DNA from: a virus
Taxonomy: Duplodnaviria; Caudoviricetes
Direction: 5' to 3' (one strand)
Virus record (IMG/VR): IMGVR_UViG_3300044638_002968
Coordinates: 1-51,367 of that record
DNA length: 51,367 nt
Shown: positions 1 through 51,367 of the stretch, piece by piece
How positions within the stretch are numbered: position 1 is the first letter of the stretch
Layout of the letters: every line of letters begins with the position of its first letter
Program-made: the position numbers and the translations under genes
Notes under the pieces: generated by a model
Database searches by the model: none
What the model saw: only the letters and a program-made list of their open reading frames with translations
Told to the model about the DNA's origin: nothing

Positions 1-212
1 CGCTTGCGCACACCTTCATCGTACTTAGAAAGCTCTTCGTCGGTTACATCCTTGGGGGCTTCTTCCATTGGCTTTCGGCCACGGTCCTGCTCAGGAGTGT
101 CGTCAATAATCTCAACTTCAGGCTCAGTTTCTACAACCTTGGAGCCAGCACGAGATTGTTTTTCTTCCACCTCATCGGGGAAAGTAAATTCGGTTTTATC
201 GAGTTCAGCCAT
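1..212 (-). CDS. Probable head scaffolding protein, N-terminal part (runs off the window start)
   Basis: ATG at 212 after an AAGGAGG RBS; acidic MAELDKTEFTFPDEVEEK...EIIDDTPEQDRGR...YDEGVRKR; position after portal/GroES is typical of the scaffold gene in this phage type. Confidence 0.6.
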   Translation of the reverse strand, partial: MAELDKTEFTFPDEVEEKQSRAGSKVVETEPEVEIIDDTPEQDRGRKPMEEAPKDVTDEELSKYDEGVRK

Positions 213-221
213 AGTGCCTCC

Positions 222-623
222 TTAAACGCGCTGAATGCCGCGAGGATCATCGACTGTTGCCTCGACAGAATCATCGTTAATGATCCGCCACTCGGTTCCG
301 TGAATTTTCATTCGCGTTCCAGTGTTTGGGCGCACGATGATGAAATCACCTACCTTGCAGCTTGGGCCGCTGGGAAAGCGTTTTTCATCTTTAAACGCAT
401 CTGGGCCAACCTTCGCCACAAATAGTACGGATGACAGCAGTTCTTCATACTGCATTGTTTGGCTGGCTTTAAGTAGGCCGCCCTCATACTCTTCTTTGGC
501 TTCTGGAAGCATGCACAGAAGGTGATAAGTGGCGGGTTCTGGAATCTGTGTGGCCTTATCCTCAACGGTTTTGTTGAGTAGGCCAGACAGATCAACCGCC
601 TGAACATCAAAGTTAGTCGTCAT
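222..623 (-). CDS. groES: GroES/Cpn10-like co-chaperonin
   Basis: P-x-x-Y-H-L-L...GGLL...V-x-K-V-G-P-D-A...C-K-V-G-D-F-I-I...R-I-I-N-D-D-S-V-E-A pattern of phage GroES homologs. Confidence 0.8.
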   Translation of the reverse strand: MTTNFDVQAVDLSGLLNKTVEDKATQIPEPATYHLLCMLPEAKEEYEGGLLKASQTMQYEELLSSVLFVAKVGPDAFKDEKRFPSGPSCKVGDFIIVRPNTGTRMKIHGTEWRIINDDSVEATVDDPRGIQRV

Positions 624-810
624 TGTCGTCTTTCAGTTTACGCACGAGGTCGCCAATTTCACGCTGTGCGGTCTGGAGACCTCGGATGACTCCGCACAAC
701 TCCCGGTATTGGGCGTAGTCTTTCGACTGTCCCGCTACCAAAGCCTCTGAATGACTTTTGACATACTCCTCAATTTTCTTGTTGAGAAGCTCCAAAATTT
801 TATTGTCCAT
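613..810 (-). CDS. Small conserved head-module protein
   Basis: DYAQYRELCGVIRGL motif; lies between portal and GroES, overlapping groES. Confidence 0.7.
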   Translation of the reverse strand: MDNKILELLNKKIEEYVKSHSEALVAGQSKDYAQYRELCGVIRGLQTAQREIGDLVRKLKDDNDD

Positions 811-812
811 TT

Positions 813-3395
813 TTAGTTCCCCGACGGTTTAGCAGTCGGTTTTGGTTGTTGAAAAGCACGTTCGGCATGGTTCAGTTTTTGCGCGTGAACCTGACCGCCG
901 TGCGCCATTTTTTGTTGAACTTGAGCTTGCTGCATTGCAGCTTGCTGCTGGCCTTGAGCTTGCTGCTGTTGGGCCTGAGCTTGGGCTTGCTGCAAGGCTT
1001 GCTGCTTTGCCGCCATCTCCATGCCATGAGCTTCTTGCATTTGGGAGATTTCCATTTGCATTCTTTGAGCCGCCATCATTGGGTCTTGCCCGGATTTTTG
1101 AGCGGCCTCTTGAGCCTTAAGGCCAAGCTCTTCTGCGCGAATTTGCAGGTCGCCTTGGGCTTTCAGTTTCTTGATTTCCACTTCTTGCATCTTGATCTGC
1201 AACTCTTGTTGTTGCATCTGAATCATTGGGTCTTGCGCCTGCTGCTGGGCTTGCTGTTGAGCAACCTGACCCTTGCTCTGCGCCAGCACTTGCTGAGATG
1301 CTTGAGCCACAAGACGGGACAACTGCACCTCAACATCCTCTGGCAAGTCTTCATCAGGCTTAGGCATAGGTACACCCAACTGCTCTTCAACCTTCTTGCG
1401 GTAGGAGAATGCCAAGTGCTCTGAGACGTGAGCCATGATCTCGGCTTGCATCTTTTGGGCTTGTGGGTTCTGCCCAATCTGCGCTGCCATCAACGGGTCT
1501 TGCATCAAAGCCATATGAACTGCAATGTGAGCATCGTGGTCTTGGTAGATGAACGCCTTGGTGGGTTTTCCATTCAAGAAGGCCATGTTCTCGCTCACCG
1601 GATCGCGTGGCTTCATGTCGTCTTCAATCGGGACGAGCTTGTCTGCGTTCTTGATTCCCAACACCTCAATCATCTGACGGTGCAACTGCGGCAGGTCATA
1701 AATCTGAGGAGCTTGTGCGGCTAACTGGATTACAGCTTGGTACTGCATGATCCGTTGGGCCATGGTCGAGCTGTTGGGGTCCGACACTGGAATAACTTCC
1801 ACCATGTCGTAGTCTTCCCGCTTAGCCATGCGGTCGCCGCCTTGTGGCTCGTACTCGTATTCACTCGGGGTGTTGTCCCGAATGATTTCCTTGAGCAGTT
1901 TGAATTCCTGCTTCATGGCGTAGTGGACACGCGCTTGGACGGCGCTCATTGTTTTGAGCTGTCGCTCGAGCAATGCCAAGGTCGTACCAACAGGAGAGTT
2001 AGCGCTCATGTCGCTGATGTTCATGTCAGCGATAGAACCGAGACGACGGCCTTCTTCTGTGATGCGGTCCAGCAACGCAGCCAGAACCTGCGATGGCTCT
2101 TTATATGGCAACGGCATGATGTTATCGCGCACCGTGCCACCGGGCACATCTACATCTCGCCACTCACCCGGAGCAATTGGGGTGTCATCCCCTTTGATCC
2201 TCAAGCCGCGTGACTTCAAACCACCGGGCAAGTTGGACAGGGTTCCTGCGTCTACCAGTTGGCGAATCAAGGATGTGCCTGCACGGGCATAGCCGCCGAT
2301 CAGGTGGATGTAACCAAAACCATAAGCGCCGAATCCGGGCACGTAGTCATATTGAACAAAATGCTGGCGCTTGAGTTTCTTGGGATCGCTCTCGTTCCAG
2401 TTTCTGTACACCGACAAAACTTTGTTTGTGCCCTTGTCGATGGTCACAATGTAAGGAAGAGCAATTTCATCCTCATCCTCGTAACCCGGCATGTCGTAGT
2501 CCACTTGAATCTCAAGGAACTGATAACGCTCATCATCTGTTACTGAGTAGCCCTGCTCCTCGGCTTTCTTCTTCTCCACATCGTTGTGGATCATGACGGG
2601 CTCACCCAACTCCACATCACGGTAGAAGCCTGCGACCTGAAGCTTGCGAACATCGTTCTTGGTCTTGCGCATCACATGGGTCACTCGTTCTGCGGAGCGA
2701 GCACCAGAGGAGCCATAGGGGATAACGATGTCTTCAGCAGGACAGAAGATAGATACCTGACGGCCAAGGCTTGGATCGAAGTAAACCTTCTTGAAGGCGG
2801 AGCCAGCCAGCCCCAAGTTGAACAGCATGCGCTCATGCTCTGGGCGGTACTCAGGCATTCCGTCAACCAACTGGAAGTTCATGTCGGCACGAACGCGCTC
2901 GGCGGCATCTTCCTTGAGTTTGTCAATTGCGCCAATGATCTGCGTCTTGACGGGGCCTTGCGCGGGGAAGGTCTCAATAATGGTCTCTGACTGGAACCTC
3001 ACTGCGGCTTCAGTCAACAGGGTAGAGAAAACTCCGCAAGCTCCAGTCCAAGGCTCGGTGCGCTCCTCATACTTCATGCCAAGAACCTCAAGGCCCCTGA
3101 CATACATCTCTACCCAGTCCTTGCGAGAAGCGATGTCGGACTCAACCTCGCCAACCAAATCAGAGCCCAGCTTCTCGAGCTCGCCCTCATCCATGAATTC
3201 AGCCAAGTTGGCATCAAAATCAGGCTCATCATCTTCTGGCATCAGATCAATGGCAATGCCATCAATCCCAATTTCAAGACCTTCCGGGTCTTCAATCATG
3301 ATCTCAACCGCAGGGGTGTCGTCCTGCACAATGTCTGAGAAATCAAGACCCTCTGGGGCCTGTGCGAGGGATGAAACCATGCTGCTCGTTGCCAT
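813..3395 (-). CDS. Portal protein (P22-like) with Q-rich coiled-coil C-terminus
   Basis: 860 aa directly downstream of TerL; GSAFKKVYFDP, LVDAGTLSNLPGG and PVGTTLALLE motifs; long Q-rich tail. Confidence 0.85.
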   Translation of the reverse strand: MATSSMVSSLAQAPEGLDFSDIVQDDTPAVEIMIEDPEGLEIGIDGIAIDLMPEDDEPDFDANLAEFMDEGELEKLGSDLVGEVESDIASRKDWVEMYVRGLEVLGMKYEERTEPWTGACGVFSTLLTEAAVRFQSETIIETFPAQGPVKTQIIGAIDKLKEDAAERVRADMNFQLVDGMPEYRPEHERMLFNLGLAGSAFKKVYFDPSLGRQVSIFCPAEDIVIPYGSSGARSAERVTHVMRKTKNDVRKLQVAGFYRDVELGEPVMIHNDVEKKKAEEQGYSVTDDERYQFLEIQVDYDMPGYEDEDEIALPYIVTIDKGTNKVLSVYRNWNESDPKKLKRQHFVQYDYVPGFGAYGFGYIHLIGGYARAGTSLIRQLVDAGTLSNLPGGLKSRGLRIKGDDTPIAPGEWRDVDVPGGTVRDNIMPLPYKEPSQVLAALLDRITEEGRRLGSIADMNISDMSANSPVGTTLALLERQLKTMSAVQARVHYAMKQEFKLLKEIIRDNTPSEYEYEPQGGDRMAKREDYDMVEVIPVSDPNSSTMAQRIMQYQAVIQLAAQAPQIYDLPQLHRQMIEVLGIKNADKLVPIEDDMKPRDPVSENMAFLNGKPTKAFIYQDHDAHIAVHMALMQDPLMAAQIGQNPQAQKMQAEIMAHVSEHLAFSYRKKVEEQLGVPMPKPDEDLPEDVEVQLSRLVAQASQQVLAQSKGQVAQQQAQQQAQDPMIQMQQQELQIKMQEVEIKKLKAQGDLQIRAEELGLKAQEAAQKSGQDPMMAAQRMQMEISQMQEAHGMEMAAKQQALQQAQAQAQQQQAQGQQQAAMQQAQVQQKMAHGGQVHAQKLNHAERAFQQPKPTAKPSGN

Positions 3396-3403
3396 ATTTG
3401 ATC

Positions 3404-4918
3404 CTAATAGAATGCGGCTCTACGCCGAAAGGACAAAGGTTCGTCCTGCTCGTCGGATTCTAGTCTCAAGAACCCGCCTTGTCGAAATCTGGTGATAGCC
3501 ATAACAGCCGTGTCAGCCAAGTCATCGTGGGCCGCGTTAGGGAAAGCCGCCATCTGATCAATCACTTCTCTGGCCCATCTAGTATCCGGTGCCCACACCT
3601 TGCCAGCTTGGAAAATAGCAGACACCGTATTCATCCGGGCGATCTTGTCGTTCGACTGCTGACGTGTACCCCGACTTGGGGTGTACCCCCGAATAAAGAT
3701 GTCGGCCTGCTGGTTCAACTCTTGGATCAATGATGCCCCTGCAGCCTTAGCTTCAATGATGCAGTCATCTGGCTCCCACTCAAGATAGTGCGCCCGAGCT
3801 TTTTCCTTGAGCTCGGGAAACTCCATCCGCTTTTGAAAAGCATCCAGCAAGATAATGTTTGCGTTGTTCGGGTCCTCATCCATATAGAACACACCCCAAG
3901 TGGTGCAGGCCGAATAGTCCGACCGCTCGTTTTTCGTAAACGCCGTGTCCCATGCTTGGATGATGAACTCACACCTCGGTGGATCATCCCTCTCCCAGAT
4001 TTTCCACCAGTCGCGCTTAACAATAGCACCCTCTTCGCCAGTTGGCTGCTGCTGGTACTGCGCATTCCACTTGGCCGGAGCCAGTTCTTCCTTCAGCGCC
4101 TCAAGGAGTTCAAGGGACCAGAACTCAGGCCATAAGGGATTACCAGAGGGAAGAATGGCCGGGAACTCAATCACTCTCCATTCGTCCGTCTTGTTTCTCT
4201 CGCCCGCTTCCTTCAAAACTCTCCCAATGAGGTCATTCTCACTCCAGCGGGTCGCAATAATGATGATCGCCCCATTAGGCTGAAGTCGCTGACGCGGGCC
4301 AGAGGTGTACCACTCATACGCCTTGTCATATATAGAAGGGTCATGCGCCGCTAAGGTCGCCTCCCCTTCAGTATGAGGATCATCAATGATGACCAGATCG
4401 GCCCCCCGGCCAGTCATCGTTCCACCTACGCCAATAGCAAAGTATTCCCCCACCTCATTTACAGCCCACCGGCCAGCCGACTTCGAGTCCTGCCGAATAT
4501 TCGTGCTCGGAAACACCTCGTGGTACTGCTCACTCATCACCAAGTTCCTGACCTTACGTCCGAAACCAACGGCCAGTTCGCCCGTGTTCGACGCCTGCAT
4601 CACCTTCTTGTCAGGAAACTTCCCAAGAAACCACGCCGGTAGCATATAAGAACCAAACTCAGACTTTGTATGACGCGGCGGCATGGAAATTGCTAGGCGC
4701 TTTAACTTTCCCGAGGCAATGTCCTCGAACGCCTTAGCCACAACCGCATGATGCCGCCCATGGATAAACCCCGGCCACATCTTCCGTACAAAAGCCATAA
4801 ATGACGCCTGACACTTCTCCCTCTCCACCGCAGCCTTGTACTCAGCCACCTGCTCCATCAGCTTCTCCTGCTCATGAATCGGCAACTGCGCTATCAACGC
4901 CTCCAAGTTCTCGTTCAC
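3404..4918 (-). CDS. terL: Terminase large subunit
   Basis: Walker A-like MPPRHTKSE, Walker B IIDDP, coupling motif ATRW, RNase H-like nuclease AWDTA...HDDLAD. Confidence 0.95.
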   Translation of the reverse strand: MNENLEALIAQLPIHEQEKLMEQVAEYKAAVEREKCQASFMAFVRKMWPGFIHGRHHAVVAKAFEDIASGKLKRLAISMPPRHTKSEFGSYMLPAWFLGKFPDKKVMQASNTGELAVGFGRKVRNLVMSEQYHEVFPSTNIRQDSKSAGRWAVNEVGEYFAIGVGGTMTGRGADLVIIDDPHTEGEATLAAHDPSIYDKAYEWYTSGPRQRLQPNGAIIIIATRWSENDLIGRVLKEAGERNKTDEWRVIEFPAILPSGNPLWPEFWSLELLEALKEELAPAKWNAQYQQQPTGEEGAIVKRDWWKIWERDDPPRCEFIIQAWDTAFTKNERSDYSACTTWGVFYMDEDPNNANIILLDAFQKRMEFPELKEKARAHYLEWEPDDCIIEAKAAGASLIQELNQQADIFIRGYTPSRGTRQQSNDKIARMNTVSAIFQAGKVWAPDTRWAREVIDQMAAFPNAAHDDLADTAVMAITRFRQGGFLRLESDEQDEPLSFRRRAAFY

Positions 4919-5265
4919 TCAAGCTCCTTTAAGTTCTTGTAATTCACCCAAGCCGGACGTATCGTCCTTCCCACCCCATCTATCTTCTTCACCACCCCCA
5001 ACTTCACCAACCTCTCCACAATCTTCACCGTACTCCCCATCCCCATCTTCCCCCTCACATACGCTATATCCCGTATGGTCGGCGAAAACCCATACTTCTT
5101 CCACCACTCATCAATCACCATAAACACCTCCTTCTGCGCCGGACTCATACCCATCTCCATACACTCATCCCTCGTAGGATCGCTACGCCGAATTTTCATG
5201 TCCCTGTGGATAACTTTTTTTACGCAACCTCCACAAATAGGTTGCCGCGTTGTTTTCGTAATCAT
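4915..5265 (-). CDS. LexA-like N-terminal winged-HTH DNA-binding protein (true start may be further downstream)
   Basis: MSPAQKEVFMVIDEWWKKYGFSPTIRDIA...STVKIVERLVKLGVV...RTIR matches the LexA DNA-binding domain pattern; no peptidase domain. Confidence 0.75.
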   Translation of the reverse strand: MITKTTRQPICGGCVKKVIHRDMKIRRSDPTRDECMEMGMSPAQKEVFMVIDEWWKKYGFSPTIRDIAYVRGKMGMGSTVKIVERLVKLGVVKKIDGVGRTIRPAWVNYKNLKELE

Positions 5266-5347
5266 CTGGCCATTCCAACTAGAACTATTTATCTCATCAC
5301 GTTTTTCGTGGGACTGCCTATTTTTTAAGCAATATACCCCCCGGGGG

Positions 5348-6106
5348 TCAGCTTTCCAACGATGACGGGGGGGTCTCCTGTGTGGAGGGGGGTGGGTCTA
5401 GTTCGTGTGGAATAGATGGTTGTTCATGTGGAATGGAAGAAGGCAGAGATTGTTCGTGTGGAATAGTATGCGTATATGCGTGGGACTCCTCATCACCAGC
5501 TTGGGGGGTCGGGGATGGGTGGGTGTCGCTGCCGGCCAATTCTCGCATCAGGTCATCCGCCTGAGCATCGATGACGTGAGCATCGATTGCGCTGGCATTG
5601 CTCAGTGCTTTGAGCTGAGCCATGATCGAAGCGCGTGCATCCTCAGAGCTTGTGATGGTGCGAACTTCTTTGCGCTCAGTGAAGGCCGCGACTTCTGTAA
5701 CGGTGCCCAAGACCTTAGCCGCTGCCGTGATTTGACCGGGTTTTGACTCAGGGTCAGTGATCACGCCGACTAGGGATTGAATGACCAAAGCACGCAAGGC
5801 CGAAGGGGTTTGATATTCCTGAGCCTTAATCGCCAGTTGCAGCGCTTCGATCTCGTTGGTTATCCGTTGGTCTCTGGTCAATTGATACGGCTCACGTTGC
5901 AGAGTGTTCTTCGACTTCACGTTGTAAGCCTTCCGATATGCCCCGGCTTTTGTCTCACCCTTAGCCACTTCTAAGCAGAACTTCTTTTGTTTCCCGGTAA
6001 GTTCCCTTGAAACGCTCTTACCCAAGATGTGAGAGACGGGGACAGAGTTGAGCCCTTCGGTTATCTGAGCCCGGGTTAACTTGGCTGGGTTGTTAGATGT
6101 TTTCAT
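5348..6106 (-). CDS. terS: Terminase small subunit
   Basis: LTGKQKKFCLEVAKGETKAGAYRKAY HTH typical of TerS; upstream of terL. Confidence 0.75.
   Translation of the reverse strand: MKTSNNPAKLTRAQITEGLNSVPVSHILGKSVSRELTGKQKKFCLEVAKGETKAGAYRKAYNVKSKNTLQREPYQLTRDQRITNEIEALQLAIKAQEYQTPSALRALVIQSLVGVITDPESKPGQITAAAKVLGTVTEVAAFTERKEVRTITSSEDARASIMAQLKALSNASAIDAHVIDAQADDLMRELAGSDTHPSPTPQAGDEESHAYTHTIPHEQSLPSSIPHEQPSIPHELDPPPSTQETPPSSLES
5401..5466. repeat. Three 15-bp direct repeats GTTCRTGTGGAATRG in the terS 3' end
   Basis: Copies at 5401-5415, 5422-5436 and 5452-5466 (encode IPHE x3). Confidence 0.85.
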
Positions 6107-6416
6107 AGGTGCGATTGTAGGAGAACAGCACGAGAGCCGCTACCGCTTCGCTTTAAACAAGCCCGCGACCACCTCACGCGACCGACAGCGCCACCCGGTC
6201 AACTTACCCGACAGCAGGCAAGCACCACCGACACGGCAGGCATCAGCGCACCGCGTCACCCCATAGCCCGAGACTATCAAGCCCGAAAACCGATTAAAAA
6301 ATACTCGACACAAAAAACACAAATAAGCGCCCTGCCCCCTTCGCACGCACCCCGGAACCTAAGAGAATATCAATCAGGCAGGAATGACCCTGACCTAACA
6401 CACAGGAGCAAACACC

Positions 6417-6656
6417 ATGCAATCACTCCCCACAGCACTGACCACCGCCCAGCTCGAAGGCATTTTGTCGGCACTGGCAGCAATGCCAAGCGCCACAGTA
6501 AACCGCCACCCCGACATCATCACAGTGACAGCCACCCGCAAGAAAACGGGCGAGACCGTTAAGGTTTTAAGCGCAGCCACCACCAACGGCCAGCAATGGC
6601 ACGTTATGACAGCCCCCGGACTTATCACCACCACCACCACGAAAGCCACAGCATGA
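6417..6656 (+). CDS. Hypothetical early protein
   Basis: ACAGGAG RBS; first ORF of the plus-strand cluster; overlaps the next ATG. Confidence 0.65.
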   Translation: MQSLPTALTTAQLEGILSALAAMPSATVNRHPDIITVTATRKKTGETVKVLSAATTNGQQWHVMTAPGLITTTTTKATA

Positions 6657-6823
6657 AAAACGCATACACAAACAATGGTTACACCGACCGCGCCGACTAT
6701 CTCGAAACATTGTGCGAGGACTACCCGCCCGAGGTTGTCCACACGCTCGCCGACCTACTAGGACCCGATGAAGACTTTGATGGACTGGTAACAAGCCTCG
6801 AAGACTTCGCCGAAGGATATTGA
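6653..6823 (+). CDS. Small acidic hypothetical protein
   Basis: ATGA overlap; MKNAYTNNGYTDRADYL...LGPDEDFDGLVTSLED. Confidence 0.65.
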   Translation: MKNAYTNNGYTDRADYLETLCEDYPPEVVHTLADLLGPDEDFDGLVTSLEDFAEGY

Positions 6824-6869
6824 CCAACCCAGCCCGGACACAGAGCCGGGCACCACAGGAACCCACCAC

Positions 6870-7061
6870 ATGACCACAGCCGACCATATCCGCACCATAG
6901 CCGCCCGCCTTATCGGTTACCAGACCCAAGGCCACGGATTCACCAAAATACACCACAGCCTGACCCTAAAAAATGCTTTGCAATGGGCGCACTGTTACGA
7001 CCGCGCCACCGTGACCCGCCGGGGCCGATTTATTGCCAGCACCACCACCAAAGGAGCCTGA
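6870..7061 (+). CDS. Hypothetical protein
   Basis: ACAGGAA RBS; tandem packing. Confidence 0.55.
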   Translation: MTTADHIRTIAARLIGYQTQGHGFTKIHHSLTLKNALQWAHCYDRATVTRRGRFIASTTTKGA

Positions 7062-7064
7062 AAC

Positions 7065-7274
7065 ATGCCGCACGATTTCCCCGCCACGCCAGCCGCCGCC
7101 CTTGTTTATCTGGTTTTCTTTACCGACAGCGACAGCGCATGCCTTGAAGCATATGCAGACAAGGACCACGCCGAACGCGCCGCAGCACATTACAAGCGCC
7201 GGGGTTTTGCAGATACCCGCATAGACGCCCGAGCCATTCGCGGAGAAACATTTTTAACCATGATTGGAGCCTGA
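7065..7274 (+). CDS. Hypothetical protein
   Basis: AAGGAG RBS; tandem packing. Confidence 0.6.
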   Translation: MPHDFPATPAAALVYLVFFTDSDSACLEAYADKDHAERAAAHYKRRGFADTRIDARAIRGETFLTMIGA

Positions 7275-7277
7275 ACC

Positions 7278-7496
7278 ATGATAACCAGCACCGACCACGC
7301 AGGCCGAGCCTGCACCCTCACCCACAACGGCCAGCCAGTGAGCCCCGGTGAAATACTGGAGGATTTCCGGGGAGACCAGTACCGGGTAACCGGGGGCCAA
7401 GCCCCGCACAAACCCAGCAGCAGCGGAAAGATTTACACGGACGGGGGCAACTACTACCCCGCCGTTTTCGGATGCAAGTGGACCCCCAGCAACTAA
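7278..7496 (+). CDS. Hypothetical protein
   Basis: GGAG RBS; G-x-x-P-H-K-P-S-S-S-G-K-I-Y...YYPAVFG motif seen in small phage proteins. Confidence 0.65.
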   Translation: MITSTDHAGRACTLTHNGQPVSPGEILEDFRGDQYRVTGGQAPHKPSSSGKIYTDGGNYYPAVFGCKWTPSN

Positions 7497-7518
7497 CCAA
7501 CCAACAGGAACCAACACC

Positions 7519-7911
7519 ATGAAACCCCAAGACCTTCAAACACTCGCAGCCGCAGCCCTCATGCCCGCAGGTTTTCGCCACCACGACAGCGCAGAGCCAG
7601 CCGAGCCCGCAGCAGTCACCGCAGCCCACGCCCTCGCCCTCAAAGTGGACGAGCTGGGCCAGCTTCACGCCGCCATTGCCAAACTGAAAAAAGACGCCGA
7701 CCAGATCCGCACCGAGCTGGAGGATGCAGGCCTAGAGAACATCGACGGCCAACTGTACCGGGTGAACTTTGCCCAATGCGCCGGGAAGACCCTCACCGAC
7801 TGGCAAGCCATCGCAAAGCGCCTGAAGGCCAGCCGCCAGCTTATCGCAGCACACACCACCACGGGCGAAGCCAGCACCCGGATGACAGTTAAAGCACGCC
7901 AAACACACTAA
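7519..7911 (+). CDS. Hypothetical protein (coiled-coil)
   Basis: ACAGGAA RBS; VDELGQLHAAIAKL...TDWQAIAKRL. Confidence 0.65.
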   Translation: MKPQDLQTLAAAALMPAGFRHHDSAEPAEPAAVTAAHALALKVDELGQLHAAIAKLKKDADQIRTELEDAGLENIDGQLYRVNFAQCAGKTLTDWQAIAKRLKASRQLIAAHTTTGEASTRMTVKARQTH

Positions 7912-7923
7912 GGAGCACACACC

Positions 7924-8583
7924 ATGGGCACGACTTGTTATCTCATAAACACCAGCCAGACCACCAAAGCCACCATTGAACGCGACCAAAGCCAGCAATA
8001 TATCGCAGGAGTTAAGCACGGGTTTGCCTTCGATTATCTGACCATGAAAGGGTCAACAGGTTACGGAATCATGCACCGCCAAGACAAGGACACGGGCGAA
8101 AAAATCCATTTTGGCATTGTGTTCAAAACCAGCAGACACAAAACCGAACATTGGGGAATGTCTGAATTTTGCATAAAGGAAATTGATGAATCCATGGGGC
8201 CTTATCAAACGAACGCACCCGCCAAAATGCTCGACATGCTCGACAAGTTGGCACCAAACCCCACAGGCCACGCCGCCCAATGGCGCACCGCATGCCGGGA
8301 AACAATCGCACGCAAAAAGGCACCAGCAGCCAAGCCAGCAGCAGGCCAGCGCGTGACCTACAACGGCACCGCCTACACACTGAGCCACCCAGCAGGCCCC
8401 CGGAAGGGATGGATTGTCCACAGTGACACGGGCGCACGCTACAGGATGAACGCCCGACAAGTGAGCCAAGCGCTAAACGCGCCACCCCCAGCGCCGCCAG
8501 AGCCACCCCGCAGCAAAGAGCAGACACCCGAGCAGTTTTTCCGAGACCATTTTCAATTCATCCATGTGAAAGACCCAGCATGA
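7924..8583 (+). CDS. Hypothetical protein (DUF6927-like)
   Basis: AAGGAG RBS; KEIDESMGPY...P..MLDML...A.QWR..C motif. Confidence 0.55.
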   Translation: MGTTCYLINTSQTTKATIERDQSQQYIAGVKHGFAFDYLTMKGSTGYGIMHRQDKDTGEKIHFGIVFKTSRHKTEHWGMSEFCIKEIDESMGPYQTNAPAKMLDMLDKLAPNPTGHAAQWRTACRETIARKKAPAAKPAAGQRVTYNGTAYTLSHPAGPRKGWIVHSDTGARYRMNARQVSQALNAPPPAPPEPPRSKEQTPEQFFRDHFQFIHVKDPA

Positions 8584-8831
8584 ACCGCCAGCACCCAAAA
8601 ACTTTAATCGGCAAGTCTGAATTTTACGGACTTGACCACCGCCAGCACTTCACCATGAACCCAGCCACACCGCACCCGGACAGCGACAGCGACCCCCAAC
8701 CCATGCCACTGGCCGAGGCAATAGCCTTCGCCCTTCGGATTCTTAAAGACCCGACCGCTACCCAATGGCAGCGCCAAAAGGCAGCGGATGAACTGCAATA
8801 CAGCCACGACACACAGGACGACACACAATGA
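8580..8831 (+). CDS. Hypothetical protein
   Basis: ATGA overlaps on both sides. Confidence 0.5.
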   Translation: MNRQHPKTLIGKSEFYGLDHRQHFTMNPATPHPDSDSDPQPMPLAEAIAFALRILKDPTATQWQRQKAADELQYSHDTQDDTQ

Positions 8832-9505
8832 AATATCACTTCATTCAAGCCAGCAGCAACAGGAAAACCGGGCCAATCCCCCAGACCTACACCAGCCGCG
8901 AATCGTGCCCGCCCTCATGCTCACATTACCGCAGCTCATGCTATGCCGAGGATTTTTACACCCGCCTGACATGGGACAAAGTACCAGCACGCGGCACCGA
9001 CTTGGAGGGTTTGATTAAAGCAATCAACAGATTACCCAAGGGTCAATTATGGCGCCACAATGTAGCCGGGGACTTGCCCGGAGACGGGGAAACAATCGAC
9101 GCCTACGCACTGGGGCAGATAGTCAAAGCCAACAGAGGCCGCGCCGGGTTTACCTACACCCACAAGCACAGCCCGGACGCTATCACATGGGCAGGCCACG
9201 CGACCCGCTGTGGCTTTACCGTGAACTTAAGCGCCGACGATGTAGCGCAGGCCGACCAGCTCGCCGCCCATGGTCTCCCCGTGGTTGTTGTTGTCCCCAT
9301 GGACACCCCAAAGCACAGCCAGACGCCCGAAGGCCGCCCGGTGTTGGTTTGCCCCGCACAAACCACCGATTACATGACGTGCGCACTGTGCGCACTGTGC
9401 CAACGCGCCGACCGCCGCCAGATTATCGGATTCAGAGCCCACGGCACCAAAGCCAAGCAGGCCGACCGTATCGCCCGCCGGGTAATCCCCATCGCCGCAG
9501 CCTGA
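8828..9505 (+). CDS. Cys-rich putative Fe-S / radical-SAM-like (gp88-like) protein
   Basis: SNRKTG...CPPSC-x6-CYA, RHNVAGD, FTYTH, CPAQ...CxxCxxC...FRAHG. Confidence 0.55.
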   Translation: MKYHFIQASSNRKTGPIPQTYTSRESCPPSCSHYRSSCYAEDFYTRLTWDKVPARGTDLEGLIKAINRLPKGQLWRHNVAGDLPGDGETIDAYALGQIVKANRGRAGFTYTHKHSPDAITWAGHATRCGFTVNLSADDVAQADQLAAHGLPVVVVVPMDTPKHSQTPEGRPVLVCPAQTTDYMTCALCALCQRADRRQIIGFRAHGTKAKQADRIARRVIPIAAA

Positions 9506-9573
9506 CAGCGCCAGCGCCAGCCCTTCGCGGAGGGTTGTCGCGGGAATTGTCCCGACCACAGGAGATTTAAAAC

Positions 9574-9762
9574 ATGATCACAAATCAAGAATACATCGAC
9601 AACTACGGCACTCAATGCCCGCATTGTGGAAGCACGAATTTATCGGGCGACCATGTACAAATTGACGCGGGAAGCGCATGGCAAGACATTACATGTGACG
9701 ACTGCGGAAAAGACTGGCAGGACACCTACACCCTGACAGGTTTTGCAGACACCAACAAATAA
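9574..9762 (+). CDS. Zinc-ribbon protein
   Basis: CPHC...CDDC; ACAGGAG RBS. Confidence 0.7.
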   Translation: MITNQEYIDNYGTQCPHCGSTNLSGDHVQIDAGSAWQDITCDDCGKDWQDTYTLTGFADTNK

Positions 9763-9781
9763 ACCCACAGGAGCCCCAACA

Positions 9782-9964
9782 ATGAAAAACCCAGAAGCCC
9801 ACTATATCAACGCGGGCGCACGCTATGAGCACGCCCGGACCCCCGGACAGGTAGCAGCAGCCAGTCAGATAATCCGCACCCTACTGGAGGCAGAAAAGCC
9901 GCACGACCAGACCGAAGCCCGCCACCTAATCGAACGAGGCAGGCAGGAGGCCCGGAGAGCATGA
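9782..9964 (+). CDS. Hypothetical protein
   Basis: ACAGGAG RBS before ATG 9782. Confidence 0.6.
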   Translation: MKNPEAHYINAGARYEHARTPGQVAAASQIIRTLLEAEKPHDQTEARHLIERGRQEARRA

Positions 9965-10150
9965 CGCCCCAGCCATGGCCGTTTCCACCGCCCGGAGGCC
10001 CGACACCATGGACCCCGGAGCAGGTGCGCGACTACCAGCGCCAGCAGGAGGAGCGAGCCCGAGAAGCCGCCCCGCCCGCGCCGTGGTGACCCCCGCCGGG
10101 GTTAATTGCGAGACAGCGGCCTCGACCATATTTGCGAGAGAGTTGCCCCC

Positions 10151-10345
10151 ATGATTGCGAGACAAATGCCAAACCAAAACCACCCACTGACACGCGCCTA
10201 CATGCTGGGCGCACGAGCCACCAGCCACACATCCATGAGTGAGGCCATGCGCCTTATCCATGCTTGCGAGAGAGCTGCCGACCGACTAACCATTGACCAG
10301 TGCAAGCTGGCCGCTGAAATACTTATTGAAAGGAAGATGCCATGA
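10151..10345 (+). CDS. Hypothetical protein (start uncertain)
   Basis: ORF coupled to the next gene by an ATGA overlap. Confidence 0.45.
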   Translation: MIARQMPNQNHPLTRAYMLGARATSHTSMSEAMRLIHACERAADRLTIDQCKLAAEILIERKMP

Positions 10346-10590
10346 ACGAAACCGAACGAGTCCTTGCCATGCTGGAAGCCGGGAATCTCGGCATGCCGTC
10401 TCGCGCTGCGCAAGTTATCCGCACGCTTGCTGCCGAAAACAGCCTGATGAAATCCACCATTGCGAGGGTAGAGCGCCACTTGGACTTCGCCAGTCGCTGC
10501 AAAATGAAGCCAGACCCAAACACCTTGATGGCGTATTTTGATGATATGGCTGAACAGCAAAACAGACTGACAACAAGGAGCGAGACATGA
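10342..10590 (+). CDS. Hypothetical protein
   Basis: AAGGA RBS; ATGA overlaps. Confidence 0.55.
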   Translation: MNETERVLAMLEAGNLGMPSRAAQVIRTLAAENSLMKSTIARVERHLDFASRCKMKPDPNTLMAYFDDMAEQQNRLTTRSET

Positions 10591-10766
10591 ACTGCTGCAA
10601 CGAATACGGCGACTGCCGCCAAGGGCGAGACTGCCCTGCCCGTAAGGTCTACACCGGACCCGCCAAGCCCATCCCCACGTACACCGAGCCGATAACCGAC
10701 AAGGGTGAGCGCGTAATCTTTTTGCTGTTGGCTATTGTGGCCGCAGTGTTTCTTTACTTGGAGTAA
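10587..10766 (+). CDS. Small Cys-motif membrane protein
   Basis: Not in the ORF track (59 aa): MNCCNEYGDCRQGRDCPARK...VIFLLLAIVAAVFLYLE; AAGGAG RBS. Confidence 0.6.
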   Translation: MNCCNEYGDCRQGRDCPARKVYTGPAKPIPTYTEPITDKGERVIFLLLAIVAAVFLYLE

Positions 10767-10769
10767 ATC

Positions 10770-11123
10770 ATGAAAATCAAAACATCAGAACTGACAGGCG
10801 CTGCCCTTGATTGGGCGGTGACCAAGTGTGAGACAGGGCAACCACTAGACCGTAACGGCCCGTTTATTGTGGCGTTTAAATACTCAACCGACTGGTCACA
10901 AGGTGGGCCGATCATTGAGCGTGAGGAAATCAGCACTGCAAAGCTAGAAGAAACCTTACCTGATGCCATGGCCCCGCATCCTGCGTGTTGGTCTGGACAT
11001 GTAGACGGCATTTTTGTTCGTTATGGCCCCACACCCCTAATCGCCGCCATGCGGTGCTACGTTGCATCCAAGCTGGGCGATGAAGTCGATGTTCCGGAGG
11101 AGCTATGCCCAGCTACCGCATGA
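10770..11123 (+). CDS. NinX-like (DUF2591) protein
   Basis: SELTGAALDWAV...YSTDWSQGGPIIERE.I...GPTPLIAAMRCYVASKLGDEV signature. Confidence 0.8.
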   Translation: MKIKTSELTGAALDWAVTKCETGQPLDRNGPFIVAFKYSTDWSQGGPIIEREEISTAKLEETLPDAMAPHPACWSGHVDGIFVRYGPTPLIAAMRCYVASKLGDEVDVPEELCPATA

Positions 11124-11293
11124 CCATCGAAAGAACCGTGCGCTTTCAGCTTGATCTCGAGGCAGATGACCGCCTTGACGCCCTCAGAAAAGTCACTGAA
11201 ATGGCATTGGATTATGATGACCGAGACCTAAAGGAAACCCGTGTCATATCTGTCCAAGAACCCACAAAGCCTGTTCAGCATCCATTTGATTGA
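11105..11293 (+). CDS. Hypothetical protein
   Basis: GGAGGAG RBS. Confidence 0.55.
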   Translation: MPSYRMTIERTVRFQLDLEADDRLDALRKVTEMALDYDDRDLKETRVISVQEPTKPVQHPFD

Positions 11294-11456
11294 GGGGCCT
11301 GATGGCCGTGTGTCTGCCCTTGCGGAGTGGGTAGGCCACGGTCCAAACGTGCTCGACATTGGGTTTGAAATTATGCAGAAGTTGGAGTTGGCAGCCCGAG
11401 CGCACCCCGAGCGCCTAGCTGTACAACCTCTTACACATTGCGTTAACTACCAGTAA
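11241..11456 (+). CDS. Hypothetical protein
   Basis: AAGGAAA RBS, GTG start; last gene before the terminator. Confidence 0.45.
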   Translation: MSYLSKNPQSLFSIHLIEGPDGRVSALAEWVGHGPNVLDIGFEIMQKLELAARAHPERLAVQPLTHCVNYQ

Positions 11457-11462
11457 TTGCGA

Positions 11463-11493
11463 GAGAAGTGGCCCGTTTTGTGCGGGCTTTCTC
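11463..11493. terminator. Hairpin between convergent operons (probable terminator)
   Basis: GAGAAG-TG-GCCCG-TTTTGTG-CGGGC-TTTCTC inverted repeat. Confidence 0.55.
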
Positions 11494-12316
11494 ATTTGAT
11501 CACCTTGCCAAGCGATTGAGACGCTTTGAAGAGTCCAACCCTCTGGTGGTAGTCGTTGAAGTCTTCACCTACGGTATCGCTCATCCAGTAAGGGAGGCCT
11601 GTCTTGATGGCAGTATTCTCGCCAGTCCCGCTGGCGTCGTGGTCCGCAACAACAAAGCCAGAAGGTAAGGTTGCTGCCACCTTGGCTAGATTTCCAGCGC
11701 TGAAGCATACGTGCAGGGTGTAGCGTCTTTTGAGCGCCTTTAAAGTCGCCCTTACAGAAAGTGCTGTCGCGTAACCCTCAACAAGAATGTGCGGTCCTTT
11801 ATTATCAAATGTAAAAGTTGAGCCAGACGTGCGCTGACCGAACAAGAACTTCTTCTCACCGTCCTCCCTGATGATCTGGCAGCCGACAAGGTGGTGGCCT
11901 ACGCGCATAGGGATGACAAGCAGCAGGCCGTCATCAGTCTTCCACACGTTGCCCTGCTCTTCCTTGAAGCCTTTGCGCTCGAGGTACGGATGAAAGCCGA
12001 TCTGGCACTGGTTCAGGATGGACGCAGCCTTGCGAGCGGCCTCTTGCTGCTTCTCGCGAATGTCACGCGCAGCAGCCTCGACAGCCTTGCGTGCCTTGTT
12101 GGGGTCCATCACTGAGTCACCGTCTGCATGCCAGACTTCGATCTCCGTCATGGTGGCATGGTTCTGAATAAATGCGTGCGTGCCCATGTACTTCACGGCC
12201 CCGTTACGGTGCGTGGGCTTGTCCTCTGTGGGGTAGCGCTTCCACACGCCGATGGGTGGCTCTCTGTCCACGATCACGCCATGGATGCGGCAAAAGTCAA
12301 GCAGGTGCATGGTCAT
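11492..12316 (-). CDS. TOPRIM-domain primase
   Basis: HPYLERKG, GEKKFL.G, ILVEGYATALS, FSAGNL, VVADHD...G...DFND. Confidence 0.85.
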   Translation of the reverse strand: MTMHLLDFCRIHGVIVDREPPIGVWKRYPTEDKPTHRNGAVKYMGTHAFIQNHATMTEIEVWHADGDSVMDPNKARKAVEAAARDIREKQQEAARKAASILNQCQIGFHPYLERKGFKEEQGNVWKTDDGLLLVIPMRVGHHLVGCQIIREDGEKKFLFGQRTSGSTFTFDNKGPHILVEGYATALSVRATLKALKRRYTLHVCFSAGNLAKVAATLPSGFVVADHDASGTGENTAIKTGLPYWMSDTVGEDFNDYHQRVGLFKASQSLGKVIK

Positions 12317-13776
12317 CGCTTCCCCTTCAGGTAACGTATCAGAGCAGCCTTCACCGCCTTGTTGAACTCTACGCTCGGGGCTTGCGGCGTTTCAGCCAGA
12401 CCCTTGGGCCAGACGCCATACTTGTCTTTGTAGGTGTGGGCTGCTCTGCCTGCGCTCCATCCGTGGTACTTGACCATGTATTGGCACATGCTGTACCAGT
12501 CTTGCTTGCTTTCCCGAGAGGCCGCTGCTTTCAGCTCCTCCATTTCTCCCGGCACTGACTCCACCATGCTGCGCTTCTCGCGGGTATAGCCGCAGTGAAT
12601 GCAAGTGTCTGACCCTCCGGCCCACAAGTGTCCGCACTTGGGGCACTTGGCCGCTTCCTTCTCCTTGTCGGTCTTTTCCTTCTTGGTCTTCTCGCGAGCG
12701 TCATCCAACTCATGCACGCCGTTGTTGTAAATCTCTTCCCAGTCCTCTTGGAACCTGATGTAGTTGCCTGCATGGTCAAGCCACACCGCGAACTCCTTGT
12801 CAGGGTAGCCGCGCATCACGCGACCCATCTGCTGGACGTGAGATGACAGCGACTTACTGAATGGCCGAGCACTTACGCCGATCATCACGTCAGGAACGTC
12901 AAAGCCCTTGGTCAAGATGTCGGTGGCGATCAGGCCATGAATCTCCGTGTCGGGCTTGCTGAAGTCTTCGATGACATCGCGCTTGAACTCGTCATCATCC
13001 TTGTAGGAAATGCTGATGAAGTTGTAGCCCTGCTCTGCGAACTTCTTGGACAGGTCTGCACCGTGCTCCACGCCTGAACAGAAGATGATGGTCTTGCGAG
13101 GGCGACCGAATATCTCGTGCGTCTTCTTGATCCACTCAGACACAATGTCGCCAGTGATCTGCATGCCGCGCTTCGTTGACTCCGCCTGACTCCACTCGCC
13201 GGCCACCTTCTTGGCACCAGTCATGTCGATCTCTTTGGCGACGAATACACGCAGAGGGCACAGCACTTTCTGGTCCACCAACTCCTTGGTTGTGACCGTG
13301 CTGACAACGCTCTCGTACACATTGCCCAAGCCCTTGGTGAAGGGTGATGCACTCAGGCCAATGACCTTGATGTCAGGGTTGTTCTTGATGAACTCGATGG
13401 TCTGCTTGCGCATGGCGTGCGCTTCGTCAACGATCATCAGCGTCAGGCCCGGAAAGGAGCCGCGCTTCTCGAGCGTCTGGGCTGAGCACACTTGGATGTT
13501 CTCGTATGGCCTGTAACGCCAGTGGCCTGACTGCAGCACGCCGTGCTCGATCTTGTACTTCTCAAGGCGCTGGCTTGTCTGATCGCACAAGATGATGCGG
13601 TCCAAAATCATGGCTGCACGATTCCCCTTCTTGTGGGTTGCATCCAGTAGCGCAATCGCCATCTCAGTTTTTCCGCCACCAGTCGGGCTATAAAGCATCT
13701 GCGCTTTGTAGCCAGCAGCAAAGCCTCTCCTTAGTCCATCCAAAGTATCGTTCTGGTATTTGCGCAACTCAAGCAT
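12313..13776 (-). CDS. Superfamily II (DEAH) helicase with C-terminal Zn ribbon
   Basis: LRKYQ, PTGGGKT, DEAH, SAS, TKGFDVP, QQMGRVMR, CPKC/CIHC; start taken at MLELR (13776). Confidence 0.92.
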   Translation of the reverse strand: MLELRKYQNDTLDGLRRGFAAGYKAQMLYSPTGGGKTEMAIALLDATHKKGNRAAMILDRIILCDQTSQRLEKYKIEHGVLQSGHWRYRPYENIQVCSAQTLEKRGSFPGLTLMIVDEAHAMRKQTIEFIKNNPDIKVIGLSASPFTKGLGNVYESVVSTVTTKELVDQKVLCPLRVFVAKEIDMTGAKKVAGEWSQAESTKRGMQITGDIVSEWIKKTHEIFGRPRKTIIFCSGVEHGADLSKKFAEQGYNFISISYKDDDEFKRDVIEDFSKPDTEIHGLIATDILTKGFDVPDVMIGVSARPFSKSLSSHVQQMGRVMRGYPDKEFAVWLDHAGNYIRFQEDWEEIYNNGVHELDDAREKTKKEKTDKEKEAAKCPKCGHLWAGGSDTCIHCGYTREKRSMVESVPGEMEELKAAASRESKQDWYSMCQYMVKYHGWSAGRAAHTYKDKYGVWPKGLAETPQAPSVEFNKAVKAALIRYLKGKR

Positions 13777-14254
13777 TTTTGTACCTCTTGTTGTTGACAA
13801 TCTTGGATATGGTCTGATGCACCACACCGTATTGATTGGCAAGCTCTTTTTGCTTTGCGCCGTGCGAGTACATGAGCCTTATTTCTGAGGCTTGTTTTTC
13901 TGTGAGTTTTGAGCCGGGATGCGCCGACCCGACAACGTGAGGGTTGCGTGGTGGCTTGCTGTTGCGCCCCTTCTTTACCATGTCATCCACGTTGTCTTGG
14001 TTTGTACCGAGGAAAAGGTGGCTTGGATTGCAGCAAGATGGAACATCGCACTCATGGCAAACAAACATGCCGCTTGGTATTTCTCCGTGGAAGTGCTTGT
14101 AGGTTATGTGGTGCGCCCTGTCATTTGGCATGCCTCTACCGCCCGTGCCAACGATGCCATATCCAAACTCGTTGGATGCGCCTGTAAAAATCCAGCACCC
14201 AGAAAATGGGATGCGGACAACCTTGTCAAGGACTCTTTCGATGACGGGCTTCAT
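13769..14254 (-). CDS. HNH homing endonuclease with C-terminal HTH
   Basis: GCWIFTGA...GYG...AHH...VCHECDVPSCCNPSHLFLGTNQDNVDDM...SKLT. Confidence 0.9.
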   Translation of the reverse strand: MKPVIERVLDKVVRIPFSGCWIFTGASNEFGYGIVGTGGRGMPNDRAHHITYKHFHGEIPSGMFVCHECDVPSCCNPSHLFLGTNQDNVDDMVKKGRNSKPPRNPHVVGSAHPGSKLTEKQASEIRLMYSHGAKQKELANQYGVVHQTISKIVNNKRYKNA

Positions 14255-14445
14255 GCTTCCTCCGCATCAAGCCACACGGCCTTGCACATTACTTCGCCAA
14301 AATCTTCTGGCATCGGACCGCCGTTCATTCTTTGCACGCTGTACAGCGCAGCCCACAAGCGATCCACTGAGTCCTTTGTCCACTCATGCTGAAGAACCGT
14401 CTCAAGTTGCAGCATGGCAAACTGTCTAAGCTCATCATTCGTCAT
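14251..14445 (-). CDS. Hypothetical protein
   Basis: AAAGGA RBS; ATGA overlap with the HNH gene. Confidence 0.6.
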   Translation of the reverse strand: MTNDELRQFAMLQLETVLQHEWTKDSVDRLWAALYSVQRMNGGPMPEDFGEVMCKAVWLDAEEA

Positions 14446-14536
14446 AAAAATCCTTTCAAGTGGTGCCAGTCTAAAAAATCAAACTGACGCCACCCTTACA
14501 ACTGCCAGCACACATGCCCGCTGGCTTGGGCAATGA

Positions 14537-15355
14537 TCACTCAGCCTTCTTGAGTTGACGTTGCAACATTTTGATTTGGGACTTCATTTGATTGTTCTCT
14601 GACTGGTACTGATCACGGCTTTGCTTGACCGCGTTCAGCTCTATCTTGGTGATGCGCAGCTCCTCACGCAGCTCATCAATCAGGCTTGTAGCGGCTTGCT
14701 TTTCTTCTGGTGATGCGTCCATGGCTACGACTGCAACACGGGCCTTCAGCTCTTCATTCTCGGCCAACAGCATGTCGATGGCTTCTTGGTTCTGATCGTC
14801 CTGCGGTGGCGTGACCTCGGGACCTTTGAGTTCCGGCTCTTTCGGTGCGCGGCCCGCAGCCTTCTTCTTCTCCATCACCTTACCGCTTGGTGTTTTGTAC
14901 TTCACCGTATCGCCCGTGTCTTTGCCAACGCCCTTGCGCAGTTCAGACACGAACGATGGGGACACATGGCAGTGCTTGGCGATCTGGCCGTTAGCCATAC
15001 CCTCCCATTCAAAGTCATCCAACAGCGTCATCACCGCCTTGCGCTTGTCTGCATGGGTGCGGCGCATGCCGTGGTCGGTGTTCACGCCTGTTGAATGGAA
15101 TACGGCGTCCCTCAGTGTGCCCTGAACCACGCTACATAGGATGGATACCTTCTCTGCACGCTTGTGGGCCAGCAGTCGGTGATAGCCGTCCGTCAGGTAG
15201 TAGTTGATGCCATCAAAATAAACCAACACAGGAGGGAAGTCAGCGCCAGCAGCAATGGCATCTGCATACTCCGATACCGTCTCCTCATTGATCTCTGTTC
15301 TCGACTGCAGGCGCTCGTCCATTACGAGAGCGCCGATGTTCATGACTTTGTTCAT
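14537..15355 (-). CDS. ParB-like N-terminal domain + HTH + coiled-coil protein
   Basis: FPPVLV...LTDGYHRLLA, NTDHGMRRT..DKRKAV, IAKHCHVSPSFV; start MNKVM at 15355. Confidence 0.8.
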   Translation of the reverse strand: MNKVMNIGALVMDERLQSRTEINEETVSEYADAIAAGADFPPVLVYFDGINYYLTDGYHRLLAHKRAEKVSILCSVVQGTLRDAVFHSTGVNTDHGMRRTHADKRKAVMTLLDDFEWEGMANGQIAKHCHVSPSFVSELRKGVGKDTGDTVKYKTPSGKVMEKKKAAGRAPKEPELKGPEVTPPQDDQNQEAIDMLLAENEELKARVAVVAMDASPEEKQAATSLIDELREELRITKIELNAVKQSRDQYQSENNQMKSQIKMLQRQLKKAE

Positions 15356-15501
15356 TTGCTTTCCTTCATTGTCCAACCCAAAAGAAACCAACGCCAGTAG
15401 GTCTGGATGTTGATGTTGTCGTACTTCTCGCCATCCCAACCGGGGGCTCGTTTGCCCTTAGTCATGAGGATGGCCTCGAACTGCTTTCGCGCTTCGTGCA
15501 T
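15352..15501 (-). CDS. Small hypothetical protein (49 aa)
   Basis: AGGAGG RBS; MHEARKQFEA...YWRWFLLGW; ATGA overlap. Confidence 0.6.
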   Translation of the reverse strand: MHEARKQFEAILMTKGKRAPGWDGEKYDNINIQTYWRWFLLGWTMKESK

Positions 15502-15511
15502 GTTGCACCTC

Positions 15512-15970
15512 CTATAAAAAATTGATCTTTGATGACTTGCTGCGGATCATGTCCGTCACCCGCTTGATGTGCTTTTCGTACACGCTGCGAGCCACCGAGG
15601 TCCTCTGCAATTCGTGCCACTCAATGATTTCTTGAAAGCTCTGAAGGCCAAGTGCCGTAGAGCCCATCCTTCCGAGGCGCTTAAACCGCTCATGCGCGTC
15701 CAGCAGGTGCATCTCAGCGATCTTGCAATGCACCATGACCTCCGGGCCAATGTCGGCTTCGGCCATGCTCTCAGCTAGGCAAACCACTGCGTTGATGTTG
15801 TTCCAGTCTTGCTTGGTAGCAGAGCCATTCCTAAATGCCTCCATGCTGCCGTTCTCTTTCTTGCGCAGGATGTCTAGGCTCTCCTCGTCCGTAATGGATG
15901 CCCCCACCATGGCGTGCATGATCGGATTGATGCCCGTGTCCCATATTTTTCTTCGTGTTTGTTTGCGCAT
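15512..15970 (-). CDS. Hypothetical phage protein
   Basis: MRKQTRRKIW...ATKQDWN...ERFKRLGRMG...HELQR; likely leaderless start just after a -10 box. Confidence 0.65.
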   Translation of the reverse strand: MRKQTRRKIWDTGINPIMHAMVGASITDEESLDILRKKENGSMEAFRNGSATKQDWNNINAVVCLAESMAEADIGPEVMVHCKIAEMHLLDAHERFKRLGRMGSTALGLQSFQEIIEWHELQRTSVARSVYEKHIKRVTDMIRSKSSKINFL

Positions 15971-15976
15971 GACTCC

Positions 15977-16041
15977 ATCATACACACTTCTGCATTTCTT
16001 TGCAATAAACTGTTGCAAATTATTTTAAACTGCACTAAACT
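15977..16041. promoter_or_regulatory. Back-to-back divergent sigma70 promoters
   Basis: Minus strand: TTGCAA(16005-16000)-17-TATGAT(15982-15977). Plus strand: TTGCAA(16013-16018)-17-TAAACT(16036-16041). Confidence 0.7.
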
Positions 16042-16092
16042 ACAGTCTTGGCAACCAATTCGCGGAGGTTGCCACAACACAGGAGAGGACGT

Positions 16093-16188
16093 ATGACCAA
16101 CTGCAGACAACACATGTGGGAGCCTGTTGAGGGCCAACCTTTGTACAAGTGCGCCCGATGCGGCGCTTTTCTGAGGATCATCAAATGA
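16093..16188 (+). CDS. Tiny Zn-finger-like protein (31 aa)
   Basis: AGGAGAGG RBS; MTNCRQHMWE...YKCARCGA. Confidence 0.5.
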   Translation: MTNCRQHMWEPVEGQPLYKCARCGAFLRIIK

Positions 16189-16613
16189 AAGAAGAATGGC
16201 TATTTCCGAACGCAGTTGTTCCGGTAGACGTTGAAACGACAGCCGCGCTGGTGGCTGAGATACACAGGCTGATTGACGTTGTGGGCGGCTTGGTATTGAA
16301 GCAAGGCCCAGATTATGAGCGCGGGTTTGTTGACGGTATGCAAAAGCAATCGCAGTCAAGCGTGGACAAGGCGGTGAACGCAATGGCACAGCGGCAATGG
16401 GTTGGGCTGACGGTGCTAGAACAGGCGGATTGTTTTGCAAACACTGAAGATGCCACCGAGTTTTATCACGCCATCGAAGCCAAACTCAAGTTGAAGAACA
16501 CCGCAGCACAGCCAGCCGTCCCTGATGCCTTTGGAACTCGTGAGGGTGAGCATCCCCAATATGTGCAGGGATTTAACGATTGCAGAGCAGAGATGCTGAA
16601 AGGAATGAAATGA
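16185..16613 (+). CDS. Hypothetical mosaic protein
   Basis: ATGA overlaps; YERGFVDGMQKQ..SSVDKAVNAM, QWVGLT and GFNDCRAEML segments common in variable phage genes. Confidence 0.6.
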   Translation: MKEEWLFPNAVVPVDVETTAALVAEIHRLIDVVGGLVLKQGPDYERGFVDGMQKQSQSSVDKAVNAMAQRQWVGLTVLEQADCFANTEDATEFYHAIEAKLKLKNTAAQPAVPDAFGTREGEHPQYVQGFNDCRAEMLKGMK

Positions 16614-16828
16614 AAACCACGATAGACATGGCCCGTGAGGCTGGCTTTGATGTGGTTGTACAAATTAATGCTGTAGATGGAAGCATTGCACACCTCACAG
16701 CATTTGCTGCCCTTGTCCGTGCTGATGAGCGTGAGGCGTGTGCAAAGGAGGCCGACAAGTGGAGTAGGCGTGACGATGACGTTGGTGCATTTATTGGCAA
16801 ATCTATCCGAGCAAGGGGGAACACATGA
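16610..16828 (+). CDS. Hypothetical protein
   Basis: DMAREAG...FAALVRADEREACAK...IRARG family pattern. Confidence 0.7.
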   Translation: MKTTIDMAREAGFDVVVQINAVDGSIAHLTAFAALVRADEREACAKEADKWSRRDDDVGAFIGKSIRARGNT

Positions 16829-17022
16829 TTGCATGGCTAAAGAAAAAATGGTGCGCCAAGTTCGGCCACAACTACGAGAGCAACCCCGCCGGAGCAATTG
16901 TCTGCACCAGATGCGGCCACATTCTCGCGGAGTCTCGCTCAGAGTTCTTGCGGTCGCTGCTGCCAGAGATTCAAAAGATTTTTGGAATTGAGTACGCCAA
17001 ATACACCAAGGAGAAACCATGA
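16825..17022 (+). CDS. Hypothetical protein (CxxxGH...CxRC)
   Basis: WCAKFGHNY...CTRCG; overlapping start/stop. Confidence 0.6.
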   Translation: MIAWLKKKWCAKFGHNYESNPAGAIVCTRCGHILAESRSEFLRSLLPEIQKIFGIEYAKYTKEKP

Positions 17023-17210
17023 TTGACGTATATCCAACCCGCATAGAGGCCGTAGACGAGGACAAAAATGTCCTGTTCGTGCTTCAAATGGAAGACGCCC
17101 AGTGCTGCACCATGCACATCAAGAGCCCCATCCTGCTGAGCAATGGAAACCTAGAGCAAGTGCTGACCGCCGTGCGCCGGGCGGTGCAGATGCTTGGACT
17201 GGAGGACTGA
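17019..17210 (+). CDS. Hypothetical protein
   Basis: AAGGAG RBS; ATGA overlap. Confidence 0.6.
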   Translation: MIDVYPTRIEAVDEDKNVLFVLQMEDAQCCTMHIKSPILLSNGNLEQVLTAVRRAVQMLGLED

Positions 17211-17226
17211 GCCGCTACGCTCCGAG

Positions 17227-17252
17227 AAGCCCGCCACAGTGCGGGTTTTTTT
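17227..17252 (+). terminator. Rho-independent terminator
   Basis: AAGCCCGC-CACAGT-GCGGGTT followed by a T run. Confidence 0.8.
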
Positions 17253-17591
17253 ACGACCAAAAATTCCGTCAGCTCAAAAAAGTTTAGGCCATTGCTACGC
17301 CGGGTGACTGGGGACCCCGTATCCGAGGCATCTAGTCACCGTACCCACCACAGCCGCGCTTCTGTCGGCTCTGTAGCTGGCTGGCATCCATCGCTGGGTA
17401 GCCCGTCATAAACGACTGTTTCATCGGGAGGAGTGCTGTAGCCGTCACCGTTATCACTCATGCCTGCGCCAGTACCACAGTTAGTCTGGCACGCCCCCGT
17501 TGGTCTTGCGGAGACGATAGTCTTTACTGGGTGCCGGAGATTTCTGCCGCATAAGCTAACGCGCCCTGACGGCTGGACGTGAAACGGGCAT

Positions 17592-17715
17592 GAAAAAAGC
17601 CGTTAGTTCAGACCCCGGTGGAACCCGCATGCTGGCTTTATGGGCCAACACACGGCACCCCAAAGGGGTCGGAGTCTGAACTAACGGCTTTCACTTACTT
17701 GGAGTTCCACGTCCT
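17592..17715 (-). ncRNA. C4/CI-like structured antisense RNA
   Basis: 22-bp closing stem (17596-17617 / 17670-17691, G:U only on the minus strand), internal hairpins and a 3' U tract; internal UUCCAC is complementary to upstream GUGGAA. Confidence 0.6.
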
Positions 17716-17724
17716 AGCGGCTCC

Positions 17725-17754
17725 AGTATATCAACAAAGGGGAACAGGGTGCAA
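17725..17754 (-). promoter_or_regulatory. Sigma70 promoter for the C4-like RNA
   Basis: TTGCAC, 18-nt spacer ending in TGA, TATACT (extended -10) on the minus strand. Confidence 0.6.
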
Positions 17755-17826
17755 CAACTTTGTCCACGGAGGTCCATTAAGGTACGTCTCGGCGGGTTTA
17801 AAAGCGACACGGTGTCGTATTTGGGC

Positions 17827-17853
17827 AAAAAAACCCCACGTCTGAGGTGGGGT
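17827..17853 (-). terminator. Rho-independent terminator after the VRR-NUC gene
   Basis: Minus strand ACCCCAC-CTCAGAC-GTGGGGT followed by a T run. Confidence 0.7.
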
Positions 17854-17894
17854 AAGTTCACTCAAGGAGAAACACCATGAAACACGCCTGCAGT

Positions 17895-18179
17895 TTAGCC
17901 GCAGGTGCGCAGCAGTGCAATGGCCTCTTCCACACTGTTCACAATGTACAGGTCTGAGCCGGGCCACTCGTCGTGGAACTTCTGCTCCGCGTCCGTCAGC
18001 CGGCGTGCCGATGGCGACTTAGCCCCGTCCTTCACCTCAATCAGCAGGGTCTCCCCACGGTAGCTCACCAGCAGGTCAAACAGCCCCTCGTCGTTGATCT
18101 GCTTGACGTAAGCACCCTCGGCACGCATAGCCTTGATGATGTCCTGCTCGTTGTCGTCGCGCCGCGCAGCTCGTCTCAT
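17895..18179 (-). CDS. VRR-NUC family nuclease
   Basis: RRAARRDDNE...DLLV...LIEVKDG...LT..EQKFH..W.G...V.SVEEA. Confidence 0.85.
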   Translation of the reverse strand: MRRAARRDDNEQDIIKAMRAEGAYVKQINDEGLFDLLVSYRGETLLIEVKDGAKSPSARRLTDAEQKFHDEWPGSDLYIVNSVEEAIALLRTCG

Positions 18180-18226
18180 AGGGTTTGTCCTAACGAAAAT
18201 AATTTGAAAATATATTGTATCGGTTG

Positions 18227-18256
18227 TTGACGAACCTGATATATAGCAGATACAAT
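18227..18256 (+). promoter_or_regulatory. Sigma70 promoter for the RNA array and RAMP operon
   Basis: TTGACG(18227-18232)-18 nt-TACAAT(18251-18256) with an AT-rich UP-like region. Confidence 0.7.
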
Positions 18257-18275
18257 CGAGTCCAATCTACCTGAT

Positions 18276-18856
18276 GTATCTAGGCACGACCGGACAAGGA
18301 TCGGCACGGAGAGGCGAGGCGGGGATTGGCTGGGGCTGTTAACAGCGGGATGGCTTTTGAGAAGAAGTCATTTCGGTGGCAACACCATTTGGACTGGTCT
18401 GCCACGGTGCGGCGGGGCGGGGTCGGGCATGGAAATTCTGGGTAAAACAAGGGCTGTTTACAGCGTTGTGAGCTTTTACTAAGAGCTCACCTCGGTGGCA
18501 ACACCAATCGGACGGGTCGGGCAAGAAACGGCTAGGTTAGGAGTGGTGAGACCGGGTCTGGAATGGACCGGCAGGGGCTGTTAACAGTGGAAAGCATTTT
18601 CATAGAGTGCTTTTCGGTGGCAACACCAAACTGGCGTGGTTGTGGCTCGGAGCAGCGCGGTCAGGCTCGGTCGGCAAAGGCATGGCGAGGGCTGTTAACA
18701 GCGTTATGAATCTTTACAGAGGATTCATCTCGGTGGCAACACCAAGCGGCGCGTCGCGGAATGGCAAGGACGGGCTGGGCGCGGATGGGACGGGCTAGGG
18801 CTGATGTAGCGTTATGACACTTCAACGAGGTGTCATTTCGATGCAAAGCGTGCATC
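18276..18856 (+). ncRNA. Array of five putative guide RNAs: (NN-GGH)n tract plus three-hairpin module (VIPR-like, not a canonical CRISPR)
   Basis: Conserved modules start at 18333, 18451, 18575, 18689 and 18798 (GGGCTGTTAACAGC...CGGTGGCAACACCA; fifth diverged). In the intervening tracts 51 of 61 in-phase triplets begin with GG. Confidence 0.85.
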
Positions 18857-18876
18857 AATCAACCAAGGAAAACATC

Positions 18877-19446
18877 ATGAAAACAATCGCAGTTCAATTG
18901 ACAGGTAAGGCCCCTTTGCTCATGCACTCGGACCGTTTCGCAAACCCGCTTGACCCACTGGCAAAAGCTCACAAAGAGCTGACCAGCAAGCGCAAGAAAA
19001 CAGACGACGATCACGTTGCCATCGCACGCAGTGAGTTCATTGGTGGCTGCTACTGGCGCAAAGACGTTGGCTTCTTTTTGCCGGCACAAAACCTTGATGC
19101 CTGCCTGATCGCCGCAGCCAAGCTGCAGAAGCTCGGCGTGAAATTTAAGCAGGGCGTACAGGTCTTGGAGGATGATCTTGTGTTTGCCGGTTACGAGAAG
19201 AAAACACCCGAGCAACTGTGGAGTGACCCCGAGTACATTGACTGCCGAGGCGTCAAGGTCGGCATGGCAAAGATCATGCGCTACCGCCCTATCTTGCGCA
19301 AGTGGTCACTGAACGCAACCATCGTTGTCAACGAGGAAGTGGTCAACGTCAACGAGGTAAAGAAGGCCGTACAAGATGCCGGCGCCCTGATTGGTCTGGG
19401 TGATTATCGGCCACGCTTTGGACGCTTCAACGTGGAGTTCATCTGA
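18877..19446 (+). CDS. Stand-alone RAMP/Cas7-like RNA-binding protein (Vipr-like)
   Basis: AAGGAAA RBS; N-terminal VQLTGKAPLLMH strand, LPAQNLDACL helix, YRPIL.KW, and a C-terminal Gly-rich loop AGALIGLGDYRPRFGRFNV as in RAMP folds; directly follows the array. Confidence 0.75.
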   Translation: MKTIAVQLTGKAPLLMHSDRFANPLDPLAKAHKELTSKRKKTDDDHVAIARSEFIGGCYWRKDVGFFLPAQNLDACLIAAAKLQKLGVKFKQGVQVLEDDLVFAGYEKKTPEQLWSDPEYIDCRGVKVGMAKIMRYRPILRKWSLNATIVVNEEVVNVNEVKKAVQDAGALIGLGDYRPRFGRFNVEFI

Positions 19447-19925
19447 TGCAGGAGACAACACTGTTCCCGGCTTGGAAACAGGCCGTCAAGATTCTGATTG
19501 ATGAAGGCATAACCTACGGTAGCACCATCAGCAGAAAACGCATCGCCGAGCTTTGTAACGTCAAGCCGCCTGAAAGCATTGAGGATGTTCGTAGGCATGA
19601 TCTCGAGCTCTTGCAATGCACATCAGAGATCAAGGACGTTCTACTGACGGCGCACTGCATGCTCTTGGTGTCCGACAACAAAGGCTCGTATGTGGTCATT
19701 GAGCCGGAGTCTCAAACCCAGTACGCAGTGGACACTGGCATCAAGGCGATTAGCCGAGAGATGAAGCGGATGGCAATGTCTGTCAGCTTCACCAAGTCTG
19801 AAATGCTCACCGATTCTGGCAGGGCAAAGAACGCAGACGCACAAGCAAAGATTTCAATGCTGGCAGGAATGATGAAGCTGAAAAACAGTGAGCTTCAAAA
19901 CGCAATAGGAGGCAAAAATGACTGA
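19446..19925 (+). CDS. Hypothetical protein translationally coupled to the RAMP-like gene (possible winged helix)
   Basis: TGATG stop/start overlap; 159 aa. Confidence 0.7.
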   Translation: MQETTLFPAWKQAVKILIDEGITYGSTISRKRIAELCNVKPPESIEDVRRHDLELLQCTSEIKDVLLTAHCMLLVSDNKGSYVVIEPESQTQYAVDTGIKAISREMKRMAMSVSFTKSEMLTDSGRAKNADAQAKISMLAGMMKLKNSELQNAIGGKND

Positions 19926-20166
19926 AGACGAGCGCCACGAATCAATCGACATTCTCTTCGATGCAGTTCGTATTTCCAACAAGTTCGGACCACTGATCCT
20001 TGACGATGCAAACAACATCGGCGGCACAGCAGCCACCGCAGCAGCCGTGATGTTGACCCAGTACAGCACGGCAATGGGCATGAACCTGCACGACACAATG
20101 AGCTTGTTTATGGCCGTGTACAAGCAGACCATTGTTATGGAGCGCGAAGATGAAGCTGACCAATAA
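19918..20166 (+). CDS. Hypothetical protein
   Basis: AGGAGG RBS. Confidence 0.65.
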   Translation: MTEDERHESIDILFDAVRISNKFGPLILDDANNIGGTAATAAAVMLTQYSTAMGMNLHDTMSLFMAVYKQTIVMEREDEADQ

Positions 20167-21058
20167 CTTCGGCATGCCTGAGACGATCCTCAACGTGATC
20201 GCACGGCCACAGTACAGCAAGGGCAAAGCCAACATGTCTGTGACGGAGCTGCTCAACAGTCCACGGATTGTCCAGCTCAAGCGCAAGCATTGGAATGACC
20301 TGACAGAGGACGCAGCCGACATGGTGTGGTCCATCTTCGGCACGGCCATCCACAACATCTTGGAGCACGGCAAGGGCGATACCCACATCGTTGAAGAGCG
20401 TATTCACATTGAACTGGACGGCATGCACATCAGCGGCGCTATTGACCTGCAAGAGGTGGAGCCAGACGGCATCATCGTGTCGGACTACAAGACCGTCGGC
20501 GCGTGGTCGGTGCTTAACGAGAAGCAGGACTGGCACAACCAACTCAACAGCTACGCCTACCTTGTTGAAGCGGCCAAGAAGCTGCCCGTGATCAAGTTGC
20601 AGATCGTAGCCATCGTGCGCGACTGGAGCCGCAGGGACGCAGCAACACGCGAGGGCTACCCCAAAGCACCCATCGTGGTGATTGACATCCCTCTGTGGTC
20701 GTTTGAAGAACGCTTGGCCTATGTCCGCTCGCGCATCTCTTTGCATGGCGACGCGCTCTTCGAGATGGAGACTGACGGCGAGATGCCTGAATGCACACCC
20801 GAAGAGTGTTGGGAAAAGCCAACAATGTACGCCCTAAAGAAGGATGGCAACGTCCGGGCCAAGAGCGTCCACGAAACAAGCGAAGCAGCAGACACGGCTC
20901 TGGCTGCCGCAACAGAAAAAGCCAAGAAGGGCGAGAAGTTCCTGATCGAAGTTCGTGAGGGGGACCGCACTCGCTGTTCTAGCTTTTGCCAAGTGGCTGG
21001 CATGTGCAGCCAATATCAAAAGTATCTTTCTACCAAGCCAACTCAAGGAGAAATCTAA
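20150..21058 (+). CDS. PD-(D/E)XK (RecB/Cas4-like) exonuclease
   Basis: SVTELL, GTAIHNILE, ISGAIDL...SDYKT, QLNSYAYL, C-terminal RCSSFC...C. Confidence 0.8.
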   Translation: MKLTNNFGMPETILNVIARPQYSKGKANMSVTELLNSPRIVQLKRKHWNDLTEDAADMVWSIFGTAIHNILEHGKGDTHIVEERIHIELDGMHISGAIDLQEVEPDGIIVSDYKTVGAWSVLNEKQDWHNQLNSYAYLVEAAKKLPVIKLQIVAIVRDWSRRDAATREGYPKAPIVVIDIPLWSFEERLAYVRSRISLHGDALFEMETDGEMPECTPEECWEKPTMYALKKDGNVRAKSVHETSEAADTALAAATEKAKKGEKFLIEVREGDRTRCSSFCQVAGMCSQYQKYLSTKPTQGEI

Positions 21059-21261
21059 TGGCAACTCGCATCTATATCGTTACCGGCCCCACAGGCACGC
21101 GCCTCATCAAAGCTGCAGCCCCATCGCAAGCTATCACCCATGTAGCCAAATCCGCATTCGACGCAAGAGTCGCATCGCAAGATGATCTGGTCCAAGCATT
21201 GAGCAACGGCGTCAAGGTGGAAACCTACGGCGATACAACTCAGTCTGAACTCGACATATAA
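21058..21261 (+). CDS. Hypothetical protein
   Basis: AAGGAG RBS; RIYIV...RLIKAAAPSQAITHVA...VASQDDLV. Confidence 0.7.
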   Translation: MATRIYIVTGPTGTRLIKAAAPSQAITHVAKSAFDARVASQDDLVQALSNGVKVETYGDTTQSELDI

Positions 21262-21273
21262 CGGGAGCACCCT

Positions 21274-21423
21274 ATGGGCTGGATCATTGGCTTAACCTGC
21301 CTCGCGGCTTGGTTCAATCACATCTTCACTTGCTTCAGTGAGGGCCTATGGGGGTTTCTCATTGCTGGAGCTCTCATGTTCCCAATCGGCATCATCCACG
21401 GCGTATGGCTGTGGTTCAACTAA
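21274..21423 (+). CDS. Small membrane protein (49 aa)
   Basis: GGGAG RBS; hydrophobic MGWIIGLTCLAAWFNHI...WGFLIAGALMFPIGIIHGVWLWFN. Confidence 0.65.
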   Translation: MGWIIGLTCLAAWFNHIFTCFSEGLWGFLIAGALMFPIGIIHGVWLWFN

Positions 21424-21432
21424 GGACTCATC

Positions 21433-21582
21433 ATGAAAAAAGTAATCATCGCAATCGCACTGGCCGCAGCAGCAACAGCAACTTGGGCTGCTTGCACCAC
21501 ACACACAATCATGTCCAACGGAAGGATCGTCACATGCACGACCTGCTGTTATGGATCGAACTGCACTACCAACTGTTTTTAA
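21433..21582 (+). CDS. Secreted Cys-rich peptide (49 aa)
   Basis: Signal peptide MKKVIIAIALAAAATATWA followed by ACTTHTIMSNGRIVTCTTCCYGSNCTTNCF (6 Cys). Confidence 0.7.
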   Translation: MKKVIIAIALAAAATATWAACTTHTIMSNGRIVTCTTCCYGSNCTTNCF

Positions 21583-21591
21583 GGACTCATC

Positions 21592-21816
21592 ATGTTTATT
21601 TCAAAGGCAGAAAAAGAGGAAATCCAAATCAAAATCCGAGGACTTGAGGCGCGGATCAGGGATTTGGAGATCGAAGCCAATCGGACAAAAAACAAAGTAT
21701 CAAACAAGCGTGCCGTTATCTTCAGAACAGACGACGCACCTTGGGGCTTCAAGAAAGACGGCAACCCACGCAAGCGCCCCGGTCGCCCACTGCAAGCCAT
21801 GGAGATATCAGCATGA
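21592..21816 (+). CDS. Hypothetical basic protein (AT-hook-like KRPGRP)
   Basis: APWGFKKDGNPRKRPGRP. Confidence 0.6.
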   Translation: MFISKAEKEEIQIKIRGLEARIRDLEIEANRTKNKVSNKRAVIFRTDDAPWGFKKDGNPRKRPGRPLQAMEISA

Positions 21817-22010
21817 AGGTCAAAGACTTCTTCCAGACATTTGACGTTGACCCAATCAGCGCCAGTCCTTTTCACGGACCAATCACGCCAGAGTTGATTG
21901 AATTCATTCAGACGCGCAACGAAGAAAAGCGCAAGGCATCCATTGAGTTCCTTGGTAACAAGTGGCTCCTTCATCCGGACAACAGAGAGCAAAGAAAGGT
22001 ATTCCAATGA
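21813..22010 (+). CDS. Hypothetical protein
   Basis: ATGA overlaps; LGNKWLLHPDN. Confidence 0.6.
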   Translation: MKVKDFFQTFDVDPISASPFHGPITPELIEFIQTRNEEKRKASIEFLGNKWLLHPDNREQRKVFQ

Positions 22011-22690
22011 AAGAAATCGCATCAGCATTGGTCAAAGCTCAGAAAGAGTTTGGCCCAGCACTCAAGACCAACACCAACCCGGCATTTCGCAGCAAATATG
22101 CGGACCTGTCTGCCTGCGTTGAGGCGGTCATTGACGCGCTAAATAACAACGACATCTTCATGATGCAGCCAACTCACGAATGCGACAACGGCGTGATTGT
22201 GGAGACTGTCTTTATCCACTCCTCTGGTGAGCAGATCAGCAGCGGCAAACTGCACGTCCCGGCCACCAAGCATGATGCACAGGGCTACGGCAGCGCACTG
22301 ACTTACGCACGCCGGTACAGCTTGATGACGGCCTGCGGCATCGCCCCCGAGGATGATGACGGTAACAGCGCAGTCAAGCCCAAGGCAGCGCCAGCAAAGC
22401 CAGCCGCTACGCCACCAGCCAAGGCACCCATCAAGGTCGAAGGCAAGGACACCGAGTGGCAACTGAAGGTTGTAGCCAAGCCAGACGGCGATCACGGCGA
22501 GTGGTCACAGTTGATCATTGATGCAACCATGCTGCAACTTGAGCAGGCCAAGACAGAAGAGCAGGTCATGAGCATCTTCAAGACCAACCGCAACATCTAT
22601 GACGAAGTGAAGAGTGGCTCACCCACTGCCTACGACGTACTGATGTCGGAATTCAAAACAGCACGCGCTAAACACAAGGAGGCAGCATGA
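22007..22690 (+). CDS. erf: ERF-family ssDNA-annealing recombinase
   Basis: NPAFRSKYADL...HSSGE...AQGYGSALTYARRYSL...GIAPEDDDGN. Confidence 0.92.
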   Translation: MKEIASALVKAQKEFGPALKTNTNPAFRSKYADLSACVEAVIDALNNNDIFMMQPTHECDNGVIVETVFIHSSGEQISSGKLHVPATKHDAQGYGSALTYARRYSLMTACGIAPEDDDGNSAVKPKAAPAKPAATPPAKAPIKVEGKDTEWQLKVVAKPDGDHGEWSQLIIDATMLQLEQAKTEEQVMSIFKTNRNIYDEVKSGSPTAYDVLMSEFKTARAKHKEAA

Positions 22691-23073
22691 ACTCGATCAC
22701 CATAGCCGGGACGCTCGGCAAAGACGCAGAAGTTAAATACTTAGCCAACGGAGATGCAATCTGCAACTTCTCTGTTGCTGACTCTCAAGGTCGCGAGAAG
22801 CCAACCATGTGGTGGAACTGCGGCCTGTACGGTAAGCGTGCAGAGTCCCTATCTCAGTACCTCGTCAAAGGCCAAGCCGTCACGGTGACTGGCTCTGTGT
22901 CTGAACGCGAATGGACCAGCAAAGATGGAGAAAAGCGCAAGTCCATGGATGTGCGCGTGAACGATGTTGCGCTGCAAGGTGGACGCAAGGATGCAGAGCC
23001 GCAGGAAGAACGCCGCCAAGCACCAAAGCCAGCACCGGTACTCTTTGAAGACGACAGCGATCTGCCCTTCTGA
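22687..23073 (+). CDS. ssb: Single-stranded DNA-binding protein
   Basis: OB-fold MNSITIAGTLGKDAE...YLVKGQAVTVTG; acidic DDSDLPF tail. Confidence 0.95.
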   Translation: MNSITIAGTLGKDAEVKYLANGDAICNFSVADSQGREKPTMWWNCGLYGKRAESLSQYLVKGQAVTVTGSVSEREWTSKDGEKRKSMDVRVNDVALQGGRKDAEPQEERRQAPKPAPVLFEDDSDLPF

Positions 23074-23075
23074 TC

Positions 23076-23501
23076 ATGGCCGTTAAGACGCTCCAATTTG
23101 AAGCCGTCAAGATCGCTATGAAGCAGGACAAGACCGGGATAATCCTGACCTTAAACATTCACCCTGACGATTTGCCCATCGACTTGATGCGCGACTTCGT
23201 TGGGGCAAGGTATCAGGTGGTCATGGTGAGATTGAACGACGAGAACAAACCAATGAGCAGGGACGTGGAATATCACCGTGACCCCGTTCGTACCGCAGGC
23301 ATCCTGTGCCGCGATAAACAGTTTGCGCAGTACCTTCACGACAAAGAGGAAATCTTTGAAATGAAAGAGGCTGACGTGATCGAATGGCTCAAAGGCGAAC
23401 TGGACATTGAGTCCCGCACTGAGCTCAAAGAAGATCAACAAAAGGCCAAGAGATTCTGGGCCATCAACGAGGAATTCCAATCATGGAAGCAAAGCGCTTG
23501 A
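23076..23501 (+). CDS. Hypothetical protein
   Basis: AGILCRDKQF...IESRTEL motif common in phage proteins. Confidence 0.7.
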   Translation: MAVKTLQFEAVKIAMKQDKTGIILTLNIHPDDLPIDLMRDFVGARYQVVMVRLNDENKPMSRDVEYHRDPVRTAGILCRDKQFAQYLHDKEEIFEMKEADVIEWLKGELDIESRTELKEDQQKAKRFWAINEEFQSWKQSA

Positions 23502-23806
23502 TCCCGTACTCTGTACACCTGCCAGAGGATGTGTACAACAAGCTCAAGGAGGCCGCAGGAAACCGCAAGGCATCAGCCCTTGTGCGTGACGCCATTACCT
23601 TGATTGTCGAGGGCGACGACGAGTTCAATGGCGGCTACAACAAAGGCGTGCGTGACTGCATCAGGTTGATTCAGCAGAACGAACTTTGCAAAGCCATCGG
23701 CTACTACGAGGACACTCTGGCAAAGATTTTGTCAGACCAAATTGAAGAGCTGATCGTCAACCAGAACGTGAAGGGGCGCGGCAATGGCAAGAAAACCAAA
23801 AGCTGA
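23483..23806 (+). CDS. Ribbon-helix-helix-like DNA-binding protein
   Basis: YSVHLPEDVYNKLKEAA...SALVRDAI. Confidence 0.6.
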   Translation: MEAKRLIPYSVHLPEDVYNKLKEAAGNRKASALVRDAITLIVEGDDEFNGGYNKGVRDCIRLIQQNELCKAIGYYEDTLAKILSDQIEELIVNQNVKGRGNGKKTKS

Positions 23807-24011
23807 GGGCTTGGCAGCCATCGTGGCAAAGCAAGACCCCGTGTCTATCCAAGACCTGACCATGCAGGACTTCTTTGCAGCGTTCGCGTTGCAGGGCTTG
23901 CTGGCCTACTACGGCGACCGCTCTGTTGTTGAGAGCGATGACGGTATCACCAGCATCCATTCGGCGGCCATGGACCACGCAGACGAGATGCTTAACAGGA
24001 GAGCGACATGA
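23784..24011 (+). CDS. Hypothetical protein
   Basis: LTMQDFFAAFALQGLLA...ADEMLNRR family motif. Confidence 0.65.
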   Translation: MARKPKAEGLAAIVAKQDPVSIQDLTMQDFFAAFALQGLLAYYGDRSVVESDDGITSIHSAAMDHADEMLNRRAT

Positions 24012-24358
24012 GCAAGAACCACAAAGTCCTAGTCGGGGTTTTCACAACCTTGACCGACTACGTTGAGCGTACAACACATTGGCGTGAAGGCGGTGCCGAC
24101 CGTCACGCTGCCAAGCTGGCGCTGAAAGATGTTGGCAAAGTGCTGGACGACATTGAGTGGACCGAGAAGGGGCTGGTTGAGTGGCGCGGGATGGCACTGT
24201 CTCACGCAAAACAAGCCGAGGCCACTAGGGCAACGGCACGCATAGCTATTGCGCACTTGCAGGCCGTGCTGAACAAACCGCGAACACACACCGATCAACA
24301 GGCCGCAGACACTGCCGCTCGGGATTGGCTGATAAGCATTGGGAGTGAACCAACATGA
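24008..24358 (+). CDS. Hypothetical protein
   Basis: ACAGGAG RBS; ATGA overlap. Confidence 0.6.
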   Translation: MSKNHKVLVGVFTTLTDYVERTTHWREGGADRHAAKLALKDVGKVLDDIEWTEKGLVEWRGMALSHAKQAEATRATARIAIAHLQAVLNKPRTHTDQQAADTAARDWLISIGSEPT

Positions 24359-24702
24359 TCGAACTAGATGACTGGGCTGCACATATGATGCGTGCAGAGA
24401 TTCAACTCAAAGCCATTGAGCACGGTCTACTCCACAAGGACTACACCGACATCCAAGCTCGAGCCAAATCAGCAAAACACTCCATCGACAAGATGCTTGC
24501 ATGGGTGGCCCGCCAAGGCTCAAGCAAGGGCGTAGACATTGTAGAAATCCTTCAGAGCAACGTGGTAGCCCTGCCTGACACAAGCCATACCAAGAGCCTT
24601 CTGATTGCCTCCATTCAGGAGATCGAGCAACTAAGGGGCGAGCGACAGTTCTGGCTCAAGTCTGGCTTCCATATTGGCAAGTCAGATGCAGTCAAAAAAT
24701 AA
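24355..24702 (+). CDS. Hypothetical protein
   Basis: GGGAG RBS; ATGA overlap. Confidence 0.6.
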   Translation: MIELDDWAAHMMRAEIQLKAIEHGLLHKDYTDIQARAKSAKHSIDKMLAWVARQGSSKGVDIVEILQSNVVALPDTSHTKSLLIASIQEIEQLRGERQFWLKSGFHIGKSDAVKK

Positions 24703-24961
24703 GAAAGCCCCCACCGTTTTAGAGCGGGAGCACATCACACGGATCAAGGAAATGGACTGCGTGGTGTGTGGGGCATCAGGGCCAAGCGAGTGCCATGAGA
24801 TCGAGCAGGGCCAGTGGTTCACTTCCATGCCCCTCTGCCCGGACTGCCACCGGGGTAGCCAAAACGGAATCCATGGGCAAAAGAGAATGTGGGCCGTTTA
24901 CAAGCTAGACGAGTTATCCGCCTTGAATAAAACTTACGAAACCATCTTCAAAAACCTGTAA
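24686..24961 (+). CDS. Ref/DUF968-like HNH-type Zn protein
   Basis: CVVC...ECHEI...PLCPDCHRG...GIHG. Confidence 0.65.
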   Translation: MQSKNKKAPTVLEREHITRIKEMDCVVCGASGPSECHEIEQGQWFTSMPLCPDCHRGSQNGIHGQKRMWAVYKLDELSALNKTYETIFKNL

Positions 24962-25067
24962 CTAAAATACAGCACACCCTGATTTCAGTCAAAAATGAAT
25001 ACTAAAACAACGAAGCAACCAACTCGTGGAGGTTGCCGCGTATTTTCAGTAAGTCGCATTTTGTAAC

Positions 25068-28000
25068 TTAGTTACGATCTTCCATCGCCTTGACCCGTTC
25101 ATTGAGCACTTGCATCCTGCGGGTGATCAGCTTTTCGACGGCTTGGATTGACTCTTTTGAAGCATCGCGCTCGAGCAGTGCCTTGCGGCGCTTGCGTAAC
25201 TCCTGAACATCCTTGAAGGTCTTGTTAGCTAGAGGTAACAAGCGGGCTTCTGGATTCTCTTTAAGAAAGTCCCCAAGCGGCTCCTTGCGCTCCCTGCGGC
25301 CCGTGACCACGTTGTTCAACTCGTTCAGCTCCTTCATGTTCTTGTAGAACTTGTTGGACTCTGCTGCTGCGCTTTTCGTCTCGCCTACAAATCGGCCATA
25401 CAGGGGTATCTTGTAAGGCGGCAGCTCCTCACCAGTGATGGTCTTGTCGATGGTGGTTGTGAGCTTCACAAGCTCCCGGCCCACACCGCCAGTTGCTTGG
25501 CCGATCAGGTATTCGATCTGCTCTGGCGTAGGACTGATGACGCCCTGCCGATCCTTGTCGCCACCACTGGCGGCGTTTAGGAACTCAGCCAAGGCCGTGG
25601 TCAGGAAGTTAGCACCCTCTCGAGCCCGTGAGTAACCCGGCGTTGGGTTCAGGGAGAACATATCCTCCTTGGAGATCGGCTTGCCTGTGAAGTCCTTGTT
25701 CTCACCAAGCGCAACCAACGGGTCAAGGATAGTTGGAGTAATGGTCTGCACCGACCAGCCAGCGTTACCTACTGGGTTGAAGGCATCAAGGAACAAGCCA
25801 GTCAAATCCGTGACGCGGCGAGCCGTATCGTCAAAGCCAGACATGGCCCACTCAGTCAAGATGCGCGAGATGCCCGGTATGACGTGAAATCCTAGAGGCA
25901 TCGGGAAGGCCACGTAATTGCCATTGCCAGTCGGGATCAGGATGTTCTTGGACCGGATGAACTCTGGCGGCTCCTCGTCATCGAATCCGGCAGCAGCCAA
26001 AAGCAAAGCCTGCATGGAGCCAAGCAGCAGACCGCCGGCCATGATCTTCTTACCCATCGGCCCCTTAAGGGTTTCGACCATGCGTGCAGAACCCTGCATA
26101 GAGGCGTTGAAGAACGCATACAGTGCGCCCATCTGCGTGGCTACGTCACCCTTGCGGTTGAAGTTCACAGTCAGGTTCTTTGCCAAGGACGCGGCCTTCT
26201 GCTTGGCCTCGCTGTCGCTGAAGCCTTCCTTTTTGAACTTCTCTTTGGCGACCTTGTAGGCCGACAGGCGGACGGCGTTTTCCAAAGAGTCGTTGTAGTC
26301 ACTAAGCCAGTCAAAGACAGCGCGAGCATCAGCCTTGGCCTTACCCTCGGTGATCTTCTCCATCTCGTTCAGCAAGGCCTCTGTGCGGTCCTGCGTGCGG
26401 CTAAAGTTGTCTCGGAAGCCTGTCTGCCCACCTTCGCTTTGAAACTCCTTCCAGAGCTTCGCCATGTCGCTGTCAACCGTCTCGCCCTTGCGGCGCTTTC
26501 TCAGGCTGGAGTAGATCGCTCCCATCGAAGGAATGACCAATTTAGCAATTTCCTTTTGCTGACCAGCCAGCTCCGTAGTGGAAAGCTGAAGTGCGCCAGC
26601 CTGAATGTCGCGCAAGAAGTTGTAAGGACCGAAGATTGGGTTGTACTGCGTGTTGACCGAAGCCATCCAGCGGGTAACCTTTGCGATCATGCCCAAGGTG
26701 GTGCCAAGGTCCTGTGCGTCAAGGTTCTTCAGCGCCGTAGCAGCGCGTGCAGAGCGAGGGTCTTTGGGGTTGAAGAGGACGTACCGCTTCTCGCCGTTGA
26801 CGCGAGTAGCCAAGACGAAATCGTTCTCGCGCAGCTTGGTGTTTACCCTGCTGATGACCTCGTTTTTCTTCGGGTCCAGCACGCGCTGCTTTGGCTCCTT
26901 CATTAAGAACTTAACTGCGTCCTCATCCAACCCCATGGCGCGAAGCTCGTCAATTGCATCTTGAGGAACCTTTTCTGCTTCAGGATTAATAGCCATCCAA
27001 AAGTCTGGGTTTGGAGCCTCCAAAGCAAGACCGTACACGGCCTGCGCAACACGGTTCTTTTCAGTCAGGGCGATGGCGTTGTTGCGAGCGGCGATCACGT
27101 TACCGATGATGTCCACCACGTTGCGCTTTGAGCCCATGGCCGAGCGGCTGAAGTCACGGCGAACGTCAAAGCCACGGCCAGTTCCAAAGCTGCCAAAGTT
27201 GTAGTCGAAGTCCATCTCCTCGCGCATCAGTGGAACGTAGTTAGGGAATGCTTTTTCCCAGCCCTCAACGGTCTCGGCCTTTTCGTAGCCAGTGTCCACC
27301 AGTAGTTTGCGCGTGCCCTTGGTGATGCCATCTACGCGCTTGGCTAACTCTTCGTACTTGGCCTTAGTGTCGGCGTCCAAATCAGCAAGGTACTTGCGTG
27401 CAGCCTCTGTGGTGACGCTAGAGCCGCCGTCTTGCATCTCAGGACGATTGGGATTGCGCTTGGCAACGAGCTTGTTGTAGTCCTCTGCATGGCGGTTGAG
27501 CAGGTACTTCTCCAACGCGCCAATGGTCACATCTTTCTTCTGCATGTCCTGCAAAAGAGGAAGCCACTCGTTATCTTGGAACAGCTTGGAAGCCTCAGCC
27601 GTGCGACCGTGGTACAGCTCCTCTTGCAGGTACGGGTTCCACCTCGTTGCAATCTCTTTGCCTGTGCTCTTGACGGCTTCTATGACGCGCTTAATGTCGA
27701 TGTTCTTGTCGAGCAGCTTGTAGATCAAGCCGTCTTGCAGTTCCATCTTGGGATCGGTCGTGATTGACCAAGTGCCAAGCACCGGCTCGCCAAAGATGTT
27801 CTGGCGGGTGGGGTTGACCTGCATGGCATTGATGTCTTGGACATCCGGATCGTAAGTTCCGATGTTGCCGGTGGCGGATTTAATTTGGGTGGGACTAAGT
27901 GCAATCCATGCAACTTGATTGTCAAATTCAGTGGAGCCCTCATTACCGCTGGCTTCAATCTTGATTCCATCCTTGCCCATAGACTTGAGCCAAGCACGAT

Positions 28001-31000
28001 AAGCCTCAACTTCTTCTGCACCAATTGGACGGCCATCATCCTTGCCGTTATGCAGCTTGCGTGCTCGGCTTGTCATCAACTGGAAAGTTGTAACCTGCGG
28101 GTTTTTGATCGACAAGTACACAGGGTAGATGACGCTTCCGGAATCACTTCCAGAGTACATCTCCGCACCACCTTCGCCGGGGTTGGTGCTGAACCAGCTC
28201 CCCACAGTGTCGATGGATGGACGGCGGAATCGAGTGGTAAACATCCGATCAAAGGCTTTAATGTCGCCCATGTCGGTGCCATCCCCCATGGGGCGAACAA
28301 AAGTTCCGTGGTAAACAACCATCGGCTCACCATTCTCATCCACCACCTTGCTGTTACCGAACCAGCGCTTGAAGGCTGGCGCGTTTGGTGCAGCCTGCAT
28401 TGCATTGATGTCAGCAGACCTGCCACCCAAAGAGTCTTGACGAATAACGGAAAAAAGTTCGCCAACATCTGAGGTGTATGTTGTCTTCACGTTGCGCGGA
28501 TCGTCAAGTCGGGCATAGGAGAAAACAAAGGCATCCTCGTCATCTGTGGCGTCCGGCTCTTCCTCTTTGCTGACGCCGAAATACTCGCCATCGACGTTGG
28601 CGATGTAGTCCCAGTCTTGCCACAGGCTGAATGAGTTACTGTCGGTGACGCGCTTAAGCTTGTCGTTAGGCTTCTTCAGTAGCTTCCTTGCTTCATACAG
28701 GTTGTATGCCTCTGGCCCACCGGGGAAGTCGCCAATCTCCGTGTTGTCACGCACGTCCTCATCCATTGCAGCAATGGCGTCGGCGTCCTTGTAAATCTGG
28801 CTTTTGTTTTTGGCAGTTACTTCTCTAGTACCTCGATCTTCGAGTCGCGCAGTTCCGCTGACGCCAGCGCGTTCTTCGCCAGCATCGGGTTGAACTGCTG
28901 CACCTTCAACAGCTCTTGCGGGCTGAATTTTGATTCCAGCAGTGCTTGTCTTTGTTGTGCCTGTTGCTCTTGCTGCTTGCGATTCATTTTGAATCCTTTC
29001 GACAATGGATTGAATTTGTGAGTATGCCTCTGGCGCGTTCGTTTGTAAATCCACAGGAGATACAAAATAATAGGCAAACGCTTGAGCGAATGTCTCTTCT
29101 TTGGGTCGCACCCTTCCCTTGAATTGCGGTGCAAACGGATACGCCATTGGGTGCTGAAGCTTATTCGCGCTACTGGTGTACCAGCGCTGCAACTCTGTGT
29201 AAGCCTTGGTCCAGCCCGCCTTCTCGGATGGCTTGCCGCCAGCCGTGTCTACCGCATGAGCAAGCTCGTGAATTAGGGTTTGCAGCTTTTCTGATTTCGA
29301 TGAATCTTTCCACTTTTTGGCAATCATCAGTGAGCCGCCTGACGACATAACCGCAACCGCATCCATGCGAGTTGAGCCCGCAGCAGTGACGTTACCAAGC
29401 ACCGATGGAGGAAGGCCAAGATCAAGCGCATCGGACGCAAGCCCAGTAATCTCTCTTACCTGCACAGGAGTTAGGCCTGCCGGCTTTAAAAGCTGAGTCT
29501 TTTTGGCCGACCTCGCCATGAAGGGGGGGATGGGGAATCTAAGCTTTAAAGCAAAATTCTCCATGGCCTCCTTGCGCTCTTTCTCTAGACTGATTGCAAC
29601 AACCTTGGGTTCGGGCTCTGGTGCTGGAGATGGCTCGGGCTCTGGCTGATTGAAGATGTCACCAGTCGTGTCCTGACGACCTTCCTCGCGGGTCAACTCA
29701 AACTGACCAGCGCCAGCTTCGGACTCTTTGCGCACCTGCTCACGCTCATCAAGCTCAGGGGCCTTGGCTTTGCGCTCTTCCTCCTCAACCACTTGATCTT
29801 TGGTCGGGCTCTCAAGCTTCAGACGCTCCTCTTCCAAGCGCTTGCGCTCCTCAAGAAGACGAGCCTCGCGTTGGTTCAGCTCTGCTTCGCGGTCAAGCTG
29901 GGCTTTGCGTTTCTCGAAGTCAGCATCTGCCTTTTCTGCTTCGCGCTGTTCAGGAGTTCTATCCGCTTCTGGGGCGGCAGGCTCCTCAATAACTTGATCA
30001 AGCTCTCTTTGTTCATCGGCGGCATATTGAAGCTCCCTGTTAATTTCATCATCAGACAGTAAATCTTGAATCTGACGCTCAATCGACTCAATATCATTTT
30101 CAACTTGCTGGATGGCAAGCTCTGTTTCGTAGGTGTAGGGCTGGTTGTTGCGCAGCTTATCGCGGACGTATTCCGCCGACTCGCTGTTCACATAGTCGGG
30201 GCTATCCGGGCGCATCTTCACAGGCAAAAAGATGTCCAGCTTTCCGCTATCAACCATGTCTTCCATGGATGCACCGGGCTGACCCTTTGGTGCCTTTAAG
30301 TTCAGGAATGGGTTCTTGCCAACTTGGCGAGCACGGCCACCTAGCTCAGACAATTCCGCGTCTCTCAGTGCACCTCTCAGCACCTGAGTTAGGCTGGTTC
30401 CAGAAGTTCGCTTTGCAAGCTTATCGCGCTCTGCAACTGCAAGTTCTTGATCTTGCGTCAGCTTTTCAACCTCAGCCTCAACCTCTGGGATCATGGGTTG
30501 GGGTGTGCCTTCCATCCTGCCAAAGTTCTTGAGCTCTTTGCCCGTAAGTGGATCGACAGGTGGTGCTTCGCGAGCTTGCAGTTCTCCAAGCTCCATGTTT
30601 CCAACAACCACGTCGCGGCTCTCAACTGGAGGCAGCTCAGCCTGTCCAAACACACTGGTCTTTGTGGCCTCTGCGTCAGCTTCACGATTTCTCTTCAGGG
30701 TCTCGGCCTCTGAGCGCAGGCGTTCGATGTCGCGCTTGAGCACTTCGCGGAGTTGCTCGTCAATCCTGCCCAGCAGTTTCTTGGTTTCGGGCGTTTGATC
30801 ACCTTGCAGAAGGCGCTGCTTTTCCCGCTGAAGGAATGCGTAGTCGTCGCCAAGGGGAATTTCACCAACAGGCTCGGCGGCTGCACGTCTTTCGGTGACG
30901 GCTCTGGCCAATGGGTCCTCACGCCCTCCAAGCAAGGGGTCCTCAGGAACGCCAAGCAAGACGTCAGGCCTTGTTCCAGAAATGGATGGCCGCTTAGTGT

Positions 31001-32225
31001 ATGGGTCGGGCGTCGGCTGTTGTAATGATTCTGGCGGGGGCACGCCCTGACCACTTGGTACAAGTGGAGGATTCTTGGCGCCCTCTTCGGCAATGCGCTT
31101 TGCTTCCTCCTCCTCCTTGAGAATCCTGCCAGCTTCGGTGCGAGCCTGCCCCCTGAGCATGTCTTGTGTTGTTGAGTATGCGGCAGCAGGAACCGATGCG
31201 GCAGAGCCACCAAGCTCACCGAGCATCTCTGCGCCAACATCCTCAAGATTAACTTTGCCATATGCAGCCAGTTGGCCGGCAGCCTCGGATGCACCGCCGC
31301 CAGCCGTTTCAATACCCACAGCGCCAGCGCCACGACCAACCTTTTGCAAGGGCGTCCTAGCCTTCAAAAGCTCATCTGCACGCTTTGCAATTTGCGCAGC
31401 ATCAGCAACATCGCCAAGCTCTTTTCGTGCAGCATCAATAGCAGAGCGCCGCGCACCAGTAGCAAATTTACCAGCACCAACAGTCATCAAGGAATCAACA
31501 GCAGCAGTGGTGACGCCCTTGGTTCTTGCTTCACTGATTGCCTGCTCAACAACCGTCTTGTCGCGTAGCAGCGCGGCAATATTTTCCTCTGTGGGTGGAA
31601 GCCCTCGCTCACTAAGCTTTTCACTGATGCGGCCAATGAACTCAGAGCCAATCTCAAGAGGAACGCCAGCAGCAAAACCGCCACCAATAGCTCCAGCAGC
31701 AGCACCAACAGCCGCGCCACCGGGGCCAGCCAGAGAGCCAGCCAAAGCGCCGCCCTTGCCGCCAGCGATCATGCCTGCGATCTGAGGGGCCATGTTTGCT
31801 GCGCTCGAGGCGGTCAGGTAAACAGCGCCCTTGGGGTTGGTAATGACTTGCTTGCCAAATTCCAGCAAGAAGCCAGCAAAGGGACCAATGCTTTCAGTGA
31901 ATCCCTTGGCCTTTTCAAACGCTTCAGCTTCATCCTTGAAAGCGGTCTGAGCCTCAACCAATTCCTTGGGCTGTACGCTCGGCTTCATAGAAAGCTGCTC
32001 AGACAGAACCTTGGCCTTGTCCTCGCCAACATTGCCAGCAATGACAGACGGGGAGACCTGAGCGGCGCCAATGGCACGCTTGCCACCTTCGACAAGCAAG
32101 CTACCTACGTTGGAGAAGAAGCCCTTGTCCTTGACTGGTTTTTCATCGAACAGATCGGCGCTAAAGTCGCGTCCACCTTTACCCTCGGGGCTAAACAGCT
32201 CCGAGCTGAGATCACGTCCAGCCAT
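25068..32225 (-). CDS. Giant polyvalent internal virion (ejection) protein: zincin-like HExxH domain, ADP-ribosyltransferase-like domain, LPD38-like C-terminus
   Basis: 2385 aa; LIHELAHAVD...EETFAQAF; FKRWFGNSKVVDENGEPMVVYHGT...WFST...YPVYLSIKNP...QIKSATGNIGTYD; NLTVNFNRKG...LYAFFNAS. Confidence 0.8.
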   Translation of the reverse strand: MAGRDLSSELFSPEGKGGRDFSADLFDEKPVKDKGFFSNVGSLLVEGGKRAIGAAQVSPSVIAGNVGEDKAKVLSEQLSMKPSVQPKELVEAQTAFKDEAEAFEKAKGFTESIGPFAGFLLEFGKQVITNPKGAVYLTASSAANMAPQIAGMIAGGKGGALAGSLAGPGGAAVGAAAGAIGGGFAAGVPLEIGSEFIGRISEKLSERGLPPTEENIAALLRDKTVVEQAISEARTKGVTTAAVDSLMTVGAGKFATGARRSAIDAARKELGDVADAAQIAKRADELLKARTPLQKVGRGAGAVGIETAGGGASEAAGQLAAYGKVNLEDVGAEMLGELGGSAASVPAAAYSTTQDMLRGQARTEAGRILKEEEEAKRIAEEGAKNPPLVPSGQGVPPPESLQQPTPDPYTKRPSISGTRPDVLLGVPEDPLLGGREDPLARAVTERRAAAEPVGEIPLGDDYAFLQREKQRLLQGDQTPETKKLLGRIDEQLREVLKRDIERLRSEAETLKRNREADAEATKTSVFGQAELPPVESRDVVVGNMELGELQAREAPPVDPLTGKELKNFGRMEGTPQPMIPEVEAEVEKLTQDQELAVAERDKLAKRTSGTSLTQVLRGALRDAELSELGGRARQVGKNPFLNLKAPKGQPGASMEDMVDSGKLDIFLPVKMRPDSPDYVNSESAEYVRDKLRNNQPYTYETELAIQQVENDIESIERQIQDLLSDDEINRELQYAADEQRELDQVIEEPAAPEADRTPEQREAEKADADFEKRKAQLDREAELNQREARLLEERKRLEEERLKLESPTKDQVVEEEERKAKAPELDEREQVRKESEAGAGQFELTREEGRQDTTGDIFNQPEPEPSPAPEPEPKVVAISLEKERKEAMENFALKLRFPIPPFMARSAKKTQLLKPAGLTPVQVREITGLASDALDLGLPPSVLGNVTAAGSTRMDAVAVMSSGGSLMIAKKWKDSSKSEKLQTLIHELAHAVDTAGGKPSEKAGWTKAYTELQRWYTSSANKLQHPMAYPFAPQFKGRVRPKEETFAQAFAYYFVSPVDLQTNAPEAYSQIQSIVERIQNESQAARATGTTKTSTAGIKIQPARAVEGAAVQPDAGEERAGVSGTARLEDRGTREVTAKNKSQIYKDADAIAAMDEDVRDNTEIGDFPGGPEAYNLYEARKLLKKPNDKLKRVTDSNSFSLWQDWDYIANVDGEYFGVSKEEEPDATDDEDAFVFSYARLDDPRNVKTTYTSDVGELFSVIRQDSLGGRSADINAMQAAPNAPAFKRWFGNSKVVDENGEPMVVYHGTFVRPMGDGTDMGDIKAFDRMFTTRFRRPSIDTVGSWFSTNPGEGGAEMYSGSDSGSVIYPVYLSIKNPQVTTFQLMTSRARKLHNGKDDGRPIGAEEVEAYRAWLKSMGKDGIKIEASGNEGSTEFDNQVAWIALSPTQIKSATGNIGTYDPDVQDINAMQVNPTRQNIFGEPVLGTWSITTDPKMELQDGLIYKLLDKNIDIKRVIEAVKSTGKEIATRWNPYLQEELYHGRTAEASKLFQDNEWLPLLQDMQKKDVTIGALEKYLLNRHAEDYNKLVAKRNPNRPEMQDGGSSVTTEAARKYLADLDADTKAKYEELAKRVDGITKGTRKLLVDTGYEKAETVEGWEKAFPNYVPLMREEMDFDYNFGSFGTGRGFDVRRDFSRSAMGSKRNVVDIIGNVIAARNNAIALTEKNRVAQAVYGLALEAPNPDFWMAINPEAEKVPQDAIDELRAMGLDEDAVKFLMKEPKQRVLDPKKNEVISRVNTKLRENDFVLATRVNGEKRYVLFNPKDPRSARAATALKNLDAQDLGTTLGMIAKVTRWMASVNTQYNPIFGPYNFLRDIQAGALQLSTTELAGQQKEIAKLVIPSMGAIYSSLRKRRKGETVDSDMAKLWKEFQSEGGQTGFRDNFSRTQDRTEALLNEMEKITEGKAKADARAVFDWLSDYNDSLENAVRLSAYKVAKEKFKKEGFSDSEAKQKAASLAKNLTVNFNRKGDVATQMGALYAFFNASMQGSARMVETLKGPMGKKIMAGGLLLGSMQALLLAAAGFDDEEPPEFIRSKNILIPTGNGNYVAFPMPLGFHVIPGISRILTEWAMSGFDDTARRVTDLTGLFLDAFNPVGNAGWSVQTITPTILDPLVALGENKDFTGKPISKEDMFSLNPTPGYSRAREGANFLTTALAEFLNAASGGDKDRQGVISPTPEQIEYLIGQATGGVGRELVKLTTTIDKTITGEELPPYKIPLYGRFVGETKSAAAESNKFYKNMKELNELNNVVTGRRERKEPLGDFLKENPEARLLPLANKTFKDVQELRKRRKALLERDASKESIQAVEKLITRRMQVLNERVKAMEDRN

Positions 32226-32234
32226 ACAGGCTCC

Positions 32235-34061
32235 TTATTTGATTTCGTAGCCGCGTGCTTTTGCGGCTTCAATAACTTGCTGTGGTGTTTTACCACTAGA
32301 TTTTGCTGTTGCCAATACATCGGCTTGCGTCATTACCTTTGATTCACCGCCGCCGCCACCTTCGGCATTTTCCAATTTAGTGCGAAGCTCCTTAAGTTTA
32401 GTTCTTGCGAACCTCTTCTCTTCTTCGCTTGTATCACTCATTGGATCAAGGTCCTTCGAGTAACCGGCAATCAGAGTCTTCAACCGCGTAATGTCATTGC
32501 GCTCACCACCAACACCAGCGGCAGAGCCGCTACTGGCAGTCAGACGAGCATCAGCCCTTCTGCGTAGTGCGTCAGCCTGAGCTTTTTCACCCTTGTCCTC
32601 AAGGGCAAAAACCTGATCCATCATCTTCAAGTATTCCGAGCGAACCATAGAGGCTGAACCGGGCTGAGTACGCTCGGCGCGGCGCTCGGCATTGCGGAGT
32701 TTTTCCACCTCAAGATTGTTGAGTCTGTTCGCGGCCAACTCCGCCGCATCAATATCTTTGTTGCGCATCTGACCCAAGGTCTCTGTGCGCTGACGATTTG
32801 CTGCCGCCGCACTTTCCTCGGATTTACCGAACAAGCCGCTTCCAAACTTGTATCGCTCCTTACCAGTGGCAAGGTTTTCCTTGTTGAGGGCATTGATGGC
32901 GTTAAGCGCCTCACGCTGGTTTGCCATGTCCATCTCATAAGTCTCGCGACCGGCACGCTCACCTGCGGCACTGGCACCACCGTAGCCCTGACCGAAGCCA
33001 CGCAACGTAGCGCCAAGCTCCTCCATTGGGCGACGCTTGGCAAAGTCCGCCTGACGCTGTTTCATCAAAGCCAGCAGACCGCGCTCTTCCTCGCCAAACT
33101 TCTTGTCCAAGCCGTACTGGGAGGCAAATTTACCCTCTTGCGCCATGGCCTCTTCTGGGGTCATGGCTTTGGCTTTTTCGCGAACAGCCTCCATTGACAG
33201 TTTTGCCACTTCGTCTTGCGGACTCATGGAGGCAGCAGCAGCGGGCAGTCCGGTTTGTGGTGCGGCAGCAGCAGGTGCTGGAGCAGGGGCTACCGGTGGT
33301 CTGGGTGCAGCGGGGCGCGGCTTGGCAGGCGGTACGGCAGCTTGCGGGCCAGCGGCAGCAGTTGCTCGCGCCTCAGATACCGAAGCGGGGGCGGAAGGGC
33401 GAGCGGGAGGCGCTTTTGGCAAAGACGTAGCACCCGATGACTTAACCGCTTCAAGTTGCGCACGCACCTCCTCTGCTTTGGGTGATTGAGCGTTGGTCAA
33501 AAAGGCCAGTTTTTGCTCAAGCTCTGCAATTAGTTTTGCCTTCTGCCTTTCAGAAGAATTCATATTTCGCTCAGAGATAGCCATTTCAGAAGCTTGGCTT
33601 GCTAACTCTTGCTGCTCAAAGCTTGGCGTACCCATGGTGTCGCCGCCCGATTGAAACGCAATGATGCCGCCACCAGCATACTCAAACATATCCGAGCGCA
33701 CAGGGATGGAGGCCAGACCACCGCGAGCCATCATTGCTTCGGGCTGCTGCTCTGGCTGCGGAACACCAGCAGGTGTCGGGATTGGGCCGCGAGGCTGTGC
33801 TTGCTGCTGAGCAACTTGCTGCTGCTGCATCTGCTGAAGAGCCATCAATCCAGCCTTCTGCTCAACCTGCTCCTTGATGCTGGGCTGCGGAGCTTGCTGA
33901 CCGCCCTGCGCAGTAGCCATCTGCTTTTGCGACAGCTCGCGGCGCTGCAACTCACCCAGCGCCAAGTAAGGAGGCACCTCAGGGTTCATGCCGTTGGCAT
34001 ACTGCTGCACCACCTGCATCGGCAGGTCTTTCAGGCGTTCGTTGATCTGTACGAGGTTCAT
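32235..34061 (-). CDS. Probable internal virion/ejection protein
   Basis: Q/A-rich, PPYLALGELQRR and MARGGLA..YAGGGIIAF motifs; position in the late operon. Confidence 0.6.
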   Translation of the reverse strand: MNLVQINERLKDLPMQVVQQYANGMNPEVPPYLALGELQRRELSQKQMATAQGGQQAPQPSIKEQVEQKAGLMALQQMQQQQVAQQQAQPRGPIPTPAGVPQPEQQPEAMMARGGLASIPVRSDMFEYAGGGIIAFQSGGDTMGTPSFEQQELASQASEMAISERNMNSSERQKAKLIAELEQKLAFLTNAQSPKAEEVRAQLEAVKSSGATSLPKAPPARPSAPASVSEARATAAAGPQAAVPPAKPRPAAPRPPVAPAPAPAAAAPQTGLPAAAASMSPQDEVAKLSMEAVREKAKAMTPEEAMAQEGKFASQYGLDKKFGEEERGLLALMKQRQADFAKRRPMEELGATLRGFGQGYGGASAAGERAGRETYEMDMANQREALNAINALNKENLATGKERYKFGSGLFGKSEESAAAANRQRTETLGQMRNKDIDAAELAANRLNNLEVEKLRNAERRAERTQPGSASMVRSEYLKMMDQVFALEDKGEKAQADALRRRADARLTASSGSAAGVGGERNDITRLKTLIAGYSKDLDPMSDTSEEEKRFARTKLKELRTKLENAEGGGGGESKVMTQADVLATAKSSGKTPQQVIEAAKARGYEIK

Positions 34062-34070
34062 CTTGCTTCC

Positions 34071-36017
34071 TTAACCGACTGGAGCGGGTGTTGGTGCTGG
34101 TGTGGGTGCTGTCTGGCCGAGGTTTGCCAAGTTGTCGTACAGCTTCTGTAGGTCCGCAAGACCCGCGCCGATCCGGCCCAACTCTGTGGTGTTGCTTGTG
34201 GTTGCTGTTGTTGTGACCGGAAGCCCTTGCAGCAAGTCTTTTTGGTACTGTGGCATTTTGTACATGAAGTCGCGCTGCTCTTCAAACTGCGCCTTGTCGG
34301 CGGCCATGCCTTCGGAGGTAATGCCGCGCTGGACAGCACCCAGACCGGACAACTGGTCAATGCTCTTCATGCCGAAGTTTGCGCCAAACTGACGAGAGGC
34401 TTCTTCATCGCCGCGCTCTTTGGCGTACTGCTGTTGAGCCAGATCGTAGGCAGTCTTGTAGCCCGTACCAAGCACATCTTGCTGCTTGTCCAGCAGGTTG
34501 CGGCGACCCTCGGACTCCATGATGGCCTGACGACTACCACCGAACGCACCAGCTCTGGTCAATCGACCAGCATCCTGCACCCGAGCGATCTCCGACTGGC
34601 GCTGCAATTCGCGCAACTGCGGGTCGAGCGATGCTTGCAGGTACGGGTTCATGTACTGCTGGGCTACCTGCGGTGTAAACGAACCAGTGAACTGCCCCGG
34701 TGTGTAACCTGCTTGCGCCATCTCGCTACTGCCTGCAAAAGCCTGCTGCTGGAGGTCGGACGCGCCAGCGGTAAGGGGGCCTGTGTACGCCTGATACGGG
34801 GCTTTGGCAGCCGCAGCACCCTCGGCAAGGTAGTTGGTGACGTAATCCCCAGCCCAAGGTGATAGCTGCGAAGACGCGGAGCTTCCGTAGGGAATGACGC
34901 CGCTGGTCGATGGAGTTGGCGCTGCTGGAGTGGCGGGGGCGGGGGCTGTTACAAGGTCCCCGGCAGCAAACTTTTGCACCGCCCCGCCGACGGCGTAAGC
35001 AGCAGCCAAGCCGCCCATGGTGAACTCGTCAGGGTTGATTTCCTTACCCTGTTCGGTCGTGCCGGTTCGAGCCTGACGGATTCGATTCATCATCTCGTAG
35101 AGCTTTTGAGCGCCAGCATCAGAGTTACCGTTGCCCAGATGAGATACCACGTCAGCCGGAATGACAAACTCTCCGTGGCTAAGCGCAGCAGGTTGCTCAC
35201 CATCAATGCTACTTGGAATTTTGTCAGCCATTCCATCTGTTTCTCCTTGCAGGTAACGCCCTGCATCAGCCAATCCACCTTCAGCCATGTTGATTCCACC
35301 TTGTGCGTTGAGTTGGGTTGGGATTTCTGGAAGGCCTGCACCAGAGGTTGGGGCTGGGCGCTGTTGTGCATAGGCTAAGTTCATCTTGCCAGCGTAGGGA
35401 TTGGGCGCTGGCGCTGAGGCAGGTTGCGCTGCAGCTTGTAGGCCTGCAGCTTGTTGAGCGGAGGCGGCCTTTGCGGCAGCTAGAGCCTCTGCGTTACCTT
35501 GCGGCACATACTGGGTGTCGGTGAAATACTGCCGACCAGTAGATCCGGGAGCGCGGTTGGGATCGTTATATTGAACTTGCTCGCGCACGGCCTCAAGCTT
35601 GGGGATAGGCTTGTTGTATCCGCCAGTCTCGACTTTGTTTCCGCCCGTAAGCATCTTCAAGGCGGCGGCGGCAGTCCCCAAGCCAGCCAAATTTACTGAA
35701 TTAGTTTTTGGATCAAACAAATACTTCTTAAGGAATGCCCCAGCTTTATCGCCCAAACCTGCTGTGGCTGCATTGGCAATTGCTTTTAAGCTTGGGTCGG
35801 TGATACTACTAAGCTTGCCAAGTTCTTCACTGGTTAGGTCGGCATAACCAGACCAATCCGGCTCCTCAAAGCCATATCCGCTTCCGCCAAAAGTGTAATT
35901 TAGTAAGTCATCATCAAAACCGTACCCACTACCGCCGTAGCTGTAATTCATCGGATCATCAATGCTGGTACCGTAATAACGAGTCCCAACGTCTTCGCCT
36001 TCATCTTCGAGTGCCAT
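34071..36017 (-). CDS. Probable internal virion/DNA-transfer protein
   Basis: YLQGETDGMADKIP...ALSHGEFVIPADVV and QQYMNPY...AGAFGGSRQA motifs. Confidence 0.65.
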   Translation of the reverse strand: MALEDEGEDVGTRYYGTSIDDPMNYSYGGSGYGFDDDLLNYTFGGSGYGFEEPDWSGYADLTSEELGKLSSITDPSLKAIANAATAGLGDKAGAFLKKYLFDPKTNSVNLAGLGTAAAALKMLTGGNKVETGGYNKPIPKLEAVREQVQYNDPNRAPGSTGRQYFTDTQYVPQGNAEALAAAKAASAQQAAGLQAAAQPASAPAPNPYAGKMNLAYAQQRPAPTSGAGLPEIPTQLNAQGGINMAEGGLADAGRYLQGETDGMADKIPSSIDGEQPAALSHGEFVIPADVVSHLGNGNSDAGAQKLYEMMNRIRQARTGTTEQGKEINPDEFTMGGLAAAYAVGGAVQKFAAGDLVTAPAPATPAAPTPSTSGVIPYGSSASSQLSPWAGDYVTNYLAEGAAAAKAPYQAYTGPLTAGASDLQQQAFAGSSEMAQAGYTPGQFTGSFTPQVAQQYMNPYLQASLDPQLRELQRQSEIARVQDAGRLTRAGAFGGSRQAIMESEGRRNLLDKQQDVLGTGYKTAYDLAQQQYAKERGDEEASRQFGANFGMKSIDQLSGLGAVQRGITSEGMAADKAQFEEQRDFMYKMPQYQKDLLQGLPVTTTATTSNTTELGRIGAGLADLQKLYDNLANLGQTAPTPAPTPAPVG

Positions 36018-36027
36018 TTTGATTCCT

Positions 36028-39000
36028 TTAGCGTAAGAGGTCTAGTAGTTCATCCACCGATAAATCCCCCGCCAGTAGGTCGTCAATGTACCCACCTGCG
36101 GCGATTTTAGTCGTTGGCTGCTGATTTTGCTGCGGTTTTTTAGCTTGGAAGCCGCTGAAGAACCCGGTGTTGAGCGCGGCAGATACGTCAAATCCGGGTC
36201 CAGCTTCGACCAGTTGAGCGGGTTGCTGTGGAGCCATACCTGCACGCTGCATAGCCTCAAGCTGTTGCATGATGCCTTGGGCGCTCGTCTGAGCACGGGT
36301 CGCAGTCGTTCGGATGTTTGCCTGACGAGCTTGCTCTGCGGCAGCTTGCGCGGCGGCCTGCTGGTCGGCCTGACGTTGAGCTTCCGCAGCAGCCAAGTCC
36401 TGTTGACGGCGCTGCTCGTTGGCCTGAACCTGACCATACAAGCCGGTGGCCGCCCACGGGGATTGCTGCGGCGCAGTCCAGTCCGTTTTTACCCCGCCAA
36501 CCACCTGAGTCAGGAAGTCGATGTCAGCCTGCGTGATCTGCTTGTCGCCAGTCACGTCATAAGCCAAATCCATGGAGCGCTGACCGCTCAGCATCTGCGT
36601 CAAGGCATCAATGTCGGACTGGTTCGCCGTGCGGCCCTGAGTGCCAATCAGGCCAGCCATTTCTTGGTTCTTGGCATTGACCTCTGCAAACGCCTGCTGA
36701 GTGGCTTGCTGGTACGTCTGGCCCTGCTGCATCAGTTCGTTAATGCGTGCATCCACCTCAACGCCAAGGTCGGTGATCTGCTGCTGGGTCTGCGTCTTAG
36801 CGGTTTCGATTGCCTCGTTTAAATCAATCCCTTGCTGCTGAAGATTGGTGGCTATTGCCTTTTGCTCCACAGTCAGTGCGTCAAACTTGGCCTGCACGTC
36901 CGTAGCAAGCTCGCCAATCTGAGTTTCCGTCTGCCCCTGCGCGGCAGCAATGGCATCTGTAAGCGTTGTTCCCTGCGCCGTCAGCGCGTCAGCCAAAGCC
37001 TTTTGTTCGACCGTAAGAGCTTCGTACTGAGCGTTTGTCGCAGCCTCAAGGTCTGAAATTTGTGTTGCTGTTGACTCTTGCGCAGCGGCTATTGCATCAG
37101 CCAGTGTGGTGCCTTGATCCGTCAGCGCGTCAGCCAAAGCCTTCTGCTCAGTGGTTAGGGCGTCGTACTGCTCCTTCATCTGAGTCTCAAGGCCGGTGAT
37201 ACCAGATTCAAGCTCGGTCTTCAGGTTGGCTTCGGTTGTGCCCAGTTTGGTCAACAAGTCTGCGGCACTTGTCTGCTGGTCCGCAGCCACGGATTCGATA
37301 GCGGCTTTGAGCGCGGCGTCACCCTCAAGACCCGCAGATTTGGCATTGGCAATTGCGGTCTCAAGTGCAGTTTTAGTGTTGGCAATTTCTGTTGCTGTGG
37401 CCGTCTGAGATGCTGCAATGTCGGAAGCAAACTGCGTCTTGAGGTCGGCAGCGGTTGTGCCCAATTGCGTAAGCAAGGCGGCTTGGTCAACGCCCATCTT
37501 TTCTGACAGGCTGTTTAACCCTGCTTTCAAAGCCGCATCGCCCTCAAGGCCAATGTCTTTGGCTGCTTGGATTTCTTCTGACAAGTTGTTTTGCAGATCA
37601 GTTATTTGAGCCTGCGTTTTGGCCTGCTCAGACACCACGGAATCAACACCAGACTGCAGCTTGGATACATCCCCGCCAAGCGCCGTGATCTGTGAATTGA
37701 TGTCATTTTTGATTGCATCAAGAACCGCAGGATCAACACCGGCCTGAGCCCCCAACTGCTCAATCTGCTCGATAATGGAGTTGTACTTGGCAGAGTCAAG
37801 GTTCTCTGTGGCCTTGCCTGTTAAACCAGTTTCGTCGTACTGACCAACCAGCTTCAAGATGTCAGCTTGAGTTGGTTTATTTAAACCAAGCTCAGCATAG
37901 GCGTCTTTGGCCTCTTGCTCCGTTACGGTGCGAGGATCAACATACGCGCCAATCTCGCCTCGTACGGCATCTTGGTTGATGTTTTCGCCCTGCCGAATAA
38001 ATGACGTGATGTCAGCTTCGGTTGGTTTGTAGCCTTCAATTGACTTGAAAAAATCCTCGGCCTCAGACCTTGTAATTTGCCTTGGGTCAACGTACTGCTG
38101 AACTTTTTCTTTTGCGGCGGCTTCGGAAATTTGACCGGCAAAAGACATGGCCTCGGCGTCCGTCATGTTTGTGTAGCCAAGGTCGCGCATCATCTGCTGC
38201 GCTTCTTCTTTTGTGACCACTCGCTCTTGCGCATACGGCAAAGCAAGTTCCGAAATTTGTTGCGGCGACATCTCTCCCGCGCCACTCACTATGGATGCAA
38301 TTTCTTGCGGCGTGAAGTCGTTCATTCCATTTTCACGGAATGTCTGCGCGGTGTAAAAATACTCGTCTGGTGTGATGTCGGGGTTGGTTAAAAACGTGGA
38401 GTGATACCCAATGGCGTCACCAAGGTTTACACCCGCGCCGTAGCTAAAACTCTTGTCAATTGTTTTTGGGTCAAATGTTTTTTCACCATCAATAATTTGC
38501 TTGTATGTGACAGGCTTTCCGTCGTAATCTTTTGCAACGACTTGACTCAAAGCATCGGCGGTAAGCACCCCGGCAGCTATGCCTTTTTGCGCAAAGCCTT
38601 CCATGATGCCTGCGTTGAGCCACTCATCTTCGCTCTTAATGCTTCCGTACTTACCAATCTGAGCGCTCATGTTTTGCAAGGAGCCTTCAAAGTTACCAAG
38701 GAACCACTCTTTTGTTGAGTTGGTTGCAATAACTTTGCCAAATGAGTCTTTTGCAAGATCACCCATAAAGGATTTGATCAGCGCTCTATCTCCAACGTAG
38801 GACGTCAGCACGCCAACAGCCATGCCCTCCAAACCAGATTTAACAGCAAGGGCTTCGATTTGGGACGCTGGTACGCCCTGTTTTGTTAGGTATTCTTTGA
38901 CCTCTCCATAGTTTCCGCCAAACGACTCAGCACCATTCAAGGCCACGTTTGTGCCAACAGCAGCGGACAATCCGACTGACTTGCCAATCACATTCTTAAA

Positions 39001-41616
39001 AACACTGCCAACCCCACCCGAGACTGCAAGCAATGGAATCTCTTGAATGCCTTCGCCAACAAGGAAGAGGCTGACGCCAAGCGGGTTATTTGGAACTTGC
39101 TTAAACAGAGCCGCCGTCTTTTGCGCATACAGTTCCGCCGTCGAAATATCTGAAGGCTTTACGCCGCGCTCAGCAGCAATAGTTTCCTTAGTGACGGCGG
39201 CTACATTGGCAAGCACCGCAGATTCGGCGTTTTGGATTCCTTGGTCAACCAGCTTCTTGCTCCAAGATTGCATTTGCTTGGCAATGTTGGTTGCGCGTTC
39301 AGCTTGCGGAATTCCTGCTGCCTCACCAGCACCGGAAAACGCTTGAGCCAATTGCGCCATTTTGCCGTAACCAAACATAGCGGCATCAGCCATTACCTTA
39401 GCAATGCTGTCCTCTGGCGCACCCTTCATGGCCTGCTCAAGAATAGAAAACTGCTCCGTCAAAAACGACTGGAAGTTATCGCCGCCAGCAGCTTTCTTTT
39501 CTTCTTTAAACTCATTCCAAGCCTCAAGGTCTTCGTAGTCTGGGACGGCCAAACGCTTGCCGACGACCGTAATGGTGTCGCCTTGCTGGTATGCGTACTC
39601 CGTAGGATTCCCGGCTGCAGCAAGCTGTTGCTCAAGGGACATTCCGGGCACTGATGTAAAAAAAGCATCTGGCTTGGGGCCTGCTGTTTTACCCGCCGCA
39701 ATGTCTTTCTTGAGTGTCTCGGCCTGATCAGGAGACATCAAGTAGTAGTTCTTGTCGCCAAAAGTGTAGTTGTTGTAGCCGTCTTTAATGGCGGCAGCTT
39801 GAGCTTCTTTCTGGTCTTTGTACTTTGTGCCATCAAACGTGGTGGCATCCAAATCTTCTTTCCGGATGCGGTAAGTTTCCGACATGGCTTTTGCACCAGT
39901 CTCGGAAGTCATAAGCAGTTCATCCATGAAGGTCTGTGGCATTGACCCCTTGTTCCCTGCATCTTTCCAAAACTGCTGAGCCTCGTCTTCGGTGACCCAA
40001 TTCTTGTCTTTGGTGTAGATGTTTTGAATGTCGGCCTTGGCTGCTGCCTCGGAACGTGGGCCCATTACCGATTGCAGTTGCTCTTCGGTAGGTGTGAAGT
40101 CCTTGCCATACAAATCCCTAAAGAAAGCGGTTGCCTCCTCTGCTGTGGTGTTTGCGCGGTTGTCGGCAATGCTTCCAGCCTGACCCTCATCAAGCCCAAT
40201 GATTTCCATCAGGTCAAACTCGGTGGGGTTTGTGCCCACTGTCTTTCGCCATATTTCACGGGCCTCGCCTTCAGAGGTATATGCCTTGTCTACCGCACCA
40301 ACAAGGTCATTGCCTAAGCCAGCAAATTTTTTCAGCTCCTCATCGGTTATATCTCGACCAGTGTCTGATTTATACACCTCCCTAGCAACAGCAACGTCCT
40401 CAATGGCTTTTAGGGCAAGCCCCGCGTTCTTGGCTTCTTGAATTTGAAATTCAGTCACTGATCCGTCAAGCGTATTGGCTTTGGCAATGTAAACTTTTTC
40501 AAGTTCCGGCAATTTAGCTTGGAGCGTGTTGAGCGTGTTTTGATAGCCATCAAGAATAGGCTTTTGCTGCGTGTACAAGTTGTTGTAGTTTTCAACAATA
40601 CCGTTGTAGTTGGCCGCAGTCGAATTGACGTTATTTATGGTTGACTGCCGCAGGTCCTCAACCCGCATAACGGTCCCGTCAGGAAACCTAATGCCATGCT
40701 GATACCATCCTTTTGAACCATTTATTACCGCACCTTGAGACTTGGCCCAATTCCAAACTTTGTAGTCGTCAATTGAGTTGCCGCCCATTTGTTCAAATTT
40801 AGCATAAGCAGAGTCGTACTGGCCTTTTGCAGACTCAACCCTGTTGTACTCCGAGTTCAGTTGATTGGCGAGAGAGTTGTATTGCTCAGCGTACTGCTTT
40901 TGTTGCGCTTCGTTGTCACGGATTTGCTGCTCAGCAGACTTTACGGCATCCGCATCAGCCTTGAGTTTTGCGCTGTTGTCGCGTATTGCACTACCGATGT
41001 ACGTGCCCGCAACATTACTGAATGACTCAAGAATTGACCTCTCAAAAGTCTCAGACCCAGAGCCCCCAAGTATGGCAGTTGCAGCAGCAGCTTTCGTTGC
41101 ACGTTGAATGGCATCGCCAGCCGCACTTCCTGTTGGTTGGCTGAGCAGCGGAATGTCTTTGGTTATCTCGTAGATTGAAGAGTTGACGCCAGCAGCAAGG
41201 CCCGCCGTCAGGCCACCTTTAATCAGCGCATCTATAGGGTCTTGTCCTTGCAGCAGCGCACTTGTTCCGCTTGAGATTGCACCAGCAGCAGCGCCACCCA
41301 AAGCGTTGCCCATAATGACAGCGGTTTGGCCGCTTACGCCATTTGCAATTGCATTGAAAGCCACATCACTTGCAATAGAAGAAGCAATACCAGAACCAAC
41401 TCCCGCCGTTACACCACCAAGAACGGCAGACTTTAAAATGTCGCTGGAACTCCCACCCTGAACGGCTGTCAACCCCCCGGCAAAAACAGCCGTGCCAATC
41501 GCAGCAGCAGCAACCGAGCTTACCGCGCTACCAACAATAGCGGCACCAATGGCACCACCCACCGCTGCGGTCACGCCGGTAGCAGCCAAACCACCAAGAA
41601 TAATTGCTGCTGGCAT
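36028..41616 (-). CDS. Large repetitive virion/ejection protein with hydrophobic N-terminus
   Basis: 1862 aa; G/A-rich N-terminus, coiled-coil repeats (EQKALADALTxQGTTL), dockerin/EF-hand-like DVTGDKQITQADID. Confidence 0.6.
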   Translation of the reverse strand: MPAAIILGGLAATGVTAAVGGAIGAAIVGSAVSSVAAAAIGTAVFAGGLTAVQGGSSSDILKSAVLGGVTAGVGSGIASSIASDVAFNAIANGVSGQTAVIMGNALGGAAAGAISSGTSALLQGQDPIDALIKGGLTAGLAAGVNSSIYEITKDIPLLSQPTGSAAGDAIQRATKAAAATAILGGSGSETFERSILESFSNVAGTYIGSAIRDNSAKLKADADAVKSAEQQIRDNEAQQKQYAEQYNSLANQLNSEYNRVESAKGQYDSAYAKFEQMGGNSIDDYKVWNWAKSQGAVINGSKGWYQHGIRFPDGTVMRVEDLRQSTINNVNSTAANYNGIVENYNNLYTQQKPILDGYQNTLNTLQAKLPELEKVYIAKANTLDGSVTEFQIQEAKNAGLALKAIEDVAVAREVYKSDTGRDITDEELKKFAGLGNDLVGAVDKAYTSEGEAREIWRKTVGTNPTEFDLMEIIGLDEGQAGSIADNRANTTAEEATAFFRDLYGKDFTPTEEQLQSVMGPRSEAAAKADIQNIYTKDKNWVTEDEAQQFWKDAGNKGSMPQTFMDELLMTSETGAKAMSETYRIRKEDLDATTFDGTKYKDQKEAQAAAIKDGYNNYTFGDKNYYLMSPDQAETLKKDIAAGKTAGPKPDAFFTSVPGMSLEQQLAAAGNPTEYAYQQGDTITVVGKRLAVPDYEDLEAWNEFKEEKKAAGGDNFQSFLTEQFSILEQAMKGAPEDSIAKVMADAAMFGYGKMAQLAQAFSGAGEAAGIPQAERATNIAKQMQSWSKKLVDQGIQNAESAVLANVAAVTKETIAAERGVKPSDISTAELYAQKTAALFKQVPNNPLGVSLFLVGEGIQEIPLLAVSGGVGSVFKNVIGKSVGLSAAVGTNVALNGAESFGGNYGEVKEYLTKQGVPASQIEALAVKSGLEGMAVGVLTSYVGDRALIKSFMGDLAKDSFGKVIATNSTKEWFLGNFEGSLQNMSAQIGKYGSIKSEDEWLNAGIMEGFAQKGIAAGVLTADALSQVVAKDYDGKPVTYKQIIDGEKTFDPKTIDKSFSYGAGVNLGDAIGYHSTFLTNPDITPDEYFYTAQTFRENGMNDFTPQEIASIVSGAGEMSPQQISELALPYAQERVVTKEEAQQMMRDLGYTNMTDAEAMSFAGQISEAAAKEKVQQYVDPRQITRSEAEDFFKSIEGYKPTEADITSFIRQGENINQDAVRGEIGAYVDPRTVTEQEAKDAYAELGLNKPTQADILKLVGQYDETGLTGKATENLDSAKYNSIIEQIEQLGAQAGVDPAVLDAIKNDINSQITALGGDVSKLQSGVDSVVSEQAKTQAQITDLQNNLSEEIQAAKDIGLEGDAALKAGLNSLSEKMGVDQAALLTQLGTTAADLKTQFASDIAASQTATATEIANTKTALETAIANAKSAGLEGDAALKAAIESVAADQQTSAADLLTKLGTTEANLKTELESGITGLETQMKEQYDALTTEQKALADALTDQGTTLADAIAAAQESTATQISDLEAATNAQYEALTVEQKALADALTAQGTTLTDAIAAAQGQTETQIGELATDVQAKFDALTVEQKAIATNLQQQGIDLNEAIETAKTQTQQQITDLGVEVDARINELMQQGQTYQQATQQAFAEVNAKNQEMAGLIGTQGRTANQSDIDALTQMLSGQRSMDLAYDVTGDKQITQADIDFLTQVVGGVKTDWTAPQQSPWAATGLYGQVQANEQRRQQDLAAAEAQRQADQQAAAQAAAEQARQANIRTTATRAQTSAQGIMQQLEAMQRAGMAPQQPAQLVEAGPGFDVSAALNTGFFSGFQAKKPQQNQQPTTKIAAGGYIDDLLAGDLSVDELLDLLR

Positions 41617-42036
41617 TTAGAGCTCCACCACGAAAACATTCATCATTTGGCCCTGAACATTTGATTTGTACTGCTGGACCTTGAGGTCAACCATCTTCGC
41701 CAGCTTTGAAAATTTTGTGTCGGGGGTGTATGTGTACGCCACCTTGACGCCAATACCCTTGAGGTACTTTGCAAGGTTCAAAAAGTTCTGCGCCAAGTCA
41801 CGCGGCTTTTTCTCGTCGCCAATCGTATGGACCTCAACAAGCTCCTTGCCGCGCACAAGAACCAAGAACAGGACGTTCCCAAGGTGGACGAGTTTTGCAC
41901 TGTCTTCCTGCACGATGGCAGCCAGAGCGCCCATCAGCTTCTGAGCCTCTTCTTCTGTTTTGCTTGCCCCACGAGCGTACTCGGTTGCAATCCGCATGAT
42001 CTCTTGCGCCTCTTTGGGGTCCATTTCTTCGGTCAT
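41617..42036 (-). CDS. Hypothetical late protein (possibly degenerate GNAT-like)
   Basis: AAGGA RBS; abuts the next gene. Confidence 0.6.
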   Translation of the reverse strand: MTEEMDPKEAQEIMRIATEYARGASKTEEEAQKLMGALAAIVQEDSAKLVHLGNVLFLVLVRGKELVEVHTIGDEKKPRDLAQNFLNLAKYLKGIGVKVAYTYTPDTKFSKLAKMVDLKVQQYKSNVQGQMMNVFVVEL

Positions 42037-42098
42037 GTCTTGTCCTTATGGGGCTATTGGGCGTGGGATGGGCAGTGGTGCAATGAAGTTTACAGACA

Positions 42099-42425
42099 TC
42101 AGCCAACTTTCCAGTTGGTGCCATCTGAATATACGGGTACGGCCACCGCTCCGCCACCAACCACAGTAGCACCAAATGTCGGGGCCAGTGCGTTAGATAC
42201 GAATGCCCGAGCCCCTGAGCCTGATACTGATGCGCTGGGCAAAGTTGCCACGGTGTAGTTGGTCGTAGCGGGAATGATGTCCGTGTTTGCAAGCTCAGCT
42301 AGGTTAGCTTGCAGCAAGTTAAAAAACAAGCGCAGCACTTTGCTGTATTGGTCTTGGTACGTTGGCGAGTACACGACTGGCGCAAACGGTAAGGCTGGCG
42401 GTGGGGAGACTTGAATCTTTGCCAT
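42099..42425 (-). CDS. Small tail-associated protein
   Basis: P.LP.AP..YSPTYQDQ...LRLFFN; YTVATLPSA...PVYSDGTNW. Confidence 0.65.
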   Translation of the reverse strand: MAKIQVSPPPALPFAPVVYSPTYQDQYSKVLRLFFNLLQANLAELANTDIIPATTNYTVATLPSASVSGSGARAFVSNALAPTFGATVVGGGAVAVPVYSDGTNWKVG

Positions 42426-42427
42426 GG

Positions 42428-44311
42428 TCAACGTGACCCGTCTGGGCGCAAATCGAGCCTCGGAGCCCCCAACTGCCACGCCACACCCAAGCCAGTGCTG
42501 GAGATTCGCATGGCCATCTGGCGAGCCCTGATGCGCGTGTAAACCTGCCCCGTGAACTGCTCCACCGGCAGATCGACCGTGCGCGTGACCGTAGCTGTAT
42601 TGGTCAACCCTACGGAGGCTGGGTCGGTGTAGCCAGAGCCTGCGTTCTTCAAAGGCAACAGCGACATCACAATAGAAGGGTTGGCTGCGCTGGAGTTGCG
42701 GAACGTCACGTCAGGCAGCATCCTCCACACAAAGGAGAACTTGTGTCCATCGTCCAAGTCAAATTCAGCGGAAGTGATGAAAGACTCCATTGCCACGGGC
42801 GTACCGCTCATGTTGTCGTCGTTACCAACTTCATGGTTGACCAAGTTGTTTACATACGTTGCAGCGATAGGGCCAGCCTGCAAGCCGGAATCCAACCAAG
42901 CCGTACGGCCCATGTTGCCGTAGTACCAGATGTCCTCAAGGTAGTTGTAAATGGCGTAACGGTCCAGCACCACAGAGCCCTGTGAGCAGTAGAACCACCA
43001 CACCTCGTTGAAACCCTCGTTCGTGCCGCACACCACCTGCTCCATTTGGGCTTGGTTGATGTCGCTGAAGATGTACTGCCGCAAGTCGCAGCGCAGCGTT
43101 TGAGTCCGACCGTCGTACTTGTAGAACTTGTCAGTCCCCATCCAATACGAAACACCAGAGGCCAAGCTTGCGGCCTTTTGCCCTGCAATAGAAGTGTTCT
43201 CTCCCACCAGCTTTGCTCCCCATCCTTCGGTTCCGCCGATGTATTGAAGGGAGTACACGGCTGCATCCGTCCACACCAAAAGCTCTTCTCGAGACTGCTG
43301 GATAGCCACAATCTCTGAGCCTTGGGACAATTGCAAACTGCCCGATTGGTTTGTCGGGGCTGGGGTCCAGTCCACCACGCTTTCCTGATCAGACCAGCGA
43401 ATCAGCATGGGGTTAATAATGGCGGAGCCAACGTCATTACAGCCAAAACAAAACACGAACCGGCTGATGTCAGACACATAAACAATGTTAACTTTGGTGG
43501 GAACGTCTGATGCACCGCCCAACGTAGTCACGTTTACACCACGGTTTGCAGATACACCGGCTGAAGCATCCCAGTAATACAGACCGCCGCCGCGAGGTGC
43601 AAACACCAAGTCCTCACCGAAATTGCTCTGGCTCCAGATGCGAAGCGAATCGGTCGATGCGCTACCCACGCCCCAAGTGCCAGTACCCCAAGCGCCAGCG
43701 CCCCAGCCGGTCAGAGGAACGACCACCGCAGGGCCAATGTTCACTTGGTAGGCCGCAGTCACCGTACCGCCGCCAGTAGCCGTAGAGCTTGCGTTGCTGG
43801 ATGCTGTGATGGTGTAGGTGGTTCCGCCAATGGCTGTAAGTTGAAACTCGCCATTCAGGGTTAAACCACCCACCGCAGTGGCTCCGCTGAAGGTTACAAA
43901 GTCCCCGTCAGAGTAGCCTCCCGCTGCGTCAGTTACCTCCACAATCGGAGAGCCGGAAGTGGTTTCAAACGGATTGGTCAATGTCTCTGTATCGCGCAGT
44001 GGCGTGATGTCATAGTAGCTGCCGCCTTGGTTCACGTAGAACTTTAAGTTCGTGCCAACGCCGATTAGTCTATTGCCACCCAAAGTCACCCAGTTGTTTA
44101 GGGAGCGACAGATTCCAAGGTAGTAACTGGTGGAAAACGGAGACCACCCGCCAAGCTTTTCAGCCGAGCCGGAACGGAAACGAATCTTGTCGCAGTCGTA
44201 CCAACCCGCAGAATACGAGCCGTTTACACCTGTGGGACCGACGTTCTCGGACAGGTAGCGGGTGTTTTCGCGTGCCACACCGGGACGCACGAGTACGCGT
44301 TTTAAAGGCAT
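42428..44311 (-). CDS. Tail nozzle / P22 gp10-like stabilisation protein
   Basis: WYDCDKIRFR, IRWSDQE, EVWWFY, C-terminal RIRARQ...LG.PRLDLRPDG.R; AGGAGG RBS. Confidence 0.7.
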   Translation of the reverse strand: MPLKRVLVRPGVARENTRYLSENVGPTGVNGSYSAGWYDCDKIRFRSGSAEKLGGWSPFSTSYYLGICRSLNNWVTLGGNRLIGVGTNLKFYVNQGGSYYDITPLRDTETLTNPFETTSGSPIVEVTDAAGGYSDGDFVTFSGATAVGGLTLNGEFQLTAIGGTTYTITASSNASSTATGGGTVTAAYQVNIGPAVVVPLTGWGAGAWGTGTWGVGSASTDSLRIWSQSNFGEDLVFAPRGGGLYYWDASAGVSANRGVNVTTLGGASDVPTKVNIVYVSDISRFVFCFGCNDVGSAIINPMLIRWSDQESVVDWTPAPTNQSGSLQLSQGSEIVAIQQSREELLVWTDAAVYSLQYIGGTEGWGAKLVGENTSIAGQKAASLASGVSYWMGTDKFYKYDGRTQTLRCDLRQYIFSDINQAQMEQVVCGTNEGFNEVWWFYCSQGSVVLDRYAIYNYLEDIWYYGNMGRTAWLDSGLQAGPIAATYVNNLVNHEVGNDDNMSGTPVAMESFITSAEFDLDDGHKFSFVWRMLPDVTFRNSSAANPSIVMSLLPLKNAGSGYTDPASVGLTNTATVTRTVDLPVEQFTGQVYTRIRARQMAMRISSTGLGVAWQLGAPRLDLRPDGSR

Positions 44312-44351
44312 GTTACAATCCTCCTATAGCGGGCTCAACAAGGAGAACACC

Positions 44352-45206
44352 ATGTTTGTTTACATTTGGAAGGATGCCAAAAACATCCCTTTCTACGTTG
44401 GATTCACAAACTCCACGCGAAGAACCAACCCCCACAACAGCACCAAAAGGAACTGGCTTTGCGAGCAAAAACTCAAAGAGGTTGGTCGAGCGCATGTGGT
44501 TGTCGAGTTGCGGTTTGTAGATTCAATTATCACTGGTCAGGAGCTTGAGCGCAAACTGATACATGAGTATGGACGAATCCAGACAGGGACGGGACCTCTG
44601 ACCAACCTTATGCCGGGCGGCGAGGGCGCAAACAAAATGCCCGAAGATGTTAAAGCGTTGCGGCGGCAAGCAATGCTCGATCCAAACAACCCAATACGAA
44701 GCCCGGAGGCGGTAAAGAAAAGAAACCTTGCAATTAAAACACGCATGAACTCTCCGGATGTCAAAGAGGCTATGCGCGGCGAATCAAATATTGCAAAATT
44801 GCCGGAAGCGCGGGCAAAGTTAAAAGCAGTCTGGCAAGACCCCGTATACAGAGCTGCGCGAATTGCCGAGCGAACAGGATCGCATCCAAACTTTTCGCAA
44901 GAAGTAAGAGTTGAGATGTCGGAGCGGCTTCGGTTAAATCCGGGCATGAAAGGTTGGGGTGAGCGTAACGGCAAAGACTCTGAATTTGACGCTAAACGAA
45001 TTGCTGGCATCAAAGCCGCACAACCAAAGCGCCTTGCAAAAATGGCAGACCCTGCCGCTCTTGCAAAACGCAAAGCCAAACTTATAGCAACCATGAGTTC
45101 ACCCGAGTACAAAGCAAGACGAGCCCAATGGGACACGCCGGAATACCGCGAAAAATTGGCGGCAGCAAAACGAGAGTATTGGGCAAAACGCAAATCCTCC
45201 ACTTAA
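44352..45206 (+). CDS. GIY-YIG-like (putative homing) endonuclease, antisense within the late operon
   Basis: FVYIW...PFYVG...R...ERKLIHEYGR...GPLTNL..GGEG; basic helical repeats; own AAGGAG RBS and TGT-TACAAT -10. Confidence 0.75.
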   Translation: MFVYIWKDAKNIPFYVGFTNSTRRTNPHNSTKRNWLCEQKLKEVGRAHVVVELRFVDSIITGQELERKLIHEYGRIQTGTGPLTNLMPGGEGANKMPEDVKALRRQAMLDPNNPIRSPEAVKKRNLAIKTRMNSPDVKEAMRGESNIAKLPEARAKLKAVWQDPVYRAARIAERTGSHPNFSQEVRVEMSERLRLNPGMKGWGERNGKDSEFDAKRIAGIKAAQPKRLAKMADPAALAKRKAKLIATMSSPEYKARRAQWDTPEYREKLAAAKREYWAKRKSST

Positions 45207-45706
45207 CTTAGGAATAGCGCAATCTCTGCCTTGCGGCGGCGCACCAGACCCGGCAGGACTTTCCCACCAGCCTTGGACCAAGCCAAGAACGCCTCGGCTG
45301 CACCATCCCAGTCTTCCCGAAGAATCTTCTGGCGAATGGTGCTGCGCTGGAAGTTGCCGCTTCCTACATTAAAGGCCAGAGCGACACAAGCGTCAAACTT
45401 GCACTGATGCCCAGCCAGATTGGGAGCAAGTCGAAGAACACTGCGTTCAAAAGAAACGAGGTCATCTTTGAAAATCTCAACCAGTTCCTCTTTCGACCAG
45501 ACCCGATTGTCTTCGGGCTTGAGTTGGTAGTCATCGCGGATCATCCCTGTGTAAACGCCAGTACGAACGTTGGGCAGGCGCAACTGATCGCCGTACATGG
45601 CGTGGCCCCACCCAACAGTCCAGATTTTTGCACTGCATTTGTATGGCTTGTTTCGGTAGCCCTCAAATTCGTGCATCAAGTGGATGCCTTTGTCCGAAGT
45701 TTTCAC
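45203..45706 (-). CDS. Endolysin, GH24 lysozyme
   Basis: FEG...Y.C....WTVGWGH, FDACVALAFNVG.GN, W.KAGGKVLPGLVRRR.AE; GTGA overlap start. Confidence 0.9.
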   Translation of the reverse strand: MKTSDKGIHLMHEFEGYRNKPYKCSAKIWTVGWGHAMYGDQLRLPNVRTGVYTGMIRDDYQLKPEDNRVWSKEELVEIFKDDLVSFERSVLRLAPNLAGHQCKFDACVALAFNVGSGNFQRSTIRQKILREDWDGAAEAFLAWSKAGGKVLPGLVRRRKAEIALFLS

Positions 45707-46227
45707 TTCTTGCTCCAGCCACGAGAGCCAAACCAAAAACCGATGATGCCGCCAAGCATCGCCATCTCATCGGCGCTGAAGATAATGTCGGCATAGCGCA
45801 GCACATCGTCTATGCTGGTAATCAAGCCGGGGTGCTGCCACAGGTAAAAGCACAGGAAGGTGTTGATGGCGACCAACTCAGCGACAAAGATGTAGGTCAC
45901 TGTCGGGCGCACAGTGCCCACGTAGTTAGCCACCCATGTGGACGCCTTAGCCAGCACTGCCTTGTCGTGGTCCTGTGCGCCCTTGACCATCTCAGCTTCA
46001 GCCTCGGCCATCTGCGCTTGGGTCTGCATGGCGACCTGCTCAGTGCGGATTTCCTCGATCTTGGCCTGCGCTGCAAAACCAGCAGCGGCCATTTGCAACT
46101 CACGTTCGGTCTGCATCTGCGCCAGTGCCAGTTCGTGCTTTTGGTCAGCCTTGTTCTGAAAGTACTCCAGCAGCTTTGGCAAGCCGGAGATCAACAGACC
46201 CCCAAGGGTAGAGAGTAAGGACAGCAT
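45703..46227 (-). CDS. Holin-like membrane protein
   Basis: DQKHELA coiled coil, VRPTVTY, IIGFWFGSR; adjacent to the endolysin. Confidence 0.65.
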   Translation of the reverse strand: MLSLLSTLGGLLISGLPKLLEYFQNKADQKHELALAQMQTERELQMAAAGFAAQAKIEEIRTEQVAMQTQAQMAEAEAEMVKGAQDHDKAVLAKASTWVANYVGTVRPTVTYIFVAELVAINTFLCFYLWQHPGLITSIDDVLRYADIIFSADEMAMLGGIIGFWFGSRGWSKK

Positions 46228-46233
46228 TATTTT

Positions 46234-46689
46234 TTACCCTTTTAGGTTAAAACTCAGATTAGGGTGGCGCGGGTACTGCACAACGCGCTCGCCCTCTGGA
46301 CACTTGTACTTGATTGTTGCCAACAGAGTTGCTTTGCCGTCAGCAATTTTCTCTTTCTGCACCATCGTAAGCTGGTACGTAAAGGTGTCAATCTCTGGGC
46401 CTGCTGGGCCGCTAAACTTGCTGGCCGTGGTAGTCGCTGCGTGAATCATCCCCGCAGCATCTCGGATGCTGGGCGTAAAGCTTTCGACAGAGCAGTCGTC
46501 GCGCTTTTTGATCCGCGCAACGGTGACGTTAATAGGTTTGCCAGCATCCGCCGTGATCTTGAAGTTCTCAGGCGACCACTCAATAATTGCGCGGTCAAAC
46601 CAACCAAACTTGTCGGCAAGCGTGTAACTTCCACCTAGTGCAGCAACACTAGCGGCAACGGCCCCAATTGCCTTGGTAAGGTCAACCAT
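46234..46689 (-). CDS. Membrane-anchored hypothetical protein
   Basis: N-terminal hydrophobic segment; AAGGAG RBS. Confidence 0.6.
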   Translation of the reverse strand: MVDLTKAIGAVAASVAALGGSYTLADKFGWFDRAIIEWSPENFKITADAGKPINVTVARIKKRDDCSVESFTPSIRDAAGMIHAATTTASKFSGPAGPEIDTFTYQLTMVQKEKIADGKATLLATIKYKCPEGERVVQYPRHPNLSFNLKG

Positions 46690-46698
46690 GATTACTCC

Positions 46699-47145
46699 TT
46701 ATCGTAAATGCTTTACATACAAAATAATACCGTAAGTAATCAGCGCAAACAAAACGAATGCCGCTATGCCAATTACCAGATACTCAATAAGCTGCTCCCA
46801 CTTATCTTGGCGCAGCTTTGCCTCTCTGGCGGCTTCTTCCTTGGCTTCCCTGCGCCTACGGGCAGCAGCGGCTTGGAACTTCTGCCAATCACCCCACATC
46901 CCCGGTCTTCCAGCGTAGACCATGCGCTCACGCAGTTCGACCTCTTGAGCGTTAAGCTGCTCCAGCGCCATGAATTCTTCTATGTCGCTGCCGCCACCCT
47001 TCTTGGTGGCTCTTTCTTGGATGATCGCCTTGTTGTCGAAGTAGTCGAACACCCGCGAGCCGAGCGCAGACAACTCTTTGCCGTTGGCTAGGGCTTGCTT
47101 GATCACGGAAAACGCCGCGTTCGCGGCCATCAACTCAACAATCAC
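46699..47145 (-). CDS. Hypothetical protein with C-terminal TM helix
   Basis: ELMAANAAFSVIK...EFMALE...C-terminal hydrophobic stretch. Confidence 0.65.
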   Translation of the reverse strand: MIVELMAANAAFSVIKQALANGKELSALGSRVFDYFDNKAIIQERATKKGGGSDIEEFMALEQLNAQEVELRERMVYAGRPGMWGDWQKFQAAAARRRREAKEEAAREAKLRQDKWEQLIEYLVIGIAAFVLFALITYGIILYVKHLR

Positions 47146-47234
47146 AGCAGCACCTCAACAAACACCTTGGCGCACCAGACCACCAGCCCACAAAGAAGGG
47201 CCGCAGCGATGAAGCTAACGGCCCAGTCTTTCAT
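47142..47234 (-). CDS. Tiny membrane peptide (30 aa)
   Basis: MKDWAVSFIAAALLCGLVVWCAKVFVEVLL; overlaps both neighbours. Confidence 0.5.
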   Translation of the reverse strand: MKDWAVSFIAAALLCGLVVWCAKVFVEVLL

Positions 47235-47458
47235 TTGAGTTTCACGTTTTGCCAGACGATGCCAGCAGCGGCTACAAGACCACCGATCCACAGGATAGGC
47301 TTGGCGAGCTTACCGAACCACTCCAGCACCGTGAAAGCGCCTTGAGCAGCCTCAAACGCCTTGACCACGCCTTCCGTATTTTGCTCAATGCGGTCTACTT
47401 TGGTTTCGACAGCAAGCAAGCGGTCGTAGATTTCACGGTGGGAGATGTCGGGGATCAT
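47231..47458 (-). CDS. Small coiled-coil/TM protein
   Basis: HREIYDRLLAVETKVD...GAFTVL...C-terminal TM. Confidence 0.65.
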   Translation of the reverse strand: MIPDISHREIYDRLLAVETKVDRIEQNTEGVVKAFEAAQGAFTVLEWFGKLAKPILWIGGLVAAAGIVWQNVKLK

Positions 47459-47468
47459 GTGCTAGTCC

Positions 47469-47765
47469 TTACCACGGAGTTCCAGTGGCTGTCACAGGGT
47501 TCTTCTGCAACTCAATGTTTTGAGCCAGAGCAGCTTCGGTAGCGTCTTTGTCCACGCCAGATGCCCAGCACCAATCAAGCACTTCTTGCATGGTCACATC
47601 AGCGTAGGGCACGGTAGGACTGCCATAAAACCAAGAGCAGGTTGAGTAGATGGAGGCTGTGTAGTCTCCGTCAACAGCGTTGCACTGCCAATGTGCGGTC
47701 AGAATGAAGCCTGTTGCCACATCGTAGTTTGTGGTTGTGATTGTCCAGTTAAATTGAATTGCCAT
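47469..47765 (-). CDS. Tail-fibre-associated small protein
   Basis: WTI...AHW...PYADVT.QEVLDW...IELQKNP....PW; AAGGAG RBS. Confidence 0.65.
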   Translation of the reverse strand: MAIQFNWTITTTNYDVATGFILTAHWQCNAVDGDYTASIYSTCSWFYGSPTVPYADVTMQEVLDWCWASGVDKDATEAALAQNIELQKNPVTATGTPW

Positions 47766-47767
47766 GA

Positions 47768-48271
47768 TTAGGCTCCTTTCAGTTGGTAAGATGCAAATGC
47801 GCCATAAAATTTATTTTGCGCTTCTAAAGAAACAAGTTCAGCAAACTCTAAATCATCATATGATCCAATATGAGTTCTTTTTTTATTGACAGTAACACAA
47901 ACTTTGTATTTGCCCGTTGGTTTGTGGTAAGAAACATTTTTAACTCCCGTGCAACTGTCTTTGCGTATTTTTTTGTTGATTGCATTTTCTGACTTTGTTG
48001 CGTTTCTTAAATTTTCAATTGAGTTGTTTTGTATATTTCCGTCAATGTGATCAATTATTTTTGGCAAGTACCCTTTGTGCATTAAAAACACAATTTGGTG
48101 AACCATAAACCTTTGGTCTTTATACCTTGATCGTAAATAAGGCTGTTTTGCACCATTAGTACCGCCGACTTTACTTCCAATTTGCATACACATTGCAGGT
48201 CTAATTTTCCAAAACAAATCGCCATCCTTGTACTCAAACAAGCGGTGGGCTTCTTCTTGTGTCAAGTTCAT
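47768..48271 (-). CDS. HNH endonuclease with AP2-like C-terminal domain
   Basis: H.IVFLMH.G..P..IDHIDGNIQNNSIENLR.AT.SEN; TGVKNV...HIGSY; AT-rich relative to its neighbours. Confidence 0.9.
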   Translation of the reverse strand: MNLTQEEAHRLFEYKDGDLFWKIRPAMCMQIGSKVGGTNGAKQPYLRSRYKDQRFMVHQIVFLMHKGYLPKIIDHIDGNIQNNSIENLRNATKSENAINKKIRKDSCTGVKNVSYHKPTGKYKVCVTVNKKRTHIGSYDDLEFAELVSLEAQNKFYGAFASYQLKGA

Positions 48272-48289
48272 GATGAGTCCTTTCGGGGG

Positions 48290-51200
48290 TTAAATGTTTG
48301 CTGCTGCAAGGCGAGCACGGAGGGATTGAATTTCAGCAATCAGGTTGGCGATTAGTTCGGAGTTGGAGTAATCCATGCCTTGCATCTGTTCGCCGTCTTT
48401 TTCGCCTGTTGCCACAAGAGTGCGTGAGGATTCTTGAACTTCGTGAGCAATCAAGCCAACAAACGTGGAACCGTCAGCCTTCCAAGTGCCTTCAACAGGG
48501 TTCAGGCTGTCGATGTACGCGCCAGAAGTGGTGATCGGGCCCGTGATGTTTTTCAGGCGGTAGTCGGAGGATGTGTTGTAGGAAGTTGCTGAAGTTGTTA
48601 CGGATATAGAGCCGGGATTTGATGTGTCTCTATAAAAATCAATAATGGCTCCATCTGTTGACTTTCTGTTAAACAAAGCAGCAGTAGCACTTGTTGCAAC
48701 AGAATTTACTCCACCAGTGGCCGTAATAAATGTGCCATTAACATTGTAATTAGCTGACGTTTGACCAATTAGCAAGTCACCAGCAGCCGTCAAAGACATC
48801 GCCTGAGTGAAGCTAATAGCGTCACCTGCTGTGCCGGAGGGGGCGTTGTACCAAGCGTGTGTACCAGCAGATACGTTGTATCTTGCAGCGCCAGCAGAGA
48901 CAATGTAACTAAACGAGTTTCCGCCCGATTCATAGGCGTTGTTCATAAAATTGGCAGTGCCGTTAGCTTGCTGACCAACCGATGAGGTGCTTAAAAATTG
49001 CAGGTATCGACCGCCGCCAATGGCACTAGGAGTAACCCCCAAGCCGAGGTTGCCGGAGGTGTCGAGAGTAGCTTTAACCGTATTGGCTGTTGTAAAAGTT
49101 AACGGAACACCGTTGGGTGATCCAATGTTTGCCGCTGAACCACTGACCTGCAAATACAAATTGACACCACCAGAGTCCGAAGTGGTGATGAAGTTTGATA
49201 CCGTGCCAGAGCCACTTGTGTGCAATTTTGCCAGAGGCGAAGTCGTCCCAATACCGAGGTTGCCGGAAGCATCCAAGGTCATTGCTTGGGTGAAGCTAAT
49301 AGCGTCACCTGCTGTGCCGGAGGGGGCTACATACCATCGGTGAGCGCCGTTTTGCTCATACGATGATGCAACGTCACCAGTGTTTTTGTAAACATAACCA
49401 GAACCGCTGGTATTACCTGATGTGTTAAAGGCGTTCCAACTAAGAATTAAGTCACCAGAGCCAGCAGGACGCTGTGCAAATGCCACATAGCCTGCAATCT
49501 GCATTGCTTTGTATCCACTACCCCAAGCACTCGGAGTAACCCCCAAGCCGAGGTTGCCACCAGCCGGGTTCAAAACTATGTTGTAGGAAGTAGCGGCATC
49601 GTTCCGCATAGCTTGAAGCCATGAGTCGCCATTGCTGCCGTTTACGCCTCCATAAAGTCCGTACAACCCATTGGTGGATGATAAAAACAAACCACCAGAG
49701 CCTGTGCCGAGCGTAGGCAGTCCCGCAGTTTCACTTGCTACCGTTAATTTTCTGGTAGGCAAACTCGTCCCAATACCGAGGTTGCCGGAGGAGTCGAGGG
49801 TGGCTCTCTTTGAGTTGTTCGTAAAAAATTCCAGCGGATAAGCTCCCGATGAAAAAATCACAGACGAATAAGGAGTTGCGCCAAAAGATGTCCCGACAGA
49901 GTTCTCTCGTCCGACATAAAGATTGCCACCAGTGTTAATTAAGTTTGCAAATACAGAGTTTGTTCCTGTGGTGGATGTCAGCTTAAATTGCGCGTTTGCA
50001 TCCTGCACATCCAGTTTTGCCCCCGGAGAACTCGTCCCAATACCCAGACCTGTGCTGGTCAGGCGCATACCTTCTGTGACACCACCTCCAGCGCCGAATG
50101 CAATAAAACTTTCAGAAGCAAGGGCCAATGCAGCATTACTATATAAAAATTGCCTGTTTGGGCTCAAAACACCATAAGGTGTATATCCTGTTCCAATGGT
50201 TCCAAAAGTGGCAACTGTTGTTCCATTTGAACTTTGGAAACCAGCCCATGCGCTAGTTCCTGAATTGCTATTGGTCACCTGCATCAATGGAGTTTCAGAA
50301 TTTGAATTCCGAGAGTTTTGAAGCGTTGTTCCATCAAACGTTAGCGCAGACCCAGAGGTCAGGACTTTGCTGCCGTTGAGGTAGGCCACTCCGTTGGCTG
50401 TGCCGCCTGAGAGGGTGACATCGCCAGAGGCAGCCAGCGTAGTGAATGCGCCTGTGGTGGCTGTTGTAGCGCCCACAGTGCCGTTGATGTTGATGGAGGC
50501 TGTGCCTGTCAGGTTTGTCACCACACCCGATGCAGGTGTGCCCAAAGCAGGAGTCACCAAGGTGGGGGAGGTGGCAAACACTGCGGAGCCTGTGCCTGTT
50601 TCGTCCGTCAAAGCACCAGCCAAGTTAGCCGAGCTAAACGAGCCAAGCAGGGTAGCGTTGCCTGTTGAGGTGACAGCGCCCGTCAGGTTGGCGTTGGTGG
50701 TCACGTTACCCGCAGTCAAACCCGCAGCAGTGCCTGTGATGTTTGTACCCACCAGCGCAGAGGGTGTACCTAGAGCAGGAGTGACCAGCGTTGGGGAGGT
50801 AGACAGCACCATGCTTCCCGTGCCGGTCACTGAGTTACTGAGGGTCACGCCGCCGTAGGTCAAAGCACCGGATGTTGTAATTGCTCCAACACCCAATGTG
50901 CCTACACCTGCCATGTTGCCGGTGGAGTCTGCAATGGTCACTACGCTGTTCTGAATCAGCTTTCCGGTCGTGCCGTCAAATCGTGCGACTGCGTTGTCTG
51001 TTGAGGTGGCAGGGCCATCCACGTTTCCAGATGCGACCTCTACGAAATCAACGCCGTTCCACACAACCAAGGACTGAGTTCCAGCCAGAACCGTTACGCC
51101 TGTTGTAGGGCCAGCCCCCCGGATCACAATGGATTGTGTGCTGCTGGTCTTGTTGATTACAAAGTAAGCTTTGCTTTGCGCTGGAGCCGTGATGTTGCGG

Positions 51201-51367
51201 GTTACAGTGCCTCCGGCAGTCCACAGCAAAATAGCCTGACGCGCTTCGTTAGCCACGCCCGTGCTGGTGGTCAGCGTTACATCGGCATCAGAACTCAGTG
51301 TGGTTGTGCCAGATATGGCGGTGTCAAGTAGAGAGGTGATTGCGGTGTTAACCGTGTCGCCCCACGA
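48290..51367 (-). CDS. Tail fibre with C-terminal S74-type intramolecular chaperone (5' end beyond the window)
   Basis: Frame stays open to the window end (SWGDTVNTAITSLLD...); repeated D.SGNLGIGT modules; TSSDYRLK...GLIAHEVQ...DYS..IA.LIAEIQ. Confidence 0.88.
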   Translation of the reverse strand, partial: SWGDTVNTAITSLLDTAISGTTTLSSDADVTLTTSTGVANEARQAILLWTAGGTVTRNITAPAQSKAYFVINKTSSTQSIVIRGAGPTTGVTVLAGTQSLVVWNGVDFVEVASGNVDGPATSTDNAVARFDGTTGKLIQNSVVTIADSTGNMAGVGTLGVGAITTSGALTYGGVTLSNSVTGTGSMVLSTSPTLVTPALGTPSALVGTNITGTAAGLTAGNVTTNANLTGAVTSTGNATLLGSFSSANLAGALTDETGTGSAVFATSPTLVTPALGTPASGVVTNLTGTASININGTVGATTATTGAFTTLAASGDVTLSGGTANGVAYLNGSKVLTSGSALTFDGTTLQNSRNSNSETPLMQVTNSNSGTSAWAGFQSSNGTTVATFGTIGTGYTPYGVLSPNRQFLYSNAALALASESFIAFGAGGGVTEGMRLTSTGLGIGTSSPGAKLDVQDANAQFKLTSTTGTNSVFANLINTGGNLYVGRENSVGTSFGATPYSSVIFSSGAYPLEFFTNNSKRATLDSSGNLGIGTSLPTRKLTVASETAGLPTLGTGSGGLFLSSTNGLYGLYGGVNGSNGDSWLQAMRNDAATSYNIVLNPAGGNLGLGVTPSAWGSGYKAMQIAGYVAFAQRPAGSGDLILSWNAFNTSGNTSGSGYVYKNTGDVASSYEQNGAHRWYVAPSGTAGDAISFTQAMTLDASGNLGIGTTSPLAKLHTSGSGTVSNFITTSDSGGVNLYLQVSGSAANIGSPNGVPLTFTTANTVKATLDTSGNLGLGVTPSAIGGGRYLQFLSTSSVGQQANGTANFMNNAYESGGNSFSYIVSAGAARYNVSAGTHAWYNAPSGTAGDAISFTQAMSLTAAGDLLIGQTSANYNVNGTFITATGGVNSVATSATAALFNRKSTDGAIIDFYRDTSNPGSISVTTSATSYNTSSDYRLKNITGPITTSGAYIDSLNPVEGTWKADGSTFVGLIAHEVQESSRTLVATGEKDGEQMQGMDYSNSELIANLIAEIQSLRARLAAANI
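48807..49327. repeat. 38-bp exact direct repeat within the tail fibre gene
   Basis: GTGAAGCTAATAGCGTCACCTGCTGTGCCGGAGGGGGC at 48807-48844 and 49290-49327. Confidence 0.9.

Follow-up and report, generated by a model that had tools for sequence, protein, structure and literature searches.

The DNA considered here, the window, is the whole of the virus record IMGVR_UViG_3300044638_002968 (Duplodnaviria; Caudoviricetes), which at 51,367 nucleotides (51 kb) is about 79% complete. Its gene set includes terminase, portal, ERF, SSB and polyvalent-protein genes, the terminase being nearest to those of phages DSL-LC04 and HTVC023P/027P (49-56% identity), and by that protein the carrier appears to be a lytic-looking tailed phage, HTVC023P/DSL-LC04-like. 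No tRNA genes were found within the window. Two HNH endonuclease genes and one for a GIY-YIG endonuclease (13769-14254, 47768-48271 and 44262-45206) lie amid replication and structural genes, and a polyvalent protein of 2385 aa (25068-32225, minus strand) has LPD38, ART-PolyVal and weak metallopeptidase-like domains.

The locus itself (Table 1) has five guide tracts of 10-14 units each alternating with a repeat of some 55 bases, and unit 3, the subject of most of what follows, is the guide of the third vrRNA. The candidate promoter is the best of 4 sites in 17700-20300; further upstream, in intergenic DNA at 17596-17691, is a 22-base inverted repeat, 95% complementary, with its halves 52 bases apart. 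For the repeat between the guides the predicted fold is one long hairpin, with z from -2.9 to -6.4 across copies, and two-sided changes occur at 8/19 of its consensus pairs among 24 aligned copies hand-picked from the window and 7 related loci. An Rfam search gave no score near the gathering threshold.

Table 1. Features of the guide array and the genes behind it (positions in the window)
Feature	Position	Strand	Remarks
Sigma-70-like promoter TTGACG-18-TACAAT	18227..18256	+	10/12 consensus positions; consensus match alone
Unit 1 guide tract	18278..18332	+	sense Y-T-R-[KN]-S-T-[DE]-[DE]-G-[FL]; matches large serine recombinases in proviruses
Structured repeat 1 (tail/spacer)	18333..18386	+	conserved
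Unit 2 guide tract	18391..18450	+	26/26 identical in 4 related loci
Structured repeat 2	18451..18505	+	conserved
Unit 3 guide tract (vrRNA)	18508..18574	+	13 GGN/NN pentamers and a leading NN
Structured repeat 3, the 3' tail of unit 3	18575..18627	+	long hairpin; z -4.9, 0/200 shuffles
Unit 4 guide tract	18629..18688	+	reverse S-[IM]-[FL]-R-[DE]-[WC]-A-A-[DE]; P4-type tyrosine integrase catalytic-box region
Structured repeat 4	18689..18743	+	conserved
Unit 5 guide tract	18746..18797	+	no target found
Terminal repeat 5, divergent	18798..18866	+	z -2.9
vipr gene	18877..19446	+	189 aa RAMP-like protein
Accessory gene, vap1-like	19446..19925	+	159 aa; phrog_5926

The vipr product matches SUSP1 Vipr (PDB 36pp; E 1.3e-45 over residues 1-188) and also phrog_4652. 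Its G-loop is GLGDYR, and it keeps the equivalents of H17, K33, R39, K82, R138, D177 and R179, the seven residues to which the structure paper assigns contacts with RNA or DNA (bioRxiv 10.64898/2026.04.26.720927). The accessory protein matches phrog_5926 (E 1.4e-15), as does the gene behind vipr in both Felixounavirus allfine and Pseudomonas phage LESphi2; pairwise identity to the allfine counterpart is 19% (E 4e-5), its matches in the ESM Atlas were viral clusters without a name alone, and a single-sequence model (pLDDT 54) was too poor for use. On sequence grounds the locus is a VIPR system, type II-like, and unit 3 is one of its guides. TIGR-Tas and CRISPR were considered and dropped, the period being 5 and the protein Vipr. 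The literature cited here on these systems is bioRxiv 10.64898/2026.04.26.720920,.720927 and 10.64898/2026.10.15.759431, together the ‘VIPR papers’, and also 10.64898/2026.10.21.760802.

Shared with the type II VIPR of SUSP1 and the Felixounaviruses are a full-length Vipr homologue, an accessory gene of the same PHROG directly behind vipr, multiple vrRNAs that have 9-16 pentamers and a structured 3' part, a 1-nt skip, and guides on recombinase codons of competing elements. Unlike there, all five units precede vipr, the repeat differs from that of the Felixounaviruses in being a long hairpin, the targets cover at least two element classes, A is frequent as third base and three pocket residues are changed. 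With the Pseudomonas prophage VIPR of LESphi2 the start and end of the repeat and the gene order are shared (Vipr identity is 46% to LESphi2 and 58% to phage Medea1), but the present carrier is not a Pseudomonas prophage and GGA is rare in LESphi2 (1/33). The window has 30 GGY, 14 GGA and 10 other triplets, GGA thus making up 14/44 of the GG triplets against 0/39 purines in phage allfine, and in the clade the third base of GG triplets is A in up to 38% of units and G almost never (window 18278-18797; L010-L051). As the VIPR paper allows related triplet consensuses (NNNGG etc.; bioRxiv 10.64898/2026.04.26.720920), the non-GGY triplets may mark a variant rather than failed membership. SUSP1 pocket residues E71, M72 and C173 are Q, N and I in this Vipr; these three are also found in relatives with 3% purines, and so permit rather than explain the GGA bias. 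One relative (L039) has nearly pure GGC tracts and an extra tract downstream of vipr.

What might the third vrRNA address? The NN series is exactly as claimed by a sequence-only reading that had proposed an AlpA/excisionase-type helix-turn-helix (HTH) gene as its target: the window parses as tc GGA/cg GGT/cg GGC/aa GAA/ac GGC/ta GGT/ta GGA/gt GGT/ga GAC/cg GGT/ct GGA/at GGA/cc GGC/ag, with GG starting 11/13 pentamers (12/14 as counted for periodicity; the exceptions are GAA and GAC), and at least 11 in-phase GG were reached in 0/20000 base shuffles of the tract. The preceding repeat ends at 18505 and the next begins, GGG/ct, at 18575, directly after the tract; the leading NN (tc) is preceded by CAA of the repeat end and may perhaps be outside what is read. 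Recomputed, the reverse complement with one-base gaps was again as that reading had it, L G [IM] [RS] R S T [Y*] [Y*] V [FL] R R [DE]. An encoding of the skipped base by the third position of GGN was rejected, as by hand it would give stop codons in unit 3. Related guides are 26/28 (L015) and 18/20 (L010/L011) identical, the latter version having no distal part. Three phage lineages, whose Vipr proteins are 95-100% identical, retain a 10-unit core, in which the triplets drift and a single NN varies. That one, position 4, is a tolerant helix position: it is S/R in the window, G in L015 and A in L010/L011, residues that also occur there in natural HTH matches. Within the window (record about 79% complete) the best self-match of unit 3 was 17/28, with 0 at 3 mismatches.

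The mode of readout can be judged from the neighbouring guides and from a clade set of 50 related viral loci with some 140 distinct guides (144 in the profile ranking). Read in its own sense, unit 1 finds exact gapped matches at 120 or more sites of viral contigs, one of which (L124) was identified by Pfam Resolvase and Recombinase domains as a large serine recombinase, beside DUF2924; unit 1 reads with the coding strand and pairs with the template strand of these genes. For unit 4 the reading runs against the coding strand of P4-type integrases. It reaches 17/18 on PICI-like loci, in which AlpA, capsid and terminase genes are present as well, and a search of genomes with mismatches allowed gave 7/101 against 0 for the control pattern, all seven in integrase-like ORFs of 405-431 aa (2/7 Pfam-checked). 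For unit 2 there were 0 viral matches and 0/351 genomes, and for unit 5 no target was found. The skip itself was examined, to avoid circularity, with 88 clade guides outside the two families that had fetched the loci (38 being excluded for that reason; ten distant loci and tracts of <10 units were excluded too): a best match of at least 18/20 was obtained by 6/88 with a 1-nt skip against 0, 0 and 0 with skips of 0, 2 and 3, though at a threshold of at least 17/20 the counts were 7 against 6, 6 and 2, with 0-3 for shuffled guides. The 1-nt skip holds at clade level, and it is from the clade that it would be extended to unit 3. Most decodable clade guides match integrases or recombinases, and the proposal of a gapped, codon-phased guide of an RNA-guided system against mobile elements is borne out by the clade and by units 1 and 4.

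Among the other clade guides, those at L014:2720, L015:2652, L041:2399 and L043:2565 match, at 18-19/24, the terminase and two further integrase segments of PICI-like elements (L207-L214), from which these phages appear to combat capsid-encoding satellites. In proviruses L078, L083, L088, L095, L121, L124 and L140 a guide family (L012:2639, L019:202 and L021:989) matches a small early gene that is separated from the serine recombinase by several kb. Another (L031:2720), with the reverse reading R-[FY]-[FL]-T-V-T-G, matches an ORF in L314 at 17/20, which is not above the null; the reading may resemble a primase motif. Long guides at L026:2589, L027:2827, L031:2826 and L037:2758 are seemingly spliced from two parents, which suggests recombination of pentamer tracts as a source of new guides.

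Is the reading of unit 3 as HTH codons more than pattern-spotting? On a profile of 120 natural AlpA proteins, picked post hoc after the motif had been suggested, its reverse series scores best on the recognition helix, and it beats 4997/5000 order shuffles (3/5000 reach its score, and 0/5000 base shuffles), so that equally motif-like peptides, whose frequent appearance from shuffled series would have told against the sequence-only reading, are in fact rare. On the same profile it tops the 144 distinct clade guides (13.7; two recombinase guides come near, at 12.0). Natural sequences point the same way. The proximal nine units (15 bases) have 32 matches in viral contigs, the best 20/28, and 22 of these retain the motif in an open frame of at least 40 aa; of 13 that were scanned, 6 have a Pfam HTH hit spanning the motif (overlap judged by hand), of resolvase, XRE, IS and terminase-small-subunit types, while the other 7 are 2 transposases with the HTH elsewhere and 5 ORFs without a family. 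With Pfam HTH domains across it in 6/13, the proximal motif is a real HTH ‘word’.

The gene which this word would come from was sought widely, by exact scans of whole collections and by genome searches that allowed three mismatches and had the reversed pattern as control. In viral contigs the exact 22-base gapped pattern gave 0 matches, a 16-base pattern 9 (best 24/28) and the distal 15.5 bases 10 (best 22/28, none HTH); metagenomes gave 3, one of them a transposase HTH at 20/28. The strict pattern had 0 matches in GTDB and a relaxed 17-base pattern 10, none reading as an HTH ORF, with 6/10 having a stop inside the motif and the 4 open ones being membrane-protein-like or repetitive by inspection. 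Counts against control were 2 vs 2 in 201 genomes of Gammaproteobacteria and 11 vs 20 in 201 of Alphaproteobacteria (each including one site known beforehand), and 3 vs 4 and 16 vs 26 in 401 and 301 genomes of Burkholderiales, the sets being samples of their groups with overlapping draws and many incomplete genomes. Searching in this way does recover the integrase target of unit 4 (7 vs 0). A protein word search with a natural 65-aa HTH stretch that has most of the motif yielded 89 transposase-like fragments with a ceiling of 21/28. The idea of an anti-VIPR guide was dropped, the best match of unit 3 to related VIPR loci being 18/28.

Two sites reach 24/28. One, selected by the 16-base pattern, is the HTH in a terminase-small-subunit-like protein (L007) of a phage that, going by its protein family, is judged to come from the gut. 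The other, the best cellular match, is palindromic and lies immediately ahead of a HigB-like gene of Stenotrophomonas, being present in 4/61 genomes of that genus. Both are above the line of 80% of NN positions used for targets in one of the VIPR papers, yet both are at chance level, within the spread of the accompanying matches. A contig filed under Nocardiopsis (L195; JBJNRH010000017.1), possibly a contaminant, shares its higBA-upstream sequence with L201 and L071 of Stenotrophomonas. The gapped pattern, proposed by the sequence-only reading as its own check, thus found no HTH gene near-complete beyond chance in any search, an outcome which that reading had itself set against its proposal, and what it had called a second hit on a mobile-element control gene is not supported. 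How much weight does such absence carry? A Betaproteobacteria label on one 72% Vipr homologue and Noviherbaspirillum labels on PICI-like genes point to Burkholderiales as host group, where some 700 of the genome searches with mismatches were made; the right genomes may lie outside those searched. Unit 2 is fully conserved in four related loci and yet no target was found for it, so the failure to find a site says little against its existence.

Part of the answer could be that unit 3 is a mosaic or outdated guide that no longer has a full-length target, its motif being partly coincidence. Clade guides are often mosaics (two parental guides are visible in those at L026:2589, L027:2827 and L037:2758), so unit 3 may lack any one site that fits its full length, and the failure of every search together with the missing distal part in L010/L011 agrees with this. 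We nevertheless consider it unlikely, as the 10-unit core is kept in three lineages while the triplets around it drift, with just the one NN varying, and as the conservation of unit 2 indicates that missing targets are common in these collections.

A different doubt concerns the strand. The core AC.TA.TA.GT is its own reverse complement, because of which the sense reading of unit 3, S R R [KN] T Y Y V [DE] R L [IM] P [RS], is also integrase-like. Read on the strand of unit 1, the guide would address the first codons of an integrase, R-R-x-T-Y-Y-V-x-R-x-I-P, in a DUF6538-like arm. That reading falls on the conserved RRxGxYYFRxRVP block of the N-terminal profile of 30 DUF6538 genes, at a level reached by 54/3000 shuffles, the L015 version is the top clade guide on this profile, and an integrase would agree with the bias of the clade towards integrases and recombinases. 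Against it, DNA matches in the 30 genes go no higher than 16/28, significance is lost when the 10-unit core is taken by itself (287/3000), the profile was chosen post hoc, and the pattern searches, blind to strand, yielded no such gene; such an integrase target for unit 3 is distinctly unlikely. The sequence-only reading had argued that unit 3, lying on the opposite strand from unit 1, favours dsDNA over mRNA as target, but with both of its strands decoding to mobile-element-like motifs and both profiles post hoc, unit 3 cannot carry that argument. The preference for dsDNA stands through units 1 and 4, which read on opposite gene strands with unit 1 on the template strand, and through published work that shows Vipr binding to dsDNA (bioRxiv 10.64898/2026.04.26.720920 and.720927). 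In a related phage the integrase segment of unit 4 is targeted from the opposite strand (L046:2617), which is direct sequence support for DNA targeting.

Returning to the HTH reading, was the sequence-only reading right to narrow it to AlpA or an excisionase, and would that gene lie in the same satellite or prophage as the target of unit 1 or 4? Eight decoded positions are on common residues of AlpA (PF05930: G2, S4, R5, S6, T7, Y9, L11 and E14), and the PICI-like elements of unit 4 do carry an AlpA gene. However, five of the 14 positions are foreign to the 120 AlpA proteins (L1, Y8, V10 and R12 at 0%, I3 at 1%), because of which the DNA match has a ceiling of 19/28, below the 80% line, in that sample, HTH_17-type excisionases being outside it. 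PF05930 had 0 hits among the 18 motif-bearing ORFs scanned. No co-occurrence was seen in elements that are relatives of the targets and not known to stem from the host of this phage: the best match of unit 3 was 19/28 near 80 of 120 unit 1 recombinase loci with flanks, 18/28 in 20 further stretches of unit 1 proviruses and 16/24, which is shuffle level, on 8 PICI-like loci; it was absent from all seven genomes with unit 4 matches (0/7), and shared an element with the unit 1 target in 1/50 whole records, taken from the 120, against 1/50 for the control. Nor is an AlpA or excisionase target named in the available portions of the VIPR papers, though target lists in their data files may bear on it. 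Canonical AlpA as target is already largely refuted, and a regulator of the AlpA/Xis type in such company is very unlikely.

Highly improbable is the notion that unit 3 addresses not codons but a palindromic operator or promoter, e.g., upstream of higBA-type toxin-antitoxin genes: the 24/28 Stenotrophomonas site does overlap a promoter palindrome and the start of the HigB-like gene, and a core that is self-complementary (at 6 of 8 inner guide bases) would allow binding of either strand, but the palindrome is weak (891/20000 shuffles), the site is from Stenotrophomonas and matches 6/10 unconstrained bases among 8 distinct GTDB sites scoring 18-24, as chance would allow (estimate about 0.25), nothing comparable came from the 702 Burkholderiales searches, and the expected effect of shutting down a type II toxin-antitoxin operon is release of the toxin, to the detriment of the phage. 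If it were nonetheless true, the phage would be tuning a defence module of the host or an island via a purine-tolerant (GGA-rich) Vipr variant.

The likeliest site for unit 3 is the recognition-helix codons of an HTH protein other than a canonical AlpA, with the consensus L-G-I-[S/G/A]-R-S-T-Y-Y-V. The array would be transcribed from the promoter at 18227, and, if the mechanism described in the VIPR papers applies here, Vipr subunits would coat the guide, one per pentamer, hiding GGN and presenting NN, with the NN pairs binding one strand of dsDNA, every third base skipped, and transcription being blocked. Like the neighbouring guides, unit 3 would most likely silence a gene belonging to some competitor that resides in the host, in this case a prophage, satellite or insertion element whose HTH gene may be absent from the searched collections or have diverged too far to be picked up there. 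That unit 3 guides a Vipr filament to the HTH recognition-helix codons of a resident competitor, and so silences the gene, we would put at even chances. An HTH target for a VIPR guide would be a known theme, as guides of the P. fulva clade of Pseudomonas are reported, in one of the VIPR papers, to target transcriptional regulators of the lysis-lysogeny switch; if true here, it repeats that theme.

The system itself is already known, and what is new is a further VIPR locus with one variant trait, its GGA-rich triplets. A guide that decodes to a convincing protein motif on both strands makes the recognition of a motif a lead and not the calling of a target. The natural GGA triplets could relax guide design, given that one of the substitutions assayed with SUSP1 is GGY>GGA and that, according to the text, perturbation of GGY abolished silencing there (bioRxiv 10.64898/2026.04.26.720920). 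VIPR has so far been described from enteric and Pseudomonas phages, and the same code is now seen in an environmental phage clade, whose guides converge on proviruses with serine recombinases and on PICI-like satellites with P4-type integrases, by which the anti-satellite picture is extended and left unchanged.

What the first reader, a model, noticed from the sequence alone, without database searches (positions are those of the whole stretch)
18333..18856. Three-hairpin RNA module with covariation closes every unit
Seen: hairpin 1 is GCTGTTAACAGC (variants GCTGTTTACAGC, GCTGTTAACAGT, GCTGATGTAGC). Hairpin 2 differs in sequence in all five copies yet always forms a 9-10-bp stem with a U:G near the loop: ATGGCTTTT/AGAAGTCAT, GTGAGCTTTT/AAGAGCTCAC, AAAGCATTTT/AGAGTGCTTT, ATGAATCTT/AGGATTCAT, ATGACACTT/AGGTGTCAT. 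Hairpin 3 is GGTG-GCAA-CACC (GNRA loop), replaced in unit 5 by GATGCA-AAGCG-TGCATC. Compensatory changes and G:U pairs indicate selection on plus-strand RNA structure. Inference: a processing signal, 3' cap or filament terminator; sequence divergence of the stems would also limit recombinational collapse of the array.
Basis: seen in the sequence. Interest (0 to 1): 0.75.

Follow-up and report, generated by a model that had tools for sequence, protein, structure and literature searches.

The report
RNase III-type tails of VIPR guides
This repeated RNA module is the tail of five guide RNAs in a phage VIPR gene-silencing locus, and its central stem matches the recognition pattern of the bacterial enzyme RNase III, so the host enzyme likely cuts the array into single guides, a step the VIPR papers searched here do not describe.

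Summary
The module is real. It is the 3' tail of five VIPR guide RNAs (vrRNAs) upstream of vipr (E 1.3e-45 to the solved SUSP1 Vipr) and a vap1-family gene in a phage.

Hairpin 2 covaries strongly in homologues and hairpin 1 partly. Hairpin 3 is missing from about 40% of homologous tails.

Hairpin 2 is a fixed 12-bp ladder. Its middle pairs vary freely, but U-A and U·G are fixed at positions 12 and 11 (163 and 166 of 177 stems). G-C is modal at position 6 and almost never occurs at position 5 (absent in 176 of 177). This is the distal-plus-proximal-box pattern and spacing of E. coli RNase III sites, and it recurs in a hold-out set.

Each tail can also fold as one long rod. After a predicted cut at the hairpin 2/3 junction, hairpins 1 and 3 would cap the upstream guide and the next RNA; the last cut would free the vipr mRNA. 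Cleavage is inferred: no RNA data were available, and the rod pairs show no significant covariation. The tail differs from the published SUSP1 pseudoknot. Verdict: new variant of a known system.

The parts
18227..18256 (+). sigma-70-like promoter upstream of the array (predicted)
   Evidence: 10 of 12 consensus match; a similar -35/-10 stretch precedes the array in several homologous loci (read by eye)
18283..18332 (+). guide tract 1 (GGYNN pentamers)
18333..18386 (+). tail 1: P1 18335-18346, P2 18347-18374, P3 18375-18386; predicted RNase III cuts 18348^18349 and 18374^18375
18391..18450 (+). guide tract 2
18451..18505 (+). tail 2: P1 18453-18464, P2 18465-18493, P3 18494-18505; predicted cuts 18466^18467 and 18493^18494
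18510..18574 (+). guide tract 3
18575..18627 (+). tail 3: P1 18577-18588, P2 18589-18615, P3 18616-18627; predicted cuts 18590^18591 and 18615^18616
18629..18688 (+). guide tract 4 (first three pentamers degenerate)
18689..18743 (+). tail 4: P1 18691-18702, P2 18703-18731, P3 18732-18743; predicted cuts 18704^18705 and 18731^18732
18748..18797 (+). guide tract 5
18798..18856 (+). terminal-type tail 5: P1 18800-18810 (3-nt loop), P2 18811-18839, 6-bp P3 18840-18856 that would head the vipr mRNA; predicted cuts 18812^18813 and 18839^18840
   Evidence: this 3-nt-loop type is the last tail in 69 of 120 loci and occurs in 0 of 315 inner tails
18877..19446 (+). vipr gene (189 aa RAMP-like protein), preceded by an AAGGA ribosome-binding-like site
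   Evidence: phmmer E 1.3e-45 over residues 1-188 to PDB 36pp SUSP1 Vipr; phrog_4652, as for the SUSP1-family protein
19446..19925 (+). vap1-family gene (159 aa)
   Evidence: phrog_5926, E 1.4e-15; the same family as the gene after vipr in Felixounavirus tootiki and Pseudomonas phage Medea1; direct BLASTP to the tootiki protein E 7e-5

Best explanation
The module is the conserved tail of each guide RNA in a phage VIPR locus, and its central stem likely serves as a host RNase III site that would cut the single array transcript into separate guides and free the vipr-vap mRNA. Shown: vipr and vap1-family genes, five GGYNN tracts each followed in register by the tail, a covarying 12-bp stem P2, and the RNase III distal-box (U-A, U.G) and proximal-box (G-C, then A-U/U-A) pattern at the published spacing. 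Inferred steps: (1) one promoter at 18227-18256 makes a precursor of about 0.6 kb of array plus the two genes; (2) Vipr coats the GGYNN tracts and stops at the purine-containing tail start; (3) the tail folds as P2 extended into a rod of roughly 24 bp, because the 3' strand of P1 pairs with the 5' strand of P3 and the 5' strand of P1 pairs with a second NAGC/CACC stretch; (4) RNase III cuts the 3' strand exactly at the P2|P3 junction, and possibly the 5' strand two bases into P2; (5) the strands refold into P1, capping the 3' end of the upstream guide, and P3, capping the 5' end of the next guide or, after the last tail, of the vipr mRNA.
For: System identity. Covariation: in a tree-simulated null over 217 rows, six P2 pairs (1, 7-10, 13) and the inner P1 pair beat every null value. 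On a sequence-only MAFFT alignment of 23 tails, 11 of 12 P2 pairs change on both sides (0 of 500 shuffles reach it) while U.G at position 11 never varies (23 of 23). Box pattern in 177 distinct long stems: U-A at 12 in 163, U.G at 11 in 166, G-C at 6 in 109, A-U/U-A at 5 in 101, no G-C/C-G at 5 in 176; registers shifted by -2, -1 and +1 give 30, 1 and 6 for the first feature and 31, 1 and 0 for the second. All five window tails have all four features. Control: 10 of 2,749 other stems have all four and 94 the distal pair set, against 53 and 154 of 178 tails. Hold-out from 15 genome loci, anchored without using pairing: U.G 20 of 22, U-A 18 of 22, A-U/U-A at position 5 in 17 of 22. Register from papers: proximal position 2 is pair 9:30 of the 34-nt minimal substrate and the distal box is UA/UG with a stringent UG requirement (PMC1540722); 22 bp between distal-box ends (PMC3867540); in vivo preference for G-C between the cuts, A-U at D/D' and G at J/J' (PMC6212723). 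The lower half fits too: A-U at the mirror position 5 in 120 of 120 and C-G at mirror position 6 in 103 of 120 distinct lower halves. The five T7 early-region hairpins printed show the same ladder by eye. Rod: the lower-energy fold in 252 of 275 isolated tails; a second P1-complementary 4-mer sits at the rod register in 76 of 88 positions, against 17-50 at other offsets. After a double cut P1+P3 beat the residual duplex in 121 of 131 P3-type tails.
Against: No cleavage or RNA-end data were examined. The match to RNase III rules was noticed after the fact, and homologous tails share ancestry, so the counts are not independent events. In the discovery set the 3' anchor was chosen by best pairing among motif candidates (168 of 274 tails had more than one). 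Proximal positions 4 and 3 fit less well: 57 and 83 of 177, and position 3 fits in 1 of 5 window tails. Position 5 is an A.C mismatch in 56 of 180 stems. 37 of 435 tails in 26 loci lack the Y-G pair at position 11, and five loci have only such tails. Tails lacking the upper box are not significantly enriched for a lower U.G (p 0.32). Rod pairs show no significant covariation (E 8.9 or more; 173 of 500 shuffles reach the both-side count). In the naked whole precursor the rod has probability 0.00-0.20 because the G-rich guides compete, although P2 stays at 0.95 or more. For tails without P3 the hairpins beat the duplex in only 30 of 107. PMC3867540 states that the distal box has no conserved sequence across substrates or species. 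The host is unknown.
Confidence: 0.63

Rival explanations
1. The tail is a static compact cap: three hairpins with loop 1 kissing loop 3 (or pairing with the bases after P2), a functional analogue of the SUSP1 pseudoknot. It stops the Vipr filament and blocks exonucleases. Guides are separated by nonspecific cutting and trimming, and all three hairpins stay on the upstream guide.
For: P1 and P3 are perfectly paired and covary. Loop 1 bases 1-2 complement the loop 3 region in 14 of 22 positions among 11 distinct combinations, against 7.6 expected (p 0.002); these pairs serve a kissing loop as well as a rod. A pseudoknot caps the SUSP1 vrRNA in cryo-EM (10.64898/2026.04.26.720927).
Against: It does not explain the fixed 12-bp length, the invariant U.G/U-A inside an otherwise freely covarying stem, or the exclusion of G-C at position 5. 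It does not explain the extra P1-complementary 4-mer at the rod register, the absence of P3 in a large class of tails, or a special stronger P3 only in front of vipr.
Confidence: 0.2
2. The P2 pattern is a protein binding site and not a cut site: RNase III binds without cutting, or Vap1, Vipr or another double-stranded-RNA-binding protein reads the wobble.
For: G-C at proximal position 4 suppresses cleavage but not binding (PMC1540722), and the lower half has C-G at that mirror position in the window's tails and in 147 of 282 tails. Mismatches flank the predicted 5'-strand cut in tails 2, 4 and 5.
Against: Internal loops usually limit cutting to one strand rather than abolish it (PMC1540722, PMC3867540). 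The SUSP1-family locus has the same Vap1 family but not this tail. A head-to-tail array with one predicted promoter needs some processing.
Confidence: 0.09
3. The tail is a self-cleaving ribozyme or is cut by Vipr itself, as Cas6 cuts CRISPR repeats.
For: Other VIPR types interleave guides with hammerhead ribozymes (10.64898/2026.04.26.720920). Vipr is a RAMP-fold protein.
Against: No Rfam family reaches a meaningful score over 17000-19000 (best E 0.2). There is no conserved unpaired catalytic core; the conserved bases lie in stems. The SUSP1 clade uses a related Vipr with an unrelated tail.
Confidence: 0.05
4. Each tail is a transcription terminator or DNA element, and the units are transcribed separately.
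For: Hairpins at unit ends; two weak promoter-like hexamer pairs lie inside the array (9 of 12 matches).
Against: No terminator-like call in the array; no U-tract follows P3; the last tail runs straight into the vipr ribosome-binding site; G-U strongly exceeds A-C, which points to RNA.
Confidence: 0.03

Closest known systems
VIPR type II (SUSP1 and Pseudomonas fulva prophage systems; 10.64898/2026.04.26.720920)
   Same: vipr plus vap1-family gene, an array of vrRNAs with about 10-13 GGYNN pentamers each followed by a conserved structured 3' tail, phage-encoded.
   Different: The published tail model is a ~40-nt pseudoknot of the SUSP1 clade. This tail is about 55 nt with P1, a 12-bp P2 and usually P3. 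A model of it finds no match in the SUSP1-family locus L051 but matches the Pseudomonas phage and prophage-like loci L043, L046, L047, L050 and L052. The text gives no processing route for type II arrays. GGA makes up 14 of 44 GG pentamers here.
Phage T7 early RNase III sites and the minimal substrate uR1.1 (PMC1540722)
   Same: A hairpin with U-A/U.G (or C-G) at positions 12/11, G-C at 6 and A-U at 5; mismatches near the cut; placed upstream of a ribosome-binding site.
   Different: Here the site is repeated between guide RNAs, and it is flanked by two short alternative hairpins that could swap strands after cutting. Cleavage is shown for T7 and only predicted here.
RNase III maturation of type II CRISPR crRNA with tracrRNA (recalled, no call)
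   Same: A host RNase III would separate guide RNAs from an array precursor.
   Different: The duplex here is intramolecular, needs no trans-acting RNA, and the repeat keeps structure rather than sequence.
Hammerhead-interspersed and staggered VIPR arrays (same preprint, figs S18-S19, legends only)
   Same: Routes for releasing single vrRNAs from an array.
   Different: No ribozyme match here, and the units are separated by a full tail rather than overlapping.

Membership tests
VIPR system | Vipr RAMP-like protein with G-loop | tested here: met
   E 1.3e-45 to PDB 36pp; H17, R137, D176, Y177 and R178 match the residues quoted for P. fulva Vipr
VIPR system | vrRNA tracts of about 9-16 GGY/NN pentamers | tested here: met
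   Five tracts of 10-13 pentamers; 44 start with GG, 30 of them GGY and 14 GGA
VIPR system | conserved structured 3' tail after each tract | tested here: met
VIPR system | targets follow the 1-nt skip rule | tested here: inconclusive
   One exact 20-base pattern per guide was scanned in viral contigs: 0 hits for four guides. Guide 1 hit one AT-rich phage gene in two identical records, probably chance. No close match in held loci.
VIPR system | vrRNA expression, Vipr binding, silencing | not testable with these tools
   No RNA run was listed
VIPR type II | vap1 accessory gene | tested here: met
   phrog_5926 is shared with the gene after vipr in a SUSP1-family phage
VIPR type II | placement in the type II clade of the authors' tree | not tested
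   The authors' tree and data files were not visible; identity is about 40% to SUSP1-family Vipr
SUSP1-clade pseudoknot tail | ~40-nt hairpin whose loop pairs with a downstream strand after an A-rich linker | tested here: not met
   The two L051 tails read by eye have that form; the window's tails do not, and model R1 has no match in L051
E. coli-type RNase III substrate | distal box U-A/U.G at -12/-11 | tested here: met
   5 of 5 window tails; 163 and 166 of 177 stems; 18 and 20 of 22 in the hold-out
E. coli-type RNase III substrate | proximal box G-C, W-W, A-U, W-W at -6 to -3 | tested here: inconclusive
   Window 5, 5, 4 and 1 of 5; homologues 109, 101, 57 and 83 of 177; inhibitory G-C at -5 absent in 176 of 177
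E. coli-type RNase III substrate | at least 11 bp of helix above the cut, ideally about 22 bp overall | tested here: met
   12-bp P2 ladder; the rod extension is predicted only
E. coli-type RNase III substrate | RNase III-dependent cleavage | not testable with these tools
   needs an experiment
Known Rfam RNA family (ribozyme, riboswitch, sRNA) | score at the gathering threshold | tested here: not met
   Best matches E 0.2-0.3, far below threshold and outside the array

The most novel reading that the evidence does not exclude
A widespread proteobacterial-phage branch of VIPR matures its guides with a self-capping RNase III switch. Each tail folds as a rod that host RNase III cuts; the two products then swap strands into hairpins that protect the 3' end of one guide and the 5' end of the next. 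The last copy is specialised to release and stabilise the vipr-vap mRNA, which couples guide supply to effector expression.
Probability: 0.42. Interest if true: 0.72.

Novelty: new variant of a known kind. Interest (0 to 1): 0.55.

Why it matters
How type II VIPR arrays become single guides is not explained in the VIPR preprints read here. If the inference holds, it names the enzyme and predicts cut sites to the base, so one rnc-null experiment tests it. It gives a design rule for multiplexed VIPR guide arrays: keep a 12-bp stem with U.G/U-A at the top and vary the middle. It implies that host RNase III activity gates this phage-versus-phage weapon. It also shows an ancestral CRISPR-like system using a host RNase III through a purely cis signal. 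If the inference fails, the finding remains a second, well-covarying vrRNA tail family usable for finding more VIPR guides.

Tried and rejected
Tandem Repeats Finder did not report the array. Rfam gave nothing meaningful and Pfam has no family for Vipr.

RNA evidence: no RNA holder was listed for 17800-20200, so no reads were laid.

Target search: one exact gapped pattern per guide in viral contigs gave no credible target. The single hit for guide 1 lies in a 32% GC gene, with the skipped base at the third codon position but no extension upstream; it is treated as probable chance.

Compensation test: tails without the upper distal box are not significantly enriched for a lower U.G (p 0.32). 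Covariation of the rod pairs was not significant.

Two slips in my own analysis: one search used a P2 structure misregistered by one column and was repeated correctly; the automatic ladder print for T7 sites gave no output, so those ladders were read by eye from the printed record sequence.

Terminator reading rejected. No further tail copies elsewhere in the window at E below 0.1. Earlier-findings look-ups returned nothing. No structure or complex prediction was run, because the sequence match to a solved Vipr was decisive.

Full report
Setting. The window is a 51,367-base virus record, estimated 79% complete, with terminase, portal, helicase, ERF and SSB genes. The module sits in a 600-base intergenic array directly upstream of two genes. 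The first (18877-19446) matches the solved SUSP1 Vipr at E 1.3e-45. The second (19446-19925) falls in phrog_5926, the same family as the gene after vipr in a SUSP1-family phage. The sequence between the repeats consists of tracts of 10-13 pentamers; 44 start with GG, of which 30 are GGY. This is a VIPR locus as defined in 10.64898/2026.04.26.720920, and the finding is the vrRNA 3' tail. That paper already reports an invariable structured tail and models it as a pseudoknot for the SUSP1 clade only.

Observation. The three hairpins are present as described, and each tail folds better than shuffles. Hairpin 2 pairs 9 of 9 with its own arm at positions 4-12 in all five copies, and 4-8 of 9 with another copy's arm.

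Homologue set. I fetched 50 viral and 80 metagenome loci plus one named phage locus and parsed them together with the window. This gave 442 tails in 120 of 132 sequences, 282 of them distinct. 102 candidate positions were rejected, 22 of them for poor P2 pairing. Seven to eight visibly misparsed rows were dropped before later counts. The tail reads: lead GG(R), strand a, loop 1, strand a', stem P2, strand b, then either a hairpin P3 or a short UU.

Covariation. On 217 anchored rows, a G-test with average-product correction was set against 25 alignments simulated on the tree (my own approximation of R-scape). P2 pairs 1, 7, 8, 9, 10 and 13 and the inner P1 pair ranked above all null values; the outer P1 pair had E 0.24. 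On a MAFFT alignment of four window tails and 19 genome-derived tails, 11 of 12 P2 pairs changed on both sides, with 0 of 500 shuffles reaching that; P1 showed no both-side change in that set. P3 partners change together (GGTG/CACC 76, GATG/CATC 43, GATA/TATC 10), though the partner was picked by best match. 118 of 275 tails belong to a class that mostly has no P3.

The RNase III pattern. Counted from its base, P2 has freely varying but paired positions 7-10 and nearly fixed positions 11 (U.G, 166 of 177) and 12 (U-A, 163 of 177). G-C is modal at position 6 (109). Position 5 is A-U/U-A in 101 and G-C/C-G in 1 of 177. PMC1540722 defines an E. coli RNase III site as a distal box UA/UG with a stringent UG requirement, plus a proximal box GC, W-W, AU, W-W in which G-C at the second position blocks binding. 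Its numbering puts that second position at -5 from the 3'-strand cut. The 22 bp between distal-box ends given in PMC3867540 puts the distal box at -12/-11. PMC6212723 adds in vivo preferences for G-C between the cuts, A-U at D/D' and G at J/J'. Laid on the tail, these rules fit in one register only, and that register puts the 3'-strand cut exactly at the P2|P3 junction. The mirror positions below the cut also fit in part: A-U in 120 of 120 and C-G in 103 of 120 distinct lower halves. All five window tails carry the four main features; 10 of 2,749 control stems do. In a hold-out of 25 genome loci (tails parsed in 19), anchored without using pairing, 22 new long stems from 15 loci gave U.G in 20, U-A in 18 and A-U/U-A at position 5 in 17; two of the 22 look mis-anchored. 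The five T7 early-region hairpins from NC_001604 show the same ladder by eye, with the same C-G alternatives. The register predicts cuts after T7 bases 890 and 5887, which agrees with the coordinates I recall for R0.3 and R1.1 (recalled; the record held here does not annotate them). Against: proximal positions 4 and 3 fit only 57 and 83 of 177; 56 of 180 stems have A.C at position 5; 37 of 435 tails lack the wobble position, and five loci have only such tails.

Two folds. Isolated tails prefer a rod in 252 of 275 cases. In the rod, a' pairs with b across a constant G.R mismatch, and a plus the first two loop bases pair with the P3 loop and 3' strand. In the 22 tails parsed from the genome loci a second a-complementary 4-mer lies at exactly the rod register (76 of 88 positions; other offsets 17-50). 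Loop 1 complements the loop 3 region more than permuted combinations do (14 of 22 against 7.6). These pairs are compatible but do not covary significantly, and the loop-loop pairs would also fit a kissing-loop cap. In the naked precursor the guides compete with both folds, while P2 persists. After a double cut, separate P1 and P3 hairpins are favoured over the leftover duplex in 121 of 131 P3-type tails and 4 of 5 window tails. A special terminal tail with a 3-nt loop 1 and a 6-bp P3 is last in 69 of 120 loci and never internal (0 of 315), as expected if P3 heads the vipr mRNA.

Mechanism. Shown: locus identity, tail architecture, P2 covariation and the box pattern. Inferred: one precursor; Vipr coating of the tracts, ending at the tail start, where the third base is a purine in 274 of 274 tails (GGG in 195) while GGG is 14 of 1,471 inside tracts (the SUSP1 structure has a pyrimidine-only pocket); RNase III cutting; and refolding into end caps. 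I put RNase III cutting at about 0.65 and the full strand-swap switch at about 0.4.

Comparison. It works like, and is a member of, VIPR, most likely type II; tree placement was not tested. It is not the SUSP1 pseudoknot tail: a covariance model finds no match in the SUSP1-family locus, but matches Pseudomonas phage and prophage-like loci at 46-58% Vipr identity. One genome locus whose Vipr agrees with 8 of 9 residues quoted for P. fulva Vipr carries this tail with the box pattern. The characterised P. fulva system therefore probably has it too, and the authors may hold unpublished end maps. Genome-embedded relatives are mostly from Beta- and Gammaproteobacteria; the window's host is unknown.

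Literature seen. 10.64898/2026.04.26.720920: parts 1-4 and 6 of 6, plus term searches of the PMC copy and its supplement text. There 'RNase' has 0 hits and 'ribonuclease' occurs only in a reference; figures and data files were not visible and may bear on tail structure and RNA ends. 10.64898/2026.04.26.720927: passages. 10.64898/2026.10.15.759431: part 1 of 8 and passages. 10.64898/2026.10.21.760802: passages. PMC1540722: passages and part 3 of 7. PMC6212723, PMC3867540 and PMC11780869: passages. Searches for a VIPR-RNase III link found none in this library; subscription journals and bioRxiv supplements are not covered.

Verdict. A real, covarying RNA element of a known system, of a tail type not modelled in the papers read, with a specific and directly testable processing hypothesis. 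New variant of a known kind; interest 0.55.

Noticed in passing
window 18283-18797 and homologous tracts: GGA is frequent at the conserved triplet: 14 of 44 GG pentamers in the window and 233 of 1,471 in homologues, although the SUSP1 structure paper describes a pocket that excludes purines. The pocket residues differ here (C76, A80, I172, L174), so this clade may tolerate A.
   Followed up: partly
window guides 1, 2 and 4 versus related loci: Near-identical guides are followed by different P2 stems in related phages, and unit order differs, which suggests shuffling by recombination at the invariant P1 and P3 sequences.
   Followed up: partly
L137-L152 (genome loci): In many proteobacterial genome loci the same tails lie downstream of vap instead of upstream of vipr.
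   Followed up: no
L039, L094, L110, L114, L123 and some tails of L040, L041, L124, L126: Short-P2 tails (20-26 nt) without the upper U.G; their lower rod half is well paired. They may use another register or another processing route.
   Followed up: partly
window 18227-18282: The promoter-like site and the leader just after it recur in several close homologues, divergent from a small nuclease-like gene at 17895-18179 (phrog_93, E 3e-5).
   Followed up: no
L049, L153, L154, L157: Vipr homologues (40-49% identity) with no tail of this family found nearby; they may use another tail or have lost their guides.
   Followed up: no
window 25068-32225 and 36028-41616: Two very large genes (2,385 and 1,862 aa). 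The first matches only unknown-function PHROGs in its C-terminal part; the second matches none.
   Followed up: no
window 17216-17252 and 17826-17855: Short inverted repeats beside T or A runs, probably terminators, in the intergenic stretch upstream of the locus (read by eye).
   Followed up: no
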